Source of the DNA: Alphaproteobacteria bacterium
GTDB taxonomy: Bacteria > Pseudomonadota > Alphaproteobacteria > Rs-D84
Reading direction: 5' to 3'
DNA length: 64,000 nucleotides
NCBI GenBank assembly: GCA_031555055.1
Contig: JAVBUT010000006.1
Location: 3,886-67,885 of the forward strand
Part shown: positions 1 through 64,000 of the stretch, piece after piece
Layout of the letters: every line of letters begins with the position of its first letter
Position numbering within the stretch: the stretch's first letter is position 1
Notes under the pieces: generated by a model
Seen by the model: the letters and a program-made list of their open reading frames with translations, nothing else
Databases searched by the model: none
Told to the model about the DNA's origin: nothing
Made by a program: the position numbers and the translations under genes

Positions 1-2654
1 ATCTTCATCCCCAAACCGTATTCGGCATTATCTTCGAATAACGAATTCGACCAAGCCGGCCCGCGGCCCGCCGAATCCGTGGTCCATGGCGTCGTCGGCA
101 GATTCGCGCCATAGATCGAAGAACATCCTGTCGCGTTTGCAACAACCATGCGGTCACCGAACAAATGCGACAGCATTTTTATATAAGGCGTTTCGCCGCA
201 CCCCGCGCACGCGCCCGGGAATTCGAAATAGTGCGGCAATAATTCCAAGTGTTTCGGAATGTTCAGATTCAATTTTTCGCGCGGAAATTCCGGCAACTTT
301 ACCGCGGCGTCAAACGCGGCCTGCTGGGTCGGGACATCCGTCGCCGGAACCAGCGACAGCGCTTTGACCGGGCAATTCTTTACGCAAACATAACATCCCG
401 TGCAATCCGCCGGCGATATGTTCAAAGTGAAATCCAAATCCGGCCCCAATTCAGGCGTCTTCATCGGTACGAATTTGATTCCTGATTCCTGATTCCTGAT
501 TTCTTTATTCACAACATTCTGGCGTATCGCCGCATGCGGGCACAGCATCGAACACTTGCCGCATTGAATGCATTTTTCCAAATCGACGGTCGCGACTTTT
601 TCGGATATTGCACGCTTTTCATATTTCGCAGTGCCGACAGGATATTGCCCGTATGTGATTTCCGATTTGTCTGCAAACACACTTACCGGCAACTTGTCGC
701 CACGGCCTGCGGCGATTTCGCCCAGCGTTCTTGCGATCGCGCTTGGCGCGTCCGCCGTCATCGCCGGGATAAAATCAGGCGCAAAGTTTGACGGCGACGT
801 CGGCAATTCGTACCGGTGTAAATATTCCGCCGCACGATCAACCGCGTTCCAGTTTGCCTGGACGACATCCATCCCTTTTTTGCTGTATGTTTTTTCAATA
901 GCAGCCTTGGCGTCGTTCGCGGCGATTTTCGGATCGATAACCTGGGTCAGATTAAAAAAGTTCAGCATGATAAACGTGTTGATACGGTTGCCTAATCCCA
1001 ACTCGGACGCTGCACGATTCGCGTCCAAGAAATATACATTCGCGCGCAGACGTATCAGATGTTCCTGGACCGATTTAGGCAGATTCGCAAACGCGACATC
1101 CGGCGCCATCGACGTATTGATCATGACCGTACCATTCGGCGTCAGTGCGTCGAATACATCGAATCGCTGGGCAATCATAAAGTTCGATACGGAAATAAAA
1201 TCAGCGGATTCGACCAGATACTGCGCCTGGATCGGACGATCCCAAAAGCGCAGGTGCGACGCGGTCAGACCGCCGGACTTTTTGCTGTCGTAAACCGCAT
1301 AAGACTGGGGATACAGATCGGTATTGTCGCCGATGATTTTAACAATATTTTTTACCGCGCCGACCGTGCCGTCAGACCCGATACCGTACATCAGCATTGC
1401 GCGCGGATTGCCCGCGGACGGTTCGATACGGAATGCCGGATCGGTTTCCAGCGACAGGTTTGTCAGATCATCTTCTATACCGACGGTAAAGTTATGGCGC
1501 AGTGTTCCCATGATTAGATTTTCAGCAACCGCCTTGACATCACGCGGTTTGAATTCTTTGGACCCCAGACCATATCGACCGCCAAAAATTTCAATTCCGC
1601 AACCAACAACTGTTTTTACATCCATATACAATGGCTCGCCGATTGCGCCAGGTTCTTTGGTACGATCCAGAACGGCAATTCGCTTTGCAGATTTCGGCAA
1701 CGCGGCCAAGAACGCTTCGGTTGGGAACGGCCGGTACAAATGAACCTTGACCAGACCGATACCTTTTGGCAAATGCGGCAGTGTTTCTTCGATCGTTTCG
1801 CATGCCGATCCCATGCATACGATTATGTTTTCGGCCGCAGCATCACCGACATAGTCAACCAGGTTATATTCGCGCCCGGTCAGTTTTGCGAATTCGTCCA
1901 TGACCGTCTGAACAATTTTCGGGGTGGCATCGTACAGCGCATTGGCGGCTTCGCGTCCTTGGAAATATACGTCCGGATTCTGTGCGGTACCGCGTACAGT
2001 CGGCGATTCCGGCGTCATTCCGCGCGCGCGGTATTTCAGCAGTTCGGAATCCGGAATCAACGCGCGCAAAGTTTCGTCCGAAACACGTGTCAGACGCGAT
2101 TCTTCGTGGCTGGTGCGGAAACCGTCAAAGAAATGCAAAAACGGAACGCGCGATCGCAGCGTTGCCGCATGCGCGATCGCGGCCATGTCGCCCGCCTGTT
2201 GCACGTTGTGCGAAGACAGCAATGCAAACCCGGTCTGGCGCACGGACATAACGTCGGAATGGTCGCCGAATATCGACAGCGCGTGTGTTGCCAGTGCGCG
2301 CGCAGCAACATGCATAACGAACGGCGTCTGTTCGCCCGCGATTTTATACATGTTCGGAATCATCAATAACAATCCCTGGGACGCCGTAAAAGTCGTGGAC
2401 ATCGATCCCATCTGCAACGCGCCGTGCATTGCGCCGGCGGCGCCGGCTTCGGATTGCATTTCGATGATCGACGGAATTGCGCCCCAGATGTTTTTTTTGT
2501 GCTGGAACGCCCATTCATCGGCCAGCTCGCCCATGGTTGAAGACGGCGTTATCGGATATATCGCGGCGAATTCACTGCAGCGGTACGCAACATCCGCCGC
2601 GGCCCAGTTCCCATCCGTGATAATTCCCCTGATTTGTTCTGTTACTTTTGACAT
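1..2654 (-). CDS. nifJ: pyruvate:ferredoxin (flavodoxin) oxidoreductase, N-terminal ~884 codons; 3' end lies beyond the left edge
   Basis: Minus-strand frame is open from ATG at 2654 to base 1. It is absent from the ORF track because no stop lies in the window. My translation starts MSKVTEQIRGIITDGNWAAADVAYRCSEFAAIYPITPSSTMGE..EMQSEAGAAGAMHGAL..TTFTASQGLLLMIPNMYKIAGE..FFDGFRTSHE. It contains EKCIQCGKCSMLCPH (4Fe-4S) around 534-578 and PAWSNSLFEDNAEYGLGM at the edge. These are hallmark PFOR motifs. Confidence 0.93.
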   Translation of the reverse strand, partial: MSKVTEQIRGIITDGNWAAADVAYRCSEFAAIYPITPSSTMGELADEWAFQHKKNIWGAIPSIIEMQSEAGAAGAMHGALQMGSMSTTFTASQGLLLMIPNMYKIAGEQTPFVMHVAARALATHALSIFGDHSDVMSVRQTGFALLSSHNVQQAGDMAAIAHAATLRSRVPFLHFFDGFRTSHEESRLTRVSDETLRALIPDSELLKYRARGMTPESPTVRGTAQNPDVYFQGREAANALYDATPKIVQTVMDEFAKLTGREYNLVDYVGDAAAENIIVCMGSACETIEETLPHLPKGIGLVKVHLYRPFPTEAFLAALPKSAKRIAVLDRTKEPGAIGEPLYMDVKTVVGCGIEIFGGRYGLGSKEFKPRDVKAVAENLIMGTLRHNFTVGIEDDLTNLSLETDPAFRIEPSAGNPRAMLMYGIGSDGTVGAVKNIVKIIGDNTDLYPQSYAVYDSKKSGGLTASHLRFWDRPIQAQYLVESADFISVSNFMIAQRFDVFDALTPNGTVMINTSMAPDVAFANLPKSVQEHLIRLRANVYFLDANRAASELGLGNRINTFIMLNFFNLTQVIDPKIAANDAKAAIEKTYSKKGMDVVQANWNAVDRAAEYLHRYELPTSPSNFAPDFIPAMTADAPSAIARTLGEIAAGRGDKLPVSVFADKSEITYGQYPVGTAKYEKRAISEKVATVDLEKCIQCGKCSMLCPHAAIRQNVVNKEIRNQESGIKFVPMKTPELGPDLDFTLNISPADCTGCYVCVKNCPVKALSLVPATDVPTQQAAFDAAVKLPEFPREKLNLNIPKHLELLPHYFEFPGACAGCGETPYIKMLSHLFGDRMVVANATGCSSIYGANLPTTPWTTDSAGRGPAWSNSLFEDNAEYGLGMK
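481..503. repeat. three heptamer units (CTGATTC/GAATCAG family) inside the nifJ CDS
   Basis: CCTGATTCCTGATTCCTGATTTC translates in frame on the minus strand as ..KEIRNQESGI... 3 x 7 nt keeps the frame. Confidence 0.8.
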
Positions 2655-2809
2655 GTCGATTTTCCTTATCTTTCTTATCTTTATAGGGGGTCAAGCCATC
2701 CCCGTCGCGCGATACCGGCGCCGATACCCATCCGCATGCGATAAATTTAATTTCGCACAAGGCCAATATTACCGATTTCCACCCCCCAAGGCAAGAATTA
2801 ATAAAATTA

Positions 2810-2838
2810 TTGACAAATTATTAATATAGTATTATTAT
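2810..2838 (+). promoter_or_regulatory. near-consensus promoter (TTGACA-N17-TATTAT) of the ClpP-like gene
   Basis: ATTATTGACAAATTATTAATATAGTATTATTATAAT read directly. Confidence 0.55.
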
Positions 2839-2858
2839 AATACAAAAAGAGGATAAAA

Positions 2859-3569
2859 ATGTTAAATTTTAATAACTCATCAGAAAACGCAGCTGTCAGC
2901 AACGGCAACAAGCCTGACACATGTTTTAATTATGTGGTTGATAATAACGTGTTTTTGTTTGATACAATTTATCCGGCAACAACAACTGCTGTTATCGGCG
3001 AAATGGCCAGATTGATTAAGATCGCAGCCACCCCGCAGAATAATTATTCCCAGGGCGAAGATAAAAATAGCAAGCCACAACCTGGTTTCGTTACACCAGT
3101 TTCCCCTTTTGATCAAAATGTAAATCTTAAATTGATTGATATAACTATCAATTCTACTGGCGGCAACACATATCAGCATCTGGCGTTTGCTCACCTGATT
3201 AATCTGGCTAAACACAATAATATTATTGTTCGCACCAATGTAACAGGTTTAGCGGCCAGCTGCGCCAGCCTGATTGCAATCCAAGGAACGCCAGAATATA
3301 GAATTATGAATGAGTATTCGCAACATATGGTTCATTTTGGCAAAGCATCACCAGCAGTAACGAAAGATTCAGAAATAGAAAAATCAATAAAAGAAATAAA
3401 AAAACATAAGAATCTTATAAGACAACCATATTTACAGCACACAAAGATCACACAGAAAGAGCTTTCGAAATTAATGAAAGACGAAATGGGGTTTTTGACC
3501 GCCCAGGAATGCCTGCGGTTGGGCTTTTGTGATTATGTTTTGACCAGCAACGGTTATCTGGAAAGATAA
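2859..3569 (+). CDS. divergent ClpP/S14-family serine protease paralog (AT-rich orphan gene)
   Basis: 236-aa ORF. INSTGGNTYQHLAFAHLI aligns to ClpP INSPGG..aIyD. VTGLAASCASLIAIQG aligns to GqAASMGafLLaaG (Ser position kept). QHMVHFG aligns to the imiHQP His region. FLTAQECLRLGFCDYVL aligns to the ClpP C-terminal eA..yGLiD.vl. Own TTGACA-N17-TATTAT promoter and AGAGGA RBS. Confidence 0.6.
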   Translation: MLNFNNSSENAAVSNGNKPDTCFNYVVDNNVFLFDTIYPATTTAVIGEMARLIKIAATPQNNYSQGEDKNSKPQPGFVTPVSPFDQNVNLKLIDITINSTGGNTYQHLAFAHLINLAKHNNIIVRTNVTGLAASCASLIAIQGTPEYRIMNEYSQHMVHFGKASPAVTKDSEIEKSIKEIKKHKNLIRQPYLQHTKITQKELSKLMKDEMGFLTAQECLRLGFCDYVLTSNGYLER

Positions 3570-3583
3570 CATCCGGAATATGC

Positions 3584-3606
3584 AGGGGCGAATATGATTC
3601 GCCCCT
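3584..3606. repeat. REP hairpin AGGGGCGAATATGATTCGCCCCT, also terminator-like (T-run follows)
   Basis: Perfect stem. Lies between the convergent ClpP-like and RAYT genes. Confidence 0.8.
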
Positions 3607-3613
3607 TTATTTT

Positions 3614-4204
3614 TTATTCAAGCCGTTCGTTAAACTCTTCAATTTGTTTTTGGTATAATACATCCGCATCCCAAGTTTGCGGATTCGTAAATATATACCC
3701 GCGGATATTTTCATAATCCGCCGTATCACGAATGATGTGTTCATAATAATTCCGTTGCCAGATCGAATGTCCGACTTGTTTTGATACCCCCGCCTTGAAC
3801 CCACGGATTACTGAACTTAAAGACCTGGAGTATCCATAAGCCTTGGGTGTAGGGGCAGGTATCACCTGCCCTGTCGGTTGCTGTGCAACCGATATGATCG
3901 GGCGGATGATATCCGCCCCTACGTTCACAGGCTCTATTAATTCGATAATAAAATGTATATGATTGGGCATCACTATAAACTCATGAATCTTCACCTGGTT
4001 ATCACAATATTTCGGTATATCGATTAACTTTTGGCGGACAATCTCGCCATATTTGTTCAATTGCATTTCGCCGTTAATAATTCGGCCGAATATACATTTT
4101 TTATCCAATGTGCAAATGGTTATAAAATACAAATCCGGTGACGAATAATCGTAACCGGATAAACGAATTGATCGACGATGGTGAACGGTTTTATCATATG
4201 GCAT
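3614..4204 (-). CDS. REP-associated tyrosine transposase (RAYT, IS200/IS605 Y1 family)
   Basis: N-terminus HHRRSIRLSGYDYSSPDLYFITICT. HUH motif in MPNHIHFIIEL. Catalytic Tyr region WQRNYYEHIIRD. Flanked on both sides by REP hairpins (3584-3606, 4229-4250). Confidence 0.85.
   Translation of the reverse strand: MPYDKTVHHRRSIRLSGYDYSSPDLYFITICTLDKKCIFGRIINGEMQLNKYGEIVRQKLIDIPKYCDNQVKIHEFIVMPNHIHFIIELIEPVNVGADIIRPIISVAQQPTGQVIPAPTPKAYGYSRSLSSVIRGFKAGVSKQVGHSIWQRNYYEHIIRDTADYENIRGYIFTNPQTWDADVLYQKQIEEFNERLE
3849..3922. repeat. inverted REP doublet inside the RAYT ORF
   Basis: GTAGGGGCAGGTATCACCTGCCC and GGGCGGATGATATCCGCCCCTAC flank a CGGTTGC-TGT-GCAACCG hairpin. Translated as ..NVGADIIRPIISVAQQPTGQVIPAPTP.. 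between the HUH and Tyr motifs. Confidence 0.8.
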
Positions 4205-4228
4205 GACGGGATTATATCACACAATATT

Positions 4229-4250
4229 GGGCGCGTTTCGGACTGCGCCC
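4229..4250. repeat. REP hairpin GGGCGCGTTTCGGACTGCGCCC
   Basis: The same variant recurs at 37841-37866 (opposite orientation) and 38014-38039. Confidence 0.8.
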
Positions 4251-4260
4251 ATACACGATT

Positions 4261-5724
4261 TTACTTTTTCTTGGTATCTTTTTTATCGTCTTTCTTTTCT
4301 TCTTTCTTGGGCGAATTTACATTCGCCCCTATGTCTTCTTTTTTATCTGTCGCGGAATCGTCTTTGGTGATTGGTTTTTTCTCGGCCATTTTTGCCATGG
4401 CGCGAACCATATCCATACCGCGTTGCAACTGATAATCCAATGCTTCTTTTTCTTCATCGGTCAATTTGGACCAGTCTTCATCATCGCTGTCCTTGTCTTT
4501 TTTCTTGTCGTCGCTGTCTTCGTTTTTCAGCGCGTTTTTAAATGTCGCTTCGGAATATGCGCTGTGCTTTTTCTCCAGCACTTCGACCTTGGACTGTAAT
4601 ACTTCGACGTCCGGCGTTATGCCTTCGCCCTGGATCGATTTGCCCGACGGAGTATAATATCGCGCGATTGTGATATGTATCGCGGTGCCATCCCCCAGCG
4701 GTTTTTGCTGTTGCACACTGCCCTTGCCGAAACTTTGCGATCCCATGACGATTCCGCGGTTGTTATCTTGGATCGCGCCGGCGACGATTTCAGACGCGGA
4801 TGCGGACCCATGATTGATCAGAACGACCACGGGTTTGCCATGCGCCAGATCGCCCGGCGTCGCGAACACACGATCAACGTCGTTTTTGTTTTTTCCGCGC
4901 GTCGATACGATTTCGCCACTGTCCAGAAAAGCGTCGGACACATCGATCGCCGCGGTCAGATACCCGCCCGGGTTATTTCGCACATCAACGACATAGCCGA
5001 TGACTTTCTTTTTTTCCAGCGCGTTTATCGCGTCGCGGATTTCTTTGGTTGTTGTCGCGCCGAAATCGGAAATGCGGATATAGCCGATTTTGCCGGCCCC
5101 AGACGAATCTTTGTCTGCATCTGGATCGCCTTTTTCCTCATACTTTACGGATTTGACTTTGATGATCGCGCGTTTCAGCGTCAGCGTGCGTGGCTCTTTC
5201 CCTTCGGTTATGACGGTCAGTTTCACTTTGGTTCCCGGCCGGCCCTTCATTTTCTTGACCGCCTGGTTCAGTGTCAGATCGAAAACCGGTTCGTCATCGA
5301 TATGCGTGATATAGTCGCCGGCCTTGATCCCAGCCTTTTCAGCCGGCGTATCGTCGATGGGCGAAATGACTTTCACGGCGCCCTGGTCACTGGTTATCTG
5401 AATCCCCAGCCCGCCGAATTCGCCGGTGGATTTATCGTTAAAGTCCTTGAAATCATCGGCCGGCAGATACGAAGAATGCGGGTCCAGTGCGCCCAGCATA
5501 CCGTTCATCGCCGCTTCCAGCATCTTTTTTTCGTCGGCTTCTTCGACAAAGCTGTCACGGGCGGTTTCAAACACCAGTGCCAGTTTTTTCAGTTCTTCGT
5601 AAATTTGGGCGTCGGTCAGATGCACGACCGGCTCTTCTTTTTTCTTTTTGTCAGGCGCGGCGAACCCAGCCATCGGCAAGGCCATCGCCAAAATCATCAA
5701 TATAACAAATATCTTTTTGAACAT
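4261..5724 (-). CDS. ctpA: carboxy-terminal processing protease (S41) with Lys/Asp-rich C-terminal tail
   Basis: Signal peptide MFKKIFVILMILAMALPMAGFA, starting at internal ATG 5724 with GGAAGG RBS. PDZ-like GIKAGDYITHIDDEPV. S41 Ser region INHGSASASEIVAGAIQD and SFGKGSVQ. Confidence 0.9.
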   Translation of the reverse strand: MFKKIFVILMILAMALPMAGFAAPDKKKKEEPVVHLTDAQIYEELKKLALVFETARDSFVEEADEKKMLEAAMNGMLGALDPHSSYLPADDFKDFNDKSTGEFGGLGIQITSDQGAVKVISPIDDTPAEKAGIKAGDYITHIDDEPVFDLTLNQAVKKMKGRPGTKVKLTVITEGKEPRTLTLKRAIIKVKSVKYEEKGDPDADKDSSGAGKIGYIRISDFGATTTKEIRDAINALEKKKVIGYVVDVRNNPGGYLTAAIDVSDAFLDSGEIVSTRGKNKNDVDRVFATPGDLAHGKPVVVLINHGSASASEIVAGAIQDNNRGIVMGSQSFGKGSVQQQKPLGDGTAIHITIARYYTPSGKSIQGEGITPDVEVLQSKVEVLEKKHSAYSEATFKNALKNEDSDDKKKDKDSDDEDWSKLTDEEKEALDYQLQRGMDMVRAMAKMAEKKPITKDDSATDKKEDIGANVNSPKKEEKKDDKKDTKKK

Positions 5725-5818
5725 ACTTTTCCCTTCCGTGTTTAAAACATCCAACCCGTTCAGCATAATCAATAATATAAATATTCGCAATTAAAAAATC
5801 CAGCATTTGCCGGATATT

Positions 5819-6754
5819 TTAATTGCCATATTGCCGTATAGTCTCTATCTGTAAATCACGTAACAATACAGGCAATGGTTTGATATTCCCACGTACATTA
5901 GAAATTTTAACAGGACAATATCGGTCAAATCCTATCATAATTCCTGCCGTGCCATCTGGACAATATTCCAAGCGTGTGATTCTTTTACGATATTCGCCAC
6001 ACTCTATATAATCTTTTAGATTAAGTATTTCTTTTCGACACGCCAGTCCGTTTTCGTTCGCACGTCCGGAATCTTGCAAAACCTCATTCACGCGACATTT
6101 ATAGATACCTATTCTATCCGGTATGCCATAATTGTTATATGTTATTTCTTGACCTATACCGATCGCCAGACGTTCAGCCAGTTTCAGCCTAGCATCATAC
6201 CCAGACATGGTAAAATTAACATCATTTGACAGTTTGCGGCGCTGGATTTCATTTACAATCAATATGCCATTTGACACACAATTGTTCGTAAATTTATTTA
6301 TACTAATATCGACACGAACGTTCGGAAATTTTTCAATATCTTTCATAAAGTTTGAAAATTCTGGTTTTTGTGCAATTGTCCCATTAGTTTTCAATGTAAT
6401 AAAAATACAATTTTTTTCCGCCGCACTAAATATTCTATTAAAATAATTCGGCTTTTTTTCATAGATTGTTAACGCTTCGCCACCGGACAAACAAATAGAA
6501 TTCGCAAAAATCATTTCTGTGGGAATATTGTTAATAGTATCGATCACATGCTTTACCTTGATATAATCCCGAGATTTATCCGGGCCAAATGCGCCGCCAC
6601 AATGTTTACATTTAAGATTGCAGAATTCCGTCAGTGTGAAATGCGCACTCCACACAGCACGTGCAAAGAATGTAGCAATTTCAAATTCATTTATTTTCCC
6701 AGACCCAGAATCGGAATCCGTTTTTATATTTCCTACAAACAAATCATCATGCAT
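5819..6754 (-). CDS. radical SAM protein, unknown subfamily (orphan, AT-rich)
   Basis: CNLKCKHC (CxxxCxxC) after FTLTEF. SGGEALT (GGE motif). ITLKTNGT. Extra C-terminal Cys residues. Paralogous to 10671-11630. Confidence 0.8.
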   Translation of the reverse strand: MHDDLFVGNIKTDSDSGSGKINEFEIATFFARAVWSAHFTLTEFCNLKCKHCGGAFGPDKSRDYIKVKHVIDTINNIPTEMIFANSICLSGGEALTIYEKKPNYFNRIFSAAEKNCIFITLKTNGTIAQKPEFSNFMKDIEKFPNVRVDISINKFTNNCVSNGILIVNEIQRRKLSNDVNFTMSGYDARLKLAERLAIGIGQEITYNNYGIPDRIGIYKCRVNEVLQDSGRANENGLACRKEILNLKDYIECGEYRKRITRLEYCPDGTAGIMIGFDRYCPVKISNVRGNIKPLPVLLRDLQIETIRQYGN

Positions 6755-6878
6755 ATAAACAATACCTTTTTTACAGCACGACTATGCTAATACACATCTT
6801 TATTTTGTCAAGCACAATAATATAAATTCTAAGATGAAAAAATCCAGTATTGATACCCGTCCAGAAAGCCAGGGAAAA

Positions 6879-7949
6879 TCACGGTTCTTTGAACAACCTT
6901 GCTGGATCGACGACTTTGCTGCCGCGGCGAACTTCCAGATACATTTCCGACTTGTCCGGATTCATGCGACCGACCGGTTCGCCAGCCAGAACTTCCTGGG
7001 CGATCATTACGTCTATTTCGCCCATATTTGTCATCACGGTATTGTATCCGTTCTTGTGCGACATGATTACCACACGGCCAAATCCCTTGAAACTGTCTGC
7101 GAATTTTACGACCCCGTCGGCCGGCGCCACGACCAGTGCGTCACCACGCGCGCGTATACGCCATCCGTCCGATTCCAGCCCCAGCGCGGTTTTCTCGCCA
7201 AAATGAACGACCAGACGCCCCTTGACCGGCGGATTCAGTTTTCGTGTAGAGAATTTAGGATCATCCGACATTTCCGAACTGCCGACGCCCGCGGACAGTT
7301 CCGAGATATTCTTTGCACGATCGGACAGTTCGCGCAATTTTTTCTGAACCGCATATTGTTGGTTTTTCAAAGTTTCATTCTGGGCCGATCGGCGGCGCAA
7401 CAGTTTGTCCAAATCTTTTTTCTCGGTCGCGTATTTTTTCGCGGTCCGGTCCAGCTTTTCTTTTTCGATCGCGCGTTTTTCGATTACTTGTTCCAGCTCT
7501 TTGATTTTCTTTGTAGCGTCCTGGATTTCCTCATCAAATTTTTGCGACGCACCCGACAGCACCGCAGATGTCAGAACATAATCGCGCATGTTTTCGGAAT
7601 CAAAGCTGGGGTGGCTGGAAATAAACAGGATTGTCGCGGCACTGTCGGCAATCCGTTCCCGGTTTTGGTTCAACGAAGACACCAGTCGGTCGCGCTGTTT
7701 GTCCAGCTCTGCAATTTTTTGGGCAACATCGCCGCGTTCAACTTCCAGATCACTGACTTTGTCCGCGGTACGAACCAGATCGTTTTTTGTGCGCTCTACA
7801 TCGCGTTCCGATGTTTTTACTTTTTCCTCTATTATCTTGCTTTGCTGTTCGGTTTTTTTTATCTGGGACTGGATCTGCGCCAGCTCGCTTGGTGCAGCAA
7901 CTGCTGTACCAATGAACAAAGACATAAAAACAAGCAAAACTTTTTTCAT
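6879..7949 (-). CDS. EnvC-like murein hydrolase activator (coiled coil plus degenerate LytM/M23 domain)
   Basis: True start MKKVLLVFMSLFIGTAVA at 7949, overlapping the upstream stop as TAATG. Long coiled coil. C-terminal LytM fold GFGRVVIMSHKNGYNTVMTNMGE, with MYLEVRRG where active M23 enzymes carry the HxH metal ligands. Confidence 0.8.
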   Translation of the reverse strand: MKKVLLVFMSLFIGTAVAAPSELAQIQSQIKKTEQQSKIIEEKVKTSERDVERTKNDLVRTADKVSDLEVERGDVAQKIAELDKQRDRLVSSLNQNRERIADSAATILFISSHPSFDSENMRDYVLTSAVLSGASQKFDEEIQDATKKIKELEQVIEKRAIEKEKLDRTAKKYATEKKDLDKLLRRRSAQNETLKNQQYAVQKKLRELSDRAKNISELSAGVGSSEMSDDPKFSTRKLNPPVKGRLVVHFGEKTALGLESDGWRIRARGDALVVAPADGVVKFADSFKGFGRVVIMSHKNGYNTVMTNMGEIDVMIAQEVLAGEPVGRMNPDKSEMYLEVRRGSKVVDPARLFKEP

Positions 7950-9148
7950 TATAATTTCATATCCAGTATTTTTTTTAACGGTATCAGAATAAATCCGAAC
8001 ATCAATAACGCGATCAGCAATGTCCATTCTATTCCGAACCCGTCCAGCAACGGCTTCATCAGGATCATTATACCACCTGTAAAGAAAGTATTGTACATCT
8101 GATTTATGGACAGCACCGTTCCGCGTTCTTTGGATTCTATGCGATGATGTATAAAAGTGTTGAACACCAGTCCGCACATTTTCTGGGTGGCCGGGATTAT
8201 CGCGACAATAGCCAGCATTAAATATATCATCCACATATTCTGCGTATTCAATATGGCCAGCATTATCGCAGTACCGATAATAATCACGCCAACACATCCG
8301 TACATAATTTTTTTCGTTCCGAAAATTTCATATATCTTGTGCGCATATTTAGAAAAGACAATGCGCGAAAACTGATTGATGCCGACGAATATCCCAAACA
8401 GCGCGGCCGCGACGCCGACCATTTCCATTGTCGGTTGCAACATCCAGAATAGAACCAGCGTAAATGATCCAAATATTGCCGGAAACATCATGAACCATTT
8501 TATTTCCGGATGTCGAACTGTCGTTTTCACAATGCCCGCGATGTCTTTCAGCGGGCTGGATTCCGGCGCGATCTTTCTTCTGACCTCGTGCAATTCCGGT
8601 AACATCAGACAGCATACAATCGCGCACAGCGCCGCCATGGCTTCGATCGCGATAACCCAGTCGCCAATCAGCGCATACAGCGATCCGCCGACCAACACGG
8701 CGATAAAGCTGGCGGTCTGGCCATATGTATTCATGCTGCCGTATTCTTTTAAAAAGTTTTTTTCGCGGCCCATTCGTTTCATCAGATCATACGCGTATGA
8801 TTCCTTGGTCCCGCTGAACAGCGCCATAGCCAGCCCCAAGCCCATTTCGCACGCCGCGATTTCCCAGAATCCGTACGCGAAAAACAGTCCGGCGTATGAC
8901 AGAAAATATATCACGCTGCCGATCAGCAGAACTTTTTTTCGACTGAACGTGTCGGACAGATACCCGGACGGAATTTCAAAAAAGAACGACGCGATACGGA
9001 ACATCCCCTGGATCAGGAAAAAGTCGCCGACTGTGATTCCCCTGGTCTGATACAGTATAACTATGATCGGGACGACCACTAAAAAATATATAAAAAACTC
9101 ACTCCACTTTAACAGTGTCAGCGCGGTTTCATTCGATACGGTTTTCAT
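7949..9148 (-). CDS. MFS transporter
   Basis: 399 aa with about 12 hydrophobic segments. MFS motif-A-like GYLSDTFSRKKVLLIG. Confidence 0.8.
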   Translation of the reverse strand: MKTVSNETALTLLKWSEFFIYFLVVVPIIVILYQTRGITVGDFFLIQGMFRIASFFFEIPSGYLSDTFSRKKVLLIGSVIYFLSYAGLFFAYGFWEIAACEMGLGLAMALFSGTKESYAYDLMKRMGREKNFLKEYGSMNTYGQTASFIAVLVGGSLYALIGDWVIAIEAMAALCAIVCCLMLPELHEVRRKIAPESSPLKDIAGIVKTTVRHPEIKWFMMFPAIFGSFTLVLFWMLQPTMEMVGVAAALFGIFVGINQFSRIVFSKYAHKIYEIFGTKKIMYGCVGVIIIGTAIMLAILNTQNMWMIYLMLAIVAIIPATQKMCGLVFNTFIHHRIESKERGTVLSINQMYNTFFTGGIMILMKPLLDGFGIEWTLLIALLMFGFILIPLKKILDMKL

Positions 9149-9183
9149 TTTAAAAGTCTTTTTAAAAGAACGATGCAGATGGT

Positions 9184-9238
9184 GGTGGCGTTGATGGCGC
9201 AGTGTATAAATGTTACATAAGCCATCGGCCCCGCCGCC
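9184..9238. repeat. GTGTA-loop hairpin element, copy 1 (just 3' of tyrS)
   Basis: Variable GC stem around the conserved apex CAGTGTATAAATGTTACATAAGCCA. Confidence 0.6.
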
Positions 9239-9263
9239 AGTATGCGTCGTTATATTTAATTTT

Positions 9264-10484
9264 TTACTTCACATTAACTTTCAGGTAAGTCTTCTTACCC
9301 TTTTTCAGCATCAGTGAAATGCCGGGCTGGACCAGGACGACTTGGTTCACATCGGTGACTTTTTGATCGTCAATGTTCAGACCGCCCTGTTCTATCATGC
9401 GTCTGGCTTCGGATTTAGAGGTAAACAACCCGACCGCCACAACGAAATCGACAACGTTCGGCATGGTGCCCGGCGCATCGTAATCCACAGCCGGCGCATT
9501 CGCAGAGTCACCGCCAGAAAACAGCGCAGTCACGGCGTCAAACACTTCATCGGCCAGCTGTTCGCCATGGATCAGCTTGGTTATTTCGTATGCCATTTTC
9601 TTTTTCGCGCTGACAATATCCGTTTCGATCATAGCGATGATTTCCCACATCGGAATATCTGTAAACAGCGCCAGCAGCGTTTTTGTGTTTTCGTCCGGCA
9701 TATTGTAAAAGTACTGAAAGAAATCAAACGGCGTTGTCTTGTCGCGCGCAACCCACAGCGTTCCCTTTTCGGTCTTGCCCATTTTTTTGCCATCGACCGT
9801 CATCAGCAGTGGCGCGGTCAGACCGTATATTTCGGCTTTGTCATTGCCCGCCTCTATATTCATTTTTCTGAACAGTTCGGTGCCAGCGACAATATTGCCC
9901 CACTGGTCGCTGCCCCCGATTTGCAGAACGCAATCCTTTTCACGATTCAAATGCACAAAGTCATACGCCTGCATCGGCATGTATCCCATTTCCAAAAAGG
10001 TCAGTCCGCCTGTTTCGCGGCGGCGCGCGTATGCTTCGGACGCCAGCATAGTGTTCACGTTAAAGTGCGTGCATACCAGTCGCATGAAATCAACATACGT
10101 AAATTTGTTTATCCAATCGGCGTTGTCGACAAACTCTGTTTCTGGCAGAACAAACCGTTTCGCCAAGGTTTTTACTTCGGACAGATTATGCCTGACCTGA
10201 TCCTTGGTCAGCATTTTGCGCATATCGGATTTTCCGGTCGGATCGCCGACCAACGCGGTCGCGCCACCGATCAGAACGATCGCGTGATGTCCGGCGTTCT
10301 GCAAATGCCGCGCCATGCGCAGCGCGAAAAAGTGCCCGATGTGCAGACTGTCCGCAGTCGGATCAATCCCGACATAAAACGTTATTTTTTTGTCGCCATT
10401 CAGAATTTTTTTAATCGCGTCCGGGTGCGTCATGTCTTTGACAAAGCCGCGTTCGGATAACATATCGAAAAGTTTTTGTGTCAT
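9264..10484 (-). CDS. tyrS: tyrosyl-tRNA synthetase
   Basis: HIGH motif (ADSLHIGH), KMSKS-type KMGKT, C-terminal S4-like domain. Confidence 0.95.
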   Translation of the reverse strand: MTQKLFDMLSERGFVKDMTHPDAIKKILNGDKKITFYVGIDPTADSLHIGHFFALRMARHLQNAGHHAIVLIGGATALVGDPTGKSDMRKMLTKDQVRHNLSEVKTLAKRFVLPETEFVDNADWINKFTYVDFMRLVCTHFNVNTMLASEAYARRRETGGLTFLEMGYMPMQAYDFVHLNREKDCVLQIGGSDQWGNIVAGTELFRKMNIEAGNDKAEIYGLTAPLLMTVDGKKMGKTEKGTLWVARDKTTPFDFFQYFYNMPDENTKTLLALFTDIPMWEIIAMIETDIVSAKKKMAYEITKLIHGEQLADEVFDAVTALFSGGDSANAPAVDYDAPGTMPNVVDFVVAVGLFTSKSEARRMIEQGGLNIDDQKVTDVNQVVLVQPGISLMLKKGKKTYLKVNVK

Positions 10485-10670
10485 AGCATTTTTCCTTATG
10501 CCTTGAATAATAGCAAAATTCCGGTGAATTTGCCATAAATTAATCTGTAAAGTTTTTTTGGGGTGTGTTAAATTAGGCTGACGGACAGCCGTACGGATTA
10601 TAATGAAAAAATCCCGATACTTTCAACATACCAGGATTTTAAACGTTTCTTGCATAAAAGTCAAAAAAAA

Positions 10671-11630
10671 TTATCGGCCCTGGCGCACCAGTTCGGTGTA
10701 TTCCGCAACCAGCTGGTTCAGCATGTCCGTGCGCAACGTCGCCCAATCCTTGTATTGCTCGCCGATTTTGTACGGTACCATTGCACAATTTTTACCCTGA
10801 TCTGCTTCCAGCCCGATCATGCCGTTTGGATGAACAATCAACCACAAGAATTTATCTTCAAAAACAGTTTCCAATTCGCGCGAGCTTTTTATAGGACCGA
10901 TCTGGTAAACTGATCCGCCGCGCAAATCCGCACTGACCGCCAGGTCCCCAACTTCAAACTTTGTTATTCCACCGGCGTGTCTGGGGTTGCTGGCACCAAT
11001 CTTTTTATTGAATATGATCTTGTCGCAAACCAGGTTGGTGCTTTGCGCGAACGACATCAAATACAGATGTATGTTGTTTGCCAGTTTTTTGTCATTGCTG
11101 ATTCGTGTTGCGATTTCATTAAAGCAATCGACACTTTCTTTTGGATGTATTACATCATCAACGGATATGTCTATTTGCAACGGTCGGTCGCCAGATGGAT
11201 TTTTACGCCCGTCGGCGTCACGCAAAACAGACGACAGCATATTGTAAACCTGTTCGGATTTAAAATTGGATTTTGCCCAAAAGCCGTTTGTCTTTAACGC
11301 CACAAAAAGCCCGTTTTCTATACCCGTGCGCAGCACGACTTCCAGTTCGTTCAACGGCATCATCAACGGTTCGCCCCCGCTGCAGCATATTACTTTTGCA
11401 TACCCCGGAACATTGTTGAAATAATTTATAAAGTGCACTGCGTCCGCGGCGGGGATATGATCAATCGGACGTTTTGGCGAAGCCTGCATATAACACAACG
11501 GGCACGCCAAGTTGCATCTGTATGTCATATAAAAGTGTAATCCCATCTTGTCCCATGCATTATAAAACGCATAGGTCATTCTTTCTTTAAAGCTGTTTAT
11601 ATCTGCACGCTGTTTGTCGGTCAATGACAT
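10671..11630 (-). CDS. radical SAM protein, paralog of 5819-6754
   Basis: YRCNLACPLCYM (CxxxCxxC), CSGGEPLM, VALKTNGF, IDISVDDV. Same motif order as the other copy. Confidence 0.8.
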   Translation of the reverse strand: MSLTDKQRADINSFKERMTYAFYNAWDKMGLHFYMTYRCNLACPLCYMQASPKRPIDHIPAADAVHFINYFNNVPGYAKVICCSGGEPLMMPLNELEVVLRTGIENGLFVALKTNGFWAKSNFKSEQVYNMLSSVLRDADGRKNPSGDRPLQIDISVDDVIHPKESVDCFNEIATRISNDKKLANNIHLYLMSFAQSTNLVCDKIIFNKKIGASNPRHAGGITKFEVGDLAVSADLRGGSVYQIGPIKSSRELETVFEDKFLWLIVHPNGMIGLEADQGKNCAMVPYKIGEQYKDWATLRTDMLNQLVAEYTELVRQGR

Positions 11631-11728
11631 CTCGCATCCTGGGTTTACTGCACAAACAGTAACACAATAATTATATTTGTCAATTGATAATAATAAAAAA
11701 AATCCCGCATTTTTATGGGGATAAATAA

Positions 11729-12115
11729 TTATTTTGTGTATCTTGCCAATGTTTTTAAGTTAAAGATTTTCGAAAATGTTGGTGATACACTGTGGCTGAC
11801 CAGCACGTCGCGCACCGCCCTGTTGAAACGTTTACGGTCCAAACTGCCACACAGCATCCCATCCAGACGCCCCAGTAACTTTATAATGTTCAGACTGTTT
11901 GATATATCATAACACACGGCCAGATTATTGCCGAAACCATACGCCAAATCTTTCCCAGATTTATCTTCGTGCACGACAAAGGCTGCGCCGGCGATTATGC
12001 CGGATTCATAAGCATTTGGCAAAAGCACGCTTTTTGTAAGCCCGCCATTTTTTAAAACAACTTTGATTTTGCCACCTTCATATTGCAAAACACTGCATAT
12101 TGTGTATTTTTTCAT
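11729..12115 (-). CDS. hypothetical 128-aa cytoplasmic protein upstream of the radical SAM gene
   Basis: Intact ORF on the same strand as the downstream rSAM gene. No signal peptide and no motif I recognise. Confidence 0.5.
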   Translation of the reverse strand: MKKYTICSVLQYEGGKIKVVLKNGGLTKSVLLPNAYESGIIAGAAFVVHEDKSGKDLAYGFGNNLAVCYDISNSLNIIKLLGRLDGMLCGSLDRKRFNRAVRDVLVSHSVSPTFSKIFNLKTLARYTK

Positions 12116-12186
12116 CGGGGCACTTTTTATAATTTTATCTGCAGATTACCATAGCGCCAATTTATTCTTTTGTCCATAAAAAATTA

Positions 12187-12213
12187 AACAGCCCAGATCG
12201 GGCTGTTTTTTTT
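12187..12213 (-). terminator. intrinsic terminator downstream of tsf (bidirectional-looking)
   Basis: ACAGCCCAGATCGGGCTGT hairpin with T8 on plus and UUAAUUUUUU on minus. Confidence 0.6.
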
Positions 12214-12247
12214 AAAAAAAACTGGGGTACAAAATAACGGTGTAGTT

Positions 12248-12306
12248 GGCGTGGTTTGGGGTGGCGTAGTGTATTAGAGATACATGAGCCACCCCAAACT
12301 GCGCCG
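12248..12306. repeat. GTGTA-loop hairpin element, copy 2 (just 3' of tsf)
   Basis: GTTTGGGGTGGC / GCCACCCCAAAC stem around TAGTGTATTAGAGATACATGAGCCA. Confidence 0.6.
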
Positions 12307-12326
12307 AATGCGCCGTTATATTTATT

Positions 12327-13196
12327 TTATTTCAGCATTTTGGCGACTTCGTCGGCCAAATTATCATCTTTCTTTTCGATGCCTTCGCCCAACAGATAAT
12401 ATGCAAAGCCCGCCAGTGTTCCATTCGCTTCCGCGATGACCTGTTTCACGGTCTTGGACGCGTCCATGACGAACGGCTGTTCTTCCAACACGGATTCGCC
12501 ATAGTATTTTTTAATACGGCCCGCAACCATGTTTTCGGCAACATTTTCCGGCTTGCCGGCTGTAACGCCAGATTCGATAAATACTTTCTTTTCGCGTTCG
12601 ACGGCATTTGCGTCAACGTCCGCAATTGTCATGAATTCCGGCTTGTTCGCAGCAATGTGCATTGCGACTTTCGGACCGATTTCCGCAATTTTCGGATCAT
12701 TTCCATTGATCGCAACCGCAACCCCGATCTGGCCCATACCCGGGACCAAGGCATTATGAACGTATGTAAAGATATTGTCGCCCGAAACCTTTGCAATACG
12801 ACGCAGGTTCATATTTTCGCCGATTGTAGAAATCGTCGCAGCGATATCGTCGCGTGTCGCGTCCATTGTTTTTTCGAAATCACCGGCCAGTTCGATCGCC
12901 TTGTTTGCAACATCCGCAACCAATTTTTGGAATCTTTCGTTTTTCGCAACAAAGTCCGTTTCCGCATTCAGTTCAACGACACAGCCCATCCCATCGCATT
13001 TAACAACAGTGACCAAGCCCGATGCCGCGACGCGTCCGGCCTTGGACGCTGCTTTGACAATACCTTTTTGGCGCAGCCAATCTGCCGCCGCCTGGATATC
13101 GCCATCATTTTCGACCAGCGCTTTTTTAACATCGCCCATTCCGGCGCCTGTCATTTCGCGCAAGGTCTGAATCATTTTGATTGTTACTTCTGCCAT
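12327..13196 (-). CDS. tsf: elongation factor Ts
   Basis: MAEVTIKMIQTLREMTGAGMGDVKKALVE (UBA-like N-terminus) from ATG 13196 with AAGGAGAAA RBS. The longer track ORF is a 5' extension. Confidence 0.95.
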   Translation of the reverse strand: MAEVTIKMIQTLREMTGAGMGDVKKALVENDGDIQAAADWLRQKGIVKAASKAGRVAASGLVTVVKCDGMGCVVELNAETDFVAKNERFQKLVADVANKAIELAGDFEKTMDATRDDIAATISTIGENMNLRRIAKVSGDNIFTYVHNALVPGMGQIGVAVAINGNDPKIAEIGPKVAMHIAANKPEFMTIADVDANAVEREKKVFIESGVTAGKPENVAENMVAGRIKKYYGESVLEEQPFVMDASKTVKQVIAEANGTLAGFAYYLLGEGIEKKDDNLADEVAKMLK

Positions 13197-13271
13197 TGTT
13201 TTTCTCCTTATTAACTCCCCGCCATGGGCGGGGTGGATTTTTTGCAATGCTGTTATCGCATTCAAAAAAAG

Positions 13272-13356
13272 ACGGGGAGGGTTTCTTAAATTAATACGCT
13301 GTGTGAAACGGAACCCTCCCCGCCTCGCTTCGCTTTGCGCCCCTCCGTTGGAGGGG
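13272..13356. repeat. GGGGAGGG/CCCTCCCC long hairpin plus CCCCTCC-GTT-GGAGGGG hairpin, 3' of rpsB
   Basis: Same CCCCTCC-N3-GGAGGGG unit as in the clpP-clpX spacer. Confidence 0.6.
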
Positions 13357-13361
13357 AATTT

Positions 13362-14213
13362 TTATTCCGCCAGTTTTTCGGCCAGCTTTTCGCGGCGAAC
13401 TTCGCGCGCTTCACTGGTTTTGGATTTTGTTTTGGCTTCTTTTTCGATGATTTTTTCTTCGAATTCTTCGGCCGCATCGGTCTTCATGTTCGATTCGACC
13501 TTTTTACCGGCAACACCGCCCAAGCGCTTTTCAATACCGGACAAGATCGCGTCAACGAACAAGTCACAGTACAACTGGATCGCGCGTGACGCGTCGTCGT
13601 TGCCCGGAACCGGATAGTCAACGATGTCCGGATTCGCGTTTGTGTCACAGATCGCGATTGTCGGGATGTCCAGATTTTTCGCTTCGTTCACAGCGTTCAT
13701 TTCGCGCGGCATATCGATGATGATGACCGCCTGGGGCGTTCCGTGCATATCCATGATGCCGCCGAAAATATCGCGCAGTTTTTCAATTTCTTTGGTCATG
13801 ACGCCGACTTCTTTCTTGGTCAGACCCAATTTTTCAGCGTTTGCAACATCGGCTTCCATCTTTTTCAGACGGCGGATAGACTGGGATACAGTCGTCCAGT
13901 TTGTCATCATTCCGCCCAACCAACGGTTGTTAACATAAAATTGTCCGCAACGTTCGGCAGCGTCTTTGACGATGTCTTTGGCCTGGTGCTTGGTCGCGAC
14001 GAACAATACTTTACCACCGGCGGCCGCGATCGCTTCCAGCGCAACCAGCGAACGGTGCAACAACGGTGCGGTCTTGTTCAGATTGATGATGTGAATTTTG
14101 TCTTTGACGCCGTATACGTACGATGTCATCAGCGGGTTCCAACGACGGGTGTGGTGTCCGAAATGGACGCCGGCTTCCATCAGTTGCTTCATGGTAAATT
14201 TAGGCAATGCCAT
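13362..14213 (-). CDS. rpsB: 30S ribosomal protein S2 with charged C-terminal tail
   Basis: MKQLMEAGVHFGHHTRRWNPLM, conserved S2 core, immediately upstream of tsf. Confidence 0.95.
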   Translation of the reverse strand: MALPKFTMKQLMEAGVHFGHHTRRWNPLMTSYVYGVKDKIHIINLNKTAPLLHRSLVALEAIAAAGGKVLFVATKHQAKDIVKDAAERCGQFYVNNRWLGGMMTNWTTVSQSIRRLKKMEADVANAEKLGLTKKEVGVMTKEIEKLRDIFGGIMDMHGTPQAVIIIDMPREMNAVNEAKNLDIPTIAICDTNANPDIVDYPVPGNDDASRAIQLYCDLFVDAILSGIEKRLGGVAGKKVESNMKTDAAEEFEEKIIEKEAKTKSKTSEAREVRREKLAEKLAE

Positions 14214-14242
14214 AGTTTTGCTCCTGTTTTAGGACGCAAAAT

Positions 14243-14275
14243 AAATCAGAAATCAGAAATCGGAAATCAGAAATC
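14243..14275. repeat. heptamer array (AAATCAG)n in the rpsB 5' leader region
   Basis: AAATCAGAAATCAGAAATCGGAAATCAGAAATC, bracketed by ACGCAAAA/TTTTGCGT. Confidence 0.8.
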
Positions 14276-14429
14276 TTTTGCGTTTATGTTGTTATCCTCG
14301 TTATTTGCGGAAATACCCGGATGCCGGGACATAAACTTTGCAAATAACTGTGTTATTCGCGTACTTTTTACAGTCGCGTGGCACGATCATAGAACAATTT
14401 CCACGGAAAATCAAGCAAAAAAGGAAAAA

Positions 14430-15041
14430 TCAGTCCGAATAATTGCACGTCGAACCATATCTGTAATAACCATCGTTATTTTCAAAGGTATAGGTTGACG
14501 GCATAAAGCATGCGGTCTGGGGCATCAAACCTTCGGATACGGGCACAGGGACTGTTTCTCCGCATCTTTGGATACCATCCTTGTCGGTAAAACAAAGACA
14601 CCGGTTGCATACCGGTCCACCGGTATTCTGGACTTCCCACCAGTATCCAGCATGACATCTGTAATCATATATGCTGATACATTCGCATGTAATTGGATTC
14701 TGGTACGAGTATTCTATACGGTCATAATGCTTGGCGGGTTTTGGTGTCCAATTCCCCTCCAGCGTCAGGCATGGTCCACAAGGCTCAATCGGGCCGGAAC
14801 CACATCCCCTGGACGACGGGACACACACGCATTCCCCATTGCAATCCATCGCAACACATTCATCGGAACCGGATGCCGACATGCATTCCGAATCTGACCA
14901 TATCGCTACACCGCCACCGGAACTGCACGCCCCCCCAGGCGTAATTCCCAAGAACGCGCATGATACCGCATGTGCACCGCCGGTGACACAAAACGCGCAA
15001 CACAGCGCAACAAACATGAAAATCTTTTGGATAATTGGCAT
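14430..15041 (-). CDS. small cysteine-rich secreted protein
   Basis: Signal peptide MPIIQKIFMFVALCCAFCVTGGAHA. Many Cys. CECISIYDYRCHAGYWW...CNRC. Paralog of 15197-15787. Confidence 0.7.
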   Translation of the reverse strand: MPIIQKIFMFVALCCAFCVTGGAHAVSCAFLGITPGGACSSGGGVAIWSDSECMSASGSDECVAMDCNGECVCVPSSRGCGSGPIEPCGPCLTLEGNWTPKPAKHYDRIEYSYQNPITCECISIYDYRCHAGYWWEVQNTGGPVCNRCLCFTDKDGIQRCGETVPVPVSEGLMPQTACFMPSTYTFENNDGYYRYGSTCNYSD

Positions 15042-15139
15042 AAATTTCTCTCAAAAACTATATTCAGCCAGTGTATCTTTTTGGCATAACTTTGTCAAAC
15101 TCGAATTAATTAAAAACACAGATATCCTTCCTAATATTG

Positions 15140-15169
15140 TTGACAGGGTCATTATAAATTATCTATAAT
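15140..15169 (+). promoter_or_regulatory. promoter (TTGACA-N18-TATAAT) of 15197-15787
   Basis: TTGTTGACAGGGTCATTATAAATTATCTATAAT. Confidence 0.5.
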
Positions 15170-15196
15170 CAAAATATAGATTCCGGCCTTTAGGAT

Positions 15197-15787
15197 ATGT
15201 TTCATAAAAAAACTCTTTTATTGTTCTTTTGCGCGCTGATTGCGATCGGCACCACCACGGATGCGAATGCGGCGCTATGCTCTTACTATGGTTTATTACA
15301 GGGGTCTGATTGCACATTTTTTGTGGACAATCGCGTGGAAAATCAATGTTTTGGCATGGATTGCCGTTATGAAAATTGCAATGGCCAGTGCACATGTGTG
15401 GAAACCAGTAACAGTTGCGGCGGTTTTTTGTGTCCCGAATGCCCACGGGTATATGGCTGGCAGTCGGTTCCATCCATGCATTTTGATCGAAATGAACTTA
15501 ACGTACTCCAGGATATAGTTACATGCGAATGCACATACGAATATGAATACAGATGTCACGCTGGTTATTATCACAACGGCTCTTATGACTTTTTAATACA
15601 GCCCGGTTGCGTGCAATGCCCAAGCATGACCGATGTCAACAATTTCGTACGTTATGGGAATTCCACACCTGTTATTCTTCGCAACACCTCGCAATCCGTA
15701 TTGGATTGCTATATGTCCAGCACGTATAATTTCAAGGACACCCCTGGGACCTATCACTTTACCAATAACTGTAACGCAACACCATAA
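15197..15787 (+). CDS. small cysteine-rich secreted protein (divergent paralog)
   Basis: Signal peptide MFHKKTLLLFFCALIAIGTTTDANA. CECTYEYEYRCHAGYYH...CVQCPS. C-terminal CYMSSTYNFKD matches CFMPSTYTFEN of the neighbour. Confidence 0.7.
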   Translation: MFHKKTLLLFFCALIAIGTTTDANAALCSYYGLLQGSDCTFFVDNRVENQCFGMDCRYENCNGQCTCVETSNSCGGFLCPECPRVYGWQSVPSMHFDRNELNVLQDIVTCECTYEYEYRCHAGYYHNGSYDFLIQPGCVQCPSMTDVNNFVRYGNSTPVILRNTSQSVLDCYMSSTYNFKDTPGTYHFTNNCNATP

Positions 15788-15791
15788 AAGT

Positions 15792-15811
15792 GCCCCACTG
15801 GGGCGTTTTTT
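15792..15811 (+). terminator. intrinsic terminator of 15197-15787
   Basis: GCCCCACTGGGGC hairpin plus T-run. Confidence 0.6.
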
Positions 15812-15859
15812 ATGGCCGGAACCTTTAAATCCGGTCATTATTTTTCCTTTTAATATTAC

Positions 15860-15887
15860 TTGACAAATTATTTTTATGTATTATATT
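15860..15887 (+). promoter_or_regulatory. promoter-like TTGACA-N16-TATATT upstream of or overlapping the S8 autotransporter start
   Basis: ACTTGACAAATTATTTTTATGTATTATATT. If used, the mRNA would be nearly leaderless at ATG 15894. Confidence 0.4.
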
Positions 15888-15893
15888 TTCAGC

Positions 15894-17759
15894 ATGAGAA
15901 TGGTATCCAAGATTTTAATCGGGATTTTATGCGCGACCGTGTCATTGGCGCCCTGCTTTGCCGCGGATAAAAAATGCAATAATCGAGCATACCGGCAAAA
16001 CAATCCATCCAAATGTAAAACTGCTGAAAAAGCCGACGATTTATGGACGATCGCGCTGGTCGGCGGCGCGGCTGTTGCCGGCGCCGGGATTGCTTTGGCC
16101 GCAATGTCCGCCGGCGGCAACGACGGTTCCACAACCGGTTCCGCACCGGGATCAACTGGAAAAAGAATCCTGGTGCCGACAATGAAAATCTATGACACCG
16201 TCGGATATACGGACCCGAACTTGCTGGCGACGGCAATGTCCGCGACCGAATATGGCAAAAATCTGGAACACTATAACGAAATCCGACTGGCATATTCGCT
16301 GGCACGCGGCTTTACCGGAAAAAATTCTACCATTGCAGTTTTGGATACCGGCGACTACAGCTGGCATGGGACCGCGGTCGCAAATATCGCCGGCAACGCG
16401 ATTGCACCAAACGCCACAATAAATTCTTATAAAATCGTAAATGACAACGGCGACTTTTTATCATACGCCAAAATCGGCGAAATTATCGAATCGGAAAAAA
16501 ACGCGAAGATATTTAATTCCAGCTGGGGCATAACGACATACAACAATATCAGCGCCGCCAGCGTAAAAAGCCGCACGCAATTAGTGAATCTTACCAGCGC
16601 GAACTTTATAGATAATATAACGAGCGCCGCCACCGCACGCGATGCGATATTCGTATGGTCTGCCGGCAACGACGGAACCAAACAGAGCAACGCGTTGAGC
16701 GCTATGGGAAAAATCATTCCGGAATTGTCCGGTCATTTTATAAACGTTGTCGCATGGGATACAGCAACAGGCGAATTGGCCGAATACAGCAACGCCTGTG
16801 GCGTGACCCAGTTGTACTGTATAACCGCCCCCGGGTCCGATGTAAACATTGGCAGATTCGAAGTCAGCGGAACCAGCTTTGCCGCGCCGATGGTCGCCGG
16901 CGCCGTCGCCGTTATATCCGAAGCATTTCCATACATGACCGCGAATGAAATCACACAGTTGATATTCACAACCGCGCGCGATCTGGGGGCGGACGGAAAT
17001 GATGAAATTTACGGCTGGGGCATGCTGGACCTGGAACGCGCGACGCGCCCGGTGGGCGCCGCACTGGTACCATTGGGCGATGGCATGACGCCGCTGCGCA
17101 TGGCCAGCGCCAGCGGAACCATGGCGCGAAAATTGAAATCTGCAAATCTGCAGTTTGCATTTTTTGACAGCTTTGGCCGCGCGTTTACCGCGAACCTGAA
17201 CGACAATATTTCATTCACAGAACGCGGCCGCGGATTCGATCGTCTGCGTGCGGACGATCCGCGTGTCACATTCGCAGCGGGCAATTTCGAATTCGGATTT
17301 TCAAATGAAAACCTGCTGGTGGGCGACGGATTTTTACAAACGGATCAGAACAATCTGATCAGCTTTGTCGGATTGAAAAACGAATTCAATATCGGTGAAA
17401 TTAGCTTTTTCCAAAACGCGCGCGTCGGATTTTCCGCGCCGCGCGCGGCGTCCGAATCGTTTATATCCGGACTGTCGAACATATACAGCGCGTCTGCGAA
17501 ATTCGGCGCTGCCTGGCATGATTGGACACTTTCGATTTCAACACCGGAAACGATTATCGGTGGCGCCATGAATATGAATCTGCCGTACGCGCGCGCGGCA
17601 AATGGCGACATATTGTTTGCGAATTACGCCATTGATTTGGCGGAACGCCCGGCGCTGGAATATTCTATAAAGTACAAATTTTTGACCACATCGTTCATCG
17701 ACAATCCATTAACGCGCGACGAATTTTTCATAATGGCCAAGACAAAAATCGCATTTTAA
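15894..17759 (+). CDS. S8 (subtilisin-family) peptidase with autotransporter-like C-terminal beta-barrel
   Basis: AVLDTGD (Asp), SWHGTAVANIAG (His), SAGNDG (Asn), SGTSFAAPMVAG (Ser). The C-terminal about 250 aa are beta-strand-like and end in Phe (KTKIAF). Start uncertain (15876, 15894 or 15900). Confidence 0.8.
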   Translation: MRMVSKILIGILCATVSLAPCFAADKKCNNRAYRQNNPSKCKTAEKADDLWTIALVGGAAVAGAGIALAAMSAGGNDGSTTGSAPGSTGKRILVPTMKIYDTVGYTDPNLLATAMSATEYGKNLEHYNEIRLAYSLARGFTGKNSTIAVLDTGDYSWHGTAVANIAGNAIAPNATINSYKIVNDNGDFLSYAKIGEIIESEKNAKIFNSSWGITTYNNISAASVKSRTQLVNLTSANFIDNITSAATARDAIFVWSAGNDGTKQSNALSAMGKIIPELSGHFINVVAWDTATGELAEYSNACGVTQLYCITAPGSDVNIGRFEVSGTSFAAPMVAGAVAVISEAFPYMTANEITQLIFTTARDLGADGNDEIYGWGMLDLERATRPVGAALVPLGDGMTPLRMASASGTMARKLKSANLQFAFFDSFGRAFTANLNDNISFTERGRGFDRLRADDPRVTFAAGNFEFGFSNENLLVGDGFLQTDQNNLISFVGLKNEFNIGEISFFQNARVGFSAPRAASESFISGLSNIYSASAKFGAAWHDWTLSISTPETIIGGAMNMNLPYARAANGDILFANYAIDLAERPALEYSIKYKFLTTSFIDNPLTRDEFFIMAKTKIAF

Positions 17760-17787
17760 AAAACGCCCAGACGGGGCGTTTTTTTTA
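17758..17787. terminator. bidirectional terminator hairpin; left copy of the duplicated flank of the XRE/leader module
   Basis: AAAAAACGCCCAGACGGGGCGTTTTTTTT. Confidence 0.65.
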
Positions 17788-17979
17788 ATTTCTCATCTGT
17801 TTTAATGCGTTATTGAACAGTGTTGTCAGGATTTCTTTTGGGATCGGTCTCGCGCCAATTTCATATTCGAAAATATGACATCGCGCAACACCCAGTATTT
17901 TACTTAATGCAGTGTGTCCCATTCCGTGTTTTCGTGCGGCAGCTTTCAGGCATCTGCCAACGCGTCTGTGTTTATTCAT
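17785..17979 (-). CDS. mini XRE-family HTH protein (64 aa), copy A
   Basis: VGRCLKAAARKHGMGHTALSKILGVARCHIFEYEIGARPIP is an HTH_3-like pattern. Paralog of 30448-30660. Confidence 0.75.
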   Translation of the reverse strand: MNKHRRVGRCLKAAARKHGMGHTALSKILGVARCHIFEYEIGARPIPKEILTTLFNNALKQMRN

Positions 17980-17996
17980 GCCTTTCCCTTTTTTGT

Positions 17997-18162
17997 AAAA
18001 AAATTACCGCCGTGATGAAGGGCGGTTGGGAGTTAAGACCTATACGAGTATAGTTCGCATATTCGGGCAAGCCCTTATTTTGCAACCTCCCAACCATGCG
18101 GTTTACACATTTGGGCATTCTCGTCGAGGGTCTTATACCTCACATCGGCAATCATCCGATGC
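17997..18162 (-). ncRNA. conserved structured leader or sRNA with intrinsic terminator, copy A (ends approximate)
   Basis: About 75 percent identical by eye to 30274-30429, with compensatory changes in stems. Ends in ACCGCCC-loop-GGCGGT plus a U-run directly before the RBS of the XRE gene. Confidence 0.55.
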
Positions 18163-18168
18163 AGGTAT

Positions 18169-18197
18169 ATTGTATATCATAATTTTTACAATTTCTA
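18169..18197 (-). promoter_or_regulatory. putative promoter of leader RNA copy A (TAGAAA-N17-TACAAT)
   Basis: The sequence block TAGAAATTgTAAAAATTATGATATACAAT is conserved with copy B. Confidence 0.45.
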
Positions 18198-18262
18198 TGT
18201 TTTTTATTTACTACAAAATACCGAATGCTGGTTATTCGAAACACAAATTATGGAACAGATTT

Positions 18263-18289
18263 AAAAAACGCCCCGACGGGGCGTTTTTT
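18263..18289. terminator. bidirectional terminator hairpin; right copy of the duplicated flank
   Basis: AAAAAACGCCCCGACGGGGCGTTTTTT, one mismatch from 17758-17787. Confidence 0.65.
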
Positions 18290-18299
18290 AAATCGAAAA

Positions 18300-19043
18300 T
18301 TATCGCAGATAAAAAGTTATTGTCGATACCACGCGGACTTTTTTATTGATCGCTTGTTTTTCATTGTTTGACCACTGGTCGATCGGATCGCGCGATTCGA
18401 TTGTGAATACACCCTGGTTCGCGCTTTGTATTTTCCCAAGTCTGGCGTCAGCGTCCTTGGCAAACTGGCGGCCTGCGTCGGTTGCGTTTTTGGTCGCTTC
18501 TTCGATCATCTTTATTTTTATATCATTCAGACCGTCGAACAAATACATAGGACCGGAATAGTCTTCGGTGATCGTGACGCCCTGGCGCACCAGTTCGCCC
18601 ATGCGGCGCGAAACCGAATCGACCAGCTGTACATTCGGAGAACGAACCATAACACCGGTTTCGATAACGTATCTGTCGGTGTTTTTTTGCAGTTTTTCCG
18701 CGTCAGAATATCCGGCGCTTTTATCGCGCACCTGGATTCTGCGATTCTGGATTTCCGCATCTGTAAAACCCGATTCGCGCAGGAATACTTTTATTTTCTC
18801 GATATCGGAATCCACGCCCTTTTGCACAACGGCCAGATCGGACCCTACACGGGTGATATTAATGTTCCATACCGCCATGTCCGCGACAACGTCCATCTCG
18901 GCCAGTCCTTTGACCGTAACCGTTCTTTTCGCCAGCGACTGGTAAACACCGTTGCCGATAAAATACCCGCCCAGCGCGACGCCCGCCGCCAATATGAACA
19001 TGACCGCCGCCATGCCGAATTTAACATTTTTGAATATTTTCAT
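18300..19043 (-). CDS. SIMPL/DUF541-like periplasmic protein
   Basis: N-terminal TM or signal anchor, then RTVTVKGLAEMDVVADMAVWNINI, the typical start of the SIMPL fold. Call from memory of the family only. Confidence 0.55.
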   Translation of the reverse strand: MKIFKNVKFGMAAVMFILAAGVALGGYFIGNGVYQSLAKRTVTVKGLAEMDVVADMAVWNINITRVGSDLAVVQKGVDSDIEKIKVFLRESGFTDAEIQNRRIQVRDKSAGYSDAEKLQKNTDRYVIETGVMVRSPNVQLVDSVSRRMGELVRQGVTITEDYSGPMYLFDGLNDIKIKMIEEATKNATDAGRQFAKDADARLGKIQSANQGVFTIESRDPIDQWSNNEKQAINKKVRVVSTITFYLR

Positions 19044-19088
19044 CCGATCCCCCCGTTTTTTTAATACACTCTTATTATTATCCGATTT

Positions 19089-19943
19089 TTATTTCAAGTC
19101 AAACGAAGTTATGTAATTGAAAGATATCCCCAGGATCATATTGCTGCCGTACACATCTGCTTCGCGGGATTTAGCCAGACGATACTGGACATATGGGCCC
19201 AAAGTGAAACTGCCCCACAGGTTGGTATCCAGGCGCAAAACCGCAGACAGATCGCGTTCCAAATCCGTGCCGACATAATTCGAATAAGATAAATATTCGC
19301 GGTAATATCCGTTGGTGGATAATTTGACGCCTTCCCTTATTTCGTATTCCAGGCGCCATCCCAGTTCCGCCGCCAGCTTGTTAACCACGTTGTCAGAATA
19401 CGTGAAATCATATTCGTATACTGCGGACACATGCAGGTCTTTGACGATATCGTGATCGAATACAGCCAGACCGGTGTTTGCGCGCGCGATGTTTTGGCGT
19501 GGCGCATCACCGTTCGCAGTAAATTCCGTTTCATACTGGCCGCGTCCGGTCGGACCGAACTTAAACCCGGACGATTCCCAGCATGCGTACGACAGATCAC
19601 TGGAAAGCAAAATCTTGTCCGCATTTTCATTCGATGTGGCCACATCGTTATAAGGCTGCAGCTTTGTACGGCCGTATTCCATAAACACGCTGTTGTCCCA
19701 ATCCAGTCGTCCATGCTGGTATTCCAGCGCGACATCGGTCACGCCTTTGATAAATTCCTGGTTTGCCGCGGTCAGTGCAGCAATCGGCGAATCGGAATAT
19801 TCGGCCGCGTTCTGGACACTGGTCTGGGACAAGTCCAGCCCGATACGGCGAATATTCAGAACCAGTCCGGATGTTTGTGATTCTTCGGCGAACGCGCAAA
19901 CCGGCATTGCCATCGCGATTGCGATCAGTGATATTTTTTTCAA
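19089..19943 (-). CDS. putative outer-membrane beta-barrel protein
   Basis: Signal peptide MKKISLIAIAMAMPVCAFA. Alternating-hydrophobicity strands. Aromatic-rich C-terminus. Confidence 0.55.
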   Translation of the reverse strand: MKKISLIAIAMAMPVCAFAEESQTSGLVLNIRRIGLDLSQTSVQNAAEYSDSPIAALTAANQEFIKGVTDVALEYQHGRLDWDNSVFMEYGRTKLQPYNDVATSNENADKILLSSDLSYACWESSGFKFGPTGRGQYETEFTANGDAPRQNIARANTGLAVFDHDIVKDLHVSAVYEYDFTYSDNVVNKLAAELGWRLEYEIREGVKLSTNGYYREYLSYSNYVGTDLERDLSAVLRLDTNLWGSFTLGPYVQYRLAKSREADVYGSNMILGISFNYITSFDLK

Positions 19944-20210
19944 CTTTCAATCCTTATGTTACGGGGGGATGATAAAAGACACCGCGCAATCGCGTCAAGA
20001 AAATTATCCTATGAAAAATATTTTTATGGAAATTTTTAAAATAATGTTGCCATAATATGAATATAATCAGGTTGTGTTCGCATATTTTCTGTGTAAACCT
20101 CGTATCGTATGGCTGGAGTGACCAAGAATAAGACACATTCGTGCCCAATATTGGCGATCACTGCTTAGAATCCGTGATACAAAATCTCCAGCCACCTTTT
20201 ATAAGTTTAA

Positions 20211-20243
20211 TCATCAAGGGGCGCATCTCGCGCCCCTTGATGA
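20211..20243 (-). terminator. REP-like hairpin or terminator 3' of 20247-20864
   Basis: TCATCAAGGGGCGCATCTCGCGCCCCTTGATGA, a perfect 13-bp stem. Confidence 0.5.
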
Positions 20244-20246
20244 TTG

Positions 20247-20864
20247 TTATTTTGAAACCCTTAGAAACCCATCCGTATCGGATACGCGCCAGCCGGCGCC
20301 GCGCACAGCGTTTATGAATGCCGCGCGACTGCTGGCCGGAATACCAATGGTCAGCGTCAAACCAGAGATTCTCTTTATTTCCGGTTTTATATTTTCATTT
20401 CGCAACGCGCGATTCAGTTCGACCAGGTCACGCAGACCGCCGGCCAGATCAATGACCACAACAGACCGGTCGACGGAAACACTTTCCCCCAGCCAGTTTT
20501 CGACATCGTTATCCGCCATCCATTTTTTAGCAGCCACCGCATCAATCGTCATCTTTATATTCGCAGAGTATGTTGTCGCGGACAAGCGTTCGCCATCGAT
20601 CGTCGTCGCCGATACTAAATTGGCCAGCGTCGCATCATTTGTGTTTTTCATCAGATCGCGAAAGTCCGCGCTGTTTGCATACGGCGACAAAGTTTCGGTC
20701 ACAATCTGCCGGCGCGCCTCGACGAACGCCATCGTTTTTGCAGTTGCCGCAGTGTCGCTTGTGACATTGACCGCCGCGGAACCGGTCAGGTCCGCCGCGC
20801 TTGCCGCAGAAATAAAAAACGAAAAACTAAAAATGAAAAATAACTTTAATATCTTTTTTTGCAC
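20247..20864 (-). CDS. secreted hypothetical protein
   Basis: Signal peptide MQKKILKLFFIFSFSFFISAASA. No recognisable motif. Confidence 0.55.
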   Translation of the reverse strand: MQKKILKLFFIFSFSFFISAASAADLTGSAAVNVTSDTAATAKTMAFVEARRQIVTETLSPYANSADFRDLMKNTNDATLANLVSATTIDGERLSATTYSANIKMTIDAVAAKKWMADNDVENWLGESVSVDRSVVVIDLAGGLRDLVELNRALRNENIKPEIKRISGLTLTIGIPASSRAAFINAVRGAGWRVSDTDGFLRVSK

Positions 20865-20912
20865 AATTAATACCTTTGACCTTTATTATAAGGAATGAAA
20901 AAGTGAAAACAA

Positions 20913-22433
20913 TTAAAACTTTGCGTTAAAGCCGACGCGGATTCCCAACGATTTATAGAAAGAATTCACTTCGCCGGATGTGCTGCATACCCATCCCGGA
21001 CATTCCGTCTCTATATTTTTGATATTGATTGCGGTTTGGTTTCCGGTATCCGGGTCCAGCATGTCGGCTTCGGTGAATCCATTGTCCAGCCATTCTTCCA
21101 GGATTGTGTCGTACACACCCATATAGAAGCCTTCGTTCAGATACGTTTTCGCGTCCGCATCGCTGACGCTGTAGTAATTGTATGTCATGCCCACCGTCAG
21201 CATTATGCTGTTCGTTATCGCGGTTGACCAATTTCCGGACAAACCAAAGTTTATTGCGGAACCGATACCTGCGGAATCTTCGATGCTTTTCGGGTGTTGC
21301 CAATCAAAGCGGTACGGCTGATCACCGATTGCCTCGTATCCGGGCAACCCCAGTTCAACGCGTGCACCCACGGAATTGTTCTGGTTAATATCATAAACCA
21401 TATCCAATGCCAAATAAGGACCAGACCACGTCACTTCATACGAATGGCTGGTACCGGGCTGTTGAAAATAATAAGTATCGCCGGTGTCAATGCTTTCGGC
21501 GTCATTGCCGACCGTCATTTCATCAGTTATGGAATCACGCCAAATTATCTGCTGAACCGTTGTACCGTTTGGCCCAGGATAGTTTACAATGATAGCCGGA
21601 TCGCATTGCATTTCATCGCTGTCGGGAACGCTGAAACACGCGGACGTCGCAAACGACAACCCGTAATTCTTATCCGTCTTTAATTTATAATTAAAGTGCC
21701 GGTAACCGATCGACGGTGTGATTCTGGTATTGCCCAGCTTGAAAAAATCCGTCAATCCAAATCCGACGTTAAAGCCGAACATGCTGCCGCCGCCGGTTGT
21801 CCCAACAGACAGCGCCTGGCCGAATTCGTTTCCGATCACGGTGTCGGTGGCTTCATCGATCCATTGCGTTATAAAGTATCCGCCGTTGGTTATGTCATCA
21901 TCGACCATGTATGATTCCGCGCCTTGGAATCCGAATTTCACCCCGGCGTCCACCTGCATTTTGGTATTTCCACCGAACACGTAGCCTGCGCCGATGTCAA
22001 AGACATTCCAAGCGATATTGTCATAGTGCAATATGCTGCCGGATTGGTTCATATCGAATTGCCATTGGGCGGTTTCATACGAATAACCACCGTTCAGATA
22101 AAAGCCCGACTGGGTTCCGGAATTCGGCTGTTTCTGCTGACCTTGCTGTTGCTGGCCACGCTGTTGGGGCTGACCCTGCTGCTGTTGCTGGTACGGCGAA
22201 TATCTTGAATAGTCAGAATCCGTATAGTTTCCGGCACGCGGCTGGGCTGTTGCGGGCTGGGCGTATCTTTGTGGCGTGTATCCGGTTTGAGAATATCCGG
22301 TCCGAACGTATCCTGGCTGGGCATAGGTATTCTGCGGCGACTGGTACCCACCGGTATAATAAGTTCCGGCCGCGTCGGCATAACCAATTCCGCCCAGTGC
22401 GCACAATACAGCAAACAAAGATATTTTCTTCAT
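20913..22433 (-). CDS. outer-membrane beta-barrel protein with Tyr/Gln/Pro-rich N-terminal low-complexity region
   Basis: Signal peptide. QQQQQGQPQQRGQQQQGQQKQ tract. C-terminal beta strands ending GIRVGFNAKF (terminal Phe). Confidence 0.7.
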   Translation of the reverse strand: MKKISLFAVLCALGGIGYADAAGTYYTGGYQSPQNTYAQPGYVRTGYSQTGYTPQRYAQPATAQPRAGNYTDSDYSRYSPYQQQQQGQPQQRGQQQQGQQKQPNSGTQSGFYLNGGYSYETAQWQFDMNQSGSILHYDNIAWNVFDIGAGYVFGGNTKMQVDAGVKFGFQGAESYMVDDDITNGGYFITQWIDEATDTVIGNEFGQALSVGTTGGGSMFGFNVGFGLTDFFKLGNTRITPSIGYRHFNYKLKTDKNYGLSFATSACFSVPDSDEMQCDPAIIVNYPGPNGTTVQQIIWRDSITDEMTVGNDAESIDTGDTYYFQQPGTSHSYEVTWSGPYLALDMVYDINQNNSVGARVELGLPGYEAIGDQPYRFDWQHPKSIEDSAGIGSAINFGLSGNWSTAITNSIMLTVGMTYNYYSVSDADAKTYLNEGFYMGVYDTILEEWLDNGFTEADMLDPDTGNQTAINIKNIETECPGWVCSTSGEVNSFYKSLGIRVGFNAKF

Positions 22434-22558
22434 ATTAAAATCCTACATTCTATCCGTCTTATTTTAACATAAAATCGATTTAAAAAAAAGCTCTTAAGTA
22501 CTGGACACTATTCACTATTCGCTATACACTATTCGCTGGTACGGGGTTATGGCGGAAT

Positions 22559-22892
22559 CGCCAATTTTCACCGAAGCGAAGCAAGGGCTGAAAATTGAGC
22601 GTCACGGCGTAGCGCAGCGAAGACGGATGGTAGACACATTTTTATTGCGAGTATGGCGGAATTGGTAGACGCGCTGCCTTGAGGTGGCAGTGGAGCAATC
22701 CATAGGAGTTCGAGTCTCCTTACTCGCACCATATTTATTCATACATCTATGTTATCGGGATTTTATCCATCGCCGTCATACCGGCGAACGCCGGTAACCA
22801 GCAGTATGAAATTTAGTTTTAATAATACTGGACCCCGGCCTACGCCGGGGCGCTCAATTTTCAGCCCTCGCTACGCTCGGTGAAAATTGGCG
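22559..22892. mobile_element. insert bounded by inverted 42/43-nt hairpin repeats and carrying the intact tRNA-Leu
   Basis: CGCCAATTTTCACCGAAGCGAAGCAAGGGCTGAAAATTGAGCG (22559-22601) matches the reverse complement of 22851-22892 with 1 indel and 2 mismatches. Each arm is itself a CAATTTTCA/TGAAAATTG hairpin. Confidence 0.5.
22647..22731 (+). tRNA. tRNA-Leu (anticodon GAG), class II with long variable arm, encoded CCA
   Basis: Hand fold: GCGAGTA/TACTCGC acceptor, GCG-GAATTGGTAGA-CGC D arm, CTGCC-TTGAGGT-GGCAG anticodon arm, AGGAG-TTCGAGT-CTCCT T arm, then A-CCA. Confidence 0.93.
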
Positions 22893-23008
22893 ACTGGTAG
22901 ACGCGCAGGCTTGAGGTGCTTGTGAAGAAATTCGTATGGGTCCGAGTCCCATTAACCCCACCAGGCTTCGCCCGACCATTGACTATTGACTAATATCTAA
23001 CTTTCCCC

Positions 23009-23038
23009 TTGCCCCGAAATTCCGAAATTTGCTAACAT
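23009..23038 (+). promoter_or_regulatory. putative promoter (TTGCCC-N18-TAACAT) shared with the paralog at 43423-43452
   Basis: The block TTTCCCCTTGCCCCG..A.TT....AATTTTGCTAACAT...CC.AAGGA-ATGAGAAA is conserved upstream of both genes. Confidence 0.5.
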
Positions 23039-23050
23039 AAGCCCTAAGGA

Positions 23051-26000
23051 ATGAGAAAACTTAAGGCTCTTTTATTTGTATGCCTTGTCCCGCTTGCTTT
23101 GCACGCGGCTGTTGCCGATGATGCACTGGACGCGGCGCGCGCCGCAAAACGCGGCGTTACGAACACAATCGCCACCAGCGCAACCACAGGTCGCGGACAA
23201 TCTGGAAATTCAGATATTCTGACATCGCCGACGGCGACCCGTGTGCCCGCCGGATCACCACAAAAAACCGATACCCCCCAGGCCCGCGTAATCGCACCAC
23301 GCGACAATGCCGTCACTGCCGAACAATCCAGGTCCGCCACGACCCAAGCCGTCGCGCCACGCACACCCGGCAATGTCCAGCAACGCGCCGCAACCACCAC
23401 ACAAAAAGTTATCGACCAATCCAGAACCGCTGTCGCGCGGACCACGGCTGGCGCACCCGCCACCACCGCGCGCACTGCGACGACGGCCCCGAATGCATCG
23501 CGCGCGGCCGCAACCAATGCCGGGCGCAGTGCAACCGCACCGGTCGGACGCGCGCGCAACGCAACGTCATCGCATGTCGCACGCAGTGCGCTGGACGCCG
23601 AAGCGATCGCAAAAGTCGGTCAAAAAGATTTCAAAAAATGCCGTGAAGTTTATTACCAGTGCATGGACGAATTCTGTGCGAACAAAGACACCCAGTTAAA
23701 GCGCTGTGCCTGTTCTGCCAAGGTTCATAATTTCGACGGAATTAAACAACAAATGTCCCAGGTCGAAGACAAAATGCTGGACTTTAACGAGCGCCTGCTG
23801 ACCGTCAGTATGGAAAAAGAAGACGCCACGGCAATATCGATTGCTACAACCGGCGAACTGGCGTTCCAGACAGATGACAAATCCACGTCGAAAAAAATCC
23901 TGGATGAAATAACTAAAAAACTTAAATCCGAAACCGCAGAAACCGACATGTCGCGCAATCTGTCGGCGATATCGCTGTCTTTGGATACGGATTCTGCATT
24001 CGACACAATTGATTCCATGCTGGGGGCCGGCACGACGGTCAAGGAAGGAACCGCGCTGTACGCGGCCGCCCTGCCCGTTTGTCGCGAAATGGCGGCCGAG
24101 GTATGCGACGCGGACGCCTTGGCAATCGCGCAAAGCGGATACCAGATGGCGATTGAACAGGACTGCAACACGGTTTCAAAAACATACGAAACCATGCGCA
24201 ACACCGCCTTGGAAAAGGTCCGCGAAGGCAGTGCGCTGTTGGAAATGTCACGACTGGACATTCACCAGAAACGCAATTCCGACGACATCCTGACGTGCAA
24301 GAAAAAGATGCTGGACATGATGTCCGACGTGTCCGTTTGCGGCACAGACCTGGGCAAGTGTCTGGACACGACCGGCAAATATATCGATCCTTCGACGGGC
24401 GAAGCATTCCTGACCGTCAACCTGGCGGATTTGGACAAACTGATCACACGCCCCGCCAGCGACCAGAAATGGATATCCGTACCGGGCAACGAAAAATTCG
24501 TCACATTTATGAATTCGAAAAAGAAATATCTGGAACCGGCGATGGAAAATTGCCAAGACATATCGGACCAGGTATGGACAATGTTTTTGGAAGACGCGCT
24601 GGCCCAGATTAAAATCGCCCAGTCGCGTAAACTGGAAGATATGCGCCAAAGCTGTACCAGTCTGACCACCCAGTGCCTGTCCGACACGGCGAAATCCATA
24701 TCTGAATTCGATGCGCGCGCGCTGTCTATTTTCGGGGTAAGCGCGGACAAAACCGTGAACGAAATGTGCACCAGTGTAAAGTCCGCCTGCACCGCGCTGT
24801 TACAAACCACCAGCACCGAGGCAGACTGGGTCGGCGGCATGTCCGAAATCCAAACCGACAAAACATACGACACAATCGTCCAGACTTGCCGCGAAGTCGG
24901 CAAGGCGTGTATCATCCAGACATGCAAATCGGTATCCGGTAACTTTGGCCTGTGCGAAAGCATTGACAAGTCCGTCAACAGAAAATCCATCATCAACCGC
25001 ACGTCATGCTGGAACGAAGTGGTCCAGTGTGTCCAGTCCGCTGGCGCCACATCCATCGCCAGTGTCATGAAACGACACGCCAAGGCCGCAGACGCATCCG
25101 GCGGCGGAAACTTTTATGTCGAAAACTATGGCAAATTACCGGTCCGCGTCCAAGACCCGTTGCCTGTTCAGTGTAATCCAAAGACCGTAACAAATTCCGA
25201 CGGCACCACGACGCCCGGCCAGAATTGCGTTTACGACATCTGCGCTGATTGCGGACAACCGTACAAGCCTACATGCGAAGTATGCCGTCTGGCCGAAAGC
25301 ATTTGGGGCAACTGCGAATTCAAACCGACCGAACAATTAAGCGCCGGCGGATATAACAGGATTAAAAAGACTGTCAAAGATCGTGAAACGTTGTTGTCAT
25401 GGTTTGACACGAACACCGGCACCACCACCAACACCGACAGTTGTCGCGACACATCGTGTCCCGCAGGCAGCTTCCTTAACGCGCCCGGCGGCTATTGCGT
25501 CCCCAGTGACCAGATGTCTTCGGACCTGCTTGAATGCGTACAGGAAAAACAGTTCGACGTATCGACAACATTGACGCCCAGCTTTACAAACTGCTGTACA
25601 TCTGGGATATATGACGTTTATGGAAATTGCTGTATCGGTGGCAACGTTACGATTCCCGGAATGTTCCAGAATAACGCGACCAGCTATTACATCACCCCAA
25701 GCACCATCACCCCCCCGGCCAGTTCTTTGGATGTGTGCACGCAATCTTCTGGCACCGATGCGAAATTGACGGCTGGATTCCGTCTGATGTCGGATCAGAC
25801 ATACATACGTGCCGGCATGAATTTCCTGGTCTGTGTTGGTGGCACACTGCGCGGAACCAATCCGACGACCGCGTTCCCGTCCGGACAGACCGTCGAATGC
25901 GATGGTGGCAAGTTTATGATGATAAACAATAATGACGGAACATATGCAACACCGCATTACGCGACCAAGGTTGACGGGACACCCGACCCGACCCAGTATC

Positions 26001-26194
26001 CGACTTCCCCGGCCAATTATTATAACCTGAATTCCCAGGATACGCCGCAGACGGCATGCATATTGAATCTTTCGTCCAAGATATGGGCGACCAAGGGTGG
26101 CAACCCGAACACCAGCAATCCCGCTTGCATTAAAACCGGGGTCGCTCCTGATTTCTACCCAACGGCATTTAATAAAAAGTTCATCGGATATTAA
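23051..26194 (+). CDS. giant cysteine-rich secreted protein, family member P1 (1047 aa)
   Basis: Signal peptide MRKLKALLFVCLVPLALHA. Arg/Ala/Thr-rich low-complexity spacer. CREVYYQCMDEFCANKDTQLKRCACS signature. Long region with paired Cys. Cys-rich C-terminal third. Confidence 0.85.
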   Translation: MRKLKALLFVCLVPLALHAAVADDALDAARAAKRGVTNTIATSATTGRGQSGNSDILTSPTATRVPAGSPQKTDTPQARVIAPRDNAVTAEQSRSATTQAVAPRTPGNVQQRAATTTQKVIDQSRTAVARTTAGAPATTARTATTAPNASRAAATNAGRSATAPVGRARNATSSHVARSALDAEAIAKVGQKDFKKCREVYYQCMDEFCANKDTQLKRCACSAKVHNFDGIKQQMSQVEDKMLDFNERLLTVSMEKEDATAISIATTGELAFQTDDKSTSKKILDEITKKLKSETAETDMSRNLSAISLSLDTDSAFDTIDSMLGAGTTVKEGTALYAAALPVCREMAAEVCDADALAIAQSGYQMAIEQDCNTVSKTYETMRNTALEKVREGSALLEMSRLDIHQKRNSDDILTCKKKMLDMMSDVSVCGTDLGKCLDTTGKYIDPSTGEAFLTVNLADLDKLITRPASDQKWISVPGNEKFVTFMNSKKKYLEPAMENCQDISDQVWTMFLEDALAQIKIAQSRKLEDMRQSCTSLTTQCLSDTAKSISEFDARALSIFGVSADKTVNEMCTSVKSACTALLQTTSTEADWVGGMSEIQTDKTYDTIVQTCREVGKACIIQTCKSVSGNFGLCESIDKSVNRKSIINRTSCWNEVVQCVQSAGATSIASVMKRHAKAADASGGGNFYVENYGKLPVRVQDPLPVQCNPKTVTNSDGTTTPGQNCVYDICADCGQPYKPTCEVCRLAESIWGNCEFKPTEQLSAGGYNRIKKTVKDRETLLSWFDTNTGTTTNTDSCRDTSCPAGSFLNAPGGYCVPSDQMSSDLLECVQEKQFDVSTTLTPSFTNCCTSGIYDVYGNCCIGGNVTIPGMFQNNATSYYITPSTITPPASSLDVCTQSSGTDAKLTAGFRLMSDQTYIRAGMNFLVCVGGTLRGTNPTTAFPSGQTVECDGGKFMMINNNDGTYATPHYATKVDGTPDPTQYPTSPANYYNLNSQDTPQTACILNLSSKIWATKGGNPNTSNPACIKTGVAPDFYPTAFNKKFIGY

Positions 26195-26221
26195 TTTTAC
26201 GAAACAGCCGCCGATATAATT

Positions 26222-26240
26222 GGGCGAATATGATTCGCCC
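26222..26240. repeat. REP hairpin GGGCGAATATGATTCGCCC between the P1 and pth 3' ends
   Basis: Same variant as 3584-3606 and 40670-40692. Confidence 0.8.
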
Positions 26241-26258
26241 CCTATGCTTTATCGCATT

Positions 26259-26783
26259 TCAGCATGCCAGTTTTATATTATCTATTACTGTGGAAATTTT
26301 TCCCAGCTCTTCTTTGGAAAATTTACCCAGGACCCAATCGGACGGGTCCATTTGGGACCCTATGTCACGCGGATGCCCGATGCCAATTCGCAGACGGAAA
26401 TATTCGTTCCCGACATTCGCATCGATCGATTTGATCCCGTTGTGACCGCCGGAACCGCCACCGACTTTTTCGCGCGCATCGCCCGGCTTGATATCCATAT
26501 CGTCATGGATCACGATTAAGTTTTCCAACGGGATTTTATAAAACGTCATCAGTTCACGCACAGGAATACCGCTGTTGTTCATAAAAGTTTGAGGTTTAGC
26601 AACGATGATTTTCCGGCCATCGCCAGTGACATTTGCCACCAGCGCATTTTTTTCTTTTTTCCAAACAACATTCGGACCGGCCAAAAAATCCACCGCCATA
26701 AATCCGGCATTGTGCCGTGTCATCACGTACTTGTCGCCCGGATTGCCCAGGCCGACGATCAATACAGGTTTATTTTCTTGCAT
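26259..26783 (-). CDS. pth: peptidyl-tRNA hydrolase
   Basis: LIVGLGNPGDKYVMTRHNAGF and GGHNGIKS motifs. Confidence 0.95.
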   Translation of the reverse strand: MQENKPVLIVGLGNPGDKYVMTRHNAGFMAVDFLAGPNVVWKKEKNALVANVTGDGRKIIVAKPQTFMNNSGIPVRELMTFYKIPLENLIVIHDDMDIKPGDAREKVGGGSGGHNGIKSIDANVGNEYFRLRIGIGHPRDIGSQMDPSDWVLGKFSKEELGKISTVIDNIKLAC

Positions 26784-26832
26784 GACGCACCTTTAATTTC
26801 TACTATAATAATACCACACAAAGGAGAAAAAT

Positions 26833-27384
26833 ATGAAATTAAAAACAGCGGGTCTTTTGACCATCATCAGCGTACTGGGCGTCAGCGGCGCTGCACATGC
26901 CGAAGATACGATTGCTTTTTACGTCGGCGGCAACCTGGGGTTGGGCGGCGCGACGCTTTTCGCCGAACACGACACCGAAAGCGCCGGCGCAATCAGCTAT
27001 GGCGCGATGTTCGGTGTGGATATCCCGCTGGTCCGTATCGAAGCGGAATACAATTATTTGGACAATGATAATTTTAACACCAATCTGGCCATGGCGAACG
27101 TTTATCTAAAGTTGCCTTCGGTGGTTGTTCACCCGTACATCGGCGCGGGCGCCGGCGTTTCGTTTGACGGCAAAATGCACGTGACACACCACACGCACTT
27201 GAACGCGGAAACCGCACCGGCGTTCCAAGGCATGATGGGAATAACGTTCGATATCCCGGTCGCACCGTTAAAGGTTGATGTCGAAGGACGTCTGCTGTAC
27301 ATACCGGATGCTTTTGAAATCTTTAACTCCAGCTCTGATTTGTTGCAATACGAAGCACGCGTAAAGCTGAGATTAATGTTTTAA
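26833..27384 (+). CDS. small outer-membrane beta-barrel protein (OmpA-like 8-strand / OMP_b-brl type)
   Basis: Signal peptide ending AHA. YVGGNLG and YIGAGAGV strands. C-terminal ARVKLRLMF. Confidence 0.75.
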   Translation: MKLKTAGLLTIISVLGVSGAAHAEDTIAFYVGGNLGLGGATLFAEHDTESAGAISYGAMFGVDIPLVRIEAEYNYLDNDNFNTNLAMANVYLKLPSVVVHPYIGAGAGVSFDGKMHVTHHTHLNAETAPAFQGMMGITFDIPVAPLKVDVEGRLLYIPDAFEIFNSSSDLLQYEARVKLRLMF

Positions 27385-27386
27385 AA

Positions 27387-30176
27387 ATGATCACACTGAT
27401 TGACGGAAACTCTTTATTGTTTCGGGCCTATTACGGCATGCGCACCCGTCTGACACGCGCGGACGGGGCGCCGACCGGCGCGGCTTTTGCGTTTATGACG
27501 ATGCTGTTGCCGACGCTGGCCGCGGCCCGGCCCGACGATATTTTCGTATGCGTGTTCGACAGTTCGCGCATTACTTTCCGCCAGGATATTTATCCAGAGT
27601 ACAAGGCCCACCGCCCTCCTCTGCCAGATGACCTGATTGCCCAAATCGAACTGACCCGGGATGCGGCGCGTGCGACCGGCATGCCGGTCTTGTGCGTCCC
27701 AGGGGTCGAGGCAGACGACGTCATCGCAACATTGGCCCGACAATACTGTGCCACCACGGACAGTGTTCGCATTATCACCAGTGACAAAGACCTGATGCAA
27801 TTGGTATCGGACTGTATATATCTGTACGACGGGATGAAGGAAGTCGAAGTACGCGCCCCCGGCGTGTTCGAAAAATTTGGCGTCCGCCCTGACCAGGTTA
27901 TAGATGTCCAGTCGCTGATGGGCGATGCGTCCGACAATGTTCCCGGCGTGCCGGGTATCGGCCCGAAAAAAGCGGCCGAGCTGATCAACCAATTCGGATC
28001 GCTGGACGCGCTGTATAAAAACCTGGACGGCGTTCAATCCGACCGCGTGCGCCAGTTGTTGATCGACAATATGGAACAGGCATACGTTTCCCAAAAATTG
28101 GTCACGTTGAAAGACGATGTCGATCTGGACGGCTTGAAACTTTGCCCGTTTGTATTTGATAAAAAATCCGCACTGGAATTCGTAAGACACCAGATAGAGA
28201 GCAATGCCCTGGCCGCGCGAATCGAAAAATTGTTTCCCAACGACCAGGCCACACCCGCGCCAACCCAGGCCCCAGAATGCTTTATCCCGCCGGAATTTTT
28301 GCCGGCTGATGACGAAGTTGCCAGACCAACGCCAATCACGACCGCGCCGATTAATTTCACATTTGAAACAATCACAACGATCGGACAGTTGGAACAATTC
28401 CTGGGCACGGTAAAAAATATCCTGGCATTGGATACAGAAACAACCGGACTGGACCAGATGGCGGACCGCATTGTCGGAATATCACTGGCCGCGGATTCTT
28501 TGCACGGCATTTACATTCCGATTCGGCACAAGAAACATTCCGACGATCTGTTTGATACGGAATCATCTGTACCGGAACAACTATCATTGGATACCGTCCG
28601 CGAAAAATTGTGGCCGTATCTGACCAATCCAGATATTGTAAAAGTCGGACACAATCTGAAATATGATCTGCACATTCTGGCGAACGAAGGCTGGGACGTC
28701 TATGCGATTGCGCCGTTTGACGACACAATGCTGCAATCATACGTTCTGCATGGAACGCTGCACTCGCACAGCTTGGACGAATTGGCAAGAACATATCTGG
28801 GCCATGAAAACATCACGTTCGCGTCGCTGTTCCCGCCAAAGACAAAAAGCGCAGACATGCGGTTCGACTATCTGGATATTGCGGCCGCCGCGCCATATGC
28901 GGCCGAAGACGCAACCGTGTGCTTTGCATTGTATGAACTGTTCACGCCCCAGCTGGATTTGAACGAGAAATTAAAAAAGCTGTACGAAAACTGTGACCGG
29001 CCGCTGATGCCGATATTGTTGCGCATGGAACGGACGGGCGTCTTGGTTGACCGCGCGCGCCTGGGCCAGCTGTCAATGACGTTCCACGCGACCCTATCTC
29101 GACTGGAATCCGAAATTTGGAATCTGGCCGGGCACGAGTTTAATATCGCCAGCCCGAAACAATTAGCCACGATTTTATTCGAAGAATTAAAATTGCCGGC
29201 GAATAAAAAGATGTCTACCGACGCGGATGCGCTGGCGGAACTGTCGGAACACCACCCGATTATCGAAAAAGTATTGGAATGGCGGTCAATCGCAAAGCTG
29301 GCTGGGACTTACGCGGACGCATTGCCGCGACAAATCGCATCCGACGGACGTATTCACACCACTTATCTACAGACCAGCACCAATACAGGCCGTCTGTCTT
29401 CGCGCGATCCGAACCTGCAGAACATACCGATCAAGACTGAATTGGGGACGGAAATACGCAAGTGTTTTATCGCGCCCGCCGGCCGCGTTCTGATTTCGGC
29501 CGACTATTCCCAGATTCAATTGCGATTGCTGGCGGATGTTGCGAATGTTAAGACTTTCAAGGAAACATTCCTGTCGAACAAGGACATCCATGAACAAACC
29601 GCACGCCAGATATTCAATATTCCGGATTCGACCATCGTGCCAAAGGATTCACGCCGCGCGGCAAAAACCGTGAACTTTTCAATCATATATGGAATATCTT
29701 CGTTCGGCCTGGCCGCGCAACTGAACGTCCCACGGTCCGAAGCCCAAGGGATAATCAACGCATACATGTCCGGATTGCCGGAAATAAAAATATATATGGA
29801 TCACATCAAAGACTTTGCGATGTCGCATTCGTGCGTATATACCCCATGGGGCCGCCGCATTGAATTGCCGGATGTGAATAATCCGCGATTGCGATCTTAT
29901 GCAATGCGCGCCGCGGTCAACGCCCCGATCCAAGGATTCGAAGCCGACCTGATGCGATTCGCCATGGTAAAGATCAACGAGAATCTGGGGATCAGCGATC
30001 AGGAATCAGATGGTCTGAAAATGATCATGCAGGTACACGATGAAATCGTATTTGAATGTCCGGCCGAAACAGCGGAACATTGGGCGAAAAAAATAAAATT
30101 CGAAATGGAAAATGTCGCAAAATTATCTGTGCCGCTGCTGGCGGAATACAATATTGATACGTCTTGGGATAAATAG
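27387..30176 (+). CDS. polA: DNA polymerase I
   Basis: 5'-3' exonuclease N-terminus (LIDGNSLLFRAYY, GVPGIGPKKA), 3'-5' exonuclease (LDTETTGLD), polymerase motifs (DYSQIQLRLLA, RRAAKTVNFSIIYG, QVHDE). Confidence 0.97.
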   Translation: MITLIDGNSLLFRAYYGMRTRLTRADGAPTGAAFAFMTMLLPTLAAARPDDIFVCVFDSSRITFRQDIYPEYKAHRPPLPDDLIAQIELTRDAARATGMPVLCVPGVEADDVIATLARQYCATTDSVRIITSDKDLMQLVSDCIYLYDGMKEVEVRAPGVFEKFGVRPDQVIDVQSLMGDASDNVPGVPGIGPKKAAELINQFGSLDALYKNLDGVQSDRVRQLLIDNMEQAYVSQKLVTLKDDVDLDGLKLCPFVFDKKSALEFVRHQIESNALAARIEKLFPNDQATPAPTQAPECFIPPEFLPADDEVARPTPITTAPINFTFETITTIGQLEQFLGTVKNILALDTETTGLDQMADRIVGISLAADSLHGIYIPIRHKKHSDDLFDTESSVPEQLSLDTVREKLWPYLTNPDIVKVGHNLKYDLHILANEGWDVYAIAPFDDTMLQSYVLHGTLHSHSLDELARTYLGHENITFASLFPPKTKSADMRFDYLDIAAAAPYAAEDATVCFALYELFTPQLDLNEKLKKLYENCDRPLMPILLRMERTGVLVDRARLGQLSMTFHATLSRLESEIWNLAGHEFNIASPKQLATILFEELKLPANKKMSTDADALAELSEHHPIIEKVLEWRSIAKLAGTYADALPRQIASDGRIHTTYLQTSTNTGRLSSRDPNLQNIPIKTELGTEIRKCFIAPAGRVLISADYSQIQLRLLADVANVKTFKETFLSNKDIHEQTARQIFNIPDSTIVPKDSRRAAKTVNFSIIYGISSFGLAAQLNVPRSEAQGIINAYMSGLPEIKIYMDHIKDFAMSHSCVYTPWGRRIELPDVNNPRLRSYAMRAAVNAPIQGFEADLMRFAMVKINENLGISDQESDGLKMIMQVHDEIVFECPAETAEHWAKKIKFEMENVAKLSVPLLAEYNIDTSWDK

Positions 30177-30238
30177 AGTATTCCGGCGATGGGTAATTCG
30201 ACCTTGTCCCACCTTTTCAATATGTTTAATTTTATCCC

Positions 30239-30267
30239 TAGAAATTTTGAAAAATATGATATACAAT
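30239..30267 (+). promoter_or_regulatory. putative promoter of leader RNA copy B (TAGAAA-N17-TACAAT)
   Basis: Same conserved block as copy A (TAGAAATTTTGAAAAATATGATATACAAT). Confidence 0.45.
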
Positions 30268-30273
30268 GCGTGT

Positions 30274-30429
30274 GCACCGGATGATTACCGGTGTGAGGTG
30301 TTAGAACCTCTACAGGCAAACCCAACCAATGGTTGGGAGGCTGGTGGAATAAGGCTTTGCCGAATACACCGCACTATGCTTGTATAGTTCTAAACTCCCA
30401 ACCGCCCCTCATCATGGCGGTGTTTTTTT
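30274..30429 (+). ncRNA. conserved structured leader or sRNA with intrinsic terminator, copy B (ends approximate)
   Basis: Hairpins CACCGG-AUGAUUA-CCGGUG and GAGG-N8-CCUC. GGUUGGGAG is complementary to the downstream CUCCCAACC, which overlaps the 5' arm of the terminator ACCGCCCCUCAUCAUGGCGGU plus U7. AAAGGAGAG RBS and ATG follow at 30448. Confidence 0.55.
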
Positions 30430-30447
30430 AACAAAGGAGAGAAAAAA

Positions 30448-30660
30448 ATGCAAACCACAACAAATGGCAACAAACGTATCGGCGAATGCCTAAAAGACGC
30501 ACGCCGAACACTGGGCGTATCACGAATCGATCTGGCACGGCGCCTGCACTGCAGTAAAAAGGACATACTGAAATATGAAAACGGGGTGACGCGCATCCCG
30601 CTGGATTTTATAACCGACTTTTTTTGCGCCGGCATACGATCAGAGATAAAACCTAAATAA
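30448..30660 (+). CDS. mini XRE-family HTH protein (70 aa), copy B
   Basis: IGECLKDARRTLGVSRIDLARRLHCSKKDILKYENGVTRIP is an HTH_3 pattern. Confidence 0.75.
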   Translation: MQTTTNGNKRIGECLKDARRTLGVSRIDLARRLHCSKKDILKYENGVTRIPLDFITDFFCAGIRSEIKPK

Positions 30661-30688
30661 AAAATCCCGCAATCGCGGGATTTTTTTT
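30661..30688. terminator. bidirectional terminator AAAATCCCGCAATCGCGGGATTTTTTTT
   Basis: Between the convergent XRE copy B and dsbA-like genes. Closely related to the 33002/34061 hairpins. Confidence 0.65.
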
Positions 30689-30705
30689 AATCGAAACCAA
30701 AGCAA

Positions 30706-31524
30706 TTATTTCAGTGCCTTGATAATCTGATCGTACGGTATCGCACCTGGGAAAGCCTGGTCGCCGATGATCAGGAACGGTGTGCCGCCAATTTGAAAGC
30801 GTTCCGCCAAATCACGAACCTGGGCCAATTCACGCGCGACAACTTCGCCGTTCATGTCTTTTTCCAGACGTGTTGTGTCCAAGCCGGCTTCTTTTGCGAT
30901 TTTCATAACGTTCGCAGTCAGCTTTGCCGGGGCTTTGGCCTGGTCTTTCATATCGTCCTGGGTGTAATATTCGCCAGCCATCAAAGCGTGATCCAATGCG
31001 ACCGCTTTGTCATTGCCCTGCAATTTCGCAGCGATAACCGCACGTGCCGGAACATCGGACAATACGCCGTGTATGCTGAAGTTCTTCAGAACAACGCGAA
31101 CGTCGTCACGATCAGCCAATACGCGTTCCAATTCGCCATGTACGCGACGGCAGTATCCGCAAGAATAAGCGCTGAACAAGAATATTGTCTTTTCTGCGTT
31201 TTCTTTGCCCAGAACCGGCGCATCGGCAATCATTTTATCCATGTTTGCACGAACGTATTTGCGAACTTCCTTGCTGGCTTCGTTTTGTTTTTGTTCCTGC
31301 ATTCCTGTTGCCATTTCCTGCAGAATACCAGGGTTAACAGATGTCAGATAGTATGGCGTAACCAAACGGCATACGGAACCTGCAATCAAGATAACCGCCA
31401 GAACTTTGATTGAATTTTTTGCAAAGTGTGTCCCAGCTGATGGTTTGCCGCTTTGCTTGAACAGCAATCCGCCGCACAAGTATAACGCAACAGCCAATAC
31501 CAGAACCAGTATTGTCCAAGTCAT
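30706..31524 (-). CDS. DsbA-family thiol:disulfide oxidoreductase with N-terminal membrane anchor
   Basis: FSAYSCGYCRRVH (CxxC in a thioredoxin fold), N-terminal TM helix, C-terminal GTPFLIIGDQAFPGA. Confidence 0.8.
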   Translation of the reverse strand: MTWTILVLVLAVALYLCGGLLFKQSGKPSAGTHFAKNSIKVLAVILIAGSVCRLVTPYYLTSVNPGILQEMATGMQEQKQNEASKEVRKYVRANMDKMIADAPVLGKENAEKTIFLFSAYSCGYCRRVHGELERVLADRDDVRVVLKNFSIHGVLSDVPARAVIAAKLQGNDKAVALDHALMAGEYYTQDDMKDQAKAPAKLTANVMKIAKEAGLDTTRLEKDMNGEVVARELAQVRDLAERFQIGGTPFLIIGDQAFPGAIPYDQIIKALK

Positions 31525-31592
31525 AGTTTTCTCCTTTTGTGTTGAACGGACCTGATCGTATCAAATTTAGAAAAAAGCGCAAGTAAAAAATA

Positions 31593-31738
31593 GGAATCAG
31601 TTATTAGGAATCAGGAATCAGGAATTAGTAGGGGCGCATATTTGCGCCCTCTTTATTTTTGACTGGATTGCCACGTCGCTGACGCTCCTCGCAAAGACGG
31701 ATTTGTGCTTAATCGCTGATTCCTATCGACTGATTCCT
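31593..31738. repeat. composite element: GGAATCA heptamers, GTAG-REP, TGACTGGATTGC...GACGGATTTGT unit, inverted CTGATTCC
   Basis: Read directly. The REP plus TTTATTTTTGACTGGATTGC unit recurs at 43267-43345. Confidence 0.75.
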
Positions 31739-32980
31739 TTACAACATCTGGCGCGCCACCGGCAGAGTGATTCCGTGCTGTTCGCACGCACGTTCCAAAA
31801 ACTTTTTCAGCACATCCAGCGTCAGCGGTAATTTATGCAGCCTGTTTAAATACGGCGCGGCGCATTCGTCGCAAACGGCGCGTCCGGTCTTTGGCGACAG
31901 ATAATTCAAGCTATCTTTCTTGCCGCACCCGGAACAGCGCGACATATCCAAAGCATATCCCAAATCCGCCAGAAAATTTATTTCCCACGAAAGATACAGA
32001 TTTTTTTTATCATCCTGACTCTGTCGCGTCTCCCCCTGCTTGCGGGGGGAGTGGTCGCAAAGCGACCGAGGGGGGTGATTATCAATAACTTCTTTGGGAT
32101 AAAAATTCTGCAATGGTGGGATTTCATTTTCATGCGTTAAATAATAGTAAATATTATCCAGAACATTTTGCAAGTCCCTGATCACAGCGTCATTCCAAAA
32201 ACGAATTGTGCGATATCCGGAATCCTGCAAGAATTTATCGCGCACAGCATCGTGATAAATTTGTTGTTGTTCTCCATGATGTTCACCATCTAATTCAACG
32301 ATTAATTTTGTTTTTCTGTTTACAAAATCCGCAATATAGTTTCCGATCGGCATCTGTTTTACAAAATCAAACCCGCCGTTTGATCCGCTTAAATTTTTCC
32401 ACAGAATCGCTTCGTGTTTTGTTAGGTTTTTCCGTAATGATTTTGCAAAGACTTGTGCCTGGGGCGCACAACGGTTCACCCCCCTCGCCCACTCTGTGGG
32501 CGCTCCCCCCGCAAGCGGGGTGAGACGTGCTTTTGGTCCAAGCATATCAAACACTCCGTCGCATCTCCCCCCGCTTGCGGGGGGAGTGGTCGCAAAGCGA
32601 CCGAGGGGGGTGACAGCCAAACTGTGCAGTAAATTTTTCGTGCGTATAAACAGTGTCTCGTACTTTTCGCGTTCCGGCAATAATGCCGCGATCAGTGCGA
32701 ACATCGAATTCATTATCCCCAGCGTCCGCGGGTCAGACATCAGCGGCGCAGCCATGTTTTTTTCCGCTTCCCAGTGAAACGCCCCCAGTTGCGAATCCAG
32801 TCGCGCGTTCCATGACACGCCACCCACCTGGCCCACCAGCGGTTTGTTTTTCCGGGCAACTTGGGCACCCGTCAGCATGCCGGTCATGACGCCATAATCA
32901 TGTGTAAAAATCACGCCGATCGAATCGCGTTCGCCGAACGGCCGCAAAGCAATCAAAATTCCCGTCGATTCCAGTTTCAT
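31739..32980 (-). CDS. recO: DNA repair protein RecO carrying a 199-codon in-frame insertion
   Basis: N-terminal OB fold MKLESTGILIALRPFGERD. C-terminal Zn finger MSRCSGCG...YLSPKTGRAVCDEC. The two halves are separated by 32018-32614 (see the mobile_element feature). Confidence 0.8.
   Translation of the reverse strand: MKLESTGILIALRPFGERDSIGVIFTHDYGVMTGMLTGAQVARKNKPLVGQVGGVSWNARLDSQLGAFHWEAEKNMAAPLMSDPRTLGIMNSMFALIAALLPEREKYETLFIRTKNLLHSLAVTPLGRFATTPPASGGRCDGVFDMLGPKARLTPLAGGAPTEWARGVNRCAPQAQVFAKSLRKNLTKHEAILWKNLSGSNGGFDFVKQMPIGNYIADFVNRKTKLIVELDGEHHGEQQQIYHDAVRDKFLQDSGYRTIRFWNDAVIRDLQNVLDNIYYYLTHENEIPPLQNFYPKEVIDNHPPRSLCDHSPRKQGETRQSQDDKKNLYLSWEINFLADLGYALDMSRCSGCGKKDSLNYLSPKTGRAVCDECAAPYLNRLHKLPLTLDVLKKFLERACEQHGITLPVARQML
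32018..32614 (-). mobile_element. DUF559 (Vsr-like endonuclease fold) module flanked by GC-rich palindromic elements, translated in frame inside recO
   Basis: Core LRKNLTKHEAILWKNL...GNYIADFVNRKTKLIVELDGEHHGEQQQIYHDAVRDKFLQDSGYRTIRFWNDAV is the DUF559 pattern. It is bounded by copies of TCxCCCCGCTTGCGGGGGGAG-hairpin-GAGGGGGGTGA at 32019-32082, 32476-32527 (inverted) and 32556-32614. Length 597 bp, or 199 codons. Confidence 0.65.
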
Positions 32981-33001
32981 AGGATAAAGTATACAGCAAA
33001 T

Positions 33002-33030
33002 AAAAAAATCCCGCAACGCGGGATTTTTTT
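33002..33030. terminator. AAAAAAATCCCGCAACGCGGGATTTTTTT hairpin, copy 1 (3' of the orphan gene, upstream of recO)
   Basis: The 29-bp core is identical to 34061-34090. Confidence 0.7.
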
Positions 33031-33973
33031 ATTTAATTTTACCACTGTGTATTATTTTTGCAAATGCGCATTTTTTATGAACATTGGCGATATTCATATC
33101 CTGTAATAATTTACAATTTATACAATCGCCTAAAAATTGCTTATTGTCATTTTCACTTAACGATTTACCAAATGATATTTGTTCAGATTTTAGGCCTCTT
33201 TTACCACCATGTTCTAAGTTCCATCGCACAACTGCAGGTTCGATATATTCCGGATCAGAAACCGACATTCTGCAGAAAAATTCTTTCAATGTAAAATTTT
33301 TTATTTTCACCGCACCATTTTTTTCTGAAACCATTCCTGATTTACGCAAAGACTCAGCCAAACGATCTGCAGAACTTTCAGCCTTATAGCAATAGCATGT
33401 TAATAATGCATATATTGCGGCCGCACGATCCATTGATACACGTTCTGTAATTTTTGTTGGTGACAATTTGCCCCAGCTAAAAATCTTTGCATTAAAGTCG
33501 CGTTTCGCATCGTTTTCAGTTTTACCAACACCACGAAAATCTATATCATTATTACCATTAGCTTCGCATACAAAGATTTTGTTTTGTGATAGGCTGCCGT
33601 CCTTAAATTCAAACTCATAAGCCTGATACAGCATTTTTTTATTTTTTGCCTGCGCATCATAAGTCTCTTGCGGCGCCAGATAGGCCCGTTTATAACTATT
33701 TGACGAAGATTTTATAACTATATACTTGTATTGAATATTATTAATAACAACTGCTTCTAAATTACCTGCGCGATTTTCTGCACTCCACCAGCCAGACATA
33801 ATAACACGAGAGCCAGCTGGTATAACTATTTTTCTTAATTTATCGCCACAATGACAATCATTATCAAAAAAATACTTAACATTATCCGGGATAACTAAAA
33901 CCCCATCACTTGTCAAATCATCATCCCATACGCGTAAACTAGTGCTGCCGCCACCATCTTTATCTATGTGCAT
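33029..33973 (-). CDS. hypothetical 314-aa protein, AT-rich orphan cassette gene
   Basis: Intact ORF with TTGACT-N16-TACAAT promoter and AAGGAT RBS. The N-terminus (VLVIPDNVKYF...LRKIVIPAGSRVI) is faintly like BspA-type LRR units. No signal peptide. Confidence 0.6.
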   Translation of the reverse strand: MHIDKDGGGSTSLRVWDDDLTSDGVLVIPDNVKYFFDNDCHCGDKLRKIVIPAGSRVIMSGWWSAENRAGNLEAVVINNIQYKYIVIKSSSNSYKRAYLAPQETYDAQAKNKKMLYQAYEFEFKDGSLSQNKIFVCEANGNNDIDFRGVGKTENDAKRDFNAKIFSWGKLSPTKITERVSMDRAAAIYALLTCYCYKAESSADRLAESLRKSGMVSEKNGAVKIKNFTLKEFFCRMSVSDPEYIEPAVVRWNLEHGGKRGLKSEQISFGKSLSENDNKQFLGDCINCKLLQDMNIANVHKKCAFAKIIHSGKIK

Positions 33974-34008
33974 TTTCTAAATCCTTATTTATGGAACTAA
34001 TTTAGTCG

Positions 34009-34036
34009 AATTGTATTATGTTTTTGACAAAAGTCA
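34009..34036 (-). promoter_or_regulatory. promoter of 33029-33973 (TTGACT-N16-TACAAT)
   Basis: Read on the minus strand. The -35 box lies inside the palindrome TTGACAAAAGTCAA. Confidence 0.5.
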
Positions 34037-34060
34037 AATATTAGTACTATTAATAAATTA

Positions 34061-34090
34061 CAAAAAAATCCCGCAACGCGGGATTTTTTT
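34061..34090. terminator. AAAAAAATCCCGCAACGCGGGATTTTTTT hairpin, copy 2 (3' of rplI)
   Basis: Identical core. Direct repeat bracketing 33029-33973 and its promoter. Confidence 0.7.
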
Positions 34091-34105
34091 TAAACACCCA
34101 GAATA

Positions 34106-34753
34106 TTATTCTGCGGACTCTTCTGCAACCTCGGCCTTTTTGGCGCGCGGTTTGCGTGCCGGTTTGGCTTCGGTTGTTTCTTCGGAAACTTCGGCAGTTT
34201 CTTCGGATTTTTCAGCTTTCGCTTCTGCTTCTGGGGCTTCTACTTCCTCAATCTTTTTGGTGCCGAATGTCAGAACCTTGCCGGCGACCAATGCGTCGAT
34301 TTCATCCTGGGTCTGGGCGACATAGACCTTGATCGGAACGATAACGTCCGCGTGCAGCGCGACACGTGTATCAAACGCACCGACGGATTTGATCGGACTG
34401 CCCAGCAATACCTGGGCGGATTCAACTTCGACCTTGGCGATTTCAGTCAGCATACGCGCAATGTCGCGGGATGATACAGAACCGTACAGGTGTCCGGTAT
34501 CGCCAGCCTGGCGGATCATGTGCAGTTTTGCGTTTTTGATCGCGTCCACTTTGCCGGTCGCTGTATTTTTGGCGGCTTCTTGACGCGCCTGCAGTTCGGC
34601 CTTTTTCGATTCGAACAGCGCGACATTGGCAGTTGACCAGCGCATAGCCTTGTTATTCGGCAACAAATAGTTGCGCGCAAAGCCTGTTTTTACTTCGACG
34701 GTGTCGCCGATATTGCCCAGGCGGTTAATTTTTTCTGTCAGTATTACTTTCAT
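34106..34753 (-). CDS. rplI: 50S ribosomal protein L9 with acidic C-terminal extension
   Basis: MKVILTEKINRLGNIGDTVEVKTGFARNYLLP. Confidence 0.93.
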   Translation of the reverse strand: MKVILTEKINRLGNIGDTVEVKTGFARNYLLPNNKAMRWSTANVALFESKKAELQARQEAAKNTATGKVDAIKNAKLHMIRQAGDTGHLYGSVSSRDIARMLTEIAKVEVESAQVLLGSPIKSVGAFDTRVALHADVIVPIKVYVAQTQDEIDALVAGKVLTFGTKKIEEVEAPEAEAKAEKSEETAEVSEETTEAKPARKPRAKKAEVAEESAE

Positions 34754-34771
34754 TTTATCTGTCCTCTTTTA

Positions 34772-34901
34772 ATTTCTGATTCATGATTTCTGATTTATGA
34801 TTTTTATCAGAAATACAACATCCAGAGTTAGAGTGACTTCCATTTATCTAATTACAAACTTCCAACCTAAATCAGAAATCAGAAATCAGAAATCAGAAAT
34901 C
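34772..34901. repeat. inverted heptamer arrays (TTTCTGA.. / ..AAATCAG x4.5) filling the rpsR-rplI spacer
   Basis: ATTTCTGATTCATGATTTCTGATTTATGATTT on the left and AAATCAGAAATCAGAAATCAGAAATCAGAAATCA on the right, abutting the rpsR stop. Confidence 0.8.
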
Positions 34902-35127
34902 AACCCAAATTGTTGCGTACAAACGGTACCAATCCCAAATGACGTGCGCGTTTGATGGCCACGGCCAGCGCGCGCTGATCTTTTTGGGAAACGCCGGAAA
35001 TGCGGGACGGTATGATTTTACCGCGTTCGGTAACATAGTGCCCCAACGTCTTGACGTCTTTATAGTCGATTGCTTTGCCCTTTAACGGGTTTGATTTTTT
35101 GCGATAGATCGCGGCTCTTACTGCCAT
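34900..35127 (-). CDS. rpsR: 30S ribosomal protein S18
   Basis: [47 protein letters not shown]. Confidence 0.95.
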
Positions 35128-35465
35128 TATTCAACCTCTTCTGTATTTTTCTTCATCATAATAGAAGGAGTTGTTGCCAATTCTTCTACACGTACATTCA
35201 AGAAACGAATTACGTCTTCGTCGATACGCAGACGGCGTTCGAATTCCGTAACCGCACTGCCCGGCATATCAACGTTCAGCATGACATAGTGCGCCTTGCG
35301 ATTTTTACGAATGATATAGGCCAGGTTTTTCAATCCCCAGAATTCTGTGGATTTAACAGAGCCTTTCAACTCTTTGATGATGTCGGTGTATTTTGCCGCT
35401 TTTTCTTTGACCTGCGGTTCGGTCAGGTCCTGGCGAAAAACCAGAACGCTTTCATAGAATGCCAT
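35127..35465 (-). CDS. rpsF: 30S ribosomal protein S6
   Basis: [21 protein letters not shown]...[19 protein letters not shown]. Confidence 0.95.
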
Positions 35466-35556
35466 TTTATTTCCTATGGTTTAATCAGCCAACGACCCCA
35501 TGTCTTTGGCAGGAACAGGCGTATTATGAACATTTTTCCGACAATTGCAAGGAAAA

Positions 35557-35661
35557 AGGTGTAGGTGAAGGTGGTGGGGTGACTGGTTATTTATAAATAT
35601 ACTAACAAATGCGGCTGGCTGGTCAAATCACCCTCACCTACACCTTCACCTTCAACTACAC
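35557..35661. repeat. inverted hexamer or short-repeat arms (GTAGGTGAAGGTGGTGGGGTGA ... TCACCCTCACCTACACCTTCACC)
   Basis: Located in the rpsF / motA-like divergent region. Confidence 0.7.
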
Positions 35662-35721
35662 TTTTCCCTATTGACTTAATCTATGTATTTTTATTACCAT
35701 TTTCTTGGTAAGAGAGACAAT

Positions 35722-36504
35722 ATGAATAACCAGTTTCACAGAAATCTTAACAGAATGGCGGTGTTTACGGCGTTTTTGGCCGTTTTGGTAATACTGTTTC
35801 ATGGTGAATTTCTGCGGATTGCGATGACGAACATATGGCTGAACGGCATAATTATCGGCGCAACCATATTCGGAATTGGGCTGTGCTTTGTTGATATTTT
35901 TCGTCTGTTGCCGGAATACAAATGGCTGAAGACATACTTTAAAAATGGCCAAAAAGCCGACTTGCCCCCGCGTTTGTTGAAACCAGTCGCCATGATTCTG
36001 ATGGGTGACAAAATGGGTAAGCCTGTATCGCCGACCACCATGGCCAGCTTTTTGGATATGATTTTATTACGATTCGAAGACCAGCGCGAATCCGTCAGAT
36101 ACATCACAAACACACTGATATTTTTGGGATTGCTGGGAACGTTTTGGGGTCTGATACATACCGTCGGCGGATTTGCCGAATTGGTCAGTGGGCTGAACTT
36201 TGACGACGCGAATATTATGAATGCACTCCAGGCTGGTGTATCGAAACCATTGGCCGGAATGGGCACGGCGTTTACTTGTTCACTGTTCGGTTTGGCTGGG
36301 TCTTTGATCGTCGGGTTTTTGGGATGGCAAGTCCAACTGGCCCAGAATGCGATATTCCGCGAACTGGAAGACAATCTGGCCGCGCGCGCCAGAATTATGG
36401 ACATTGCGGCCGAACCGGTTGACCTGAACACAGCGACCAAGGATTTGTACCAGGCTGTACAGAAATTGGAAAAAACAGTTTCAAAAATAACATTTAACAA
36501 ATAA
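35722..36504 (+). CDS. MotA/TolQ/ExbB-family proton-channel protein
   Basis: Start at internal ATG 35722. TM helices plus LGLLGTFWGL...GMGTAFTCSLFGLAGSL, the family signature. Confidence 0.75.
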   Translation: MNNQFHRNLNRMAVFTAFLAVLVILFHGEFLRIAMTNIWLNGIIIGATIFGIGLCFVDIFRLLPEYKWLKTYFKNGQKADLPPRLLKPVAMILMGDKMGKPVSPTTMASFLDMILLRFEDQRESVRYITNTLIFLGLLGTFWGLIHTVGGFAELVSGLNFDDANIMNALQAGVSKPLAGMGTAFTCSLFGLAGSLIVGFLGWQVQLAQNAIFRELEDNLAARARIMDIAAEPVDLNTATKDLYQAVQKLEKTVSKITFNK

Positions 36505-36611
36505 CATTTAACAACTGGTCCGAGAAATGAAAGAAAATATTGTAACAATAAAAACAACAAAAAACAGTCTTGAAAAAAATTGTTAAATGTTAATTAGAGG
36601 GGGAGAGAAAA

Positions 36612-37808
36612 ATGCTAAATATCAGATTTCGTGAAAAGACCAATACTTGGCCAGGGTTTGTGGATTTGTTTTCCAACCTGGTCATCATACTGATTTTTCT
36701 GTTGATTGTATTTGTTTTCCTGTGGACAACCACCAGCGTGTTTAACAAAAACACCGGCATGAAAACTGTCGCAGAACTAAAGAAAACAACGGCGGAACAG
36801 GAACAGACAATCGCCCAGATGTCCGCAGACGAACAGGAAGCGAAACGGTTGCTGATTCTGGCGCGTGGCGAACTGGAAAATCTGGACGCGCAGCGTGTGG
36901 CGCTGGCTGACCAGACCGCCGCCCTCGAAGCGCAAAAAAAACAGCTGGAAAGCGAAGTCGGCCTGCTGTCGAACGATGTCGCGGCACTGGATAACGAATT
37001 GAACCAGACAGACCAGGCGGTCACAGAACTGGTTAATGCTTATGAAGCAAAGATCGCAGAAATGCAGGCATCCGGCCAAGACATGTCGGCCGAAATTGAA
37101 AATCTGCGCGCCCAATTGACCGCGGCTGTTTTATCTGCGGAACAAAACGCAAATCTGGATGCGGAACGCCGCCAGATGCAGGCGGATATGGAAGCCCAGC
37201 GTCAATCGCTATCGCAACAATTGGCAGAGCTGCAAACTGCATTGGACGCAGCGGATGCGCGCGCATCGGCCCAAGAAATTCAATATGTGGAAATGTCAAC
37301 ACGCCTGAACCGCGCGCTGGCGGATAAAATTGCAGAATTAAACAAGGTCAGCGCATACCAGTCCGAATTTTACAAGGCGATTAAAATGGCACTGGGGGAT
37401 CGCACATCGATTCGCCAAGAAGGCGACAGATTTATCGTATCCAGCGACATCCTGTTCGCCAGCGGCGAATACACTTTGTCTGCCGAAGGTAAAAATCAAT
37501 TGCACCTGATCGCAAACGTTATACGTGATCTGGAAAACAAAATCCCAACCGATGTGAATTGGATTATCCGCGTTGACGGCCATACCGACAAAAAGCCTGT
37601 GGTACCTGGAAACCGCGCGTATAAAAATAATATCCAGCTGTCATTGCTGCGCGCGACGGCGGTCGCGAATGAATTGGCGCGCGACGGCGTGTCCCAGCGC
37701 CGACTGGTCCCGTCGGGCTTTGGCGAACTGCATCCGATTGAATTGGGCAACGATCCGGTTTCATTGCAAAAGAACCGCCGCATAGAATTGCAATTAACAA
37801 ACAGATAG
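36612..37808 (+). CDS. MotB-like protein: N-terminal TM with conserved Asp, ~200-aa coiled coil, C-terminal OmpA peptidoglycan-binding domain
   Basis: WPGFVDLFSNLVIILIFLL (Asp before the TM). Long heptad-like Q/E/A-rich region. RVDGHTDKKP...NIQLSLLRATAVANEL...NRRIELQL. Confidence 0.8.
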   Translation: MLNIRFREKTNTWPGFVDLFSNLVIILIFLLIVFVFLWTTTSVFNKNTGMKTVAELKKTTAEQEQTIAQMSADEQEAKRLLILARGELENLDAQRVALADQTAALEAQKKQLESEVGLLSNDVAALDNELNQTDQAVTELVNAYEAKIAEMQASGQDMSAEIENLRAQLTAAVLSAEQNANLDAERRQMQADMEAQRQSLSQQLAELQTALDAADARASAQEIQYVEMSTRLNRALADKIAELNKVSAYQSEFYKAIKMALGDRTSIRQEGDRFIVSSDILFASGEYTLSAEGKNQLHLIANVIRDLENKIPTDVNWIIRVDGHTDKKPVVPGNRAYKNNIQLSLLRATAVANELARDGVSQRRLVPSGFGELHPIELGNDPVSLQKNRRIELQLTNR

Positions 37809-38074
37809 GAATCAGAATTTTAGGAATCAGGAATCAGTAGGGGCGCAGTCCGAAACGCGCCCCTACGCACCGTCGCGTCTCACCCCGCTTGCGGGGGGAG
37901 TCCGTCCGCAGGACGGGAGGGGGGTGATATACGATTTGCGCCCCTACGATTTATGTTTACAAGAAAAAAGGGCGCAAATATGCGCCCCTACAAATTTCGG
38001 TTCACGAGAACAAGGGCGCGTTTCGGACTGCGCCCCTACTGATTCCTGATTCCTAATTCCTGATTCCTGATTCC
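37808..38074. repeat. composite BIME-like element: GGAATCA heptamers, four REP units, a GC-rich double-hairpin element, inverted CTGATTCC heptamers
   Basis: REP units at 37837-37866, about 37937-37947 (half unit), 37970-37991 and 38014-38039. TCACCCCGCTTGCGGGGGGAG..GAGGGGGGTGA element at 37871-37930. Heptamer arms at 37808-37836 and 38040-38074. Confidence 0.8.
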
Positions 38075-38076
38075 TT

Positions 38077-38106
38077 AAAAAAACCGGCGAACGCCGGTTT
38101 TTTTTA
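38077..38106. terminator. bidirectional terminator between the motB-like and P2 3' ends
   Basis: AAAAAAACCGGCGAACGCCGGTTTTTTTTT. Confidence 0.7.
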
Positions 38107-40620
38107 CATCTTTATGTCTTCACATTTTGGTTCGGATACTTTGGTTTCACATGATGTGTTGCGGCTGTTGTGGAACCATGAACTGCTGCCTGTGGTTTTG
38201 CAATCTTCGGTCATTGTCGTCGTACAGACATGACAGTTGCGATCCGCGCGATTGAATATCGCGGTCGTTTCCTTGGTCATGCCGCCGCCTTCCAACTTTC
38301 CGCCACCCAAATATCCGGTATTGCTGAACTTTACACCGCCGGCTTTTAAGACACCTGCCCCGCCACGTGTCAAATCCGCCAGCGTCAATCCCGCGCCGAC
38401 ATCGTATGAAATCGCATACGGCGGTGTCAGCGGCGTATCAAGGCTGACATTGCCCAATCCGGCGACACTGCTGCCTTCGGCAATTTTCTGACACATGTAC
38501 TGCGCCAGGTCCGCGGACGCGTCTTTGGTCGCGTCTGCAACGGCGGCGGTAAATTTCGCGTTATAGTTATCGTTCGCCTTGCGCAGTGCGCTTGCAGCGA
38601 TCTGGACCTTGACCGAGTTCAATATGTTCGGATAACGTGCAGTCGTGCTTTTCGCCTTGCCCGTGATTTGCGACATATCGCGGCCGTTTATACAGTATTG
38701 GATTTCCTGGTCCTGTTCGATCATCTTGATCGTACGGTTGATTGACCCGGCGATATGGTTCAGCTCTTCGGATATCGACGACATGATTCCGTCAAAGTTC
38801 GCGACGCCAGCGTTCCGGTTCCGCACCTGTTCCAGATAATCCTGGACACCGATTTCACCCGGTCCCAACTTTACGACTTTATTGTTAACCCGTTCGGTTA
38901 TTTTGCCGGTTTCATCGCCCATTTTGACACTGCCGAATGAAATCATTCCGGTCACGCGATAGACATTGCCGTCTTTTTGCGCACGCAAAGAATTTGTTCC
39001 AATAACATCGTCTTTGGCGAACATGGTGTCACAGTTCGTGGTACCGCCACAGACTTCGGCCATTTTGCGATCGACGGCCGCCTGGCACGCATCGGCCAAG
39101 GAATTATCGATATTCAGATACAGTCCGGTCAGCATAGTGTCCAGATCAGACATCGCGAATTTCGGATTATTTTTCCGACACACGACCAGTTTATCCAGCG
39201 GGCAAATTTCGCGGATATATCTGTAATCCATACCGATACAGTTTGTAAAATCGGTTCCACAACGATCGGGTGATGTAAAGCATTCTTTGACCTCGGCCGT
39301 GCAAGCGTCGACACGCTGGGCCGCCAGTTTATCGGTTACATATGTCCATATATTTGGTTCCATACGTTCACAGCGGTCAATTTCAACCTTGCAGAAACTG
39401 CGCGCCATATTCGGATACGCCAAGCACGCATCCATGGTTGCGACACCTTTGCCTTCGATATCGACCTTGCACGAATTCAATACGCATTCCGAAACCGTCG
39501 TCAGACATCCTTGGCGCATTTTCGATTCGGCGGTTTGTTCCGCGACTTTTATCGTCGGCGCGGCTTCACGCAGAAACGCCGGATAAACCATATCGCGCAC
39601 AACGACACAACTGTTTAAAACGTTTTCGCAAATCGTGCGTTTCGCATCTAACATTTCCAAAGTAGAATCTGTTATGTCATACACCGACACATGCGCAACC
39701 TTGGTTTTCGCAGTAGATTTCGCCGTTAAATTTTGCATATTTTCCGACGCGATGCTTGAAACGCATTTCGACCAGTCGGCCCCGCACGCGTCGTTTCCTT
39801 GCATACATTCGCGGAATTTGACCATACACTGCCCCAGGTCGTATTGGTTCGCGGCCTTGAAACTGGCGTCCAGCGCGCCACGGACCGCAGCGTTCGCTTC
39901 GGCCAATTCCAGATCAGCCGCCGCTTTTTCTTTTGTGACAAAGTTCTCGAACGTTTTGCAGTCCGACTTTATCTGGGTCGAATACATCTGGGTCAGGAAC
40001 GACATTTCCTTTGTGCAAGAATCCGGCAATTGGCCGCGGCACAAAGTGTTCGCAGAGTTATACAGCGCGGCGCCTTTTTTGGTCGCAATAGAATCAATTA
40101 TGTCTTCGGAAAATTCTTCTTCGTACGGCGTTTCAAACAGCGCCATCAAGTCTGCACGCTTTTTCGCCTTGTCTTCTGCCGCGGTTACGGATGTGGATTT
40201 TATAATATTCCCAGCGGCGTCATAGTTGCGCATTCCGCCGAATATAATATCTTCACGACCACCGGCCTGGATACGTTCTACTTCGATGGTTCTGATATTT
40301 TCCGCATTGGCTTTTTGTGTTTCTATATCGGCCAGTTGTTTTAAAAACTTTTCATTTTCATCACTGCACGCGCATGATCCGCCGGCAGCATTATCAACAA
40401 TGCAAAACTGGTCCATGCATCCGTAATATTTGTCATAGCATTCCTGGGTGAACAATCCCGTCGGCGCAACCTTGGCACGGACATTTGTGCCGGATTGCAC
40501 AACCGATTGGCTTTTTGTTGCGGCCGTTCGCACAGACGACGATGGCGCCGGCGCCGCGAACACTGGCAAAATGAAAAATGAAAAATGAAAAATGAAAAAT
40601 GATGTTAAAATTTTTCTCAT
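38104..40620 (-). CDS. giant cysteine-rich secreted protein, family member P2
   Basis: True start MRKILTSFFIFHFSFFILPVFA at 40620. The track ORF adds MVGADIICPK.. read through a REP. Signature CYDKYYGCMDQFCIVDNAAGGSCACS. C-terminus NCHVC...CEDIKM. Confidence 0.85.
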   Translation of the reverse strand: MRKILTSFFIFHFSFFILPVFAAPAPSSSVRTAATKSQSVVQSGTNVRAKVAPTGLFTQECYDKYYGCMDQFCIVDNAAGGSCACSDENEKFLKQLADIETQKANAENIRTIEVERIQAGGREDIIFGGMRNYDAAGNIIKSTSVTAAEDKAKKRADLMALFETPYEEEFSEDIIDSIATKKGAALYNSANTLCRGQLPDSCTKEMSFLTQMYSTQIKSDCKTFENFVTKEKAAADLELAEANAAVRGALDASFKAANQYDLGQCMVKFRECMQGNDACGADWSKCVSSIASENMQNLTAKSTAKTKVAHVSVYDITDSTLEMLDAKRTICENVLNSCVVVRDMVYPAFLREAAPTIKVAEQTAESKMRQGCLTTVSECVLNSCKVDIEGKGVATMDACLAYPNMARSFCKVEIDRCERMEPNIWTYVTDKLAAQRVDACTAEVKECFTSPDRCGTDFTNCIGMDYRYIREICPLDKLVVCRKNNPKFAMSDLDTMLTGLYLNIDNSLADACQAAVDRKMAEVCGGTTNCDTMFAKDDVIGTNSLRAQKDGNVYRVTGMISFGSVKMGDETGKITERVNNKVVKLGPGEIGVQDYLEQVRNRNAGVANFDGIMSSISEELNHIAGSINRTIKMIEQDQEIQYCINGRDMSQITGKAKSTTARYPNILNSVKVQIAASALRKANDNYNAKFTAAVADATKDASADLAQYMCQKIAEGSSVAGLGNVSLDTPLTPPYAISYDVGAGLTLADLTRGGAGVLKAGGVKFSNTGYLGGGKLEGGGMTKETTAIFNRADRNCHVCTTTMTEDCKTTGSSSWFHNSRNTSCETKVSEPKCEDIKM
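40568..40601. repeat. heptanucleotide tandem repeat (AAAAATG x4 plus a partial unit) inside the signal-peptide codons of P2
   Basis: Minus-strand TTTTTCA units encode ..SFFIFHFSFFIL... The unit length is not a multiple of 3. Confidence 0.85.
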
Positions 40621-40639
40621 GCTCTCTCTCTTTACTTTT

Positions 40640-40692
40640 GGGCAGATGATATCTGCCCCTACCATACTTGGGCGAATATGATTCGCCCCTAC
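40640..40692. repeat. REP doublet in the P3-P2 intergenic spacer
   Basis: GGGCAGATGATATCTGCCCCTAC and GGGCGAATATGATTCGCCCCTAC. Confidence 0.8.
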
Positions 40693-50610: not shown

Positions 50611-51212
50611 ATTATTTCCTTTACCGGTTTATACGATTTTCTATAGTGTTCATTTATACCATATTTTTCGATTGCCTGCAAATGCGACGCAGTGGGGTAT
50701 CCGGCATTTTTATCCCATCCGTATTGCGGAAACTGACGCGCCAGATCGGACATTATTTTATCGCGCGTAACCTTGGCCACAATGGACGCCGCCGCGATTG
50801 AAATTGATTTCGCGTCACCTTTTACGATTGCACGGCCAACAACATCTGTCGGTAATCGGTTCCCGTCGACCAAAACGAATTCCGGATGCGTTTCCAACGA
50901 ATCGATCGCGCGTTTCATCGCACACATCGATGCCCATAAGATATTCAGTTCGTCAATCTCGGCCGGGCTGCATTGTCCGATCCCGACGATACAGTTTTCC
51001 ATAATCCATTCGTACGCCGCGTCACGCTGGCGCGCGGTCATCTTTTTCGAATCGGTGATTATCAAAGTTTTTGGAACACAAGGAATTCCCGCCTGCGCGG
51101 GAATTATAACCGCGGCGGCGACAACCGGTCCGCACAATGGTCCGCGTCCGGCCTCGTCCACACCGGCAACGACGCGCGCACCGCATTCAATTTCAAAAGA
51201 AAAATCTGGCAT
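50592..51212 (-). CDS. rnhB: ribonuclease HII
   Basis: AGVDEAGRGPLCGPVVAAAV, DSKKMT, AAASIVAKVTRD. Confidence 0.93.
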   Translation of the reverse strand: MPDFSFEIECGARVVAGVDEAGRGPLCGPVVAAAVIIPAQAGIPCVPKTLIITDSKKMTARQRDAAYEWIMENCIVGIGQCSPAEIDELNILWASMCAMKRAIDSLETHPEFVLVDGNRLPTDVVGRAIVKGDAKSISIAAASIVAKVTRDKIMSDLARQFPQYGWDKNAGYPTASHLQAIEKYGINEHYRKSYKPVKEIICKSEQ

Positions 51213-51264
51213 TCTCTATTTTTCCATGATTGCTGGGTCAATTTAAATTATATGAGATGGATAA

Positions 51265-51318
51265 CGCCGGTGGCGATAGCGAAGTGTACAAATGCTACAT
51301 GAGTCATCGCCACCGGCG
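51265..51318. repeat. GTGTA-loop hairpin element, copy 3 (just 3' of slt)
   Basis: CGCCGGTGGCGAT / ATCGCCACCGGCG stem around AAGTGTACAAATGCTACATGAGTCA. Confidence 0.6.
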
Positions 51319-51335
51319 CTAGACATCCATAGAAT

Positions 51336-53057
51336 TTAAATTGAAAGTCTGTCTGCAACCTGTTGACGCACATAGTCGTCTTCGTTGTTATACAGCGGCC
51401 ACTTGCCATCGGCCAGGTCTTCCATCGACGTCAACGGCTGGTTCAGTTTTGCGCGATACAGCCACAGGTTTGACATTACGCGCTTGATATAATTTCTGGT
51501 TTCGTATGCCGGAAAGCTCTCGATATACAACAGCGGGTCCGATGTGTCAAAGGCCTTTTCAAACTTGGTCATCATGCCCATTCCGGCATTATAAGACGCC
51601 AACATTTTGATTATATTGTTGCCGATACAGGGTTGCGCCAACAGATCAACGATATGCTGTTGTCCCAGGAACATGTTATGTTCCGGATTCGACATATCGA
51701 TGTCGGACATTTTCATTTTCGCTGCGCGTGCTACAATTTTAGCAGTGCCCGGCATCAACTGCATCAGGCCGTTCGCGCCGGCGCCGGATTTCGCGGTTGT
51801 TTTGAATCCGCTTTCCTGTTTGGTGATCGCGAACAACAACGCGCGGTCGATCGACCACCCCCCCAGTGGCTCCCAATCCGGCAACGGATATTGCGCCGAA
51901 TAAATGATGTCTTTATCGATTTCCAGAATTCCGCGGTCGCGCACGACGTCGGCGACCTGCATTGAAACGCGCGGCAGACCATGCGTCGTCGCAACAGAGT
52001 TCACCGCGTGCAATGTGCGGTCAGACGCTTTGGATGTTATCATCAGTTTCAGATATTCTTCGGCACGCGCTTTTCGGTTTATTTGCAGCAGCGCCAGCGA
52101 GATTTTTCCGTATTTATCTTTTTGCAATTCTTCAATATCTTCATCATCGTATTCTTGTTCGAAAAATTCGTACGACGGCCGATCCCCCAGCATTGTCGCC
52201 GACAGCGCGCCGTAAAAAGCCATCGGATGCGCGGCGCCTGTTTTCCAATATTTTTTCGCTTCGGCATTTTCGTCATTGGCGTACGCGGCGCGACCGGCCC
52301 AGAATGCGGCTTCGGTCTTTCGCGCGTCGTTGATCTGCCCCAGCTTTAAAATTTCGCTGAAATATTTTTTCGATTCCTTGAACTTGCCCTCTTTGTAATA
52401 CAGCAAACCCATGGTCCACAACCCGTATTCCGAATCGGCGTCGGATGCCACAAAGCCCCATTTTTTCGCCAGCTCGTACTCTCCATTAGTATAATACACG
52501 AACGACAGGCGTCCGGCCAGACGACCGTAATCAGCCTCGGTCAGTTTCTTTTTAAAGGAAGTTTCTTCTAGCAGATTCCGCGCGGTTTTCGTACTGCCGG
52601 TGCGGATTGCTTTTTTGAATTTTGTGATTTTTTTATCGGTGTCGCCGGTGTATTTTTTCTGGGTCCAGGTCTCGGACTGGGCGGTTTCGATCGACTTTCC
52701 GTTTATCGGGGTTGGGACTTTTGGTGATTTCACCGCGACTTTTTTAATCTTGGCCAGGTTTGCCATGCGTTCGGCCCCCGGCATGGTGTTGTATTTGTTC
52801 ATCCATGCGACGACTTCGGTTCCCTTGGTGCGGTATGTTTTCGAAGTATATCTTTGATACAGCACCTCGTTCATCAGCAGCGGGTCGGATATTTTTTTAT
52901 CCAGTTTCATCGCCGCATCGATTTTTTCGCGCGACTGCAGATCAAATATCTGTGCATACGTGCCAGCGTCTTCTTCGGACAATATTACCGGCAATTCAGA
53001 TGCCGAAACCGACACCGACACCGACATGAACATCAAAAATGTTATAATTTTTCTCAT
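51336..53057 (-). CDS. slt: soluble lytic murein transglycosylase (Slt70-like)
   Basis: Start MRKIITFLMFMSVSVSVSA at 53057. Superhelical N-terminal repeats. Catalytic domain AITKQESGF...GLMQLMP...YNAG. Confidence 0.85.
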   Translation of the reverse strand: MRKIITFLMFMSVSVSVSASELPVILSEEDAGTYAQIFDLQSREKIDAAMKLDKKISDPLLMNEVLYQRYTSKTYRTKGTEVVAWMNKYNTMPGAERMANLAKIKKVAVKSPKVPTPINGKSIETAQSETWTQKKYTGDTDKKITKFKKAIRTGSTKTARNLLEETSFKKKLTEADYGRLAGRLSFVYYTNGEYELAKKWGFVASDADSEYGLWTMGLLYYKEGKFKESKKYFSEILKLGQINDARKTEAAFWAGRAAYANDENAEAKKYWKTGAAHPMAFYGALSATMLGDRPSYEFFEQEYDDEDIEELQKDKYGKISLALLQINRKARAEEYLKLMITSKASDRTLHAVNSVATTHGLPRVSMQVADVVRDRGILEIDKDIIYSAQYPLPDWEPLGGWSIDRALLFAITKQESGFKTTAKSGAGANGLMQLMPGTAKIVARAAKMKMSDIDMSNPEHNMFLGQQHIVDLLAQPCIGNNIIKMLASYNAGMGMMTKFEKAFDTSDPLLYIESFPAYETRNYIKRVMSNLWLYRAKLNQPLTSMEDLADGKWPLYNNEDDYVRQQVADRLSI

Positions 53058-53059
53058 AT

Positions 53060-53566
53060 TTAAAACAGCGTAGTTTTGTTTTTCGGCAAATCGCATACAA
53101 ATGCGCCATCGTCCGCTTCGGGTATTTGGTTAATTATTTTCTTAAAGTCTGATATTTTTGAAAACTTACGATATACGGACACAAACCGCACGAACGCAAT
53201 CGGGTCCAGATTCAATAAAGAATCCGACACCATCTGTCCGACCAGTTCCGAACTGACCGTGTCGTCAACCGTTTCTGTTTCCAGACGACGGTGGATAGAT
53301 GTGACCAGTTTTTCAACCTGCTCTTCCTTGACGTCCCGGTTGCGGCAAGCGACCAGTATGCTGCGTTTCAGCTTTTCACGATCGAATTGTTCCAGTTTGC
53401 CGTTATTTTTCCGCACGGTCAGGTCGCGCATTTGGACACGTTCGACAGTTGTGAACTTTGCGCCACAGTCATTACAGACACGGCGACGGCGAATAGTCGC
53501 GTCTTCGGTATCAGGTCTGGAATCCTTGACCTGGCTTTCGCTGGAATTGCAATACGGGCATCTCAT
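53060..53566 (-). CDS. nrdR: transcriptional repressor NrdR
   Basis: MRCPYCNSSESQVKDSR...RRRRVCNDCGAKFTTVE plus an ATP-cone. Confidence 0.95.
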   Translation of the reverse strand: MRCPYCNSSESQVKDSRPDTEDATIRRRRVCNDCGAKFTTVERVQMRDLTVRKNNGKLEQFDREKLKRSILVACRNRDVKEEQVEKLVTSIHRRLETETVDDTVSSELVGQMVSDSLLNLDPIAFVRFVSVYRKFSKISDFKKIINQIPEADDGAFVCDLPKNKTTLF

Positions 53567-53613
53567 ATCCCGAAAAGCATAGAAAATTTTGAACCAATGG
53601 GCAAGAAAAAAAA

Positions 53614-53689
53614 GGAATCAGGAATTAGGAATCAGGAATCAGTAGGGGCGCGTGGAAACGCGCCCTGGGCGAATTCCCATTCGCCCCTA
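53614..53689. repeat. GGAATCA heptamers plus two REPs in the nrdR/ccrM divergent region
   Basis: GTAGGGGCGCGTGGAAACGCGCCCT and GGGCGAATTCCCATTCGCCCCTAT. Confidence 0.75.
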
Positions 53690-53794
53690 TCTATCCACTT
53701 TCCCCCTTTTTCATAAAAATCAAGACATTTATTTAATGGCGCGGCGGCCGGATACGCTTTTTTCACACCCTGATTTATGATAAAATACATGGCT

Positions 53795-53816
53795 GTAGGG
53801 GCGCATATTTGCGCCC
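53795..53816. repeat. REP GTAGGGGCGCATATTTGCGCCC immediately upstream of ccrM
   Basis: Identical to the REP at 31628-31649. It creates the spurious N-terminal extension MIKYMAVGAHICAQ. Confidence 0.8.
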
Positions 53817-53827
53817 AAAGAGAGAGA

Positions 53828-54928
53828 ATGCAAAAATATCTGAATAAAATCTTGGCCGGCGATTGTATTGAACGTATGCGCGAACTGCCGGATGCGTCGG
53901 TTGACGCTGTTTTTGCTGATTCCCCATATAATTTGCAACTTGGGGACAAAACGCTGTATCGCCCAGAAGACCAGACCGCTGCACGCGCAGTGCGCGATTC
54001 TTGGGATTCTTTCGCGTCCAACGCCGAATATGATAATTTCAGTCGCGAATGGATGGCCGAATGCAAGCGTGTGCTGAAACCGGACGGCGCAATGTGGATC
54101 ATCGGCAGTTATCATAATATATTCCGCCTGGGGGCGATTATGCAGGACCTGGGGTTTTGGATTTTGAACGATATTGTTTGGGTAAAAACGAATCCTATGC
54201 CGAATTTCCGCGGGACACGGTTTACAAATGCGCACGAAACACTGATTTGGGCGACGCCGAAAAAAACCGGCAAATATACTTTCAATTACGAAACGATGAA
54301 AAAAATCAACGGTGGCAAGCAGATGCGATCCGATTGGGACATCGACATATGCCTGGGCCGGGAACGGATCAAGGGCAATTCCGGCAAATCATTGCACAAT
54401 ACGCAAAAACCGCTGGACCTGTTGCATCGCGTGATTTTGGCTTCGACCAAGCCTGGCGACATAATACTGGACCCGTTTATGGGATCGGGCACGACGGCCG
54501 CAGCCGCCAAAGAACTGGGCCGCAATTTCATCGGATTCGAACGTGATGAATCGTACGTCGCCGCCGCGCGCGCGCGCGTTGATTCTGTGATTCCGGTTGA
54601 TCTGACGGGCATTGAAGTCGCCGCACCAAAACGTGATGAAATCCGCGTTTCGTTTGCAGAATTGATTGACGGCGGCCTGCTCTATCCGGGCCAGACATTG
54701 GTCAGTCCGCGCGGCGAACGCGTCATGATCACGCGCGACGCCCAGCTGACGCATACATTGCACGGCAAGGCGTCGATCCATGTCATGGCTGCAAAACTGC
54801 AGCGCAGTGTCAGCTTTAACGGCTGGGATTATTGGTCGGCGGAAAAAAAAGATGGGAATCTGGTCCCGATCGATGAACTGCGCAAATACGTCCGCAGCGT
54901 GAAACAAGACATCAAAAAAGCGGCATAA
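53828..54928 (+). CDS. ccrM: CcrM-type (beta-class) N6-adenine DNA methyltransferase
   Basis: Start MQKYLNKILAGDCIERM at 53828 (upstream residues are read through a REP). DSPYNL (motif IV) precedes DPFMGSGTTAAAA (motif I). About 80-aa C-terminal domain, as in CcrM. Confidence 0.9.
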   Translation: MQKYLNKILAGDCIERMRELPDASVDAVFADSPYNLQLGDKTLYRPEDQTAARAVRDSWDSFASNAEYDNFSREWMAECKRVLKPDGAMWIIGSYHNIFRLGAIMQDLGFWILNDIVWVKTNPMPNFRGTRFTNAHETLIWATPKKTGKYTFNYETMKKINGGKQMRSDWDIDICLGRERIKGNSGKSLHNTQKPLDLLHRVILASTKPGDIILDPFMGSGTTAAAAKELGRNFIGFERDESYVAAARARVDSVIPVDLTGIEVAAPKRDEIRVSFAELIDGGLLYPGQTLVSPRGERVMITRDAQLTHTLHGKASIHVMAAKLQRSVSFNGWDYWSAEKKDGNLVPIDELRKYVRSVKQDIKKAA

Positions 54929-54934
54929 GCTTTT

Positions 54935-55669
54935 TTAGTTAAAAAAAGAAAATATATACGGTGCAACGTCATCGGTCATCGCAAAATCCGCACATGCACC
55001 AGGACAGTCCTTTCCACAGTTGCTAAGTGTTCCAATAATCGGTGCCAATATCCAGTAACCGTTTGTCGCATCTATTTTTCTTTTTGCACGGCACCAACAA
55101 TACCCCCCACCCCAGCTATATGTTGGCGTACCTATGCGTGTCTCTGGATCGTCCATCTGATTTTTAGTACTGCACATTGCCTGGATATAATAGTACGGAT
55201 AAACATTTGCCTGTCTCAGCCTTTCCTCTAGATCGGTCGAAATTGTCACCGAAGTTATAGTATAGTTCGGATGCAATGCATTAAATTCTGACGAGTATGT
55301 ATAAATCTCTGAATAATCATCTATGGCCAATTGCAAATACGGATCACCATCGGATAAAGACACCAAAGAATCAATCGTACCGATCACAGCATTCGTGTCG
55401 ACAACCTGTTGCGACGCCAGCGCATTGTCGCAATATCTGACCGCCGGTAATTCCGAATTCAGCTCTTGATTAACAACATCGACCGTGCACAACAGATACT
55501 TCATATTGGCGGCCTGGGTTTGCAAAGGATTGGCAATATTTATATTTACCGAATGCTTTTGATTTATGTAATCGTGAATGTATTTAACATTGGCGATCTG
55601 CGCGGCAATCACGTCCGACGAAACACAAAGCACTCCAAAAAACACTGATAAACAAAACCTTGTCATCAT
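54935..55669 (-). CDS. secreted protein with CWCRAKRK motif, paralog A
   Basis: Signal peptide. N-terminal QIANVKYIHDYINQKHSVNINIANPLQTQAANMKYLLC. C-terminal GGGYCWCRAKRK...CGKDCPGAC. Confidence 0.7.
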   Translation of the reverse strand: MMTRFCLSVFFGVLCVSSDVIAAQIANVKYIHDYINQKHSVNINIANPLQTQAANMKYLLCTVDVVNQELNSELPAVRYCDNALASQQVVDTNAVIGTIDSLVSLSDGDPYLQLAIDDYSEIYTYSSEFNALHPNYTITSVTISTDLEERLRQANVYPYYYIQAMCSTKNQMDDPETRIGTPTYSWGGGYCWCRAKRKIDATNGYWILAPIIGTLSNCGKDCPGACADFAMTDDVAPYIFSFFN

Positions 55670-55693
55670 TGTTGTTCATCCTTTTTAAAACCG

Positions 55694-56443
55694 TTATGGA
55701 TTAATCCATGGTTCGAAAACCGCAATCATAAAATCCTGATTCGTTGTCACAGCGTTTACGCATACCGTACCGCAATTTTTTGCACACGCCGTGGAATCAG
55801 GTGCATTAAGATTGTACGAATATATCCAATCACTGTTCTGGGCGTTTGCTTTTCTTTTTGCCCTGCACCAACAAAATGTTCCTTGGCCAAAAGACTCCGA
55901 AAGACCCGGTTCCCCATAGCTTCCAAACTCATTGGTGCATATTGATTGTACATAATAGCCGGGATATATACCAGCGAACTCCAAGTCCTCTTCTTTCACC
56001 GGATCAATTGTTACCGTCTGGGATAAATAGGTCGGATGCAATGCGTTAAATTCTGACGAATACGTATAAACACCCGGATAATCTGCCAACGCCAAGTGCA
56101 AATACGGATCACCACTGCCGGACAACGATACCAAAGAATCAATCGCGCCAACCACTGCGGTCGTATCAACAGCCTGTTGCAACGCCAGCGCATGGTCGCA
56201 ATATCTGACTGTCGGTGGCGCACCATTCAGTTCTTGGTTCACAAGATCAACCATGCACAACAGGTATTTCATATTGGCGGCCTGGGTTTGCAAAGGATTG
56301 GCGATATTTATATTTACCGAATGCTTTTGATTTATGTAATCGTGAATGTATTTAACATTTGCGATCTGTCCGGCGCCCGCGTTTATCGAAACACAAAGCA
56401 CCCCGCAAACAATCAACAGGCAAACTATTCTTGGCATTGTCAT
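55694..56443 (-). CDS. secreted protein with CWCRAKRK motif, paralog B
   Basis: Same N-terminal block, nearly identical at the DNA level. GTFCWCRAKRK...CAKNCGTVC. Confidence 0.7.
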   Translation of the reverse strand: MTMPRIVCLLIVCGVLCVSINAGAGQIANVKYIHDYINQKHSVNINIANPLQTQAANMKYLLCMVDLVNQELNGAPPTVRYCDHALALQQAVDTTAVVGAIDSLVSLSGSGDPYLHLALADYPGVYTYSSEFNALHPTYLSQTVTIDPVKEEDLEFAGIYPGYYVQSICTNEFGSYGEPGLSESFGQGTFCWCRAKRKANAQNSDWIYSYNLNAPDSTACAKNCGTVCVNAVTTNQDFMIAVFEPWINP

Positions 56444-56452
56444 CTAAACCTT

Positions 56453-57436
56453 TTAAGGTGTCGGCAAAGTCGGCGTCGGCACATTCAAAATTCCAACCAT
56501 TGAGTAAGTACCGGCAGTTGTCAAAACAGCGTTTGCTGGGGTCGGACCCGTTTCTCCCTGGGGGCCTTGCGAACCAGTGGCGCCTGTTTCACCTTGGATG
56601 CCCTGGATACCTTGCTCGCCCTGTTCACCCCTTTCACCTTGGATACCTTGTTCACCCGGGATACCTTGCGGACCGACAGCACCAGTGTCACCTTTTGGAC
56701 CCGCGGGACCTGTTGCACCAGCAGGACCAACTTCACCCTGGGGGCCGGTCAAACCAATCGGCCCGATCGGTCCAACTGGTCCTATTTCACCTTGTGGACC
56801 CTGGGGACCTACCTCACCTTGTTCACCCCTTTCTCCTTGGATACCTTGCTCGCCTGGGATACCTTGCGGACCGACAGCGCCTGTTTCACCCTGGGGGCCG
56901 GCTATACCTATACCCTGGGGACCAGCCGGTCCAGTAGCACCATCCAAACCAGCAGGACCAATTTCACCCTGGGGACCCGCTGGACCGGTCAGACCAATAG
57001 GGCCCTGGGGGCCAACAGGACCAATTTCGCCCTGGGGACCCGCTGGACCGACAGTATCAGAGACCATACCTTCGACTTCACTTTTCGTATAAACATCGGC
57101 GATATTCGCTTTGTTTGTATCCATTACATCTATACGGTTATCCAGCCGGCCTTCAACATTATCGACCCGCGTATTCGTCGCGTATTGTGACAAGTCCGCG
57201 CCTGTACCGCCTGTGGTGGAAATTCCTTTGCCACGCGAATTCAAAAACGATGTTGTGCTTAACCTGTTGGTTGCACTTGCGACATACGCCCCTGTGGGTT
57301 TTGGCACTGTACTGATCGTCACAGATTGTACTTTTGGCATGGGTATAGACCCACGAACTGTTGGTGTCGCACCAATCGCGTCCAGCGCAAAGAATATCGT
57401 AATTAGCACCGCAGTACTGCCTGATATTTTTCTCAT
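56453..57436 (-). CDS. collagen-like triple-helix repeat protein (secreted)
   Basis: Signal peptide. Tail-fibre-like N-terminal region ([18 protein letters not shown]). About 56 Gly-X-Y triplets ([29 protein letters not shown]...). Short C-terminal non-collagen segment. Confidence 0.85.
56543..57049. repeat. Gly-X-Y coding repeat region with a long internal duplication
   Basis: [24 protein letters not shown] occurs twice. All alternative-frame ORFs here are artefacts of the repeat. Confidence 0.85.
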
Positions 57437-57467
57437 GATTCTCTCTCCTTGTTTCTCTCATATGGCG

Positions 57468-58205
57468 TTAGAATTTCAGTCTGGCGCCGACCATCAAGCT
57501 GTTTGTCCAAATATTGCTGACATCGTTTATAAAGATATCGCCGGTAACGCCACGCGAATGGCTTTGTCCGCCGGTATACATAAGGCGATATTGAATATGT
57601 ATGGAAAAATTATTGCTTATGTCTTGTTCCAGACCTGCGATCAGTTGGGTTGCGAATGTTGTTTCCGTCTGACTGTCGTTACCATCGTTTGTAAACACCG
57701 GCCCGGCGTCTGTCACCTCTACAAACGCCAGCCCCAGCCCCGCGCCGCCATAAATGCTGGTCGCGCCCCATCTGGCAAGCGTATAAATCGCATTCACAGT
57801 CAAGTATTGCGACGACAGCGAAAACGTCGCGCCGGAATCATGGTCATCAAACGTTCCTGTTTCCCCATAGTTTAATTCGGCACGCCATTTTGGCGCAAAG
57901 CGGTATCCCAAAGACATGTCAAAGCCAATTTGCGGAACAAGTGAAAAAGACTCTGTCTCGCTGTCAAACGGATCGCTGGCCAATGAATATTGATTGCTGA
58001 AACTGGCCATGTTATAGGCAAACCGTATCCCCAGGTAAAAATCATAAAGATTTTTTATACTGTTTTCTGAAATAAATTTTGCATTTTGATAATCAGGATA
58101 ATACGGCTCGTCCGCCCCATATGCCACATCCACCGGATACGCGACCGCACCTGTAACAGAAACCGATATCACCATCGCGACGATCGACAACGTTGTTTTT
58201 TTCAT
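57468..58205 (-). CDS. outer-membrane beta-barrel protein (first gene of the collagen-like operon)
   Basis: Signal peptide MKKTTLSIVAMVISVSVTGAVA. Beta strands. C-terminal MVGARLKF. Confidence 0.75.
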   Translation of the reverse strand: MKKTTLSIVAMVISVSVTGAVAYPVDVAYGADEPYYPDYQNAKFISENSIKNLYDFYLGIRFAYNMASFSNQYSLASDPFDSETESFSLVPQIGFDMSLGYRFAPKWRAELNYGETGTFDDHDSGATFSLSSQYLTVNAIYTLARWGATSIYGGAGLGLAFVEVTDAGPVFTNDGNDSQTETTFATQLIAGLEQDISNNFSIHIQYRLMYTGGQSHSRGVTGDIFINDVSNIWTNSLMVGARLKF

Positions 58206-58499
58206 AAACGCCCCCTTTATTGGCTTGATAAAAAATCACCAAACGATTCGTTTTTATAACAATACATGCGGCCCATTGCCACATATCAAAACTTGAACCG
58301 TTTTTTATTTATATTCAGTCGCAACAAGAAATCCGTTTTGGATTTCGCCTTGCGTTTTTTAAACCGGGCGCATATTTCAGTGAAAACGATTTATACAGTT
58401 TTCAAATTTCGCCCTGTGTAATACGTATGGTATTTTATCATAATTTTTCATCATGGCCTAGCATTTTATTCCCACAAAAAATCCAGGAAATAAAAAAAA

Positions 58500-58568
58500 G
58501 GGCGTATGCAATACGTCCCCACAAATTCGATTCACGAAAAAAAAGGGCGAATAATAATTCGCCCCTAC
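58500..58568. repeat. REP pair with the conserved linker AAATTCGATTCACGAAAAAAAA
   Basis: GGGCGTATGCAATACGTCCCC and GGGCGAATAATAATTCGCCCCTAC. The linker resembles 37992-38013. Confidence 0.75.
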
Positions 58569-58574
58569 GATTGA

Positions 58575-59987
58575 TTAATGAGTCGTCATCTTGTCCAACG
58601 TTTTCTTGTTGATTTTGACCGGATATTCGCGCATCAAATAAGAATTATAGTCATCCATGATTTCACGGTTGGCCATCTTTTCCAATTCCGCGCGCAATGC
58701 CTTTTGTTTGGCGGCATCGGCTTTTGGTGCGATTTCCTTTTTGACGCTTAAGACATAAAACGCATCACTGGACGGCACGATCGTACTTGTGCCAATAGTG
58801 TTCGCAAAGGCCGCGACCAAGACATCATTCGGCGCACCGGACGCACGCGATACCGTCGCGGACTTCGCCGACTTTAAGACTGTTCCCGCCTTTAAATCAA
58901 CCAGCAGTTCATTCGCACGAACATACGCGTGTTTTTTCTGTTCTTCGCGTTTCCAGCCCGCAACCAATTTGTCTTTGACAGAATTAAATTCCGCCGTATG
59001 GGCCGCATTTATATTATCGACGCGCAAAATCACAAAGCCCTGTTTGGTTTCGATGATTTCGGATTCCATGCCCGCGTCCATATTGAATATCTTGGACAAG
59101 ATCACATCGTTGATAATCGTATCAACCGGACGGTTGTCGCGCGCGAACGCCGGTAAAGACACGAATTTTGCCTTTAACCGATCGGCTGTTTTAGCCATGG
59201 ATTCGCCTGCGATTATATCATCTTCGATCTGTTGCGCTTTTTTATATCCGGCGTCATAAGTATCCGGCGCATCCATTTTTGCCGGCACCAGAACATACGA
59301 TACGGTCCGTGTTTCGGCGACGGTTTTCGGATTCTTTGCATAGAATTCTTTCAGCTGTGCCTCGGTCGGATTACCAGCCTTGAAATCTTCGAATTTGACA
59401 GTCGAATATTCGATCGCACGTTCGCCATACCGGGCATTGTACGCCGCATTAACCGTAAAATTCGGTACAGTTACCGGCATCGACATCGCCCCCAATGTAT
59501 AGCCGCGCAATATCGTTCCGCGCAGATATTCCGCAAACTGGTTTTCTGTAAATCCGGATTGGGATAAAATATAGCCGAAACGGAAAGGAGAAAATTCGCC
59601 GCCTTCGGAAAACTCCGGAAAAGTTTTGATTTCCGCGGCGACGCGTTTATCCGTCACCACAAAGCCCATGTCGTGCGCATGATTTCTGATCATGACGTCA
59701 TTGATCATGTCGGACAATACCTTGCCGTAAAATTGGTTTGCGAACACAGGATCGGTATAGACCTGTTTTTGTTGTTCACGCGACAGTTTCGCCAGCGCGC
59801 GGGATTTTTCCACTGTGAATTCCTTGACCCCGATTTCGGTACCGCCGACCGTTGCGACAACGCTGTCGCGACGCCCGCCGCTGAATATCCAGTCGGCAAC
59901 GCCCCATCCGACGAACGAAAAGATCAGCACGCCCATCAGAATTTTGGCGACCGGCTTGTTTGACACATCACGTAAATATTCTAGCAT
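58575..59987 (-). CDS. ppiD: PpiD/SurA-like periplasmic chaperone (parvulin-type PPIase D)
   Basis: Start MLEYLRDVSNKPVAKILMGVLIFSFVGWG at 59987 with AAAGGTGGA RBS. N-terminal TM plus SurA-N-like domain. Divergent from tpiA. Confidence 0.8.
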   Translation of the reverse strand: MLEYLRDVSNKPVAKILMGVLIFSFVGWGVADWIFSGGRRDSVVATVGGTEIGVKEFTVEKSRALAKLSREQQKQVYTDPVFANQFYGKVLSDMINDVMIRNHAHDMGFVVTDKRVAAEIKTFPEFSEGGEFSPFRFGYILSQSGFTENQFAEYLRGTILRGYTLGAMSMPVTVPNFTVNAAYNARYGERAIEYSTVKFEDFKAGNPTEAQLKEFYAKNPKTVAETRTVSYVLVPAKMDAPDTYDAGYKKAQQIEDDIIAGESMAKTADRLKAKFVSLPAFARDNRPVDTIINDVILSKIFNMDAGMESEIIETKQGFVILRVDNINAAHTAEFNSVKDKLVAGWKREEQKKHAYVRANELLVDLKAGTVLKSAKSATVSRASGAPNDVLVAAFANTIGTSTIVPSSDAFYVLSVKKEIAPKADAAKQKALRAELEKMANREIMDDYNSYLMREYPVKINKKTLDKMTTH

Positions 59988-60035
59988 TTTTCCACCTTTT
60001 GAGATAACATAGCACTTCAAACAGGAGAAAATCAA

Positions 60036-60758
60036 ATGAAAATTATTGCTGGGAATTGGAAAATGAACGGAACTGTTGGGGCCTTGCGGGATATGTATGC
60101 GGGCATGTCGGAAATTCAGACAAATAATAATGTTATTATATGCGTACCTTTTACATTGCTGAACATCCAAGGATCCAACGGTATTGAAAAGCCGACTAAT
60201 TTATCTATTGGCGCCCAAGACGTCAGCGCACACAACAATGGCGCATTTACCGGTGAAATTTCTGCACAAATGATCGCAAACACGCATGCGAAATACGTGG
60301 TCGTCGGTCATTCCGAACGCCGCCAATATCACAGCGAAACAAACGATATCGTCCGCGAAAAAGCGACCCGCGCACTAGAAAACGGCCTGACCCCGATTAT
60401 CTGCATCGGCGAATTAATGGAAGAAAAACAGGCCGGCAAGACATTTGATGTCATCGAATGCCAATTACGTAATTCTGTCCCGGCGAACCAATCCGGAATA
60501 ATCATCGCGTACGAGCCGCGCTGGGCCATCGGCGCAGGATTAACCCCGACGGAAAAAGAAATCGCAGACGCGCACGCGCTGATCGCGAAAACACTGGAAT
60601 CTATGGGCTTGGCGAATACCCCGATATTGTACGGTGCATCGGTCAAAGGATCAAACGCGGCGGAAATAATGTCGATTCCGAACGTCGACGGGGTGCTGGT
60701 TGGCGGCGCGTCCTTGAAACCGGACGATTTTATACCTATAATAGAAAGCGTAAAATAA
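60036..60758 (+). CDS. tpiA: triosephosphate isomerase
   Basis: IAGNWKMNG, VVGHSERR, IAYEPRWAIGAG, GGASLK. Confidence 0.95.
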   Translation: MKIIAGNWKMNGTVGALRDMYAGMSEIQTNNNVIICVPFTLLNIQGSNGIEKPTNLSIGAQDVSAHNNGAFTGEISAQMIANTHAKYVVVGHSERRQYHSETNDIVREKATRALENGLTPIICIGELMEEKQAGKTFDVIECQLRNSVPANQSGIIIAYEPRWAIGAGLTPTEKEIADAHALIAKTLESMGLANTPILYGASVKGSNAAEIMSIPNVDGVLVGGASLKPDDFIPIIESVK

Positions 60759-60875
60759 AGATATGCTATAAATATCAGCTTGTCCCCCTTGTTAAAGGGG
60801 GATAGAAATTGTTACGAGCATCGCGAGTTACAATTTCTTGGGGGATTATTGTTTAATGATAAAGTGAGTTTTATT

Positions 60876-61430
60876 ATGGAAAAAGACAAAACAAAAGAAA
60901 CCGATATTGAACAAGTAACTCTGGACACAGCAGACCAATCACCAGCGTCCCAGCCCGTTCGCAATGGGGGTGATGAAAACGTATCAATCGAAAGGTTGAA
61001 TTTTCAAATCGCGGACCTGAATGACAAGTATTTACGCATGGCCGCAGAATTGGAAAACACACGCCGCCGCGCCGCGATTGACGCGGATAATACCGCCCGC
61101 GCCCGTGCGATGTCGATTGCCGGAAACTTCCTGCCGCTGATGGATGCGATTGACGCGGCGCTGAAACTGGCGCCGGATGACGCGGGAATCAACGCGATGG
61201 CGCGCGCAATGGAATCCGCAATGGCCAAGACCGGAATTGTCAAAATCGAAACCGTTGGTCATCAGTTAAATCCACAATTTCATAATGCCGTCCAGGTTGT
61301 CGAACAACCCAAATCGGACGAACCCTGTGCAATCAAGCCAATTCCAAACACCATCGTCGGTGAATTACAGGCCGGCTATATGTTCGGCGACGTGGTCCTG
61401 CGCCCGGCAATGGTTGTCGTTGGAAAATAA
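60876..61430 (+). CDS. grpE: nucleotide exchange factor GrpE
   Basis: Start MEKDKTKE at 60876. YLRMAAELENTRRR. C-terminal beta domain VVEQ...GYMFGDVVLRPAMVVV. Confidence 0.9.
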   Translation: MEKDKTKETDIEQVTLDTADQSPASQPVRNGGDENVSIERLNFQIADLNDKYLRMAAELENTRRRAAIDADNTARARAMSIAGNFLPLMDAIDAALKLAPDDAGINAMARAMESAMAKTGIVKIETVGHQLNPQFHNAVQVVEQPKSDEPCAIKPIPNTIVGELQAGYMFGDVVLRPAMVVVGK

Positions 61431-61438
61431 AAAAGTAT

Positions 61439-61746
61439 GGGCGAATTCTTGCGCCCTTTGTTTCATGAATCGTAAATCGTAGGGGCGCGTGGAAACGCGC
61501 CCTTTGTTTCATGAATCGAAAATCGTAGGGGCGTGTGGAAACGCGCCCTTTGTTTCATGAATCGAAAATCGTAGGGGCGTGTGGAAACGCACCCAGGACA
61601 CATCCACCTTTGTTAAAACTTCGGTGGGCGCGTTTCCACGCGCCCCTACACTCTGTCGCGTCTCACCCCGCTTGCGGGGGGAGTGGTCGCAAAGCGACCG
61701 AGGGGGGTGATATACGATTTGCACCCCTATGATTTACGACTTACGA
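61439..61746. repeat. REP array: three tandem 46-bp units, an inverted REP and a GC-rich double-hairpin element
   Basis: CCCTTTGTTTCATGAATCG[TA]AAATCGTAGGGGCG[CT]GTGGAAACGCG repeats at 61454, 61500 and 61546. Inverted GGGCGCGTTTCCACGCGCCCCTAC at about 61626-61649. Double-hairpin element at 61651-61713. Confidence 0.85.
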
Positions 61747-61825
61747 TAAAATGACGCGAAAACCGCACACCTATGCCCACCCCCATCCGTCCCCAAAAAA
61801 AATTTCAATTTTGTGCGTTTTATAA

Positions 61826-61853
61826 TTGACAAATAATATTTTTGTATTATAAT
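61826..61853 (+). promoter_or_regulatory. near-consensus promoter (TTGACA-N16-TATAAT) of 61880-62284
   Basis: TATAATTGACAAATAATATTTTTGTATTATAAT read directly. Confidence 0.55.
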
Positions 61854-61879
61854 ATCGCTATATAACAAAAAGAAAAAAC

Positions 61880-62284
61880 ATGGAACAAAATATAATTGTA
61901 AAATATGCCGCGGAAATCGCCGGCTATGTCGACGAACGATCTGTCTTGATAAAAAACGGTTTTGACGGATTGGAAACATACTTTTTATATTCAGATTTGA
62001 ACAGAATGTTTTCCGCAGAAAGCTCGATGGTTTTGTTTGTCGCACGCAAAATAACCGATAATCAAAAGCCAATTTTTTTCGGAAAATATCTGATCGATTT
62101 CAGCAGACCGGACAAGAAATATGCAGATATACCGCCATACGTTGCGGAACATTTTTGGAACCAAGCCAAACAATCTGTTGATGATTCAAAGGCATCGGAC
62201 AACGCGCAAAATTTTTTCCAATCCAAAATGCGCAGCGATAACATGTGCGCCACCAATACTTATTTCACCCGATCAAGCCGATAA
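61880..62284 (+). CDS. hypothetical 134-aa protein (AT-rich orphan)
   Basis: Intact ORF behind a consensus promoter, followed by a bidirectional terminator. No recognisable motif. Confidence 0.45.
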   Translation: MEQNIIVKYAAEIAGYVDERSVLIKNGFDGLETYFLYSDLNRMFSAESSMVLFVARKITDNQKPIFFGKYLIDFSRPDKKYADIPPYVAEHFWNQAKQSVDDSKASDNAQNFFQSKMRSDNMCATNTYFTRSSR

Positions 62285-62309
62285 AAAATCCGCCACTGGC
62301 GGATTTTTT
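62283..62309. terminator. bidirectional terminator between 61880-62284 and the autotransporter-like gene
   Basis: AAAAAATCCGCCACTGGCGGATTTTTT. Confidence 0.7.
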
Positions 62310-64000
62310 ATATCCCCAAACGATGCGACAGCTTGAACATAAATATCGATTCGTCGCCGAACGCATTCGTATTATTTGGATTTACGCGATATATGAATCC
62401 AACCGCACCATCCGTCCATGGTCCGAATTTATGACGGTATGCACCACTGAAACGAAGCTCGCGATTATTCGGCGCCAATGCCAAATCCGCAACATGGGCG
62501 TCCGCAATATTTAAATCAAATTTACCGTCAATATCTTCGACAATTTCATAATCCGCATGCGCGTACTGCATGCGACCCGATGTCACAGCCAGCGGCTGGG
62601 CAACTGCAAAAGACCAATTTCCAAATTCGACAGCCGCACTGAATGCGTTTGATTCAACGTCTGTCATCCCCAGTATTACATCCCCGGTTGCGTCCGCCGC
62701 CGTGCGTGCGAACGTTGCACGCAAAGACACCGCGACATCGGCAATCGGGCGGAATTTCGCAACAGTGTCAACATACGTGGTGTCCGCCGGCCCCATACCC
62801 AACAGGCCCCCTGTCTGTGCCCCCAGTATCGTGCCACTTTCCGTTGCGGTTCCGATCGACGCGGTCAGTCCAATTTTTTCACCACCCCATGTCGCGCCAC
62901 CTTCGGCACCACTAATCCGCCCCAATGTCATCGGCGTGTACTGGCTGGTTATCGTGGGATCATTCTCCAGCAGTGATTCATCCGTGACCGTGCCGGAAAA
63001 CGCACGCGCGCCAAAGGACCATTTACCGAAATTATGTTTCACATCCGCAGACACCGCATTCGACGCCAATCCCAATATAGGATTTACCGTTGCGTCAAAA
63101 CGATTCGCGCCGTCGGTAAAGTGACGCTGGTATCCCGCCCGCACGTCTGTGTCGCCGACACTGTATCCGAATCGCATGTTGTCCAGTCCGCCAAGATTAT
63201 CAGCATACGGTTTTTCACTGAACGACATTTCCAACGACATGTTTCCAAATTCTGATTTTTGGTTTCTGGCTTCTGATTTTCTGACATTAAATTCGCCCAG
63301 CACGTCACCCATGTACAGTCCGCGCGCGTCGGACGCCGCAGCCGCAAATTCGTTTTTCCAAACGCGTGGCAAAGTCAAACTGCCGTCGGCGCTGGTCAGC
63401 ACATCAAAGAACGGCGCACTGATCGATGCGACCTGGGGGCTGAACACGCCGGACGAACGCCATATGGTGTTCGACGCCTTGCGCCAGTATGCGTTGCCGT
63501 TACCGGATACGATGTCATTGCCGTTGTAATAGTAAATCTTGCTGCCGGGCTTGGTCGCGTTTTCCAAATTGATCATTCCGTATCCAAATACTTCTGCGAA
63601 AACATCCAGATAGTTTTCACCGTCAGTCACGCGATCCTGGTATTCCGTCGGCAACGAATATCTGTCTTTTAGAAACTGGATCAGACTTTCCTGGCGCGCG
63701 GCGGCGGTTGATCCCGCCCAAGCGTTCCCTGTACGCGGATCAGTCCCCAACATATAGCCGTCCGAAGTCAGCGCCATCAGCGCAAATGTCTGGGCGTTTG
63801 TCATATTGAACGCACCTTTTAGCGCGGCAAACGCACCGGCCGCCGCTGCTGTGGCTTCGGCGCCACTATTCCCGGCCGCCGCAAAGCACCATGGATCAAT
63901 CCCGGCCGCGCCGCGTCCCGCAGTCCGTCCGCATGCGCGCGACGCATACACAACATCGTCCGCCGTGCTGGGCGTGCCCTGGTCGTCAACATGATACCCC
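62308..64000 (-). CDS. autotransporter-like protein related to the S8 peptidase at 15894-17759; 5' end beyond the right edge
   Basis: The frame stays open upstream of the track start to base 64000 (GYHVDDQGTPSTADDVV...). AAAGNSG aligns with SAGNDG. SGAEATAAAAGAFAALKGAFNMTNAQ aligns with SGTSFAAPMVAGAVAVISEAFPYMTANE. Beta-rich C-terminal half. Confidence 0.7.
   Translation of the reverse strand, partial: GYHVDDQGTPSTADDVVYASRACGRTAGRGAAGIDPWCFAAAGNSGAEATAAAAGAFAALKGAFNMTNAQTFALMALTSDGYMLGTDPRTGNAWAGSTAAARQESLIQFLKDRYSLPTEYQDRVTDGENYLDVFAEVFGYGMINLENATKPGSKIYYYNGNDIVSGNGNAYWRKASNTIWRSSGVFSPQVASISAPFFDVLTSADGSLTLPRVWKNEFAAAASDARGLYMGDVLGEFNVRKSEARNQKSEFGNMSLEMSFSEKPYADNLGGLDNMRFGYSVGDTDVRAGYQRHFTDGANRFDATVNPILGLASNAVSADVKHNFGKWSFGARAFSGTVTDESLLENDPTITSQYTPMTLGRISGAEGGATWGGEKIGLTASIGTATESGTILGAQTGGLLGMGPADTTYVDTVAKFRPIADVAVSLRATFARTAADATGDVILGMTDVESNAFSAAVEFGNWSFAVAQPLAVTSGRMQYAHADYEIVEDIDGKFDLNIADAHVADLALAPNNRELRFSGAYRHKFGPWTDGAVGFIYRVNPNNTNAFGDESIFMFKLSHRLGI

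What the first reader, a model, noticed from the sequence alone, without database searches (positions are those of the whole stretch)
22543..22963. tRNA-Leu(GAG) gene split in its D-loop by a hairpin-bounded insert that carries its own intact tRNA-Leu(GAG)
Seen in sequence:
- Joining 22543-22558 (GGGGTTA TG GCG GAAT) to 22893-22963 gives a complete class-II tRNA-Leu cloverleaf. It has a perfect 7-bp acceptor stem (GGGGTTA/TAACCCC), a GAG anticodon loop identical to the inner gene, a long variable arm and CCA. The only flaw is C at the U55 position.
- The 334 bp between the pieces is bounded by inverted 42/43-nt hairpin repeats (22559-22601 and 22851-22892).
- That insert contains a canonical tRNA-Leu(GAG) at 22647-22731.

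Inference: a small non-autonomous element disrupted the resident tRNA gene while delivering a replacement copy, which would make the insertion selectively neutral. I am not aware of this being described for D-loop insertions in bacteria.
Basis: partly seen in the sequence, partly recalled or inferred. Interest (0 to 1): 0.7.

Follow-up and report, generated by a model that had tools for sequence, protein, structure and literature searches.

The report
tRNA-Leu gene split by tRNA-carrying insert
In a gut alphaproteobacterium, the tRNA-Leu(GAG) gene at this locus is cut in its D-loop by a 336-bp hairpin-bounded insert that carries a complete substitute tRNA-Leu(GAG), so the break probably costs the cell little; how the insert got there is not settled.

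Summary
ARAGORN and Rfam find only the inner tRNA-Leu(GAG), 22647-22731, in the native sequence. Deleting 22558-22893 (336 bp) restores a canonical 85-nt tRNA-Leu(GAG). The insert is bounded by a perfect 17-bp inverted repeat that extends to about 55 nt.

The same locus (Pom porin gene, tRNA-Leu, Cys-rich ~1000-aa gene) was recovered from nine related lineages. Each has one uninterrupted tRNA-Leu, so the window carries a lineage-specific insertion.

The outer gene groups with one relative's tRNA (same anticodon arm, same AACTGG D-loop). The inner gene groups with a different tRNA-Leu(GAG) lineage. The outer gene's only visible defect is C55.

The terminal hairpins are not private ends of this insert. 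They are two inverted copies of a conserved two-hairpin module. In many related gut Alphaproteobacteria MAGs (several named Ca. Enterousia, order Rs-D84) this module sits directly after the CCA end of various tRNA genes. It is not in Rfam.

No second copy of the whole cassette, no transposase and no clear target duplication was found. Mobility is therefore inferred, and a one-off template-switch or illegitimate recombination is a serious rival.

Verdict: a real and unusual self-compensating insertion, a new variant of known kinds, of moderate interest.

The parts
22502..22530 (+). Promoter-like site (TGGACA-17-TACACT) just upstream of the outer 5' piece. It is the only such site between 22380 and 23100.
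   Evidence: consensus scan only; 1 site found against 1.2 expected in shuffles, so weak on its own. Relatives have a conserved TTGAAAAAAAAA...TACTAT-type promoter region at the same place.
22543..22557 (+). 5' piece of the resident (outer) tRNA-Leu(GAG): acceptor 5' strand GGGGTTA, U8 G9, D-stem 5' strand and the first D-loop bases (positions 1-15).
   Evidence: The first 12 nt are identical to the start of the orthologous tRNA in L039 and to the L049 fragment.
22558..22893 (+). The 336-bp insert, bounded by the perfect 17-bp inverted repeat TCGCCAATTTTCACCGA.
   Evidence: It is absent from the orthologous locus in nine related lineages.
22558..22640 (+). Left module, forward orientation: hairpin H1 (22558-22601), a degenerate hairpin H2 and a tail. 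The tail includes TGGTAGAC at 22628-22635.
   Evidence: Covariance model R1 scores 80.8 bits at 22558-22613. The tail resembles the module tail in L011.
22647..22731 (+). Inner, intact tRNA-Leu(GAG), 85 nt, CCA encoded.
   Evidence: ARAGORN. Rfam tRNA model 54.8 bits. Identity to relatives' tRNAs: 79/85 to L036, 76/85 to L047.
22781..22824 (+). Partial forward module (H2-like hairpin CCGGCGAACGCCGG plus tail) that faces the tail of the right module and forms an inner palindrome with it.
   Evidence: Local alignment to the right module: z=4.9, 0 of 200 shuffles as good. Fold.
22805..22893 (-). Right module, inverted orientation: H1 (22849-22893), H2 (CCCCGGC GTAG GCCGGGG) and tail.
   Evidence: Covariance model R1 scores 74.2 bits at 22839-22893 on the minus strand. 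Fold -20.3 kcal/mol, z=-4.2.
22894..22963 (+). 3' piece of the outer tRNA-Leu(GAG), positions 16-85: rest of the D-arm, anticodon arm CAGGC-TTGAGGT-GCTTG, variable arm, T-arm with C55, acceptor 3' strand TAACCCC, A73 and CCA.
   Evidence: 75% identical to the inner gene over 69 nt; anticodon arm identical to L045.

Best explanation
Shown: the tRNA-Leu(GAG) gene at this locus, in a probable Rs-D84-type (Ca. Enterousia-like) gut alphaproteobacterium with a likely reduced genome, is split between positions 15 and 16 (D-loop) by a 336-bp insert at 22558-22893.

Shown: the insert consists of a forward copy of a conserved two-hairpin 'tRNA-trailer' module, an intact tRNA-Leu(GAG) of a different sequence lineage, a partial forward module, and an inverted module. 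Its two tips are therefore the tRNA-proximal ends of modules and form a perfect 17-bp inverted repeat.

Inferred: the insert arrived in one event as a piece of a tRNA cluster delimited by two module tips. It was moved either by an unknown trans-acting enzyme that acts on those tips (like a MITE, a mobile insertion cassette or a REPIN) or by a hairpin-assisted recombination. I favour the first only slightly.

Inferred: transcription from the resident promoter now runs through the 5' fragment and left module into the inner gene. RNase P and 3' processing then release the inner tRNA, which takes over decoding. The outer gene is a pseudogene that has begun to decay (U55 to C).
For: Split and rescue: only the inner tRNA is detected natively. 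Deleting 22558-22893 restores an 85-nt tRNA-Leu(GAG) whose AACTGG D-loop also occurs in relatives L034, L042, L045, L050 and L053.

Insertion relative to relatives: nine related lineages each have a single uninterrupted tRNA-Leu, all beside the Pom gene and seven of them between Pom and the Cys-rich gene, in intergenic regions of mostly about 185-325 bp against 617 bp here.

Outer gene is resident, inner is from another lineage:
- Outer best match is L045 (70/85), with an identical anticodon arm.
- Inner best matches are L036 (79/85), L047 (76/85, with an identical 32-nt variable arm plus T arm) and L034 (74/85).
- Inner versus outer is only 64/85.

The ends are copies of a family:
- An exact-pattern scan found 29 related copies in GTDB genomes, nearly all gut Alphaproteobacteria MAGs.
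- About 20 of these sit directly after an intact tRNA CCA end or after a tRNA 3' fragment.
- The covariance model finds 37 copies. Pairing is 98.9%, with compensatory changes at 4 pairs.
- No Rfam family matches.

One-event reading: the two tips are a perfect 17-bp inverted repeat, and removing exactly what they bound restores the gene.

Expression: the only promoter-like site lies upstream of the outer 5' piece, and none lies inside the insert.

Decay: C55 is unique to the outer gene.

Context: Rs-D84 genomes are generally under 1 Mbp (PMC12306168). I infer that the gene is single-copy and that an uncompensated hit would be costly.
Against: - No second copy of the cassette, or of any inverted module pair, was seen. 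All five loci with several modules have them on the same strand.
- The window holds only these two modules in 64 kb.
- There is no unambiguous target-site duplication.
- No transposase, integrase or RAYT was found among the 18 window ORFs scanned against NCBIfam or Pfam, including five of the closest on either side; other nearby ORFs were not scanned.
- The two modules are different subtypes (different H1 loops, different H2), so they are not recent copies of each other.
- Modules occupy orthologous tRNA-Ala(GGC) and tRNA-Gly(CCC) sites across genera. That fits a selected cis-element better than an active transposon.
- The module tip TCGCCA is the reverse complement of TGGCGA. This resembles the tRNA's own TGGCGGA next to the break, so a microhomology-based accident is plausible.
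- Expression of the inner gene and silence of the outer gene are untested.
- Whether another tRNA-Leu(GAG) exists elsewhere in this genome is unknown.
Confidence: 0.6

Rival explanations
1. One-off illegitimate recombination or replication template switch, not a mobile element. During replication or repair of the tRNA-Leu D-arm region, the nascent strand switched to another template: a tRNA cluster carrying modules, in the same genome or on foreign Rs-D84 DNA. It copied from one module tip to the inverted module tip, whose pairing brings the two ends together. It then switched back using the similarity between the tip (TGGCGA) and the tRNA's TGGCGGA.
For: - An imperfect direct repeat, TGGCGGA (22550-22556) and TGGCGA (22888-22893), flanks the insert.
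- No other cassette copy, no transposase and no clean target duplication were found.
- This locus is prone to palindrome-forming rearrangements in relatives. L053 has a ~240-bp array of hairpin repeats that contain inverted copies of the tRNA's first 12 nt.
- The inverted arms can form a ~55-bp stem.
Against: - Both switch points would have to fall exactly at the two module tips to give a perfect 17-bp inverted repeat.
- Template switching across a stem usually deletes rather than inserts.
- The junction does not match a simple crossover within the shared bases: 2 nt are missing compared with a crossover in TTGG/CGGAA.
Confidence: 0.27
2. Stepwise origin. A second tRNA-Leu(GAG) was first acquired or duplicated next to the resident gene. 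Later, modules inserted independently and one landed in the D-loop of the now redundant resident copy. One variant of this: the left module inserted between T16 and T17, and a second event then added 22636-22894 with duplication of TGGTAGAC.
For: - TGGTAGAC occurs right after the left module (22628-22635) and again at 22895-22902.
- Joining at these repeats also restores an 85-nt tRNA, with the commoner AATTGG D-loop.
- The two modules are different subtypes.
Against: - None of the nine relatives has two tRNA genes, or a module inside the gene, at this locus.
- Part of the TGGTAGAC match is explained by the module's own tail (compare GGCGGACGGAAAGCAC in L011).
- The supposed second element would have no terminal repeats.
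- More events are needed, and the perfect outer inverted repeat would then be a coincidence.
Confidence: 0.08
3. The outer gene is still functional as an interrupted or split tRNA. In the transcript the inverted arms pair into a long duplex protruding from the D-loop. RNase III removes it, and the two halves stay together through the acceptor and D stems, as in archaeal split tRNAs. The locus would then yield two tRNA-Leu(GAG) species.
For: - The predicted RNA fold forms the outer acceptor stem, the ~55-bp arm duplex, the inner cloverleaf and the outer anticodon and T arms together (-190 kcal/mol, z=-8).
- All outer stems are still perfectly paired.
Against: - C55 replaces the near-universal U55 only in the outer gene.
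- From general knowledge, no bacterial pathway for joining or using such halves is known.
- An inverted repeat makes that fold inevitable, so the fold itself is not evidence.
- An intact gene with the same anticodon lies inside, so there is no need for the outer one.
Confidence: 0.03
4. Assembly artefact: a chimeric join of two species' tRNA-Leu loci at shared tRNA sequence.
For: Several Rs-D84 species co-occur in the same run (L049 comes from SRR23967709). Logan contigs of relatives break at this tRNA.
Against: - Two assemblies agree base for base over the 598 bases of the locus that L001 covers.
- The longest exact repeat shared by inner and outer genes is 12 nt, and the perfect inverted repeat is 17 nt. 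Both are below usual k-mer sizes.
- The two outer pieces pair 7/7 with each other and sit in correct synteny on both sides.
Confidence: 0.02

Closest known systems
MITEs and mobile insertion cassettes (MICs: transposase-less, TIR-flanked units carrying passenger genes, e.g. the IS231-MIC231 elements of Bacillus cereus; recalled from memory)
   Same: Small (336 bp), no transposase, terminal inverted repeats, a passenger gene between the repeats, inserted inside a gene.
   Different: No clear target-site duplication. No second copy and no parent IS with the same ends were found. The ends are copies of a conserved module that normally trails tRNA genes. The passenger is a tRNA of the same identity as the gene that was hit.
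REP elements and REPINs (inverted REP doublets mobilised by RAYT transposases; Bertels and Rainey 2011, recalled from memory)
   Same: Imperfect palindromes, extragenic, at gene 3' ends. An inverted pair acts as the apparent unit, with no target duplication.
   Different: REPIN spacers are short and carry no gene. REPs are usually species-specific and abundant. This module's H1 arms were identical in all 29 related copies, which were found by requiring that exact sequence, across MAGs from termite, ruminant and human guts, and copies appear few (2 in 64 kb here). No RAYT gene has been looked for genome-wide.
Integrase-driven genomic islands and prophages that integrate into tRNA genes and carry a replacement for the displaced part
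   Same: A tRNA gene is the target, and the incoming DNA brings the sequence needed to keep a working tRNA. Relatives show this classical pattern next to the same module: L021-L023 and L015/L026 have a tRNA-Gly 3' fragment duplicated.
   Different: Classical elements cross over in the 3' half and restore a chimeric tRNA, leaving direct repeats. Here the break is in the D-loop, the flanks are inverted repeats, a whole independent tRNA gene is supplied, and no integrase is nearby.
Rickettsia palindromic elements and other small palindromic repeats that insert into genes (recalled from memory)
   Same: Hairpin-forming short repeats in reduced alphaproteobacterial genomes that can sit inside functional genes.
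   Different: RPEs carry no cargo and are tolerated in-frame in proteins. Here the host gene is destroyed and replaced.
Archaeal split and intron-containing tRNA genes (Nanoarchaeum, Thermoproteales; recalled from memory)
   Same: tRNA coding sequence in two pieces, with complementary flanking sequences that could bring the halves together. D-loop positions occur among archaeal non-canonical introns.
   Different: Archaeal cases depend on bulge-helix-bulge motifs and the splicing endonuclease. This is a bacterium, the intervening DNA holds another tRNA, and the outer gene shows a disabling change.

Membership tests
MITE / mobile insertion cassette | Small size, no transposase gene inside | tested here: met
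   The insert is 336 bp. The only ORFs inside are 27-54 aa and overlap the tRNA and hairpins.
MITE / mobile insertion cassette | Terminal inverted repeats | tested here: met
   17/17 perfect, continuing at 89% over a further 38 nt.
MITE / mobile insertion cassette | Target-site duplication of fixed length | tested here: inconclusive
   Flanks are ...GGCGGAA | insert | CTGGTAGAC. There is no exact direct repeat. The only candidates are a 2-bp AT/AC with a mismatch, or the imperfect TGGCGGA/TGGCGA that overlaps the tip.
MITE / mobile insertion cassette | Multiple copies of the element in the genome or in relatives | tested here: not met
   No other cassette or inverted module pair was found in the 64-kb window, in about 0.45 Mb of related loci, or in viral contigs, phages and plasmids. 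The rest of this genome could not be searched.
MITE / mobile insertion cassette | A parent IS or transposase that shares the terminal repeats | not testable with these tools
None of the 18 window ORFs scanned is a transposase.
REP / REPIN (RAYT-associated) | Short imperfect palindrome, extragenic, at gene ends | tested here: met
   The H1 hairpin is conserved with compensatory changes. It lies after tRNA genes or ORF ends.
REP / REPIN (RAYT-associated) | High copy number within a genome | tested here: inconclusive
   There are 2 copies in 64 kb here and 1-3 per 8-kb locus around tRNA genes. No whole genome was available.
REP / REPIN (RAYT-associated) | Inverted doublets with a short spacer as the common form | tested here: not met
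   All five other multi-copy loci have direct, not inverted, copies. The spacer here is 227 nt and holds a tRNA gene.
REP / REPIN (RAYT-associated) | A cognate RAYT (Y1 HUH transposase) gene | not tested
tRNA-targeting integrative element (tyrosine integrase) | Integrase gene at one end | tested here: not met
   The insert is 336 bp. The neighbours identified are the Pom porin, the Cys-rich protein, Pth, an OMP beta-barrel protein and PolA; SIMPL and DUF3078 genes lie beyond Pom.
tRNA-targeting integrative element (tyrosine integrase) | Direct repeats made of the tRNA 3' part, with a chimeric restored tRNA | tested here: not met
   The flanks are inverted repeats. The inner tRNA has its own acceptor stem (GCGAGTA/TACTCGC) and is 64/85 identical to the outer.
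Bacterial tRNA intron (group I) or archaeal-type intron | Position in the anticodon loop with a group I core, or a bulge-helix-bulge motif | tested here: not met
   The break is in the D-loop. No Rfam intron family matches, even at E<=10. BHB motifs were not examined, since the organism is a bacterium.

The most novel reading that the evidence does not exclude
The conserved two-hairpin module that trails tRNA genes across Rs-D84 Alphaproteobacteria is the end of an undescribed family of tRNA-end-directed mobile DNA. When two copies lie in inverted orientation, they can move whatever lies between them. Here that cargo was a complete tRNA-Leu(GAG), which let the unit land inside an essential single-copy tRNA gene of a reduced genome without killing the host. 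That would be a self-compensating transposition, and a route for horizontal replacement of tRNA genes.
Probability: 0.2. Interest if true: 0.75.

Novelty: new variant of a known kind. Interest (0 to 1): 0.55.

Why it matters
If the cassette is mobile, it shows a way for selfish DNA to invade an essential single-copy RNA gene in a streamlined genome: by bringing its own working copy. The only familiar parallel is integrase elements that restore the 3' end of a tRNA. It would also be a concrete mechanism for horizontal replacement of tRNA genes between related lineages.

Whatever the mechanism, the work exposes a conserved structured element that is absent from Rfam. It sits exactly at the CCA end of many tRNA genes in a poorly known group of gut bacteria, and its H1 stem includes the last two bases of the tRNA. 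That element could be a processing or termination signal, a recombination site, or both, and it can now be tested with a covariance model.

If the insert is only a one-off rearrangement, the finding is a curiosity: a pseudogene nested around its replacement.

Tried and rejected
1. Metagenome scan with the outer 3' 20-mer GAGTCCCATTAACCCCACCA, hoping for empty-site or polymorphic alleles.
2. Hairpin pattern in viral contigs gave 0 hits. blastn of the locus against phages and plasmids matched only the tRNA part.
3. Rfam at permissive thresholds, on the window locus and on eight module-bearing loci, matched only tRNAs and found no family for the module.
4. Protein-database trick: I searched the 40-aa ORF that reads across the left junction, hoping to find gene calls across similar junctions elsewhere. 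No candidates were returned.
5. Exact-protein look-up of the neighbouring Pom gene found only one other contig, from the same run. No population data are available for this species.
6. An apparent D-arm interruption appears in two close relatives whose contigs end inside the tRNA (L051/L052 and L049). For L051/L052, L053 gives the likely explanation: a leader array of hairpin repeats carrying tRNA 5'-like pieces upstream of an intact tRNA. L049 remains unresolved.
7. Classical integrase insertion was rejected: wrong repeat orientation, wrong position, no integrase.
8. Recent tandem duplication of the resident gene was rejected: inner and outer are 64/85 identical and have different lineage affinities.
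9. TGGTAGAC after the left module was considered as a relic D-loop or a target duplication. It is only partly convincing, because the module tail in L011 has a similar sequence at the same distance from the next tRNA.
Full report
**1. What is in the sequence**

The region reads as the first-stage reader described. ARAGORN finds exactly one tRNA in the 64-kb window, tRNA-Leu(GAG) at 22647-22731. Rfam's tRNA model also hits only that gene between 21500 and 24000, even at E<=10.

I made 91 in-silico constructs with different deletion boundaries.
- Deleting 22558-22893 gives an 85-nt tRNA with the anticodon at position 35. This matches the inner gene and eight of the nine orthologs recovered later (the ninth is 86 nt).

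The repeat finder shows a perfect 17-bp inverted repeat, TCGCCAATTTTCACCGA, at 22558-22574 and 22877-22893. It continues at 89% for a further 38 nt. The 336 bp that it bounds are exactly what must be removed to restore the gene.

The outer gene has a 7/7 acceptor stem, a 5/5 T-stem, a paired anticodon stem and a variable arm. Its one abnormal feature is C at position 55.

An independent Logan assembly of run SRR23967709 is identical over the 598 bases of the locus that it covers.

**2. Is it an insertion?**

The flanking genes are a Pom-family outer-membrane protein (20913-22433, minus strand; PF17251) and a Cys-rich 1047-aa protein with no Pfam match (23051-26194).

Homologs of the Pom protein are at most 61% identical, so this species has no close relative in the databases. 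Look-ups of eleven of these homologs returned the same neighbourhood. Nine lineages gave a complete intergenic region. In every one there is a single uninterrupted tRNA-Leu beside the Pom gene, on the opposite strand:

| Anticodon | Loci |
|---|---|
| GAG | L033, L034/35, L036, L045/46, L047/48, L050 |
| AAG | L039-41, L042-44, L053 |

Their intergenic regions are mostly about 185-325 bp, against 617 bp here. A conserved promoter-like stretch (TTGAAAAAAAAA..., about 17 nt, then TACTAT or TAAGAT) precedes the tRNA in the relatives. The outer 5' piece lies in the corresponding position in the window. The extra 336 bp are therefore a lineage-specific insertion into the resident gene.

**3. Which gene is which?**

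All these tRNAs are 85 nt long (L050's, at 86 nt, was left out of this comparison), so identities can be read without gaps.
- The restored outer gene is closest to L045 (70/85). It shares that gene's whole anticodon arm (CAGGC-TTGAGGT-GCTTG) and its AACTGG D-loop.
- The inner gene is closest to L036 (79/85), L047 (76/85, with an identical 32-nt variable arm plus T arm) and L034 (74/85).
- Inner and outer share only 64/85.

The outer gene is thus the vertical resident, and the inner gene belongs to another tRNA-Leu(GAG) lineage of the same bacterial group. This excludes a recent tandem duplication and suggests that the inner gene came from another locus or another organism.

All outer stems are still paired and only U55 is lost. 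This suggests the disruption is young relative to the divergence of these lineages. That is an inference from a single change.

**4. What the hairpins are**

An exact-pattern scan of one genome per GTDB species (CAATTTTCACC, 8-18 nt, GCTGAAAATTG) returned 31 loci. Two are chance hits: a Photorhabdus contig and a Proteobacteria MAG (L019). The other 29 are MAGs labelled Alphaproteobacteria, Rickettsiales, Ca. Enterousia or (uncultured) proteobacterium. They come from termite, ruminant and human guts.

In about 20 of the 29, the hairpin follows directly after one of these:
- the CCA end of an intact tRNA gene: Gly-CCC, Ala-GGC, Ala-CGC, Ala-TGC, Leu-TAA or Gln-CTG;
- a 3' fragment of a tRNA gene.

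The rest follow ORFs or lie in other intergenic DNA.

The consensus is CAC-CAATTTTCA-CCG-(loop)-GGG-C-TGAAAATTG-A-GTG (hairpin H1). It is followed by a GC-rich hairpin H2 (GTCNCGCC-GTAGC...GAA-GGCGGAC) whose loop varies from about 10 to 50 nt. The first CA of H1 is the terminal CA of the tRNA.

I built a covariance model from 28 copies. It finds 37 copies in the held loci and scores the forward strand about 80 bits against about 20 for the reverse, so orientation is well defined. Standard pairing is 98.9%. Four pairs show changes on both sides: CAC/GTG to CGC/GCG, CAATTTTC/GAAAATTG to CGATTTTC/GAAAATCG, and GC-GAA-GC to GGC-GWA-GCC at the tip. This sample was selected by an exact pattern, which limits how much covariation it can show.

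Rfam has no family for the module.

The window has exactly two copies in 64 kb, both at this locus, with sensitive filters off. One is forward at 22558 and one inverted at 22893. Both have the CGC/GCG tip variant, which L012 also shows.

One relative, L047, has diverged modules in the normal forward orientation 32 nt downstream of its intact tRNA-Leu(GAG). Modules can therefore belong to this locus.

**5. Anatomy of the insert**

- The left module (H1, a degenerate H2 and a tail) is followed, 18 nt after its GACGGAT, by the inner tRNA. In L011 a module tail of similar sequence precedes the next tRNA-Leu by 19 nt.
- Downstream of the inner tRNA there is a partial forward module: the H2-like hairpin CCGGCGAACGCCGG plus a tail, at 22781-22824. 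It faces the tail of the inverted right module and forms an inner palindrome with it (z=4.9).

The insert therefore looks like a slice of a tRNA cluster: module, tRNA-Leu, module, inverted module. The slice is cut exactly at the tRNA-proximal tips of its two outermost modules.

In the other loci with several modules, the copies are always on the same strand. The inverted pair is unusual.

**6. How it probably works now**

This part is inferred. The only promoter-like site between 22380 and 23100 is TGGACA-17-TACACT at 22502-22530, just upstream of the outer 5' piece, and none lies inside the insert. The match is weak: 1 site found against 1.2 expected.

The inner gene would be transcribed from the resident promoter and released by ordinary 5' and 3' processing. 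The outer gene would be inert. Members of Rs-D84 generally have genomes under 1 Mbp (PMC12306168). A single-copy tRNA-Leu(GAG) and a real cost of an uncompensated hit are therefore plausible, but neither was checked for this genome.

**7. How it got there**

*For a single, tip-defined event.* The terminal inverted repeat is perfect, and removing exactly what it bounds restores the gene. In addition, the module's junction with CCA is base-precise at six or more different tRNA genes. The module must therefore once have spread by a site-precise process.

*Against an active transposon.*
- There is no other cassette, no clean target duplication and no transposase among the ORFs scanned.
- The two modules are of different subtypes.
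- Module positions are orthologous across genera.

*A serious rival: a one-off template switch or illegitimate recombination.*
- The tip TCGCCA is the reverse complement of TGGCGA.
- The insert is therefore flanked by the imperfect direct repeat TGGCGGA / TGGCGA.
- Relatives show that this tRNA's 5' region takes part in palindrome-forming rearrangements. L053 has a ~240-bp array of hairpin repeats carrying inverted copies of the tRNA's first 12 nt.

I put the mobile-cassette reading slightly ahead. Disruption plus replacement is about 0.9 likely. Mobilisation as a unit by a tip-directed activity is about 0.45. Template switch is about 0.27.

*Lesser rivals.*
- A stepwise origin is suggested by the TGGTAGAC repeat at 22628-22635 and 22895-22902. 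It needs more events, and none of the intermediates is seen.
- A functional split tRNA is allowed by the predicted fold, but C55 and the lack of a known bacterial pathway make it unlikely.

**8. Comparison with known systems**

It works most like a MITE or mobile insertion cassette with a passenger gene. In its effect on the host it resembles integrase elements that repair the tRNA gene they interrupt. It fails or leaves open several defining tests of each family; see the membership table.

Two full-text searches for a bacterial MITE-type or palindromic element that carries a tRNA, sits in a tRNA D-loop or trails tRNA genes returned nothing relevant. That is weak evidence of absence.

I rate it a new variant of a known kind, interest about 0.55. 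The conserved tRNA-trailing module may be the more useful by-product.

Noticed in passing
L002-L032 (e.g. L005:6497-6552, L011:2164-2262, L014:3414-3530): A conserved two-hairpin module lies directly after the CCA end of many different tRNA genes in gut Alphaproteobacteria MAGs (several named Ca. Enterousia). Its H1 stem includes the last CA of the tRNA. It is not in Rfam. It could be a 3'-processing or termination signal, or a recombination site.
   Followed up: partly
L005:6263-6552 (minus strand): Three module copies lie in tandem (period about 117 nt) downstream of tRNA-Gly(CCC). The second and third lack the 5' arm of H1, and each is followed by a T-run.
   Followed up: partly
L021:4266-4546, L022:6163-6457, L023:3762-4075: An intact tRNA-Gly(CCC) is followed by its own terminator-like hairpin and about 150-210 bp of other DNA. 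After that comes a displaced 21-nt tRNA-Gly 3' fragment plus the module. This is the classical footprint of an insertion that replaced the 3' end of the tRNA, but the inserted DNA is only about 190-230 bp.
   Followed up: partly
L026:6486-8000 and L015:1-2470 (one contig, JAZSAG010000050.1): A ~3.8-kb islet encoding HipA-like and HipB/XRE-like proteins is flanked by direct repeats of at least 150 nt. Each repeat consists of the tRNA-Gly 3' end plus the whole module. No integrase was seen in the islet.
   Followed up: partly
L053:2656-2900 (minus strand); also the contig ends of L051 and L052: Between the promoter and an intact tRNA-Leu(AAG) lies a ~240-bp array of hairpin repeats (CATGGCGAC-loop-GCCGCCATGGCCGC). 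The repeats contain inverted copies of the tRNA's first 12 nt, and a long perfect palindrome includes the tRNA 5' end. The same tRNA locus is thus rearrangement-prone in relatives.
   Followed up: partly
L049:1-42 (minus strand; same sequencing run as the window, different species): At the normal distance from the promoter, GGGGTTATGGCG (identical to the first 12 nt of the outer gene) is followed by 30 nt unlike any tRNA, CGTACGAGTGGTAAGCAAGTCGCGTTTAGC, and then the contig ends. This could be another interruption of the D-arm or another leader repeat.
   Followed up: partly
L039:3818-3902, L042:3802-3886, L053:2571-2655: In three related lineages the orthologous gene is tRNA-Leu with anticodon AAG instead of GAG. 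From general knowledge, A34 outside tRNA-Arg is unusual in bacteria and would imply inosine or an altered decoding strategy.
   Followed up: no
window 31739-33016 (minus strand): The RecO homolog (425 aa) has a DUF559 / MTES_1575-type endonuclease domain (residues 188-293) between its RecO_N and RecO_C domains. The relative L045 has a plain 217-aa RecO.
   Followed up: no
window 22508-22535: A 14-nt tandem repeat (CTATTCACTATTCG / CTATACACTATTCG) lies between the ancestral promoter region and the outer 5' piece. It displaces the conserved -10 region relative to the relatives.
   Followed up: no
window 23051-26194; L033:1645-4752, L034:1748-4771, L039:639-3749: A large Cys-rich secreted-looking protein (about 1000 aa) with no Pfam or NCBIfam match is syntenic with the Pom porin and the tRNA-Leu gene in most of the relatives recovered.
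   Followed up: no
L047:705-5921: Upstream of the syntenic block in a termite-gut relative lie a reverse-transcriptase gene (RVT_1, 387 aa), BrnT/BrnA toxin-antitoxin genes and a methyltransferase. L045 has two resolvase fragments after recO.
   Followed up: no

Follow-up and report, generated by a model that had tools for sequence, protein, structure and literature searches.

Four open reading frames (ORFs) in the window (the whole stretch of 64,000 nucleotides that was analysed), designated P1 to P4, are by their sequences four ancient paralogs of one family, which is conserved across the Rs-D84-like genomes examined, yet invisible to current annotation. Our leading reading, tentative and given somewhat less than an even chance, is that these are structural envelope or surface proteins built as disulfide-stapled helical rods.

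Shared architecture of P1 to P4

The first-pass annotation had listed the four ORFs with coordinates and strands, and all of them are present and intact as described (Table 1), while its label "giant" is generous for proteins of 700–1050 aa. The ORFs of P2 and P3 can be extended 5′ to 42905 and 40665, respectively; the shorter starts are preferred because only these yield a signal peptide. The signature blocks quoted earlier are exact for all four ORFs, and in a six-frame scan the pattern C-x3-[YF]-x2-C-M-D-x-F-C-x(6-12)-C-x-C-S has four matches in 64 kb, one per ORF. Since pairwise BLASTP of P1–P4 against one another gives E = 1e-12 to 4e-47, and MAFFT alignment gives 21–28% identity with about 20 invariant Cys, their likeness is one of homology, not chance. 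The conserved Cys stretch of P1 (VCGTDLGKCLDTTGKYIDPSTGE) aligns with that of P4 (ACGKDYVHCLDITGKYLNNTTGE) as had been claimed, and the single architecture proposed (Sec signal, Cys-free basic spacer, signature block and long-helix core) is found in all four.

Table 1. Coordinates of the paralogs, their parts and neighbouring features in the window
Feature	Position	Strand	Remarks
Promoter-like element upstream of P1	23009-23038	+	TTGCCC, 18-nt spacer, TAACAT preceded by TG (extended -10)
P1	23051-26194	+	1047 aa, 42 Cys in mature protein
P1 signal peptide	23051-23107	+	
P1 basic Cys-free spacer	23108-23638	+	177 aa, net +13, pI 11.6
P1 signature	23639-23716	+	
P1 conserved helical core	23639-25030	+	aa 197-660, 22 Cys
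P1 variable Cys-scaffold C-terminal head	25031-26191	+	
Terminator-like hairpin	26222-26240	+	28 nt past P1 stop; consensus match only
P4 promoter-like element	43423-43452	+	homologous to P1 element, TTGCCC..TGCTAACAT
P4	43463-45829	+	788 aa, 29 Cys in mature protein
P4 signal peptide	43463-43525	+	
P4 basic spacer	43526-43870	+	115 aa, net +12
P4 signature	43871-43948	+	helical core to about 45154
P4 variable C-terminal region	45155-45826	+	one weak TNFR/ephrin-receptor-like CxxCPxG unit
Cys-rich secreted protein downstream of P4	45874-46581	+	235 aa; 9 Cys mature, 10 with signal peptide
P2	40692-42806	-	704 aa, 34 Cys in mature protein
P2 signature	42474-42551	-	core to about 41355
P2 glycine-zipper hairpin	40746-40880	-	flanked by Cys
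P2 terminal CEDINM	40695-40712	-	
P3	38104-40620	-	838 aa, 36 Cys; tandem, downstream of P2
P3 signature	40363-40440	-	helical core to about 39049
P3 C-terminal helical and beta-hairpin region	38107-39048	-	ends NCHVC...CEDIKM
DsbA-family thiol-disulfide oxidoreductase	30706-31524	-	membrane-anchored, CGYC active site; Pfam DSBA 65.5 bits
DUF3078 outer-membrane (OM) protein	19089-19943	-	Pfam; divergent from P1
Secreted protein	20247-20864	-	205 aa; divergent from P1
Pom-family (Protochlamydia OM porin) barrel	20913-22433	-	506 aa, Q/Y/G-rich N-terminus; Pfam; divergent from P1

Each ORF begins, as had been noted, with a signal peptide consisting of a basic n-region, a hydrophobic core (Kyte-Doolittle 1.7–1.9) and an AxA-like cleavage site. 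No lipobox [LVI][ASTVI][GAS]C stands at the end of the signal peptides of P1–P4: the Cys contexts are LFVC, AVLC, APLC and VALC, the residue at −1 being V or L, and AxA-type signal peptidase I sites follow. In P1, P3 and P4 the signal peptide is the only hydrophobic segment, and these three are, judging from sequence, exported without a membrane anchor. The spacers of P1–P4 are basic, rich in A/T/R/S and without Cys (66 aa and net +2 in P2; 38 aa and net +3 in P3). The recurring R-[ST]-A units described for all of them are borne out in P1 (5) and P4 (6), not in P2 (0) or P3 (1), and heparin-binding motifs of the XBBXBX or XBBBXXBX type are absent from the four. Throughout the P1-type orthologues, this tail carries a net charge of +10 to +27, and the remainder of the protein is acidic.

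The long region after the signature had been called probably helical, which two AlphaFold2 models back: helices of 35–58 residues (about 5–9 nm, model-based) are predicted, with a core pLDDT of 80–94 for most of its length, the pTM of only 0.46–0.47 leaving the overall shape uncertain. The main Cys spacing of the core is Cx6C on helices, and all 22 Cys of the P1 core are 100% conserved among 77 sequences. The number of Cys 3′ of the signature is even in 71 of 77 P1-type sequences (range 36–46), in 118 of 119 P2-type sequences and in 100 of 118 family representatives, and such near-universal even counts imply that Cys are gained and lost pairwise. That is to say, this sequence parity fits paired disulfides and points to intramolecular stapling over a chlamydia-like intermolecular network, while it is also compatible with 4-Cys metal sites. 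An internal duplication of the core was also considered, as C-x6-C-x4-C-x9-C occurs twice in P1 (aa 197–219 and 613–635, both beginning CREV); it was dropped because hhalign of core sub-alignments was insignificant, with probabilities of 0.4–15% and overlap artefacts as the best hits.

Divergent, Cys-dense C-termini had been ascribed to the whole family; the description holds for P1 and P4 only, and the last ~315 aa of P3 contain 6 Cys. The P1 C-terminal region is polar and Cys-dense, with a top-residue frequency of 0.2–0.5, and nonetheless keeps its Cys scaffold. Its dN/dS is 0.08–0.51, and in several close genome pairs its dS is 3–7 times as high as in the core and the flanking genes, which indicates recombinational replacement. 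Among P4-type proteins the C-terminal regions differ greatly in length and in number of Cys, and residues 637–665 of P4 score 13.9 bits, below the Ephrin_rec_like cut-off of 33.2 (Pfam). A 12-strand autotransporter β-barrel is not recognised in P1–P4 by Pfam Autotransporter, and the two AlphaFold2 models contain small Cys-rich sheets and hairpins, not a long amphipathic barrel. P2 orthologues share about 60% identity over their full length, zipper and C-terminus included. The GxxxG-type glycine-zipper hairpin, which is conserved in each of the 40 P2 orthologues sampled, holds the peak hydrophobicity of P2 outside the signal peptide (Kyte-Doolittle 1.71, 15-aa window), and residues 634–687 score 12.2–14.4 bits, below the gathering thresholds of PF13488/PF13441 (25–29).

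Extent, constraint and genomic surroundings of the family

The earlier statement that the proteins belong to no named family is upheld. Neither Pfam-A nor NCBIfam gives a match above cut-off, PDB profile searches with the family give 0 matches even at E≤10, and Foldseek of the two models against PDB and BFVD returns nothing below E = 0.5, the sole whole-length alignments (non-significant) being to the rod-like helical MukB, JetC, colicin Ia, MUN and Exo70. A match to the profile of a known domain, proposed beforehand as the test of novelty, was thus not found and the novelty stands; nor was a description of the family found in the literature searched. At 50% identity the family falls into at least 883 clusters, and GTDB species genomes contain at least 569 of its loci; it is so far known only from Rs-D84-like metagenome-assembled genomes (MAGs), and its named members are all "hypothetical" except one P2 orthologue, a "glycine zipper family protein" (NCBI).

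Disruption of the ORFs in related genomes had been proposed as a second test, and P1-type genes prove intact in 76 of 80 related species genomes, under strong purifying selection, with a single conserved gene order and lengths of 734–1132 aa (all but one ≥875 aa). In the same genome pairs dN/dS is 0.018–0.086 for the P1 core, 0.058–0.076 for PolA and 0.02–0.14 for Pth; by this sequence measure the P1 core is constrained as strongly as PolA. With tblastn, the P1 core has 0 matches in 50,697 phage and 72,556 plasmid records, and as Foldseek against BFVD gave none either, a mobile-element origin was dropped. Sel1 or TPR has no match in P1–P4 at E≤1 (Pfam), which sets them apart from the Helicobacter Hcp type, and no toxin family is found in Pfam or NCBIfam. 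In summary, lipoprotein, autotransporter, Sel1 and toxin assignments each failed their test.

The −35/extended −10 element has only two sites in the window, upstream of P1 and P4, and ends 13 nt and 11 nt before the respective ATG; the ribosome-binding site of P1 is AAGGA. The element and a ribosome-binding site precede most of the P1-type genes examined in related genomes, where the flanking intergenic DNA differs, and a related CTTGCCC-N15-TGATATTAT element precedes a P4 orthologue at locus L081. Intact ORFs, conserved order, promoter-like element and ribosome-binding site together suggest that P1-type genes are real and look expressed. A sigma-54 reading of the TTGCT motif was rejected, since a conserved GG is missing 10 nt upstream and a sigma-70-type −35/extended −10 fits better.

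As the first-pass annotation had it, the window also contains five small Cys-rich secreted proteins (14430-15041, 15197-15787, 45826-46581, 54935-55669 and 55694-56443), several OM barrels (26833-27384 and 57468-58205 besides the DUF3078 and Pom-family ones) and the membrane-anchored DsbA. Among the five, only the protein downstream of P4 was seen to be a conserved neighbour of the family: its longest ORF (251 aa, 45826-46581) overlaps the P4 stop codon, the same gene order recurs in another genome at 45% identity, it has no Pfam match, and it is probably co-transcribed with P4. The three genes divergent from P1 (19089-22433) lie beside the P1-type gene in the majority of the 80 genomes, and this synteny would tie them to P1 in function; the conserved surroundings also include OMP_b-brl barrels and an OmpA-domain protein. 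DsbA shares the P1 syntenic block wherever the fetched loci extend far enough and is a candidate oxidase for the family. The envelope and disulfide link, one part of the cross-linked envelope, surface-layer or adhesin system suggested earlier, thus gains support from the synteny that P1 keeps throughout the order with DsbA and three OM or secreted proteins, and from the even Cys parity. Directly after P1 lies pth in the window, and elsewhere lipoproteins and a secreted Cys-rich protein follow P1-type genes. Extra genes for Cys-rich secreted proteins beside P1-type genes of other genomes, unrelated to the family, contain Ephrin_rec_like (PF07699) above cut-off (loci L003 and L015); such modules are of an extracellular type and were counted for exposed heads.

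Possible roles in the envelope

From homology, export signals, Cys pattern and parity, constraint, synteny and helical models, we infer how the proteins may form disulfides, where they may reside (periplasm or surface), how they may assemble and what they may bind. Sec would export each paralog and signal peptidase I would remove the signal peptide, after which oxidative folding, probably by the syntenic DsbA, would yield an elongated bundle whose helices are very long (35–58 residues), with about 10–20 intramolecular disulfides, often Cx6C, stapling helix ends and hairpins. The helical core would serve as the conserved scaffold or assembly module. The N-terminal tail, polycationic and free of Cys, would be a flexible element that binds anionic polymers; candidate ligands are LPS or peptidoglycan of the cell itself, or the glycans or surface of a partner or host. 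The conserved glycine-zipper hairpin would tether P2 to a membrane, while P1 and P4 would display fast-evolving, disulfide-scaffolded heads exposed outside for attachment, the P1 head being exchanged by recombination.

In logic the proteins resemble chlamydial OmcB, to which they are unrelated in sequence and predicted fold. OmcB combines a basic N-terminal adhesive domain with a conserved Cys-rich body thought to be structural, and like P1–P4 it has a Sec signal and a lineage-variable basic N-terminus (PMC2229832). Both come from small-genome bacteria dependent on a host or partner, and the divergent neighbour of P1 is a Pom-family (Protochlamydia porin) barrel. However, neither OmcB nor Chlam_OMP6 matches P1–P4 in sequence at E≤1 in Pfam-A, and likewise in NCBIfam. 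The fold expected of OmcB is one of β-rich repeats, whereas long helices are predicted here; moreover, the spacers, basic as they are (net +2 to +13), lack XBBXBX, the even Cys parity suggests intramolecular staples and not an intermolecular network, and there are four paralogs with distinct C-terminal modules. The two-segment, GxxxG-rich hydrophobic hairpin of P2 (AGGLSAGAAAGTM..PGWGTAIGGVVGAVGG) recalls glycine-zipper OM (lipo)proteins (Gly-zipper_Omp, YMGG; SlyB/Pcp, Rickettsia 17-kDa antigen); unlike these, P2 scores 12–14 bits against cut-offs of 25–29, has no lipobox, and carries the zipper as a small Cys-clamped C-terminal appendage on a 700-aa Cys-rich rod, while P1, P3 and P4 have no zipper. 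Twin CX9C/CX3C proteins of the CHCH type also pair Cys at fixed spacing on antiparallel helices, and trypanosome VSG has a long helical bundle as its secreted or surface body with smaller Cys-rich domains attached. P1–P4, in contrast, are mostly Cx6C, bacterial, Sec-exported and 10–20 times larger than the former, and unlike the VSG coat their helical part is conserved, not variable; Foldseek matched neither model to structures of either type. The CNPGYY..C..CPSGYEC unit at the P4 C-terminus resembles ephrin-receptor-like/TNFR-like modules (PF07699, PF23091; Giardia VSPs), but such modules explain none of the family-defining conserved core.

The rods may instead stay in the periplasm, where the glycine zipper of P2 and the basic tails would anchor them. 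They would link the outer membrane with peptidoglycan or with the inner membrane and set envelope rigidity or width, a role like that proposed for the OmcB body or that of Lpp, in a lineage that may lack the usual tethers. This explanation is less probable than the leading one, though a serious competitor. The only signal is for Sec, and no OM export route was identified for P1–P4 (no lipobox, autotransporter barrel or TPS domain), so that by default such a substrate is periplasmic. Conservation at a housekeeping level, as in the core, would be unusual in the stalk of an adhesin and suits an essential role in the periplasm at least as well; in P2 it extends over the whole protein, the syntenic genes include OM barrels, DsbA and one with an OmpA domain, and helices modelled at ~5–9 nm could plausibly span part of the periplasm. 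On the other hand, the fast, recombining C-terminus of P1 and the variable C-termini of P4-type proteins are unusual for buried domains, the ephrin-receptor-like modules of sister genes are typical of extracellular proteins, and Rs-D84 has normal rod-shape and peptidoglycan machinery (PMC12306168), so the need for a substitute sacculus is not obvious.

The conserved N-terminal part and the variable C-terminal region, recombining in P1, could also be read as the delivery module (tail and rod, as in colicins and pyocins) and the killing or host-manipulating domains of polymorphic toxins, bacteriocins or effectors. A parasitic lifestyle is predicted (PMC12306168), and colicin Ia and pyocin S5 are among the non-significant Foldseek alignments. 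This is nonetheless very improbable: toxin domains are not found in Pfam or NCBIfam, nothing immunity-like accompanies the genes (pth next to P1, and elsewhere lipoproteins and the secreted Cys-rich protein), they form a single-copy syntenic core of the whole order and not accessory cassettes, P2 is conserved over its full length, the C-terminal regions retain a Cys scaffold and resemble binding modules, and phage and plasmid matches are absent. Classical DsbB re-oxidation of DsbA needs quinones. Since respiratory chains are reportedly missing from Rs-D84 genomes (PMC12306168), the route of DsbA re-oxidation is in question, which counts against the leading reading and lends something to another, in which the invariant Cys ligate Zn, Fe or Fe-S, or serve a strict anaerobe as thiol buffer or electron sink. 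The very many invariant Cys, including CxC and CxxC motifs (CACS, CHVC), in an anaerobic, non-respiring organism favour such a role, but Cx6C on helices dominates instead of classical metal-site motifs, Cys numbers among orthologues shift by two and not four, the DsbA oxidase is kept in the same gene block, and no cofactor-binding family matches in Pfam or NCBIfam, so we hold it to be very improbable. A bolder proposal, rather unlikely though well ahead of these last two, is a hitherto unknown hetero-oligomeric surface organelle of P1–P4, perhaps with small Cys-rich partners and the Pom-like/DUF3078 barrels. It would be a disulfide-stapled helical fibre or coat, new in its fold and in its route across the OM, by which the cell would attach to a partner cell or the host mucosa and live off it, the recombining P1 head and the variable P4 head setting partner specificity.

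Implications for Rs-D84

The order Rs-D84, to which the window belongs, comprises Candidatus Enterousia and its relatives, gut Alphaproteobacteria with genomes below 1 Mb. It is a widespread uncultured gut lineage of humans, ruminants, horses, chickens, mice and termites, in which respiration is absent, recognisable transporters are almost nil and dependence on a partner is predicted (PMC12306168). Together the P1–P4 genes take up ~10 kb, that is, roughly 1% of such a genome. How a quinone-free anaerobe would form dozens of disulfides per protein is a question that they raise. If P1–P4 are an envelope or attachment apparatus, they would represent a probable new disulfide-stapled helical fold and an envelope strategy based on Cys-rich proteins, apparently independent of that in chlamydiae; they would bear on how Rs-D84 contacts its partner, and would offer handles (antibodies, pull-downs, tail peptides and head domains) for identification of the partner or receptor and for cultivation.

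Four secreted paralogs outside known families

The four cysteine-rich ORFs P1 to P4, read in the first-pass annotation as one set of paralogs, were all found where it had placed them. Pairwise BLASTP gives E-values of 1e-12 to 4e-47 between them, and MAFFT alignment shows 21–28% identity and some 20 Cys that are invariant. When the whole window is translated in six frames, the signature C-x3-Y-x2-C-M-D-x-F-C...C-x-C-S occurs exactly four times, once in each ORF. All four N-termini are typical Sec signals: the n-region is basic, the core hydrophobic (Kyte-Doolittle about 1.8) and the cleavage site AxA-like. A lipobox is found in none of the four. The signal is followed by a Cys-free basic spacer rich in A, T, R and S, of 177 aa in P1 (net charge +13), 115 aa in P4 (+12), 66 aa in P2 (+2) and 38 aa in P3 (+3), and outside this spacer the proteins are acidic. 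Among P1-type proteins, that is, the orthologues of P1 in other genomes, the spacer varies in sequence and length (dN/dS 0.13–0.37) and is strongly cationic in every case, from +10 to +27. Two features that had been attributed to all four paralogs, the recurring R-[ST]-A units of the spacer and the Cys-dense C-termini, hold for P1 and P4 and not for P2 and P3.

Coordinates of the four paralogs and of other features in the window
Feature	Position	Strand	Description
P1	23051-26194	+	1047 aa; 42 Cys in mature protein
P4	43463-45829	+	788 aa; 29 Cys in mature protein
P2	40692-42806	-	704 aa; 34 Cys in mature protein
P3	38104-40620	-	838 aa; 36 Cys in mature protein
RecO with apparent inserted DUF559 (Vsr-like endonuclease) domain	31739-33016	-	insert between RecO_N (aa 13-77) and RecO_C (aa 334-413)
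506-aa OM barrel, Pom family (Protochlamydia outer membrane protein)	20913-22433	-	Pfam 37 bits, cut-off 22
Secreted 327-aa protein with collagen triple-helix repeats	56453-57436	-	PF01391, 94.6 bits
Small secreted Cys-rich paralogs, divergent pair	14430-15041 and 15197-15787	- and +	22 and 18 Cys, 9-11% Cys; 31% identical

Homologues of the profile built on the four cores are all named "hypothetical protein", and their source MAGs carry the labels Alphaproteobacteria, Rickettsiales or Candidatus Enterousia. GTDB species genomes contain at least 569 family loci. The MAGs that hold the best 80 were obtained from the gut, rumen or faeces of humans, ruminants, horses, chickens and mice, and closed genomes, 0.72 and 0.96 Mb in size, are among them. 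When 1.84 billion representative proteins were searched exhaustively by HMM, 883 clusters (50% identity) reached E<=1e-3, and 547 of them E<=1e-30. For the best 140 of the 883, the nearest paralog was P1 in 59 cases, P4 in 50 and P3 in 31. A separate search with P2 gave 956 proteins, the best 120 of which are about 60% identical over the full length.

Neither Pfam-A (2025) nor NCBIfam (2026) yields anything above cut-off for any of P1–P4, and searches of PDB sequences with three family profiles are without a hit even at E<=10. With Foldseek, the P1 and P3 models have no match in the PDB below E = 0.9, nor the P1 model in BFVD below E = 0.5; alignments over the whole length, none of them significant, were obtained solely with rod-shaped helical proteins (MukB, JetC, colicin Ia, MUN and Exo70). 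By these comparisons, the family lies outside known families, apart from a possible very remote homology, and no published description of such proteins was found in the literature on Enterousia and Rs-D84. The earlier claim of an unrecognised family stands: neither the family nor its predicted fold has been described, and members are detectable only as hypothetical proteins.

As for the database records, P1-type entries (P0004-P0006, P0008, P0012, P0015, P0016, P0020 and others) often start at a Met inside the signature (MDEFCANKD...); with such a start both the signal peptide and the spacer are lost, and the proteins appear non-secreted. NCBI-derived entries identical to P3 and P2 of the window also have other starts, giving 798 and 737 aa.

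Gene order, selective constraint and upstream elements

An intact P1-type ORF is present in 76 of 80 species genomes, with a length of 734–1132 aa, and all but one reach at least 875 aa. In these 76 genomes, the gene order of the block follows one common arrangement: a DUF3078 OMP, a 205-aa secreted protein, the Pom-family porin (divergent from P1), P1, pth, an OMP_b-brl barrel, polA and dsbA. The second cluster, in the order small Cys-rich partner, P4, infA, P2 and P3, is the same in another genome. Between close genome pairs, dN/dS of the P1 core is 0.018–0.086, as low as that of PolA (0.058–0.076) and Pth (0.02–0.14), and none of the 22 core Cys is changed in any of 77 P1-type sequences. 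Judged from these comparisons, the P1–P4 genes are real, ancient and constrained.

Many P1-type loci (among them L001, L003, L005, L007, L015, L016, L037, L062 and L065) carry an insertion between the P1-type gene and pth, absent from the window, which holds one to three small lipoproteins (about 150 aa) and a secreted protein of 340–470 aa with 20–35 Cys; two of the latter match Ephrin_rec_like above the Pfam cut-off. The P1 locus has the look of a place where genes for Cys-rich secreted proteins are often inserted, a hot spot. In addition, the records of L001 (OZ246409.1, titled Muribaculaceae) and L021 (CAVGNU010000008.1, titled Bacteroides fragilis) contain most of the Rs-D84 syntenic block, with syntenic genes 43–71% identical to their window counterparts, and are probably mislabelled or contaminated bins.

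A promoter-like element, CTTGCCC-N15-TGCTAACAT, occurs at just two places in the window, 11–13 nt ahead of the start codons of P1 and P4; it also precedes most of the P1-type genes examined in other genomes, within diverged surrounding DNA. Just upstream of the two elements are tandem 7-bp repeats, TATTGAC / TATCGAC, in 2–4 copies (22977-22992 and 43384-43413), which recur at 46639-46661 in the intergenic region past the gene of the 251-aa Cys-rich partner. With at most one mismatch, the repeat 9-mer occurs 22 times against 8.9 expected; the repeats could serve as an operator or a UP-like element or, alternatively, be an intergenic repeat found genome-wide.

The five small Cys-rich secreted proteins, four OM barrels and DsbA reported earlier are likewise all in the window. 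The Pom-family barrel has a low-complexity N-terminus rich in Q/Y/G/P, and most related genomes preserve its synteny with P1. The collagen-repeat gene adjoins tandem Cys-rich secreted paralogs (54935-55669 and 55694-56443, 58% identical) and an OmpA-like barrel (57468-58205). The divergent small Cys-rich pair has no Pfam match, and a secreted S8 subtilase (15876-17759) lies downstream of it. The apparent DUF559 insertion in RecO would be unusual for a recombination mediator.

Cysteines, helical core and C-terminal modules

Downstream of the signature, P1-type proteins have between 36 and 46 Cys, and yet the count is even in 71 of 77 of them; it is also even in 118 of 119 P2-type proteins and 100 of 118 family representatives. 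Therefore, cysteines have been gained and lost in pairs, the pattern that would be expected of intramolecular disulfides. Cysteines at helix ends and hairpins are commonly spaced as Cx6C, and the DsbA of the conserved P1 block has a CGYC active site. AlphaFold2 models reach pLDDT 70.8 for P1 without its tail and 75.5 for P3, with cores largely at 80–94 and helices of 35–58 residues. No transmembrane segment besides the signal peptide is found in P1, P3 or P4.

The C-terminal modules are unlike one another across P1–P4. The P1 head retains its Cys scaffold and is otherwise variable (top-residue frequency 0.2–0.5), and in several close genome pairs its synonymous divergence is 3–7 times that of the core and flanking genes, a signature of recombinational replacement. 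P4-type C-terminal regions contain from about 13 to 70 Cys, that of the window having one weak TNFR/ephrin-like unit. P2 is conserved end to end and terminates in the order NCHVC, glycine-zipper hairpin and C...CEDINM; P3 has the NCHVC and CEDIKM ends in common with it, with beta-hairpins in place of the zipper.

An invariant terminal motif C-E-D-[IV]-x-M is common to P2-type and many P3-type proteins (40695-40712 in P2 and 38107-38124 in P3), and in many P1-type proteins of the 80 loci L001-L080 the chain ends, or nearly ends, in a hydrophobic-x-aromatic motif such as FIGY, FIKY, ITY or ISY. Either a PDZ protease or a sorting machine could recognise these motifs as tags; an S41 Ctp is encoded at 4261-5790.

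Possible roles in the Rs-D84 envelope

The source bacteria belong to the order Rs-D84. Its genomes are described as smaller than 1 Mb and as lacking a respiratory chain, with glycolysis incomplete and transporters few, and its members probably live as obligate symbionts or parasites (PMC12306168). The most likely reading of P1–P4 is that of helical envelope rods, which would be exported by Sec, oxidised by DsbA and stapled by disulfides. P2 would be the membrane-tethered member, the variable heads of P1 and P4 would face outside, that of P1 being exchanged by recombination, and an anionic polymer would be the ligand of the cationic tails. The main rival, a purely periplasmic strut, is favoured by the strength of the constraint on the core and by the lack of any recognisable outer-membrane export module in P1–P4. 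Roles as toxins or as metal-binding proteins are less likely, and a new surface organelle we consider unlikely, though not far-fetched. For all disulfide-based readings, the stapled rods included, re-oxidation of DsbA is a problem in a lineage reportedly without respiratory chains.

The closest functional analogue is chlamydial OmcB, whose fold is expected to be beta-rich, and the Protochlamydia Pom porin family includes the divergent neighbour of P1. OmcB combines a signal peptide with a basic N-terminal domain, which is adhesive and diversifying, and with a Cys-rich structural body that is conserved (PMC2229832). Membership of P1–P4 in the OmcB family is excluded by the lack of a profile match and of an XBBXBX motif and by a model that is helical, not beta-rich; moreover, the even Cys parity argues for staples and against an OmcB-like cross-linked network. 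The proposed biology, in which a host-associated diderm secretes disulfide-rich proteins for its envelope or surface, is already known in kind, and P1–P4 are not homologous to the known cases. In P1–P4, about 1% of a tiny genome is taken up by genes that are conserved across the order and constrained at housekeeping level, yet carry no annotation; they are the most obvious candidates for surface building or partner contact in the uncultured Rs-D84 bacteria.

Follow-up and report, generated by a model that had tools for sequence, protein, structure and literature searches.

c4-like leader RNAs with locus-specific pairing boxes and a weak terminator precede small genes in alphaproteobacterial chromosomes

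Antisense RNAs attenuate transcription of the replication genes of plasmids pT181 and pIP501/pAMbeta1; they are made from the opposite strand and are fully complementary to their targets. In pT181-type systems, contact of an RNA loop with the nascent leader decides whether an intrinsic terminator forms upstream of a small regulatory gene, and the specificity loops define incompatibility groups. The c4 RNA of phage P1 is cut from a longer precursor by RNase P. The P1 record, as annotated, has a1 within the loop of a hairpin, followed by b1; in c4 itself, a′ corresponds to the junction strand J3/1 and b′ to the loop of P3, and the SD (Shine-Dalgarno) sequence of icd is overlapped by b2. The supplement of Weinberg 2010 (PMC2864571) describes the competition between a1b1 and a2b2; that paper also reports that the 3′ halves of some c4 P1 helices overlap the 5′ halves of terminators, for which its authors thought of cis-regulation. 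Heteroimmunity has been described for P1 and P7 (PMC12197685). The a1/b1-a′/b′ layout is also present at the C4/isrK locus of phage P13374, where the isrK model covers the a1b1-like region 5′ of the C4 RNA. For IsrK, experiments show cis pairing between a 5′ module and a downstream segment, and trans competition by the short isoform (PMC4825925).

A second family, sRNA-Xcc1 (RF02221), was first described as an integron-encoded small RNA (sRNA) of Xanthomonas campestris, and the title of the original account (Chen et al. 2011) calls it trans-acting. It is common in temperate phages 5′ of anti-repressor, KilA-N, and ORF6N genes, and it occurs 5′ of symE in Xanthomonas integron cassettes. Many proteobacterial and phage genomes carry annotated members, and several papers treat the family as a virulence or vesicle-borne sRNA. 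The phage sRNA-Xcc1 loci that we examined lie upstream of anti-repressor and KilA-N genes.

Here, we describe two related cassettes in a 64-kb stretch of DNA (the window), each ordered as promoter, RNA of about 160 nt, weak terminator, small gene, and strong terminator. Their parts are as follows.

Copy A:
30239-30267, + strand: promoter-like site from the promoter scanner (9/12 match), with −35 TAGAAA at 30239-30244, a 17-nt spacer, and −10 TACAAT at 30262-30267
30274-30294, + strand: P0 hairpin GCACCGG-AUGAUUA-CCGGUGU, 5′ end of the RNA
30295-30310, + strand: S1 hairpin GAGG-N8-CCUC, with the a1-like box UUAGAAC (30301-30307) in its loop
30311-30318, + strand: b1-like box UACAGGCA, complementary to the P3 apex UGCUUGUA with two G-U pairs
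30321-30327, + strand: anti-P1 segment CCCAACC, able to form a local hairpin with GGUUGGG in the P1 5′ arm
30331-30403, + strand: three-way-junction core (from the sRNA-Xcc1 match, RNAalifold, and covariation)
30331-30339, + strand: P1 5′ arm
30340-30372, + strand: P2, with an AAUAA/GAAUA internal loop
30374-30387, + strand: P3, with a b′-like apex
30387-30393, + strand: J3/1, a′-like
30395-30403, + strand: P1 3′ arm
30401-30429, + strand: weak intrinsic terminator, ACCGCC-(9-nt loop)-GGCGGU at 30401-30421 and U7 at 30423-30429 (ΔG −9.6 kcal/mol)
30434-30660, + strand: SD AAGGAGAG (30434-30441) and a 70-amino-acid XRE-type helix-turn-helix (HTH) open reading frame (ORF; 30448-30660)
30659-30686, both strands: bidirectional terminator hairpin that ends the cassette

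Copy B:
18169-18197, − strand: promoter-like site TAGAAA-N17-TACAAT from the promoter scanner
18120-18162, − strand: 5′ domain, with P0 at 18162-18142 and S1 at 18141-18126
18135-18129, − strand: a1-like box UAAGACC in the S1 loop
18124-18120, − strand: b1-like box ACGAG
18024-18095, − strand: three-way-junction core
18095-18087, − strand: P1 5′ arm
18086-18054, − strand: P2, with a CUUG tetraloop
18053-18040, − strand: P3
18040-18034, − strand: J3/1, GGUCUUA
18032-18024, − strand: P1 3′ arm
17997-18026, − strand: terminator, hairpin at 18026-18006 and U7 at 18003-17997 (ΔG −9.8 kcal/mol)
17785-17990, − strand: SD (17990-17981) and a 64-amino-acid HTH ORF (17979-17785) that aligns with other mini-XREs
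17758-17784: bidirectional terminator, 3′ of the HTH ORF

An earlier note on this DNA had reported two sense-aligned leaders 5′ of paralogous small HTH genes, and structured leaders of about 160 nt are indeed present at 30274 to 30429 (+) and 18162 to 17997 (−). All of the elements that it listed were recovered as well. The shared TAGAAA-N17-TACAAT block was found by the promoter scanner in both copies. The compensatory P0 stems (CACCGG/CCGGUG versus CAUCGG/CCGAUG) extend among 12 homologs to two-sided changes in 3 of 6 pairs. The GAGG-N8-CCUC hairpin is retained, and what the note called its different loop covaries with the strand that leads from P3 to P1. The two complementary 9-mers, GGUUGGGAG and CUCCCAACC, are present, their pairing is supported, and they form P1, the closing stem of the three-way junction. 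We also recovered the canonical terminator (ACCGCC-loop-GGCGGU plus U7); in copy A, ACC belongs both to its 5′ arm and to the 3′ arm of P1, and across loci P1 and the terminator overlap by 2 to 4 nt. The RNA of copy A probably starts about 6 nt 3′ of the −10 box, at the foot of P0.

The leaders of the two copies are 76.8% identical (119/155), whereas the coding sequences of their HTH genes are 47.7% identical (95/199); the RNA is thus far more conserved than the protein-coding DNA. Identity is 77% in the promoter and 46% 5′ of it. Exactly two copies were detected by nhmmer over the 64 kb (E = 1e-36 and 1e-38), and both leaders are more stable than shuffled sequences (z = −3.1 and −4.0). The 70-amino-acid protein matches the Pfam family HTH_31 (30.8 bits versus a cutoff of 27).

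Beyond the window, we gathered 13 further loci, for a set of 15 with the window's two. A profile search that used the protein alone led to 4 of the 13, and the RNA was present in 4/4; with the 70-amino-acid HTH protein as sole query, the protein search returned only itself, and a four-sequence profile was needed to reach more. Scans of genomes and metagenomes were noisy (about 20 of 24 genome matches and most of 120 metagenome matches were unrelated GC-rich hairpins or terminators) and were sorted by nhmmer. BLAST of the leader against plasmids and phages gave no match, as it is too diverged for such a search. Viral contigs scanned for P1 arms yielded one collagen-like repeat and 10 matches that were iteron-like or due to chance, all of which we rejected as homologs.

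Fourteen loci are of the alpha type, a variant that sits in housekeeping chromosomal contexts of Alphaproteobacteria and not in prophages. In 14/14, a TATAAT-like box lies about 6 nt 5′ of P0, and in every one a small ORF with a good SD lies 18 to 49 nt past the RNA. The link to mini-XRE genes proposed in the earlier note holds for the 10/14 loci with an XRE-type HTH gene downstream and fails for the remaining 4/14, which have other small ORFs: a gene for a Cys-rich protein in two and an ORF for a protein of no known kind in two. RNA and gene move jointly into differing housekeeping neighborhoods, and a single source may hold several copies (at least two within 12 kb in the window; three loci in one metagenome sample).

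Within Rfam, both copies score best against sRNA-Xcc1, which they match over the full length of the model at 37.3 bits (E = 6e-5) for copy A and 30.4 bits (E = 8.5e-4, 186-nt search) for copy B; both scores are under the curated gathering score of 53, and true phage members score 80 to 86 bits. Against this model, the remaining alpha-type loci went unreported at E ≤ 0.5. At gathering thresholds, Rfam returned tRNA-Leu alone for the whole window, and the Rfam check that the earlier note had named thus yields no family for the leaders at a curated threshold. The note's statement that it recognized no Rfam family in the leader does not stand, given the full-length, below-threshold sRNA-Xcc1 match in both copies. 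The two kinds of RNA share a three-way junction with a 9-bp P1, a P2 with an AAUA/GAAUA internal loop, a P3, and a J3/1 of 6 to 7 nt; they share a CCGCCC 3′ flank and a 3′ hairpin; and both lie in sense orientation directly 5′ of a gene (PMC7313666; bioRxiv 2025.06.18.660453). In the window variant, the P0 and box module is joined to the junction, uninterrupted by a terminator, the 3′ hairpin reaches into P1 and has a U tract behind it, and mini-XRE or other small genes lie downstream. Nor does this variant repeat the boxes at the ribosome-binding site. Across 9 loci of the sRNA-Xcc1 type, boxes that match the P3 loop and J3/1 occur upstream (p = 5e-5) and again at the SD (p < 5e-5); the ribosome-site criterion was derived from those 9 loci and lies outside the Rfam definition of the family. 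In the alpha-type loci, the same comparison for downstream or ribosome-site boxes gave −8.3 kcal/mol for cognate and −8.2 kcal/mol for non-cognate pairs (p = 0.40).

The leaders resemble c4 of phages P1 and P7 (RF01695), and the c4-a1b1 motif of Weinberg 2010, in the identical positions of a′ and b′ elements complementary to an upstream, same-strand a1/b1. As in c4, stable tetraloops cap P2: copy B has CUUG, and several homologs have either UUCG or CUUG. The C4 covariance model gave no match at E ≤ 10 in copy A (601 nt) or copy B (186 nt). The P1 of the window RNAs has 9 bp versus about 17 bp in c4. Unlike c4 loci, those in the window run from a1b1 into the RNA with no intervening terminator, lack a2/b2 boxes at the ribosome-binding site, have neither icd nor ant downstream, and are not prophage-borne. 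By analogy with P1/P7 heteroimmunity, their boxes may be viewed as locus-specific addresses. IsrK (RF01394), a dual small and messenger RNA of the Salmonella Gifsy-1 prophage, follows a similar plan: a short terminated RNA and a read-through mRNA arise from one promoter, and cis pairing of the 5′ module with a segment further downstream yields an inactive fold. However, the IsrK terminator lies before the complementary segment, so that short IsrK has free boxes, whereas the terminator in the window lies after it; the output of IsrK is translation of orf45/anrP, not termination. Compared with pT181-type systems, the partners in the window lie on one strand and in one transcript, and they pair through two short boxes.

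In the window RNAs, the S1-loop box and the box after S1 pair with J3/1 and the P3 apex, respectively. An alignment-free duplex test across the 15 loci gave −16.8 kcal/mol for cognate versus −6.75 kcal/mol (sd 3.3) for non-cognate combinations (permutation p < 5e-6), with the cognate partner the best in 13/15 loci. These values were obtained with P3 plus J3/1 only; an initial version, whose probes included the GC-rich P2 flank, was too noisy. The boxes of copies A and B do not cross-match (cross energies of −6.2 and −7.8 kcal/mol versus cognate energies of −16.8 and −16.0 kcal/mol), and the 15 loci have almost as many address pairs between them. Covariation of both pairings extends to each locus, every one of which has its own b1-like box that fits the P3 apex of the same RNA. 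The a1:a′ helix, which in copy A joins the S1-loop box to 30387-30393, is 100% paired over 12 loci, with 5/6 pairs changed on both sides; in the b1:b′ helix, 6/8 pairs are changed on both sides. By column counts, the boxes evolve far faster than all other helices. P1 is 100% paired and almost invariant in the sample, in part because of how the loci were found, and its two compensatory pairs both occur in locus L164, the single sequence that provides such support within the alpha subgroup. For both a1:a′ and P1, 0/500 shuffles reached the observed counts. P2 was misaligned by MAFFT in the column-wise alignment. Taken together, the most variable parts of the RNA are two boxes that coevolve with two single-stranded junction elements, which points to RNA-RNA recognition rather than to a ligand pocket. 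The homolog and covariation check named in the earlier note thus came out in favor of the element, with 13 more loci and covariation that holds, and its reading of the leader as an RNA-level, sense-strand element is borne out by conservation beyond the genome, covariation, and alternative pairings that touch the terminator. A DNA-level operator was rejected, since G-U pairs in S1, P0, and the b1:b′ helix become C-A mismatches on the other strand.

In copy A, the anti-P1 segment can form a duplex of −13.8 kcal/mol with the P1 5′ arm (z = −2.9 versus shuffled linkers) that is used in the minimum free energy (MFE) fold. The segment is significant in 7/14 loci; in copy B it is weak, and L064 and L088 lack it. 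The P0 loop is complementary to the terminator loop, with a conserved UGAU/AUCA core and a U-A to C-G change in two sequences. Covariation of this loop-loop kiss is weak, as 39/500 shuffles reach the observed value.

All 14 alpha-type loci have the terminator, with 5 to 6 bp and a ΔG of −8 to −10, followed by T6-7 (T4 in L045). Counted from where the U tract begins, the ATG is 18 to 28 nt away in 13 alpha-type loci and 49 nt away in L088. In copy A, the 18 nt between the U tract and the ATG leave no room for a promoter, and the gene is therefore presumably expressible only by read-through. The layout is that of a generic intrinsic-terminator attenuator: a terminator between promoter and gene, a competing pairing, and no promoter of the gene's own. 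Regulation itself is a prediction. In folding models, which ignore pseudoknots, the MFE structure of 10/10 leaders was a box-paired fold without P1, 7 to 17 kcal/mol below the best P1-containing fold, and 8/10 MFE folds kept the full terminator. When the boxes were blocked in the model, 5/10 leaders formed P1 in full (9/9); when P1 was forced, the terminator was cut to 0 to 4 bp, and the best P1-free fold kept it whole. RNAalifold predicted P1 and P3 and, on the core, preferred the full P1 with a 3-bp hairpin. As the overlap is only 2 to 4 nt, and as P1 (9) plus hairpin (3) equals P1 (6) plus terminator (6) in number of pairs, P1 may only modulate termination. The earlier note had suggested an attenuator or a riboswitch. 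The attenuator part is supported by the terminator-competing pairing and by the loss of the terminator foot when P1 is forced; the riboswitch part is not, as the boxes covary and the anatomy is that of c4.

On balance, we lean toward the view that the cassettes are a chromosomal variant of the phage c4/sRNA-Xcc1 antisense module, whose output is a weak terminator that gates read-through. The leader RNA would then be a distant chromosomal relative of phage P1 c4 fused to a copy of its own target. This account builds on the anatomy, the homology-level resemblance, the covariation, and the lack of ribosome-site boxes, which are features of the loci; the switch sign, the trigger, and any processing are proposals. 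The junction, which makes up the 3′ two-thirds of the RNA, exposes the b′-like P3 apex and the a′-like J3/1, and the 5′ third (P0, S1, and the next box) carries their exact a1-like and b1-like complements, which would serve as an address. Pairing of the leader boxes with a′ and b′ of the same transcript would block P1, whose 5′ arm could then be held in many loci by the anti-P1 segment; the terminator would form, a short RNA would be released, and the gene would be off. Were the boxes occupied elsewhere, the junction could close by P1, the terminator foot would be lost, and polymerase would read into the gene. By analogy with c4 and IsrK, such occupation might come from a processed, leaderless copy that acts in trans on the nascent leader. 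This trans-acting form is hypothetical, and the full-length short RNA would be self-paired.

The most serious competing account, which we think unlikely on the present evidence, is that each RNA is a stand-alone, trans-acting sRNA of the c4 type whose targets, a2/b2-like boxes at a ribosome-binding site, are elsewhere in the genome. On this account, the terminator is constitutive, the 5′ boxes are a cis-acting lid or, like those of the c4 precursor, a processing substrate, and the gene is expressed by leak and tied to the RNA by history alone. The c4 plus a1b1 architecture fits this account, as does the presence of the terminator in all 14 alpha-type loci; Weinberg 2010 (PMC2864571) considered that such terminators “may simply function constitutively,” hypervariable orthogonal boxes argue for recognition in trans, and trans action is what the title of Chen et al. 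gives for the original sRNA-Xcc1. However, no box pair adjoins any ribosome-binding site in the 64 kb or downstream in the alpha-type loci. A scan of the 64 kb for trans targets gave, besides the RNA's own leader and trivially complementary opposite strands, only G-U-rich chance duplexes. The promoterless small ORF with its good SD, always within 18 to 49 nt, and the cotravel of RNA and gene are also hard to explain if the gene is irrelevant.

We regard as improbable a single compact fold in which the box helices, and perhaps the loop kiss, are tertiary staples of a scaffold or protein-binding RNA that does not switch. The S1 stem (4 bp), a 2-nt spacer, and a loop helix of 6 to 7 bp have classical H-type pseudoknot geometry, and the geometry of the S1 box helix would fit either such a pseudoknot or an alternative long helix. 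The complementary P0 and terminator loops and the RNAalifold preference for full P1 and a 3-bp hairpin on the core agree with a compact RNA. If P1 and both box helices formed together as tertiary contacts, the switch could have the opposite sign or not exist at all. Yet the b1:b′ pairing spans the 3- to 5-nt P3 loop and runs into both stem strands (in L064, 9 nt around a 3-nt loop), so it cannot coexist with an intact P3, and from geometry the 1- to 2-nt link between P2 and P3 would be too short for the full box helix. Fast-evolving boxes, moreover, typify specificity determinants and not structural staples, and the loop-loop kiss is weak by the shuffle test.

Less probable still is a riboswitch or protein-sensing attenuator, with the junction as an aptamer that binds either a small molecule or the XRE protein and with P1 as the antiterminator. 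The conserved internal-loop nucleotides AAUAA/GAAUA, the competition of P1 with the terminator foot, and the lack of an above-threshold Rfam family speak for a sensor of this kind. The covarying boxes and the c4/sRNA-Xcc1 match, however, account for the conserved features without a ligand, and close structural relatives act at the ribosome-binding sites of phage anti-repressor genes. The downstream genes are small, locus-dependent regulators or peptides rather than metabolic or transport genes, and, as they differ between loci, feedback by the XRE protein cannot be general. A ribosome-mediated, leader-peptide attenuator can be set aside: an AUG does overlap the P1 5′ arm in both copies (30329 in copy A), but the ORF lengths differ, 7 codons against at least 27, as the earlier note had pointed out, no peptide is conserved, and most homologs have no AUG there, with UUUUGG, CUACGG, CUUCGG, or AAAAGG before P1.

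The antisense account with a terminator output also bears on the phage family. Its P3 loop and junction strand have covarying partner boxes both upstream and at the next gene's ribosome-binding site, which suggests that sRNA-Xcc1 acts like c4; in the searchable literature, we found no paper that gives it such a role. If this is true, sRNA-Xcc1 in general would be a c4-like repressor of the adjacent downstream gene (ant, kilA-N, and, probably, symE). The window variant would have the same sensor with the translational output swapped for a terminator, comparable to the expression platforms of riboswitches, in a module that has moved from prophages into housekeeping regions of alphaproteobacterial chromosomes. 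The two-box addresses, which are short, orthogonal, and diversified by nature, would offer a parts list for orthogonal RNA regulators.

Tentatively, and with some doubt, we suggest that host-associated Alphaproteobacteria may carry several orthogonal, self-addressed switches per genome, in which the short RNA, perhaps with its 5′ leader removed, returns in trans to the nascent leader of its own locus only, as the two-box addresses are orthogonal, and turns termination into read-through. In that case, a phage immunity device would have been domesticated into a chromosomal transcription-attenuation code, made up of insulated, RNA-only feedback loops that each drive a small protein such as a mini-repressor. 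As a separate observation, the GCC that follows the P1 helix might be read as bearing a weak likeness to an acceptor stem with a CCA-like tail.

The window holds two paralogous cassettes, copy A on the plus strand and copy B on the minus strand, each made up of a promoter-like site, a structured leader RNA, a terminator and a small HTH gene.

Features of the two cassettes
30239-30267, plus strand: copy A promoter-like site
30274-30429, plus strand: copy A leader
30448-30660, plus strand: copy A HTH ORF, 70 aa
18197-18169, minus strand: copy B promoter-like site
18162-17997, minus strand: copy B leader
17979-17785, minus strand: copy B HTH ORF, 64 aa

The two leader copies ahead of HTH genes described in the earlier note were confirmed in the sequence and by nhmmer, which found exactly two copies in the 64 kb. 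Also present were the compensatory P0 stem and GAGG-N8-CCUC hairpin (S1) at the leader 5′ end, both members of the GGUUGGGAG/CUCCCAACC pair, the ACCGCC...GGCGGU hairpin with its U7 and, in both copies, the TAGAAA-N17-TACAAT promoter block. Copies A and B share 77% identity in the promoter and 76.8% (119/155) in the leader, and just 47.7% in the CDS and 46% in the DNA 5′ of the promoter. Both leaders folded more stably than shuffled sequences (z = −3.1 and −4.0). The leader is a genuine regulatory RNA, both conserved and structured. Copy A lies among polA/dsbA-like genes, and copy B beside a protease gene and a 247-aa gene of unknown function.

The earlier note had recognized no Rfam family, which held at curated thresholds, where none matched the leader locus. 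When the settings were relaxed, sRNA-Xcc1 (RF02221) ranked first for both copies, with the full model covered and scores of 37.3 bits (copy A) and 30.4 bits (copy B) against a gathering score of 53. The proposed antiterminator pairing of GGUUGGGAG with CUCCCAACC exists but is recast as P1, the closing stem of the sRNA-Xcc1 three-way junction. P1 encloses P2 (internal loop, AAUAA/GAAUA) and P3, from which a 7-nt strand, J3/1, leads back to P1. True family members scored 80 to 86 bits in phage Aaphi23, Stx phage P13374 and Acinetobacter phage 4316, about 40 nt 5′ of anti-repressor or KilA-N genes on the same strand. Members also lie 5′ of an ORF6N gene in APSE phages (PMC7313666) and of symE in Xanthomonas integron cassettes (bioRxiv 2025.06.18.660453). 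A further paper reports five tandem copies (period, ~381 bp) in a genomic island of Xylella fastidiosa Temecula1 (1,313,466-1,315,082) and treats them as vesicle-borne trans-acting sRNAs (PMC12189769); this spacing would fit repeated RNA-plus-small-gene cassettes like those in the window. The sole Rfam match above the gathering threshold in the window was a tRNA-Leu (GAG) at 22647-22731 (plus strand).

The loop of S1 is complementary to J3/1, and the 5 to 9 nt just 3′ of S1 are complementary to the P3 apex. Both pairings vary between loci with complementarity kept, as illustrated by the window copies and two homologous loci; other loci behave likewise.

Box pairings (loop box / J3/1; following box / P3 apex)
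Copy A: UUAGAAC / GUUCUAA; UACAGGCA / UGCUUGUA
Copy B: UAAGACC / GGUCUUA; ACGAG / CUCGU
L151: UAAUAUC / GAUAUUA; UAACAGGU / ACCUGUUA
L088: UCGUUAC / GUAACGA; UCAAGG / CCUUGA

In an alignment-free test of 15 loci, the duplex energy of P3 plus J3/1 with the leader module averaged −16.8 kcal/mol for cognate and −6.75 kcal/mol (sd 3.3) for non-cognate partners, with the cognate partner best in 13/15 (permutation p < 5e-6). Copies A and B do not cross-match (−6.2 and −7.8 kcal/mol); the addresses are locus-specific and mutually orthogonal. Column counts over 12 sequences found both the loop-box helix and P1 100% paired; none of 500 shuffles matched these counts, and sliding the partners gave 33 to 52% pairing. 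Pairs changed on both sides numbered 5/6 in the loop-box helix and 6/8 in the second box helix (fixed register), versus 2/9 in P1 (both from L164), 0/4 at the P3 base and 0/3 in the terminator. By this measure, the boxes evolve much faster than any other helix. The G-U pairs within the box helices assign the RNA to the sense strand.

The P0 loop (GAUGA/GUGAU) is also complementary to the conserved 9-nt terminator loop (UCAUC/AUCAC), in 12 homologs as well as in the window.

P0 loop with terminator loop
30281-30287 with 30411-30415, plus strand: copy A
18155-18149 with 18016-18012, minus strand: copy B

Coordinated changes occur in L022 (GUGAUU/AAUCAC), L137 (GUGAUG/CAUCAC) and L045 (GUGAC/GUCAC). 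A kissing loop may join the two ends of the short RNA, although support is weak, with 39 of 500 shuffles equaling the observed pairing.

In the annotated record of phage P1, a1 (TTGACAG) lies in a hairpin loop and is followed by b1 (GTTAGTGC) and the 77-nt c4 RNA, 3′ of which come a2 (TTGACAG) and b2 (GTTAGTGA), the latter overlapping the SD of icd. In c4, a′ corresponds to the strand from P3 to stem P1 (CTGTCAA) and b′ to the P3 loop (CACTAAC). The C4/isrK locus of phage P13374 has the same layout. In nine sRNA-Xcc1-type loci, both boxes likewise occur twice: upstream, in a hairpin-plus-terminator module (cognate −19.0 versus −12.0 kcal/mol, p = 5e-5), and at the downstream gene's SD (−14.0 versus −10.2 kcal/mol, p < 5e-5; UUGAGAA-AUC-AACAGGAGG in L115). 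Given these matching layouts, the window's loop box is a1-like, the following box b1-like, J3/1 is a′ and the P3 apex b′. The leader belongs to the c4/sRNA-Xcc1 kind rather than to a new class. In phages, the ribosome-binding site of icd/ant is blocked by c4, which also sets P1/P7 heteroimmunity (PMC12197685), and a1b1 has been proposed as a competitor of a2b2 (Weinberg 2010, PMC2864571). We found no sRNA-Xcc1–c4 link in the searchable literature, where two papers, PMC7313666 among them, just name both terms together. That sRNA-Xcc1 loci generally carry c4-style a/b boxes, among other places at the next gene's ribosome-binding site, may prove of wider use than the window variant itself. Phage P13374 (L013) carries two separate modules of one design, about 900 nt apart and with differing boxes: isrK and C4 before a regulator gene, and an isrK-like module and sRNA-Xcc1 before antB (963-1210 and 1900-2110).

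Homologs were collected by pattern scans of genome and metagenome collections and sorted by nhmmer, yielding L019 (Alphaproteobacteria MAG), L022 (Rickettsiales MAG), L137, L151, L045, L094, L064 and L088, the intermediate loci L090, L119 and L077, and the phage-type loci L016, L140, L133 and L115. Because the scans held P1 fixed, we also sampled independently of the RNA: a profile built from four mini-XRE proteins recovered four further proteins, and the RNA lay 5′ of the gene in all four contigs (L160, L162, L163 and L164). The cargo of the 14 alpha-type loci (the window copies and subgroup homologs) is an XRE-type HTH protein in 10, a Cys-rich peptide in 2 and an unknown small ORF in 2. Genomic contexts of the window copies and homologs are housekeeping (among homologs, uvrD/dnaQ; nth/pheT, ftsW/mraY and ksgA), three such loci coming from a single sample. 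L090 has a terminator-like hairpin 3′ of its boxes without the leader terminator; box-like sequences visible by eye near its SD were not conspicuous in the duplex test. The L077 junction RNA (646-731) mismatches its own boxes in the upstream 170 nt (−15.7 kcal/mol), and 13 non-cognate leaders score equally or better. L077 is nearly identical to L093, and its close relative L119 matches its own boxes. L077 resembles a recombinant whose upstream module was swapped, suggesting module exchange between addresses. Three Gammaproteobacteria/Woeseiaceae MAG contigs share a long hairpin (L018, 7105-7176; L024, 1274-1345; L031, 629-700, minus strand) with a conserved AUUAUACGACUCU...CCUUAAUACAAGC block just 5′; despite closing arms identical to those of P1 (GGUUGGGAG...CUCCCAACCGCC), it was rejected as a relative and is a different element.

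In alpha-type loci, the a1b1-like module and the junction are fused directly, without the intervening terminator of the phage loci, and P0 is added in front. The interval from RNA to start codon contains no cognate boxes (−8.3 versus −8.2 kcal/mol, p = 0.40). Instead, a 3′ hairpin (stem, 5 to 6 bp; loop, 9 to 10 nt; −7.9 to −10.2 kcal/mol) runs 2 to 3 bp into the P1 3′ arm in 14/14 loci, followed by T6-7 (T4 in L045). The U tract begins 18 to 28 nt before the ATG (49 nt in L088), leaving no room for a separate promoter. This weak terminator thus overlaps P1, and the downstream gene relies on read-through. The sensor is kept with a changed output: phages occlude the ribosome site, and the alpha-type loci have an intrinsic terminator. 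As a tentative alternative that we consider unlikely, the RNA could be an independent sRNA acting in trans, its terminator constitutive and its targets in other parts of the genome; no convincing site for the box pair was found elsewhere within the 64-kb window.

In nested models, without pseudoknots, the minimum-energy structure was box paired and lacked P1 in 10/10 alpha-type leaders (a1:a′, 6 to 8 bp; b1:b′, 5 to 11 bp), with the full terminator in 8/10, and was 7 to 17 kcal/mol more stable than the best P1-containing fold. Blocking the boxes restored 9/9 P1 pairs in 5/10 leaders, reducing the terminator there to 0 to 4 bp; forcing P1 left it 0 to 4 pairs in 10/10. A segment 1 to 5 nt 5′ of P1 shows complementarity to the 5′ arm of P1 in 7/14 loci (copy A, CCCAACC, −13.8 kcal/mol, z = −2.9), being weak in copy B and missing in L064 and L088. 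A single compact pseudoknotted fold that does not switch is improbable in our judgment. A riboswitch, one of the options in the earlier note, or a protein sensor is very improbable; both the gene context and the hypervariability of the paired boxes speak against the riboswitch reading. A leader peptide has practically no chance, since the leader ORF, whose variable length that note recognized, is not conserved.

We regard the leader, with high confidence, as a junction RNA of the c4/sRNA-Xcc1 type that carries, in fusion, a covarying copy of its own target of two boxes. The window form is new in this fused target mimic, its terminator output, its chromosomal alphaproteobacterial hosts and its mini-XRE cargo. 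In the proposed switch, the boxes would pair in cis with a′/b′, preventing P1 and letting the terminator form, with the gene off; were the boxes unavailable, the junction would close and take the terminator foot, turning the gene on. Fast box evolution and orthogonal copies in one genome argue for recognition in trans as well. Maturation of c4 by processing provides a precedent for a processed junction RNA. By analogy with c4 and IsrK, the trans agent would most plausibly be a junction RNA that has lost its leader through processing and acts on the nascent leader. Cis pairing by the 5′ module of IsrK yields an inactive fold, and the short isoform competes in trans (PMC4825925). We consider the whole picture, combining identity with the putative mechanism, sign, trigger and processing, moderately probable.

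Elsewhere in the window, three copies of a GC-rich palindromic repeat, each about 60 nt long (32017-32613; 81 to 95% identity), lie inside a 425-aa ORF (31739-33016, minus strand).

Palindromic repeat copies
32018-32078: first copy
32476-32527: second copy, inverted
32553-32613: third copy

The repeat translates as GRFATTPPASGG... and resembles a mobile palindrome of the REP/RPE type that has inserted into coding sequence. By eye, its copies flank a segment resembling a DUF559-type endonuclease in an otherwise recO-like ORF. Two divergently oriented Cys-rich paralogs (14430-15041, minus strand, 203 aa; 15197-15787, plus strand, 196 aa) have signal-peptide-like N termini and common motifs, YRCHAGY among them; in their vicinity are several large ORFs resembling beta-barrel proteins or autotransporters (15876-17759, 19089-19943 and 20913-22433).

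Follow-up and report, generated by a model that had tools for sequence, protein, structure and literature searches.

An in-frame DUF559 domain bounded by hairpin repeats in an alphaproteobacterial recO gene looks like a nested selfish element

The recO gene in the 64-kb stretch of alphaproteobacterial DNA analyzed here (hereafter, the window) contains an in-frame insert with a complete DUF559 domain of Vsr-like nuclease fold between inverted GC-rich hairpin repeats. We consider it likely that this insert is a selfish nuclease element, similar to a REPtron, that is nested in frame and tolerated in a surface loop of RecO. The evidence below demonstrates the anatomy of the insert, its repeated occurrence in further genes and lineages, purifying selection on its nuclease domain, and an association of DUF559 with repeats of this kind. 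The repeat-bounded DUF559 unit, found in many genes and bacteria, looks like an undescribed selfish element; we did not find the arrangement described in the literature on DUF559, PF04480/YcjD, Vsr-like homing, in-frame selfish elements, or CGTC REPs.

The recO gene is a single open frame on the minus strand (ORF list), uninterrupted, as the initial annotation had it. We placed its start at the ATG at 32980 because all homologs begin with MKLES. The product scores above the curated cutoff of the TIGR00613 equivalog model (76.7 bits, cutoff 48.7), and Pfam assigns RecO_N (PF11967; 24.3 bits, slightly below the cutoff of 27) to residues 2–66, DUF559 to residues 177–282, and RecO_C (PF02565; 67.5 bits, cutoff 22.1) to residues 323–402. 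A Foldseek search with the AF2 model matched the RecO structures 3q8d, 1w3s, and 1u5k (E ~1e-7), and the protein has the expected RecO architecture of an N-terminal OB fold, a helical domain, and a four-cysteine zinc finger. The zinc-finger cysteines, along with 50 further columns, are invariant in an alignment of 20 RecO sequences (A2). Annotation pipelines give such proteins the name ‘RecO C-terminal domain-containing protein’, or merge domains that are unrelated.

Table 1. Positions of recO, the parts of its insert, and the related repeats in the window.
Feature	Position	Strand	Basis
recO CDS, 413 aa + stop, unbroken	31739..32980	(-)	ORF list; Pfam; TIGR00613; homolog starts (MKLES)
RecO N-terminal part, residues 1–122 (OB fold and first helices)	32615..32980	(-)	AF2 pLDDT >90; Foldseek RecO matches
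RecO C-terminal part, zinc finger C349, C352, C370, C373	31739..32017	(-)	Invariance in alignment A2; AF2 pLDDT >90
Composite in-frame insert, 597 nt / 199 codons	32018..32614	(-)	Codon alignment with insert-free L010; insert lengths in 112 RecO homologs
Element E1, GC-rich double-hairpin repeat, translated VTPLGRFATTPPASGGRCDGV	32553..32614	(-)	Direct repeat of E3 (94%); DNA folding
E1–E2 spacer, ~24 nt, translated FDMLGPKA	32528..32552	(-)	Missing in insert-free ortholog L010
Element E2, in opposite orientation to E1 and E3; left-hand inverted repeat bounding the DUF559 unit	32476..32527	(-)	81–82% complementary
DUF559 domain, complete, Vsr-like PD-(D/E)XK nuclease fold	32138..32455	(-)	Pfam PF04480; PDB 3hrl; Foldseek; AF2
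Subtype A-specific C-terminal extension, THENEIPPLQNFYPKEVIDN	32080..32137	(-)	Conserved in RecO, MnmE, and QueA copies
Element E3, right inverted repeat of the DUF559 unit, translated HPPRSLCDHSPRKQGETRQS	32018..32079	(-)	Reference copy of the direct-repeat family
Free-standing intergenic element, inner hairpin of different sequence	37867..37928	(+)	Repeat search; lies between ORFs
Partial element, head and first hairpin only	49408..49436	(+)	Core-motif and repeat search
Free-standing intergenic element, 97% identical to E3	61650..61711	(+)	Repeat search; lies between ORFs

The boundaries of the insert were set by comparison with its closest insert-free ortholog (L010). Deleting the segment in silico leaves a 13-residue linker, the same length as the linker of the ortholog, so the coordinates originally proposed for the insert are exact. 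Read along the coding strand, the insert consists of E1 (63 nt, or 21 codons), a short spacer, the inverted E2, the complete DUF559 domain, and E3. It has neither a start nor a stop codon of its own and is therefore translated as part of RecO. The element copies reported at both ends are present, E1 and E3 as direct repeats that are read in different translation frames, and E2 as an inverted copy (81% complementary) with an inner hairpin of different sequence. A low-threshold Rfam match to MIR4239 at 32488–32600 (44 bits vs a gathering score of 100) reflects only the inverted E2/E1 pair.

The AF2 model of the full ORF, a check that the initial annotation had proposed, predicts that the RecO and DUF559 folds are intact (pLDDT >90) and joined by two disordered, element-encoded linkers (residues 127–166 and 301–316, pLDDT <50), with no predicted interface between RecO and DUF559. 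The insert was described at the outset as separating the OB fold from the zinc finger. It does lie between them, but not directly: in the model it falls between the helical domain (helix 108–122) and the helix preceding the zinc finger (318–339).

Three of the five full copies of the element in the window are inside recO, and identity between element copies in the window is 94–97%. The two free-standing copies noted initially both lie between ORFs. The core motif of the element has 11 matches in the window against 0.53 expected, a number reached in none of 100 shuffles. Four parts make up each repeat: a head of the CGTC type, a C-run/G-run hairpin, a second, variable hairpin, and a G-run at the end. 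DNA folding yields the two hairpins. The head CGTC precedes the stem CTC(A/C)CCCC / GGGGGGAG in four of the five window copies, with CATC in E1 and, at the related locus L003, CCTC. As had been suggested, the inner hairpins show compensatory changes, with pairing preserved as the sequence varies. When pairs were counted directly on fixed-length hairpins (8 elements, 6 loci), all 56 cells were paired, 5 of 7 pair positions had changed on both sides, and the observed value was reached in a fraction of only 0.0002 of arm-swap permutation trials. A conserved T·G wobble closes the base of the variable hairpin in six of the eight elements. A scan of species-representative genomes with the window's element pattern returned 0 matches, and neither the window protein nor P0001 had an exact entry in the contig index.

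The claim that recO contains a full DUF559 core is confirmed by a near-complete match to the PF04480 profile (positions 4–108 of 109; 106 bits, cutoff 20.6; E 1.2e-30). The domain also matches PDB 3hrl by sequence (E 3e-16), and Foldseek on its model recovers 3hrl (TM 0.88) and the homing endonuclease I-Bth0305I (TM 0.79). The window copy has the conserved acidic and histidine motif of DUF559 (D in ADF; E-x-D-G-x-x-H; RFWN), which is kept in 22 of 23 aligned nested copies, the exception being the divergent P0007, and is invariant across four cores of the same subtype (subtype A). Codon comparison of subtype A cores gives pN of 0.11–0.21 vs saturated pS of 0.75–0.83, and on this evidence from sequence the DUF559 cores are under purifying selection. 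The cores are AT-richer than the genes that carry them (34–41% vs 49–55% GC). The family is large, with 4620 cluster representatives at E ≤1e-10; we used an exhaustive HMMER search, as a word-indexed search with the core alone gave 26 candidates and missed known relatives.

The same cassette is found in other genes. Subtype A cores, which share 64–82% amino acid identity and show no indels among the four compared codon by codon, occur in frame in RecO (the window and L001), MnmE (L002), QueA (L003, L087, L090, L091), and RuvX (P0142), and the MnmE, QueA, and RuvX hosts come from related termite-gut Alphaproteobacteria. Further DUF559 copies with the same flanks, which the initial annotation had suggested looking for, were found in QueA and MnmE, where the core lies between inverted element copies as it does in the window; in one QueA gene (L087) the 29-nt inner hairpin is identical at both ends. 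The grouping of cassette copies does not follow the host gene: the MnmE copy is 81–82% identical to QueA copies, which are 71–80% identical among themselves. Target-site duplications were sought at the MnmE and QueA junctions, and none was convincing. We rejected a simple terminal-inverted-repeat transposon model because the elements are oriented differently from locus to locus: MnmE and QueA have F-DUF559-R, the window and L004 share R-F-DUF559-R, L001 has F-R-DUF559-F-R, and L007 and L008 have direct repeats. Where L004 has the build of the window (element-spacer-element-DUF559-element), L006 has a solo element.

Occupancy of the RecO loop is patchy. Relatives with an insert-free recO, another proposed check, are common: in 93 of 112 RecO homologs the insertion site spans fewer than 10 residues, and 78 of 80 species-representative recO loci are short and without insert. 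DUF559 is present at the site in 10 of the 112, in inserts of 161–244 residues across which the frame stays open, and a few other homologs have elements only. At least four DUF559 subtypes (30–50% mutual identity) occupy this loop. RecO similarity and DUF559 similarity disagree: P0001 and P0003 are 66.8% identical in their RecO cores and 43% in DUF559, whereas P0001 and P0002 are 61.1% and 73% identical, respectively; bootstrap support for RecO subclades is modest (50–68%). The same domain at the same site in unrelated lineages was named initially as grounds for refuting a mobile origin. This situation arises only superficially, as the RecO–DUF559 proteins come from related termite-gut lineages, are patchily distributed, and carry different subtypes.

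Beyond subtype A, DUF559 is nested in at least 15 unrelated host families, including LplA/B, RecF, QueH, HsdS, M14 peptidase, O-methyltransferase, Ham1, HydF, ThiE, YkuD, GNAT, HolC, Sua5, Mur ligase, and DNA methyltransferases. In most of these hosts the flanks are proline/glycine-rich, repeat-like peptides (e.g., PPQGGS, SPLEGES). Diverged cassettes recur at the same sites in RecO, QueA, QueH, and ureB|ureC. Such recurrence may reflect homing, for which it is indirect evidence only; homing is inferred, without data on cleavage or copying.

DUF559 is generally associated with repeats of this kind. We examined ten free-standing DUF559 genes (from Sinorhizobium, Azospirillum, Sphingomonas, Neisseria, a cyanobacterium, and others), and a hairpin element of the same kind adjoins every one. 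The element is directly upstream in nine, the Rufibacter locus (L092) having both copies downstream, and the 3′ end of at least seven of the genes bears an inverted copy, as at L093 with its 41-nt inverted repeat (95%). Within 150 nt of DUF559, the density of C-run/G-run hairpins is 7.13 per kb, vs 0.051 per kb elsewhere (~646 kb).

Among known systems, the elements themselves recall the RPEs and other intragenic REPs, which are short, palindromic, multi-copy, in-frame insertions, often in DNA-repair genes, that encode tolerated peptide segments (PMC3733652). The analogy to Rickettsia RPEs drawn in the initial annotation is apt: the window elements occur in several copies, some of them in frame inside an ORF, and E1, E2, and E3 behave as intragenic palindromic repeats. 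RPEs and REPs, however, do not contain a protein domain, whereas the repeats in recO enclose a complete nuclease domain that is co-translated with its host. The unit also resembles the REPtron, in which a RAYT tyrosine-transposase gene lies between GTAG-type REPs (PMC3733652). Both consist of a gene for a small DNA-cleaving enzyme between inverted hairpin repeats that are also dispersed as solo copies, and in both each enzyme lineage has its own repeat variant. Inverted flanks are present in the window, in MnmE (L002) and QueA (L003, L087), and around free-standing genes (L093, L096, L097, L099, L100). A RAYT (HUH Y1 transposase) is not, DUF559 being the only domain between the repeats, and the enzyme in recO is a Vsr-like PD-(D/E)XK nuclease rather than an HUH tyrosine transposase. 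The recO unit differs further in that its repeats have a CGTC-type head and C/G-run stems, and in that it can sit in frame within genes.

CGTC-tagged REPs have a CGTC or CCTC head and an 8-bp stem-loop, are mainly alphaproteobacterial and often intragenic, and, according to a 2013 report, ‘lack a dedicated transposase’ (Di Nocera et al. 2013; PMC3733652). The window elements have the unpaired CGTC/TGTC/CCTC head next to an 8–9-bp stem, but not the A/T at the first two stem positions, the 4–5-nt loop, or the CCA tail. Their stems begin CT..AG (a C-G pair, then a T-A pair) and are followed by a second hairpin and terminal G-run instead of CCA. Membership of the window element in the CGTC-tagged family is not established.

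Two further comparisons concern the nuclease. The predicted fold is that of the EDxHD, Vsr-like homing endonucleases such as I-Bth0305I, and homing endonuclease genes and inteins are likewise selfish inserts at conserved sites in housekeeping and repair genes, with different variants recurring at one site. The recO insert differs in having no intron or intein to remove it, so that the nuclease stays in the host protein, and in having sites that are flanked by repeats. The ShiLan-type insertion in a phage DNA methylase is similarly open in the host frame, nuclease-bearing, without a splicing domain, and predicted to loop out; its HNH nuclease uses another reading frame than the host (PMC11855218), unlike the PD-(D/E)XK nuclease of recO, which shares the host frame, lies between hairpin repeats, and is found in cellular genomes.

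These features could also arise from a fusion that is ancient and frozen, having entered the RecO loop once in the ancestor of a termite-gut clade and having since been immobile, vertically inherited, partly lost, and merely tolerated. We judge this unlikely. It would account for the restriction of DUF559-bearing RecO proteins to one broad RecO clade, for the single DUF559 copy in the window, for the shared site of the QueA insert in four genomes with 68–70% identical QueA proteins, and for the age of the copies, with their saturated synonymous sites. It does not sit well with the four subtypes in one loop and the incongruent RecO and DUF559 similarities, nor with MnmE and QueA copies that are closer than QueA copies are to each other. 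The near-identity of the window's element copies and a core GC3 that remains much lower than in the host gene (0.33 vs 0.56) also speak against it, and a dead passenger would not need purifying selection on its nuclease motifs. That same selection on an intact domain is compatible with domestication, in which the nuclease has been recruited to RecO work, e.g. the processing of recombination intermediates, to give a bifunctional repair protein, and several hosts do act on DNA (RecO, RecF, RuvX, HolC, a LigA fragment, HsdS, DNA methyltransferases). We nevertheless regard domestication as quite unlikely, given hosts with no link to DNA, both of the same subtype (QueA, MnmE) and of others (QueH, LplA/B, ThiE, Mur ligase, HydF, peptidases), linkers predicted to be disordered with no predicted interface, and the absence of the domain from most RecO proteins of the clade.

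It is very improbable that the insert is removed before the protein matures, leaving RecO without the domain, even though an in-frame insert that carries a nuclease within a repair gene is typical of inteins and the Vsr-like fold is used by EDxHD homing endonucleases of introns and inteins (PMC2677866, PMC3239194). We rejected an intein given the lack of any Hint or intein domain in the Pfam analysis of the RecO ORF and given junctions (A|VTPL and RQS|QDD) without the Cys/Ser/Thr and His-Asn that inteins need. Group I and group II introns were rejected given the absence of Rfam intron families, at the gathering score and at E ≤1, and a frame that is continuous across the inserts in ten RecO proteins and many other hosts. 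We give almost no credence to an artefact of assembly or sequencing such as a chimeric join through the repeats. The sequence is a metagenome assembly and a related short contig (P0114) does look chimeric across a cassette, but both halves of RecO belong to the same lineage, the dsbA and rplI synteny matches related contigs, the same architecture appears in independent assemblies (ENA, JGI, NCBI, Logan), and the insert is exactly in frame; the artefact reading was rejected on these grounds.

We thus return to a REPtron-like selfish element as the probable nature of the insert. The unit would be a DUF559 nuclease gene between inverted GC-rich hairpin repeats, and in recO the E2–DUF559–E3 unit, with E1 as an extra direct repeat, would occupy a surface loop that is naturally variable. 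The repeat-encoded stretches would form disordered linkers, so that RecO could fold as usual with the nuclease domain as an appendage, and selection on the element, not on RecO function, would keep the nuclease intact. Most likely the nuclease nicks or cuts the hairpin repeats or repeat-bearing target sites, and recombination between repeat copies may then move or restore the cassette, in a mode like that of a REPtron or a homing endonuclease gene, without splicing. The activity of the nuclease, its substrate, and the mode of movement are inferred. No transposition or homing event was observed, copies in different genomes are old because synonymous sites are saturated, and a PD-(D/E)XK domain of ~110 residues is not known to transpose alone. 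All sequences are metagenome assemblies, and no expression data underlie the nested-element interpretation. The proposal that a mobile DUF559 cassette landed in recO without breaking the frame is supported by comparative evidence (other hosts, subtypes, patchiness), its movement remaining an inference. Of the two outcomes first envisaged, the tolerated surface loop is favored over a functional RecO–nuclease fusion because tRNA-modification and metabolic enzymes carry the same cassette and disorder is predicted for the linkers.

A wider interpretation, which we advance tentatively and with less than even confidence, is that DUF559 supplies the protein partner so far missing from a large class of CGTC-headed, C/G-run palindromic repeats. 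This would be a second REPtron-like system, with a Vsr-fold nuclease in place of a tyrosine transposase, that spreads through bacterial genomes both as small genes wedged in operons and as non-splicing domains nested in frame in essential proteins (RecO, QueA, MnmE). On this interpretation the conserved T·G wobble of the variable hairpin could, by analogy with the action of Vsr on T/G mismatches, be the feature that the nuclease recognizes. The DUF559–repeat link would give a role to a very large family of unknown function and a candidate enzyme to REP-like elements that have been without one since 2013. The nested form would represent a third way of life for a nuclease-bearing selfish element inside an essential gene, neither spliced like inteins and introns nor disruptive like insertion sequences, and persisting as an extra domain on repeat-encoded disordered linkers. 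On the practical side, assemblies may turn chimeric across DUF559 cassettes, and the cassettes mark permissive loops, which could guide the engineering of domain insertions.

The recO gene is a single unbroken ORF on the minus strand (31739..33016, counted from the first possible start); because MKLES opens all homologs, we place its start at the ATG at 32980 (413 aa). Pfam assigns RecO_N to residues 2-66, a complete DUF559 domain (the Vsr-like nuclease fold) to 177-282 (E 1.2e-30), and RecO_C to 323-402, and NCBIfam backs the identification as RecO (TIGR00613, 76.7 bits vs a cutoff of 48.7). The ORF list and Pfam thus bear out the initial annotation, which had described an uninterrupted recO with a full DUF559 core inserted at 32018-32614. 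Those coordinates proved exact: the gene aligns codon for codon with L010, the closest insert-free ortholog (from a termite-gut alphaproteobacterial MAG), as far as ...SLA and again from QDDKKN..., and in silico removal of the segment leaves a 13-residue linker, equal in length to that of L010. Three copies of a GC-rich double-hairpin repeat (the element; E1-E3) bound the core in a cassette, with E1 and E3 direct repeats at 94% identity and E2 and E3 inverted repeats with 81% complementarity over 52 nt. An in-frame GTG (32476-32478, minus strand) immediately follows the G-run of E2, and internal initiation there would yield a DUF559 plus RecO-C product; this GTG is not kept in the MnmE or QueA copies described below.

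Coordinates and contexts of the elements, other hairpins and DUF559 copies (window positions unless a locus or protein is named)
Feature	Position, locus or protein	Context
Element E1	32614-32553	recO insert, 1st in coding-strand order
Spacer, about 24 nt	between E1 and E2	2nd
Element E2, inverted	32527-32476	3rd
DUF559 core with short conserved C-terminal extension	32455-32080	4th
Element E3	32079-32018	5th
Element copy	37867-37928	intergenic
Element copy, 97% identical to E3	61650-61711	intergenic
Partial element copy	49408-49436	
GTAG-headed hairpins	31588-31655; 37820-37862 / 38014-38056; 53602-53665; 43352-43406; 46607-46661	intergenic
Subtype A DUF559, in frame	L002	MnmE
Subtype A DUF559, in frame	L003, L087, L090, L091	QueA, four different genomes
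Subtype A DUF559, in frame	P0142	RuvX fragment
Free-standing DUF559	L092	Rufibacter, between moxR and DUF58 gene
Free-standing DUF559	L093, L096	two metagenomic genomes, between ureB and ureC
Free-standing DUF559	L094	metagenomic contig, beside recQ-like gene
Free-standing DUF559	L095	metagenomic contig, between yebC and ruvB
Free-standing DUF559	L097	Sinorhizobium meliloti, plasmid pSymB
Free-standing DUF559	L098	Neisseria gonorrhoeae
Free-standing DUF559	L099	Azospirillum lipoferum, plasmid
Free-standing DUF559	L100	Sphingomonas parapaucimobilis, between pntAA and pntAB
Free-standing DUF559	L101	Picosynechococcus PCC 7002, plasmid pAQ6

An AlphaFold2 model of the full protein (134-sequence alignment, mean pLDDT 84) has high confidence for RecO residues 1-126 and 317-413 and for DUF559 (168-290), and pLDDT below 50 in both element-encoded stretches (127-166 and 301-316). 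The model places the insert between helices 108-122 and 318-339, on the upstream side of the zinc finger; the four cysteines of this finger do not vary in the RecO alignment. In Foldseek, the model's matches are RecO structures (3q8d, 1w3s, 1u5k), the DUF559 structure 3hrl (TM 0.88) and, for its catalytic domain, the homing endonuclease I-Bth0305I (TM 0.79). Of 112 RecO homologs, 93 carry under 10 residues at this site; in 10 it is filled by 161-244 residues including DUF559, and in a few by 20-67 residues of repeat-derived peptide only.

The distribution of the insert is patchy. A protein search returned an identical NCBI protein, nine other RecO-DUF559 proteins (43-53% overall identity) and about a hundred ordinary RecO proteins. 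Relatives with an insert-free recO were also found: of 80 loci in species-representative genomes of gut Alphaproteobacteria, which belong to 'Candidatus Enterousia' or to relatives without a name and include many termite-gut MAGs, the long form is present in only two and absent from 78. Synteny of dsbA and rplI around recO agrees with related contigs. The DUF559 domains found within RecO make up at least four subtypes (30-57% mutual identity), and RecO similarity and DUF559 similarity disagree: the window protein shares 66.8% RecO core identity and 43% DUF559 identity with P0003, vs 61.1% and 73% with P0002. In a bootstrapped NJ tree the two RecO proteins carrying the window's DUF559 type, subtype A, fall in separate subclades, which is suggestive and not decisive because support is only 65-68%. 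The RecO locus L004 (subtype C) has the same order as the window (element, spacer, inverted element, DUF559, element), and L006 has a lone element at the same spot without DUF559; we infer that such a pair would result if direct copies of the element recombined during integration or excision. A 1372-nt JGI contig encodes a single ORF (P0114) that joins a LigA OB-domain fragment, repeats, DUF559 and the RecO C-terminal half, and is either a chimeric assembly across near-identical ligA/recO cassettes or a real cassette recombination; either way, that genome would hold several similar cassettes.

Subtype A also occurs in frame in other host genes; inverted elements enclose the core in MnmE and QueA, with an identical 29-nt inner hairpin at both cassette ends in L087. 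Subtype A cores span 125 codons without indels (four cores compared codon by codon). They share 81-82% identity between MnmE and QueA and 71-80% among QueA copies, whose host proteins are 68-70% identical to one another; the copies thus show no grouping by host gene. Because pS between copies is saturated (0.75-0.83) while pN is 0.11-0.21, DUF559 is under purifying selection. In four of four genomes the core has a lower GC content than the gene that hosts it (34-41% vs 49-55%; GC3 in the window 0.33 vs 0.56). The L087 QueA gene (3707-5620) carries, besides a cassette near its N-terminus, further in-frame element-only inserts downstream, whose peptides include ...PPHKGAGAAERPRGGPGSDSEQAPPP... 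and ...PPPPKMGETRW....

HMMER, run exhaustively over 1.84 billion cluster representatives, gave 4620 DUF559 relatives (E <=1e-10); in the top 150, roughly 35 are long proteins that carry DUF559 internally. Pfam scans of 30 of the latter identified as hosts LplA/B, RecF, QueH, HsdS, M14 peptidase, O-methyltransferase, Ham1, HydF, ThiE, YkuD, GNAT, HolC, Sua5, Mur ligase, another RecO and DNA methyltransferases; DUF559 often interrupts the domain of its host, leaving a piece on either side. The flanks are mostly proline/glycine-rich (PPQGGS, SPLEGES, PPLRGS), as would be expected of translated C-run/G-run hairpins. Among ten free-standing DUF559 loci (one, L098, with no position given), an element of like build adjoins the gene in all ten, lies directly upstream in nine with its G-run usually near the start codon, and has an inverted copy at or past the 3' end in at least seven; in Rufibacter both copies are downstream. 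Examples of these inverted repeats are a 95% match over 41 nt in L093 and exact matches of 24-30 nt in L096, L097 and L099, and the Sphingomonas element has the double-hairpin build of the window. With all collected loci pooled, some of them duplicates of one another, C-run/G-run hairpins number 7.13 per kb within 150 nt of DUF559 vs 0.051 per kb elsewhere. In several free-standing genes no more than a few bases separate the start codon from the G-run. Units in L092, L093, L096 and L100 sit between neighbouring genes in conserved operons and share the operon's strand, a habit also seen in phage free-standing homing endonuclease genes; at ureB/ureC, two different metagenomic genomes carry such a unit.

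The element motif is well over chance in the window (11 matches vs 0.53 expected). In each element a CGTC head is followed by a C-run/G-run hairpin, then by another hairpin and finally by a G-run, and DNA folding recovers both hairpins. The second varies in sequence and always keeps its pairing: across eight elements from six loci, pairing holds in 56 of 56 cells, with changes on both sides at five of seven pair positions, confirming the compensatory changes first noted in the inner hairpins. A T·G wobble closes this hairpin (position 1-17) in six of eight elements (window elements, L001, L002, L007, L090). Vsr-type nucleases target T/G mismatches, so the wobble could, speculatively, be a recognition feature for DUF559.

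Di Nocera et al. (PMC3733652) divided REPs into two superfamilies, one tagged GTAG and the other CGTC; the latter are chiefly alphaproteobacterial, count Rickettsia RPE-4 and RPE-6 and Neisseria dRS3 among their members, are frequently inside replication and repair genes, and 'apparently lack a dedicated transposase' (PMC3733652). Our elements share with them a CGTC/CCTC head and an 8-bp stem, but we do not file them in that superfamily, because their stem composition differs and an additional hairpin and a G-run are present. As in a REPtron, an enzyme gene is flanked by inverted hairpin repeats, although here the enzyme is a Vsr-fold nuclease, a fold common to the EDxHD homing endonucleases (PMC2677866, PMC3239194). 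In sitting in frame without splicing, the cassette resembles RPEs and the ShiLan insert in a phage methylase (PMC11855218); Pfam and the junction residues gave no intein features in the RecO insert, and no intron features were found there. No link of DUF559 to repeats or nested insertion appears in the searchable literature, which leaves subscription journals mostly outside, so an earlier description is not excluded.

The proposal of a mobile cassette that entered recO in frame and is tolerated as a loop is supported, as is its extension to a widespread unit of DUF559 and hairpin repeats, with nuclease activity, substrate, movement and full-length protein not shown. That the flanking elements vary in orientation and that the copies are old argues against a simple transposon model; the rival of an ancient insertion that no longer moves has not been ruled out.

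Several other features of the window were observed. The GTAG-headed hairpins (GTAGGGGCGC...GCGCCCCTAC) form a second, unrelated repeat class that looks like classical GTAG-type REPs; GGAATCAG heptamer runs often precede them, and one site is immediately downstream of recO. Immediately upstream of the solo element at 61650, three 46-nt units lie in tandem (61451-61594, 94-96% identity), each terminating in a GTAGGGGCG...CGCCC hairpin. Between recO and rplI, a 314-aa ORF without a Pfam hit (33029-33973, minus strand) may be foreign because of its GC content (about 35% vs 48% for the window); related contigs have two small unannotated ORFs in its place. A collagen triple-helix repeat protein (56453-57436; Pfam Collagen, E 3e-27) lies beside two paralogous ORFs without Pfam hits (54935-55669 and 55694-56443) that have a common 300-nt repeat at 82% identity. 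Finally, the tRNA at 22647-22728 (matched over 22663-22731) has a 69-nt counterpart of 75% identity 232 nt downstream (22895-22963); Rfam does not report this counterpart at gathering score, and it may represent either another tRNA or the remnant of a tRNA-like sequence.
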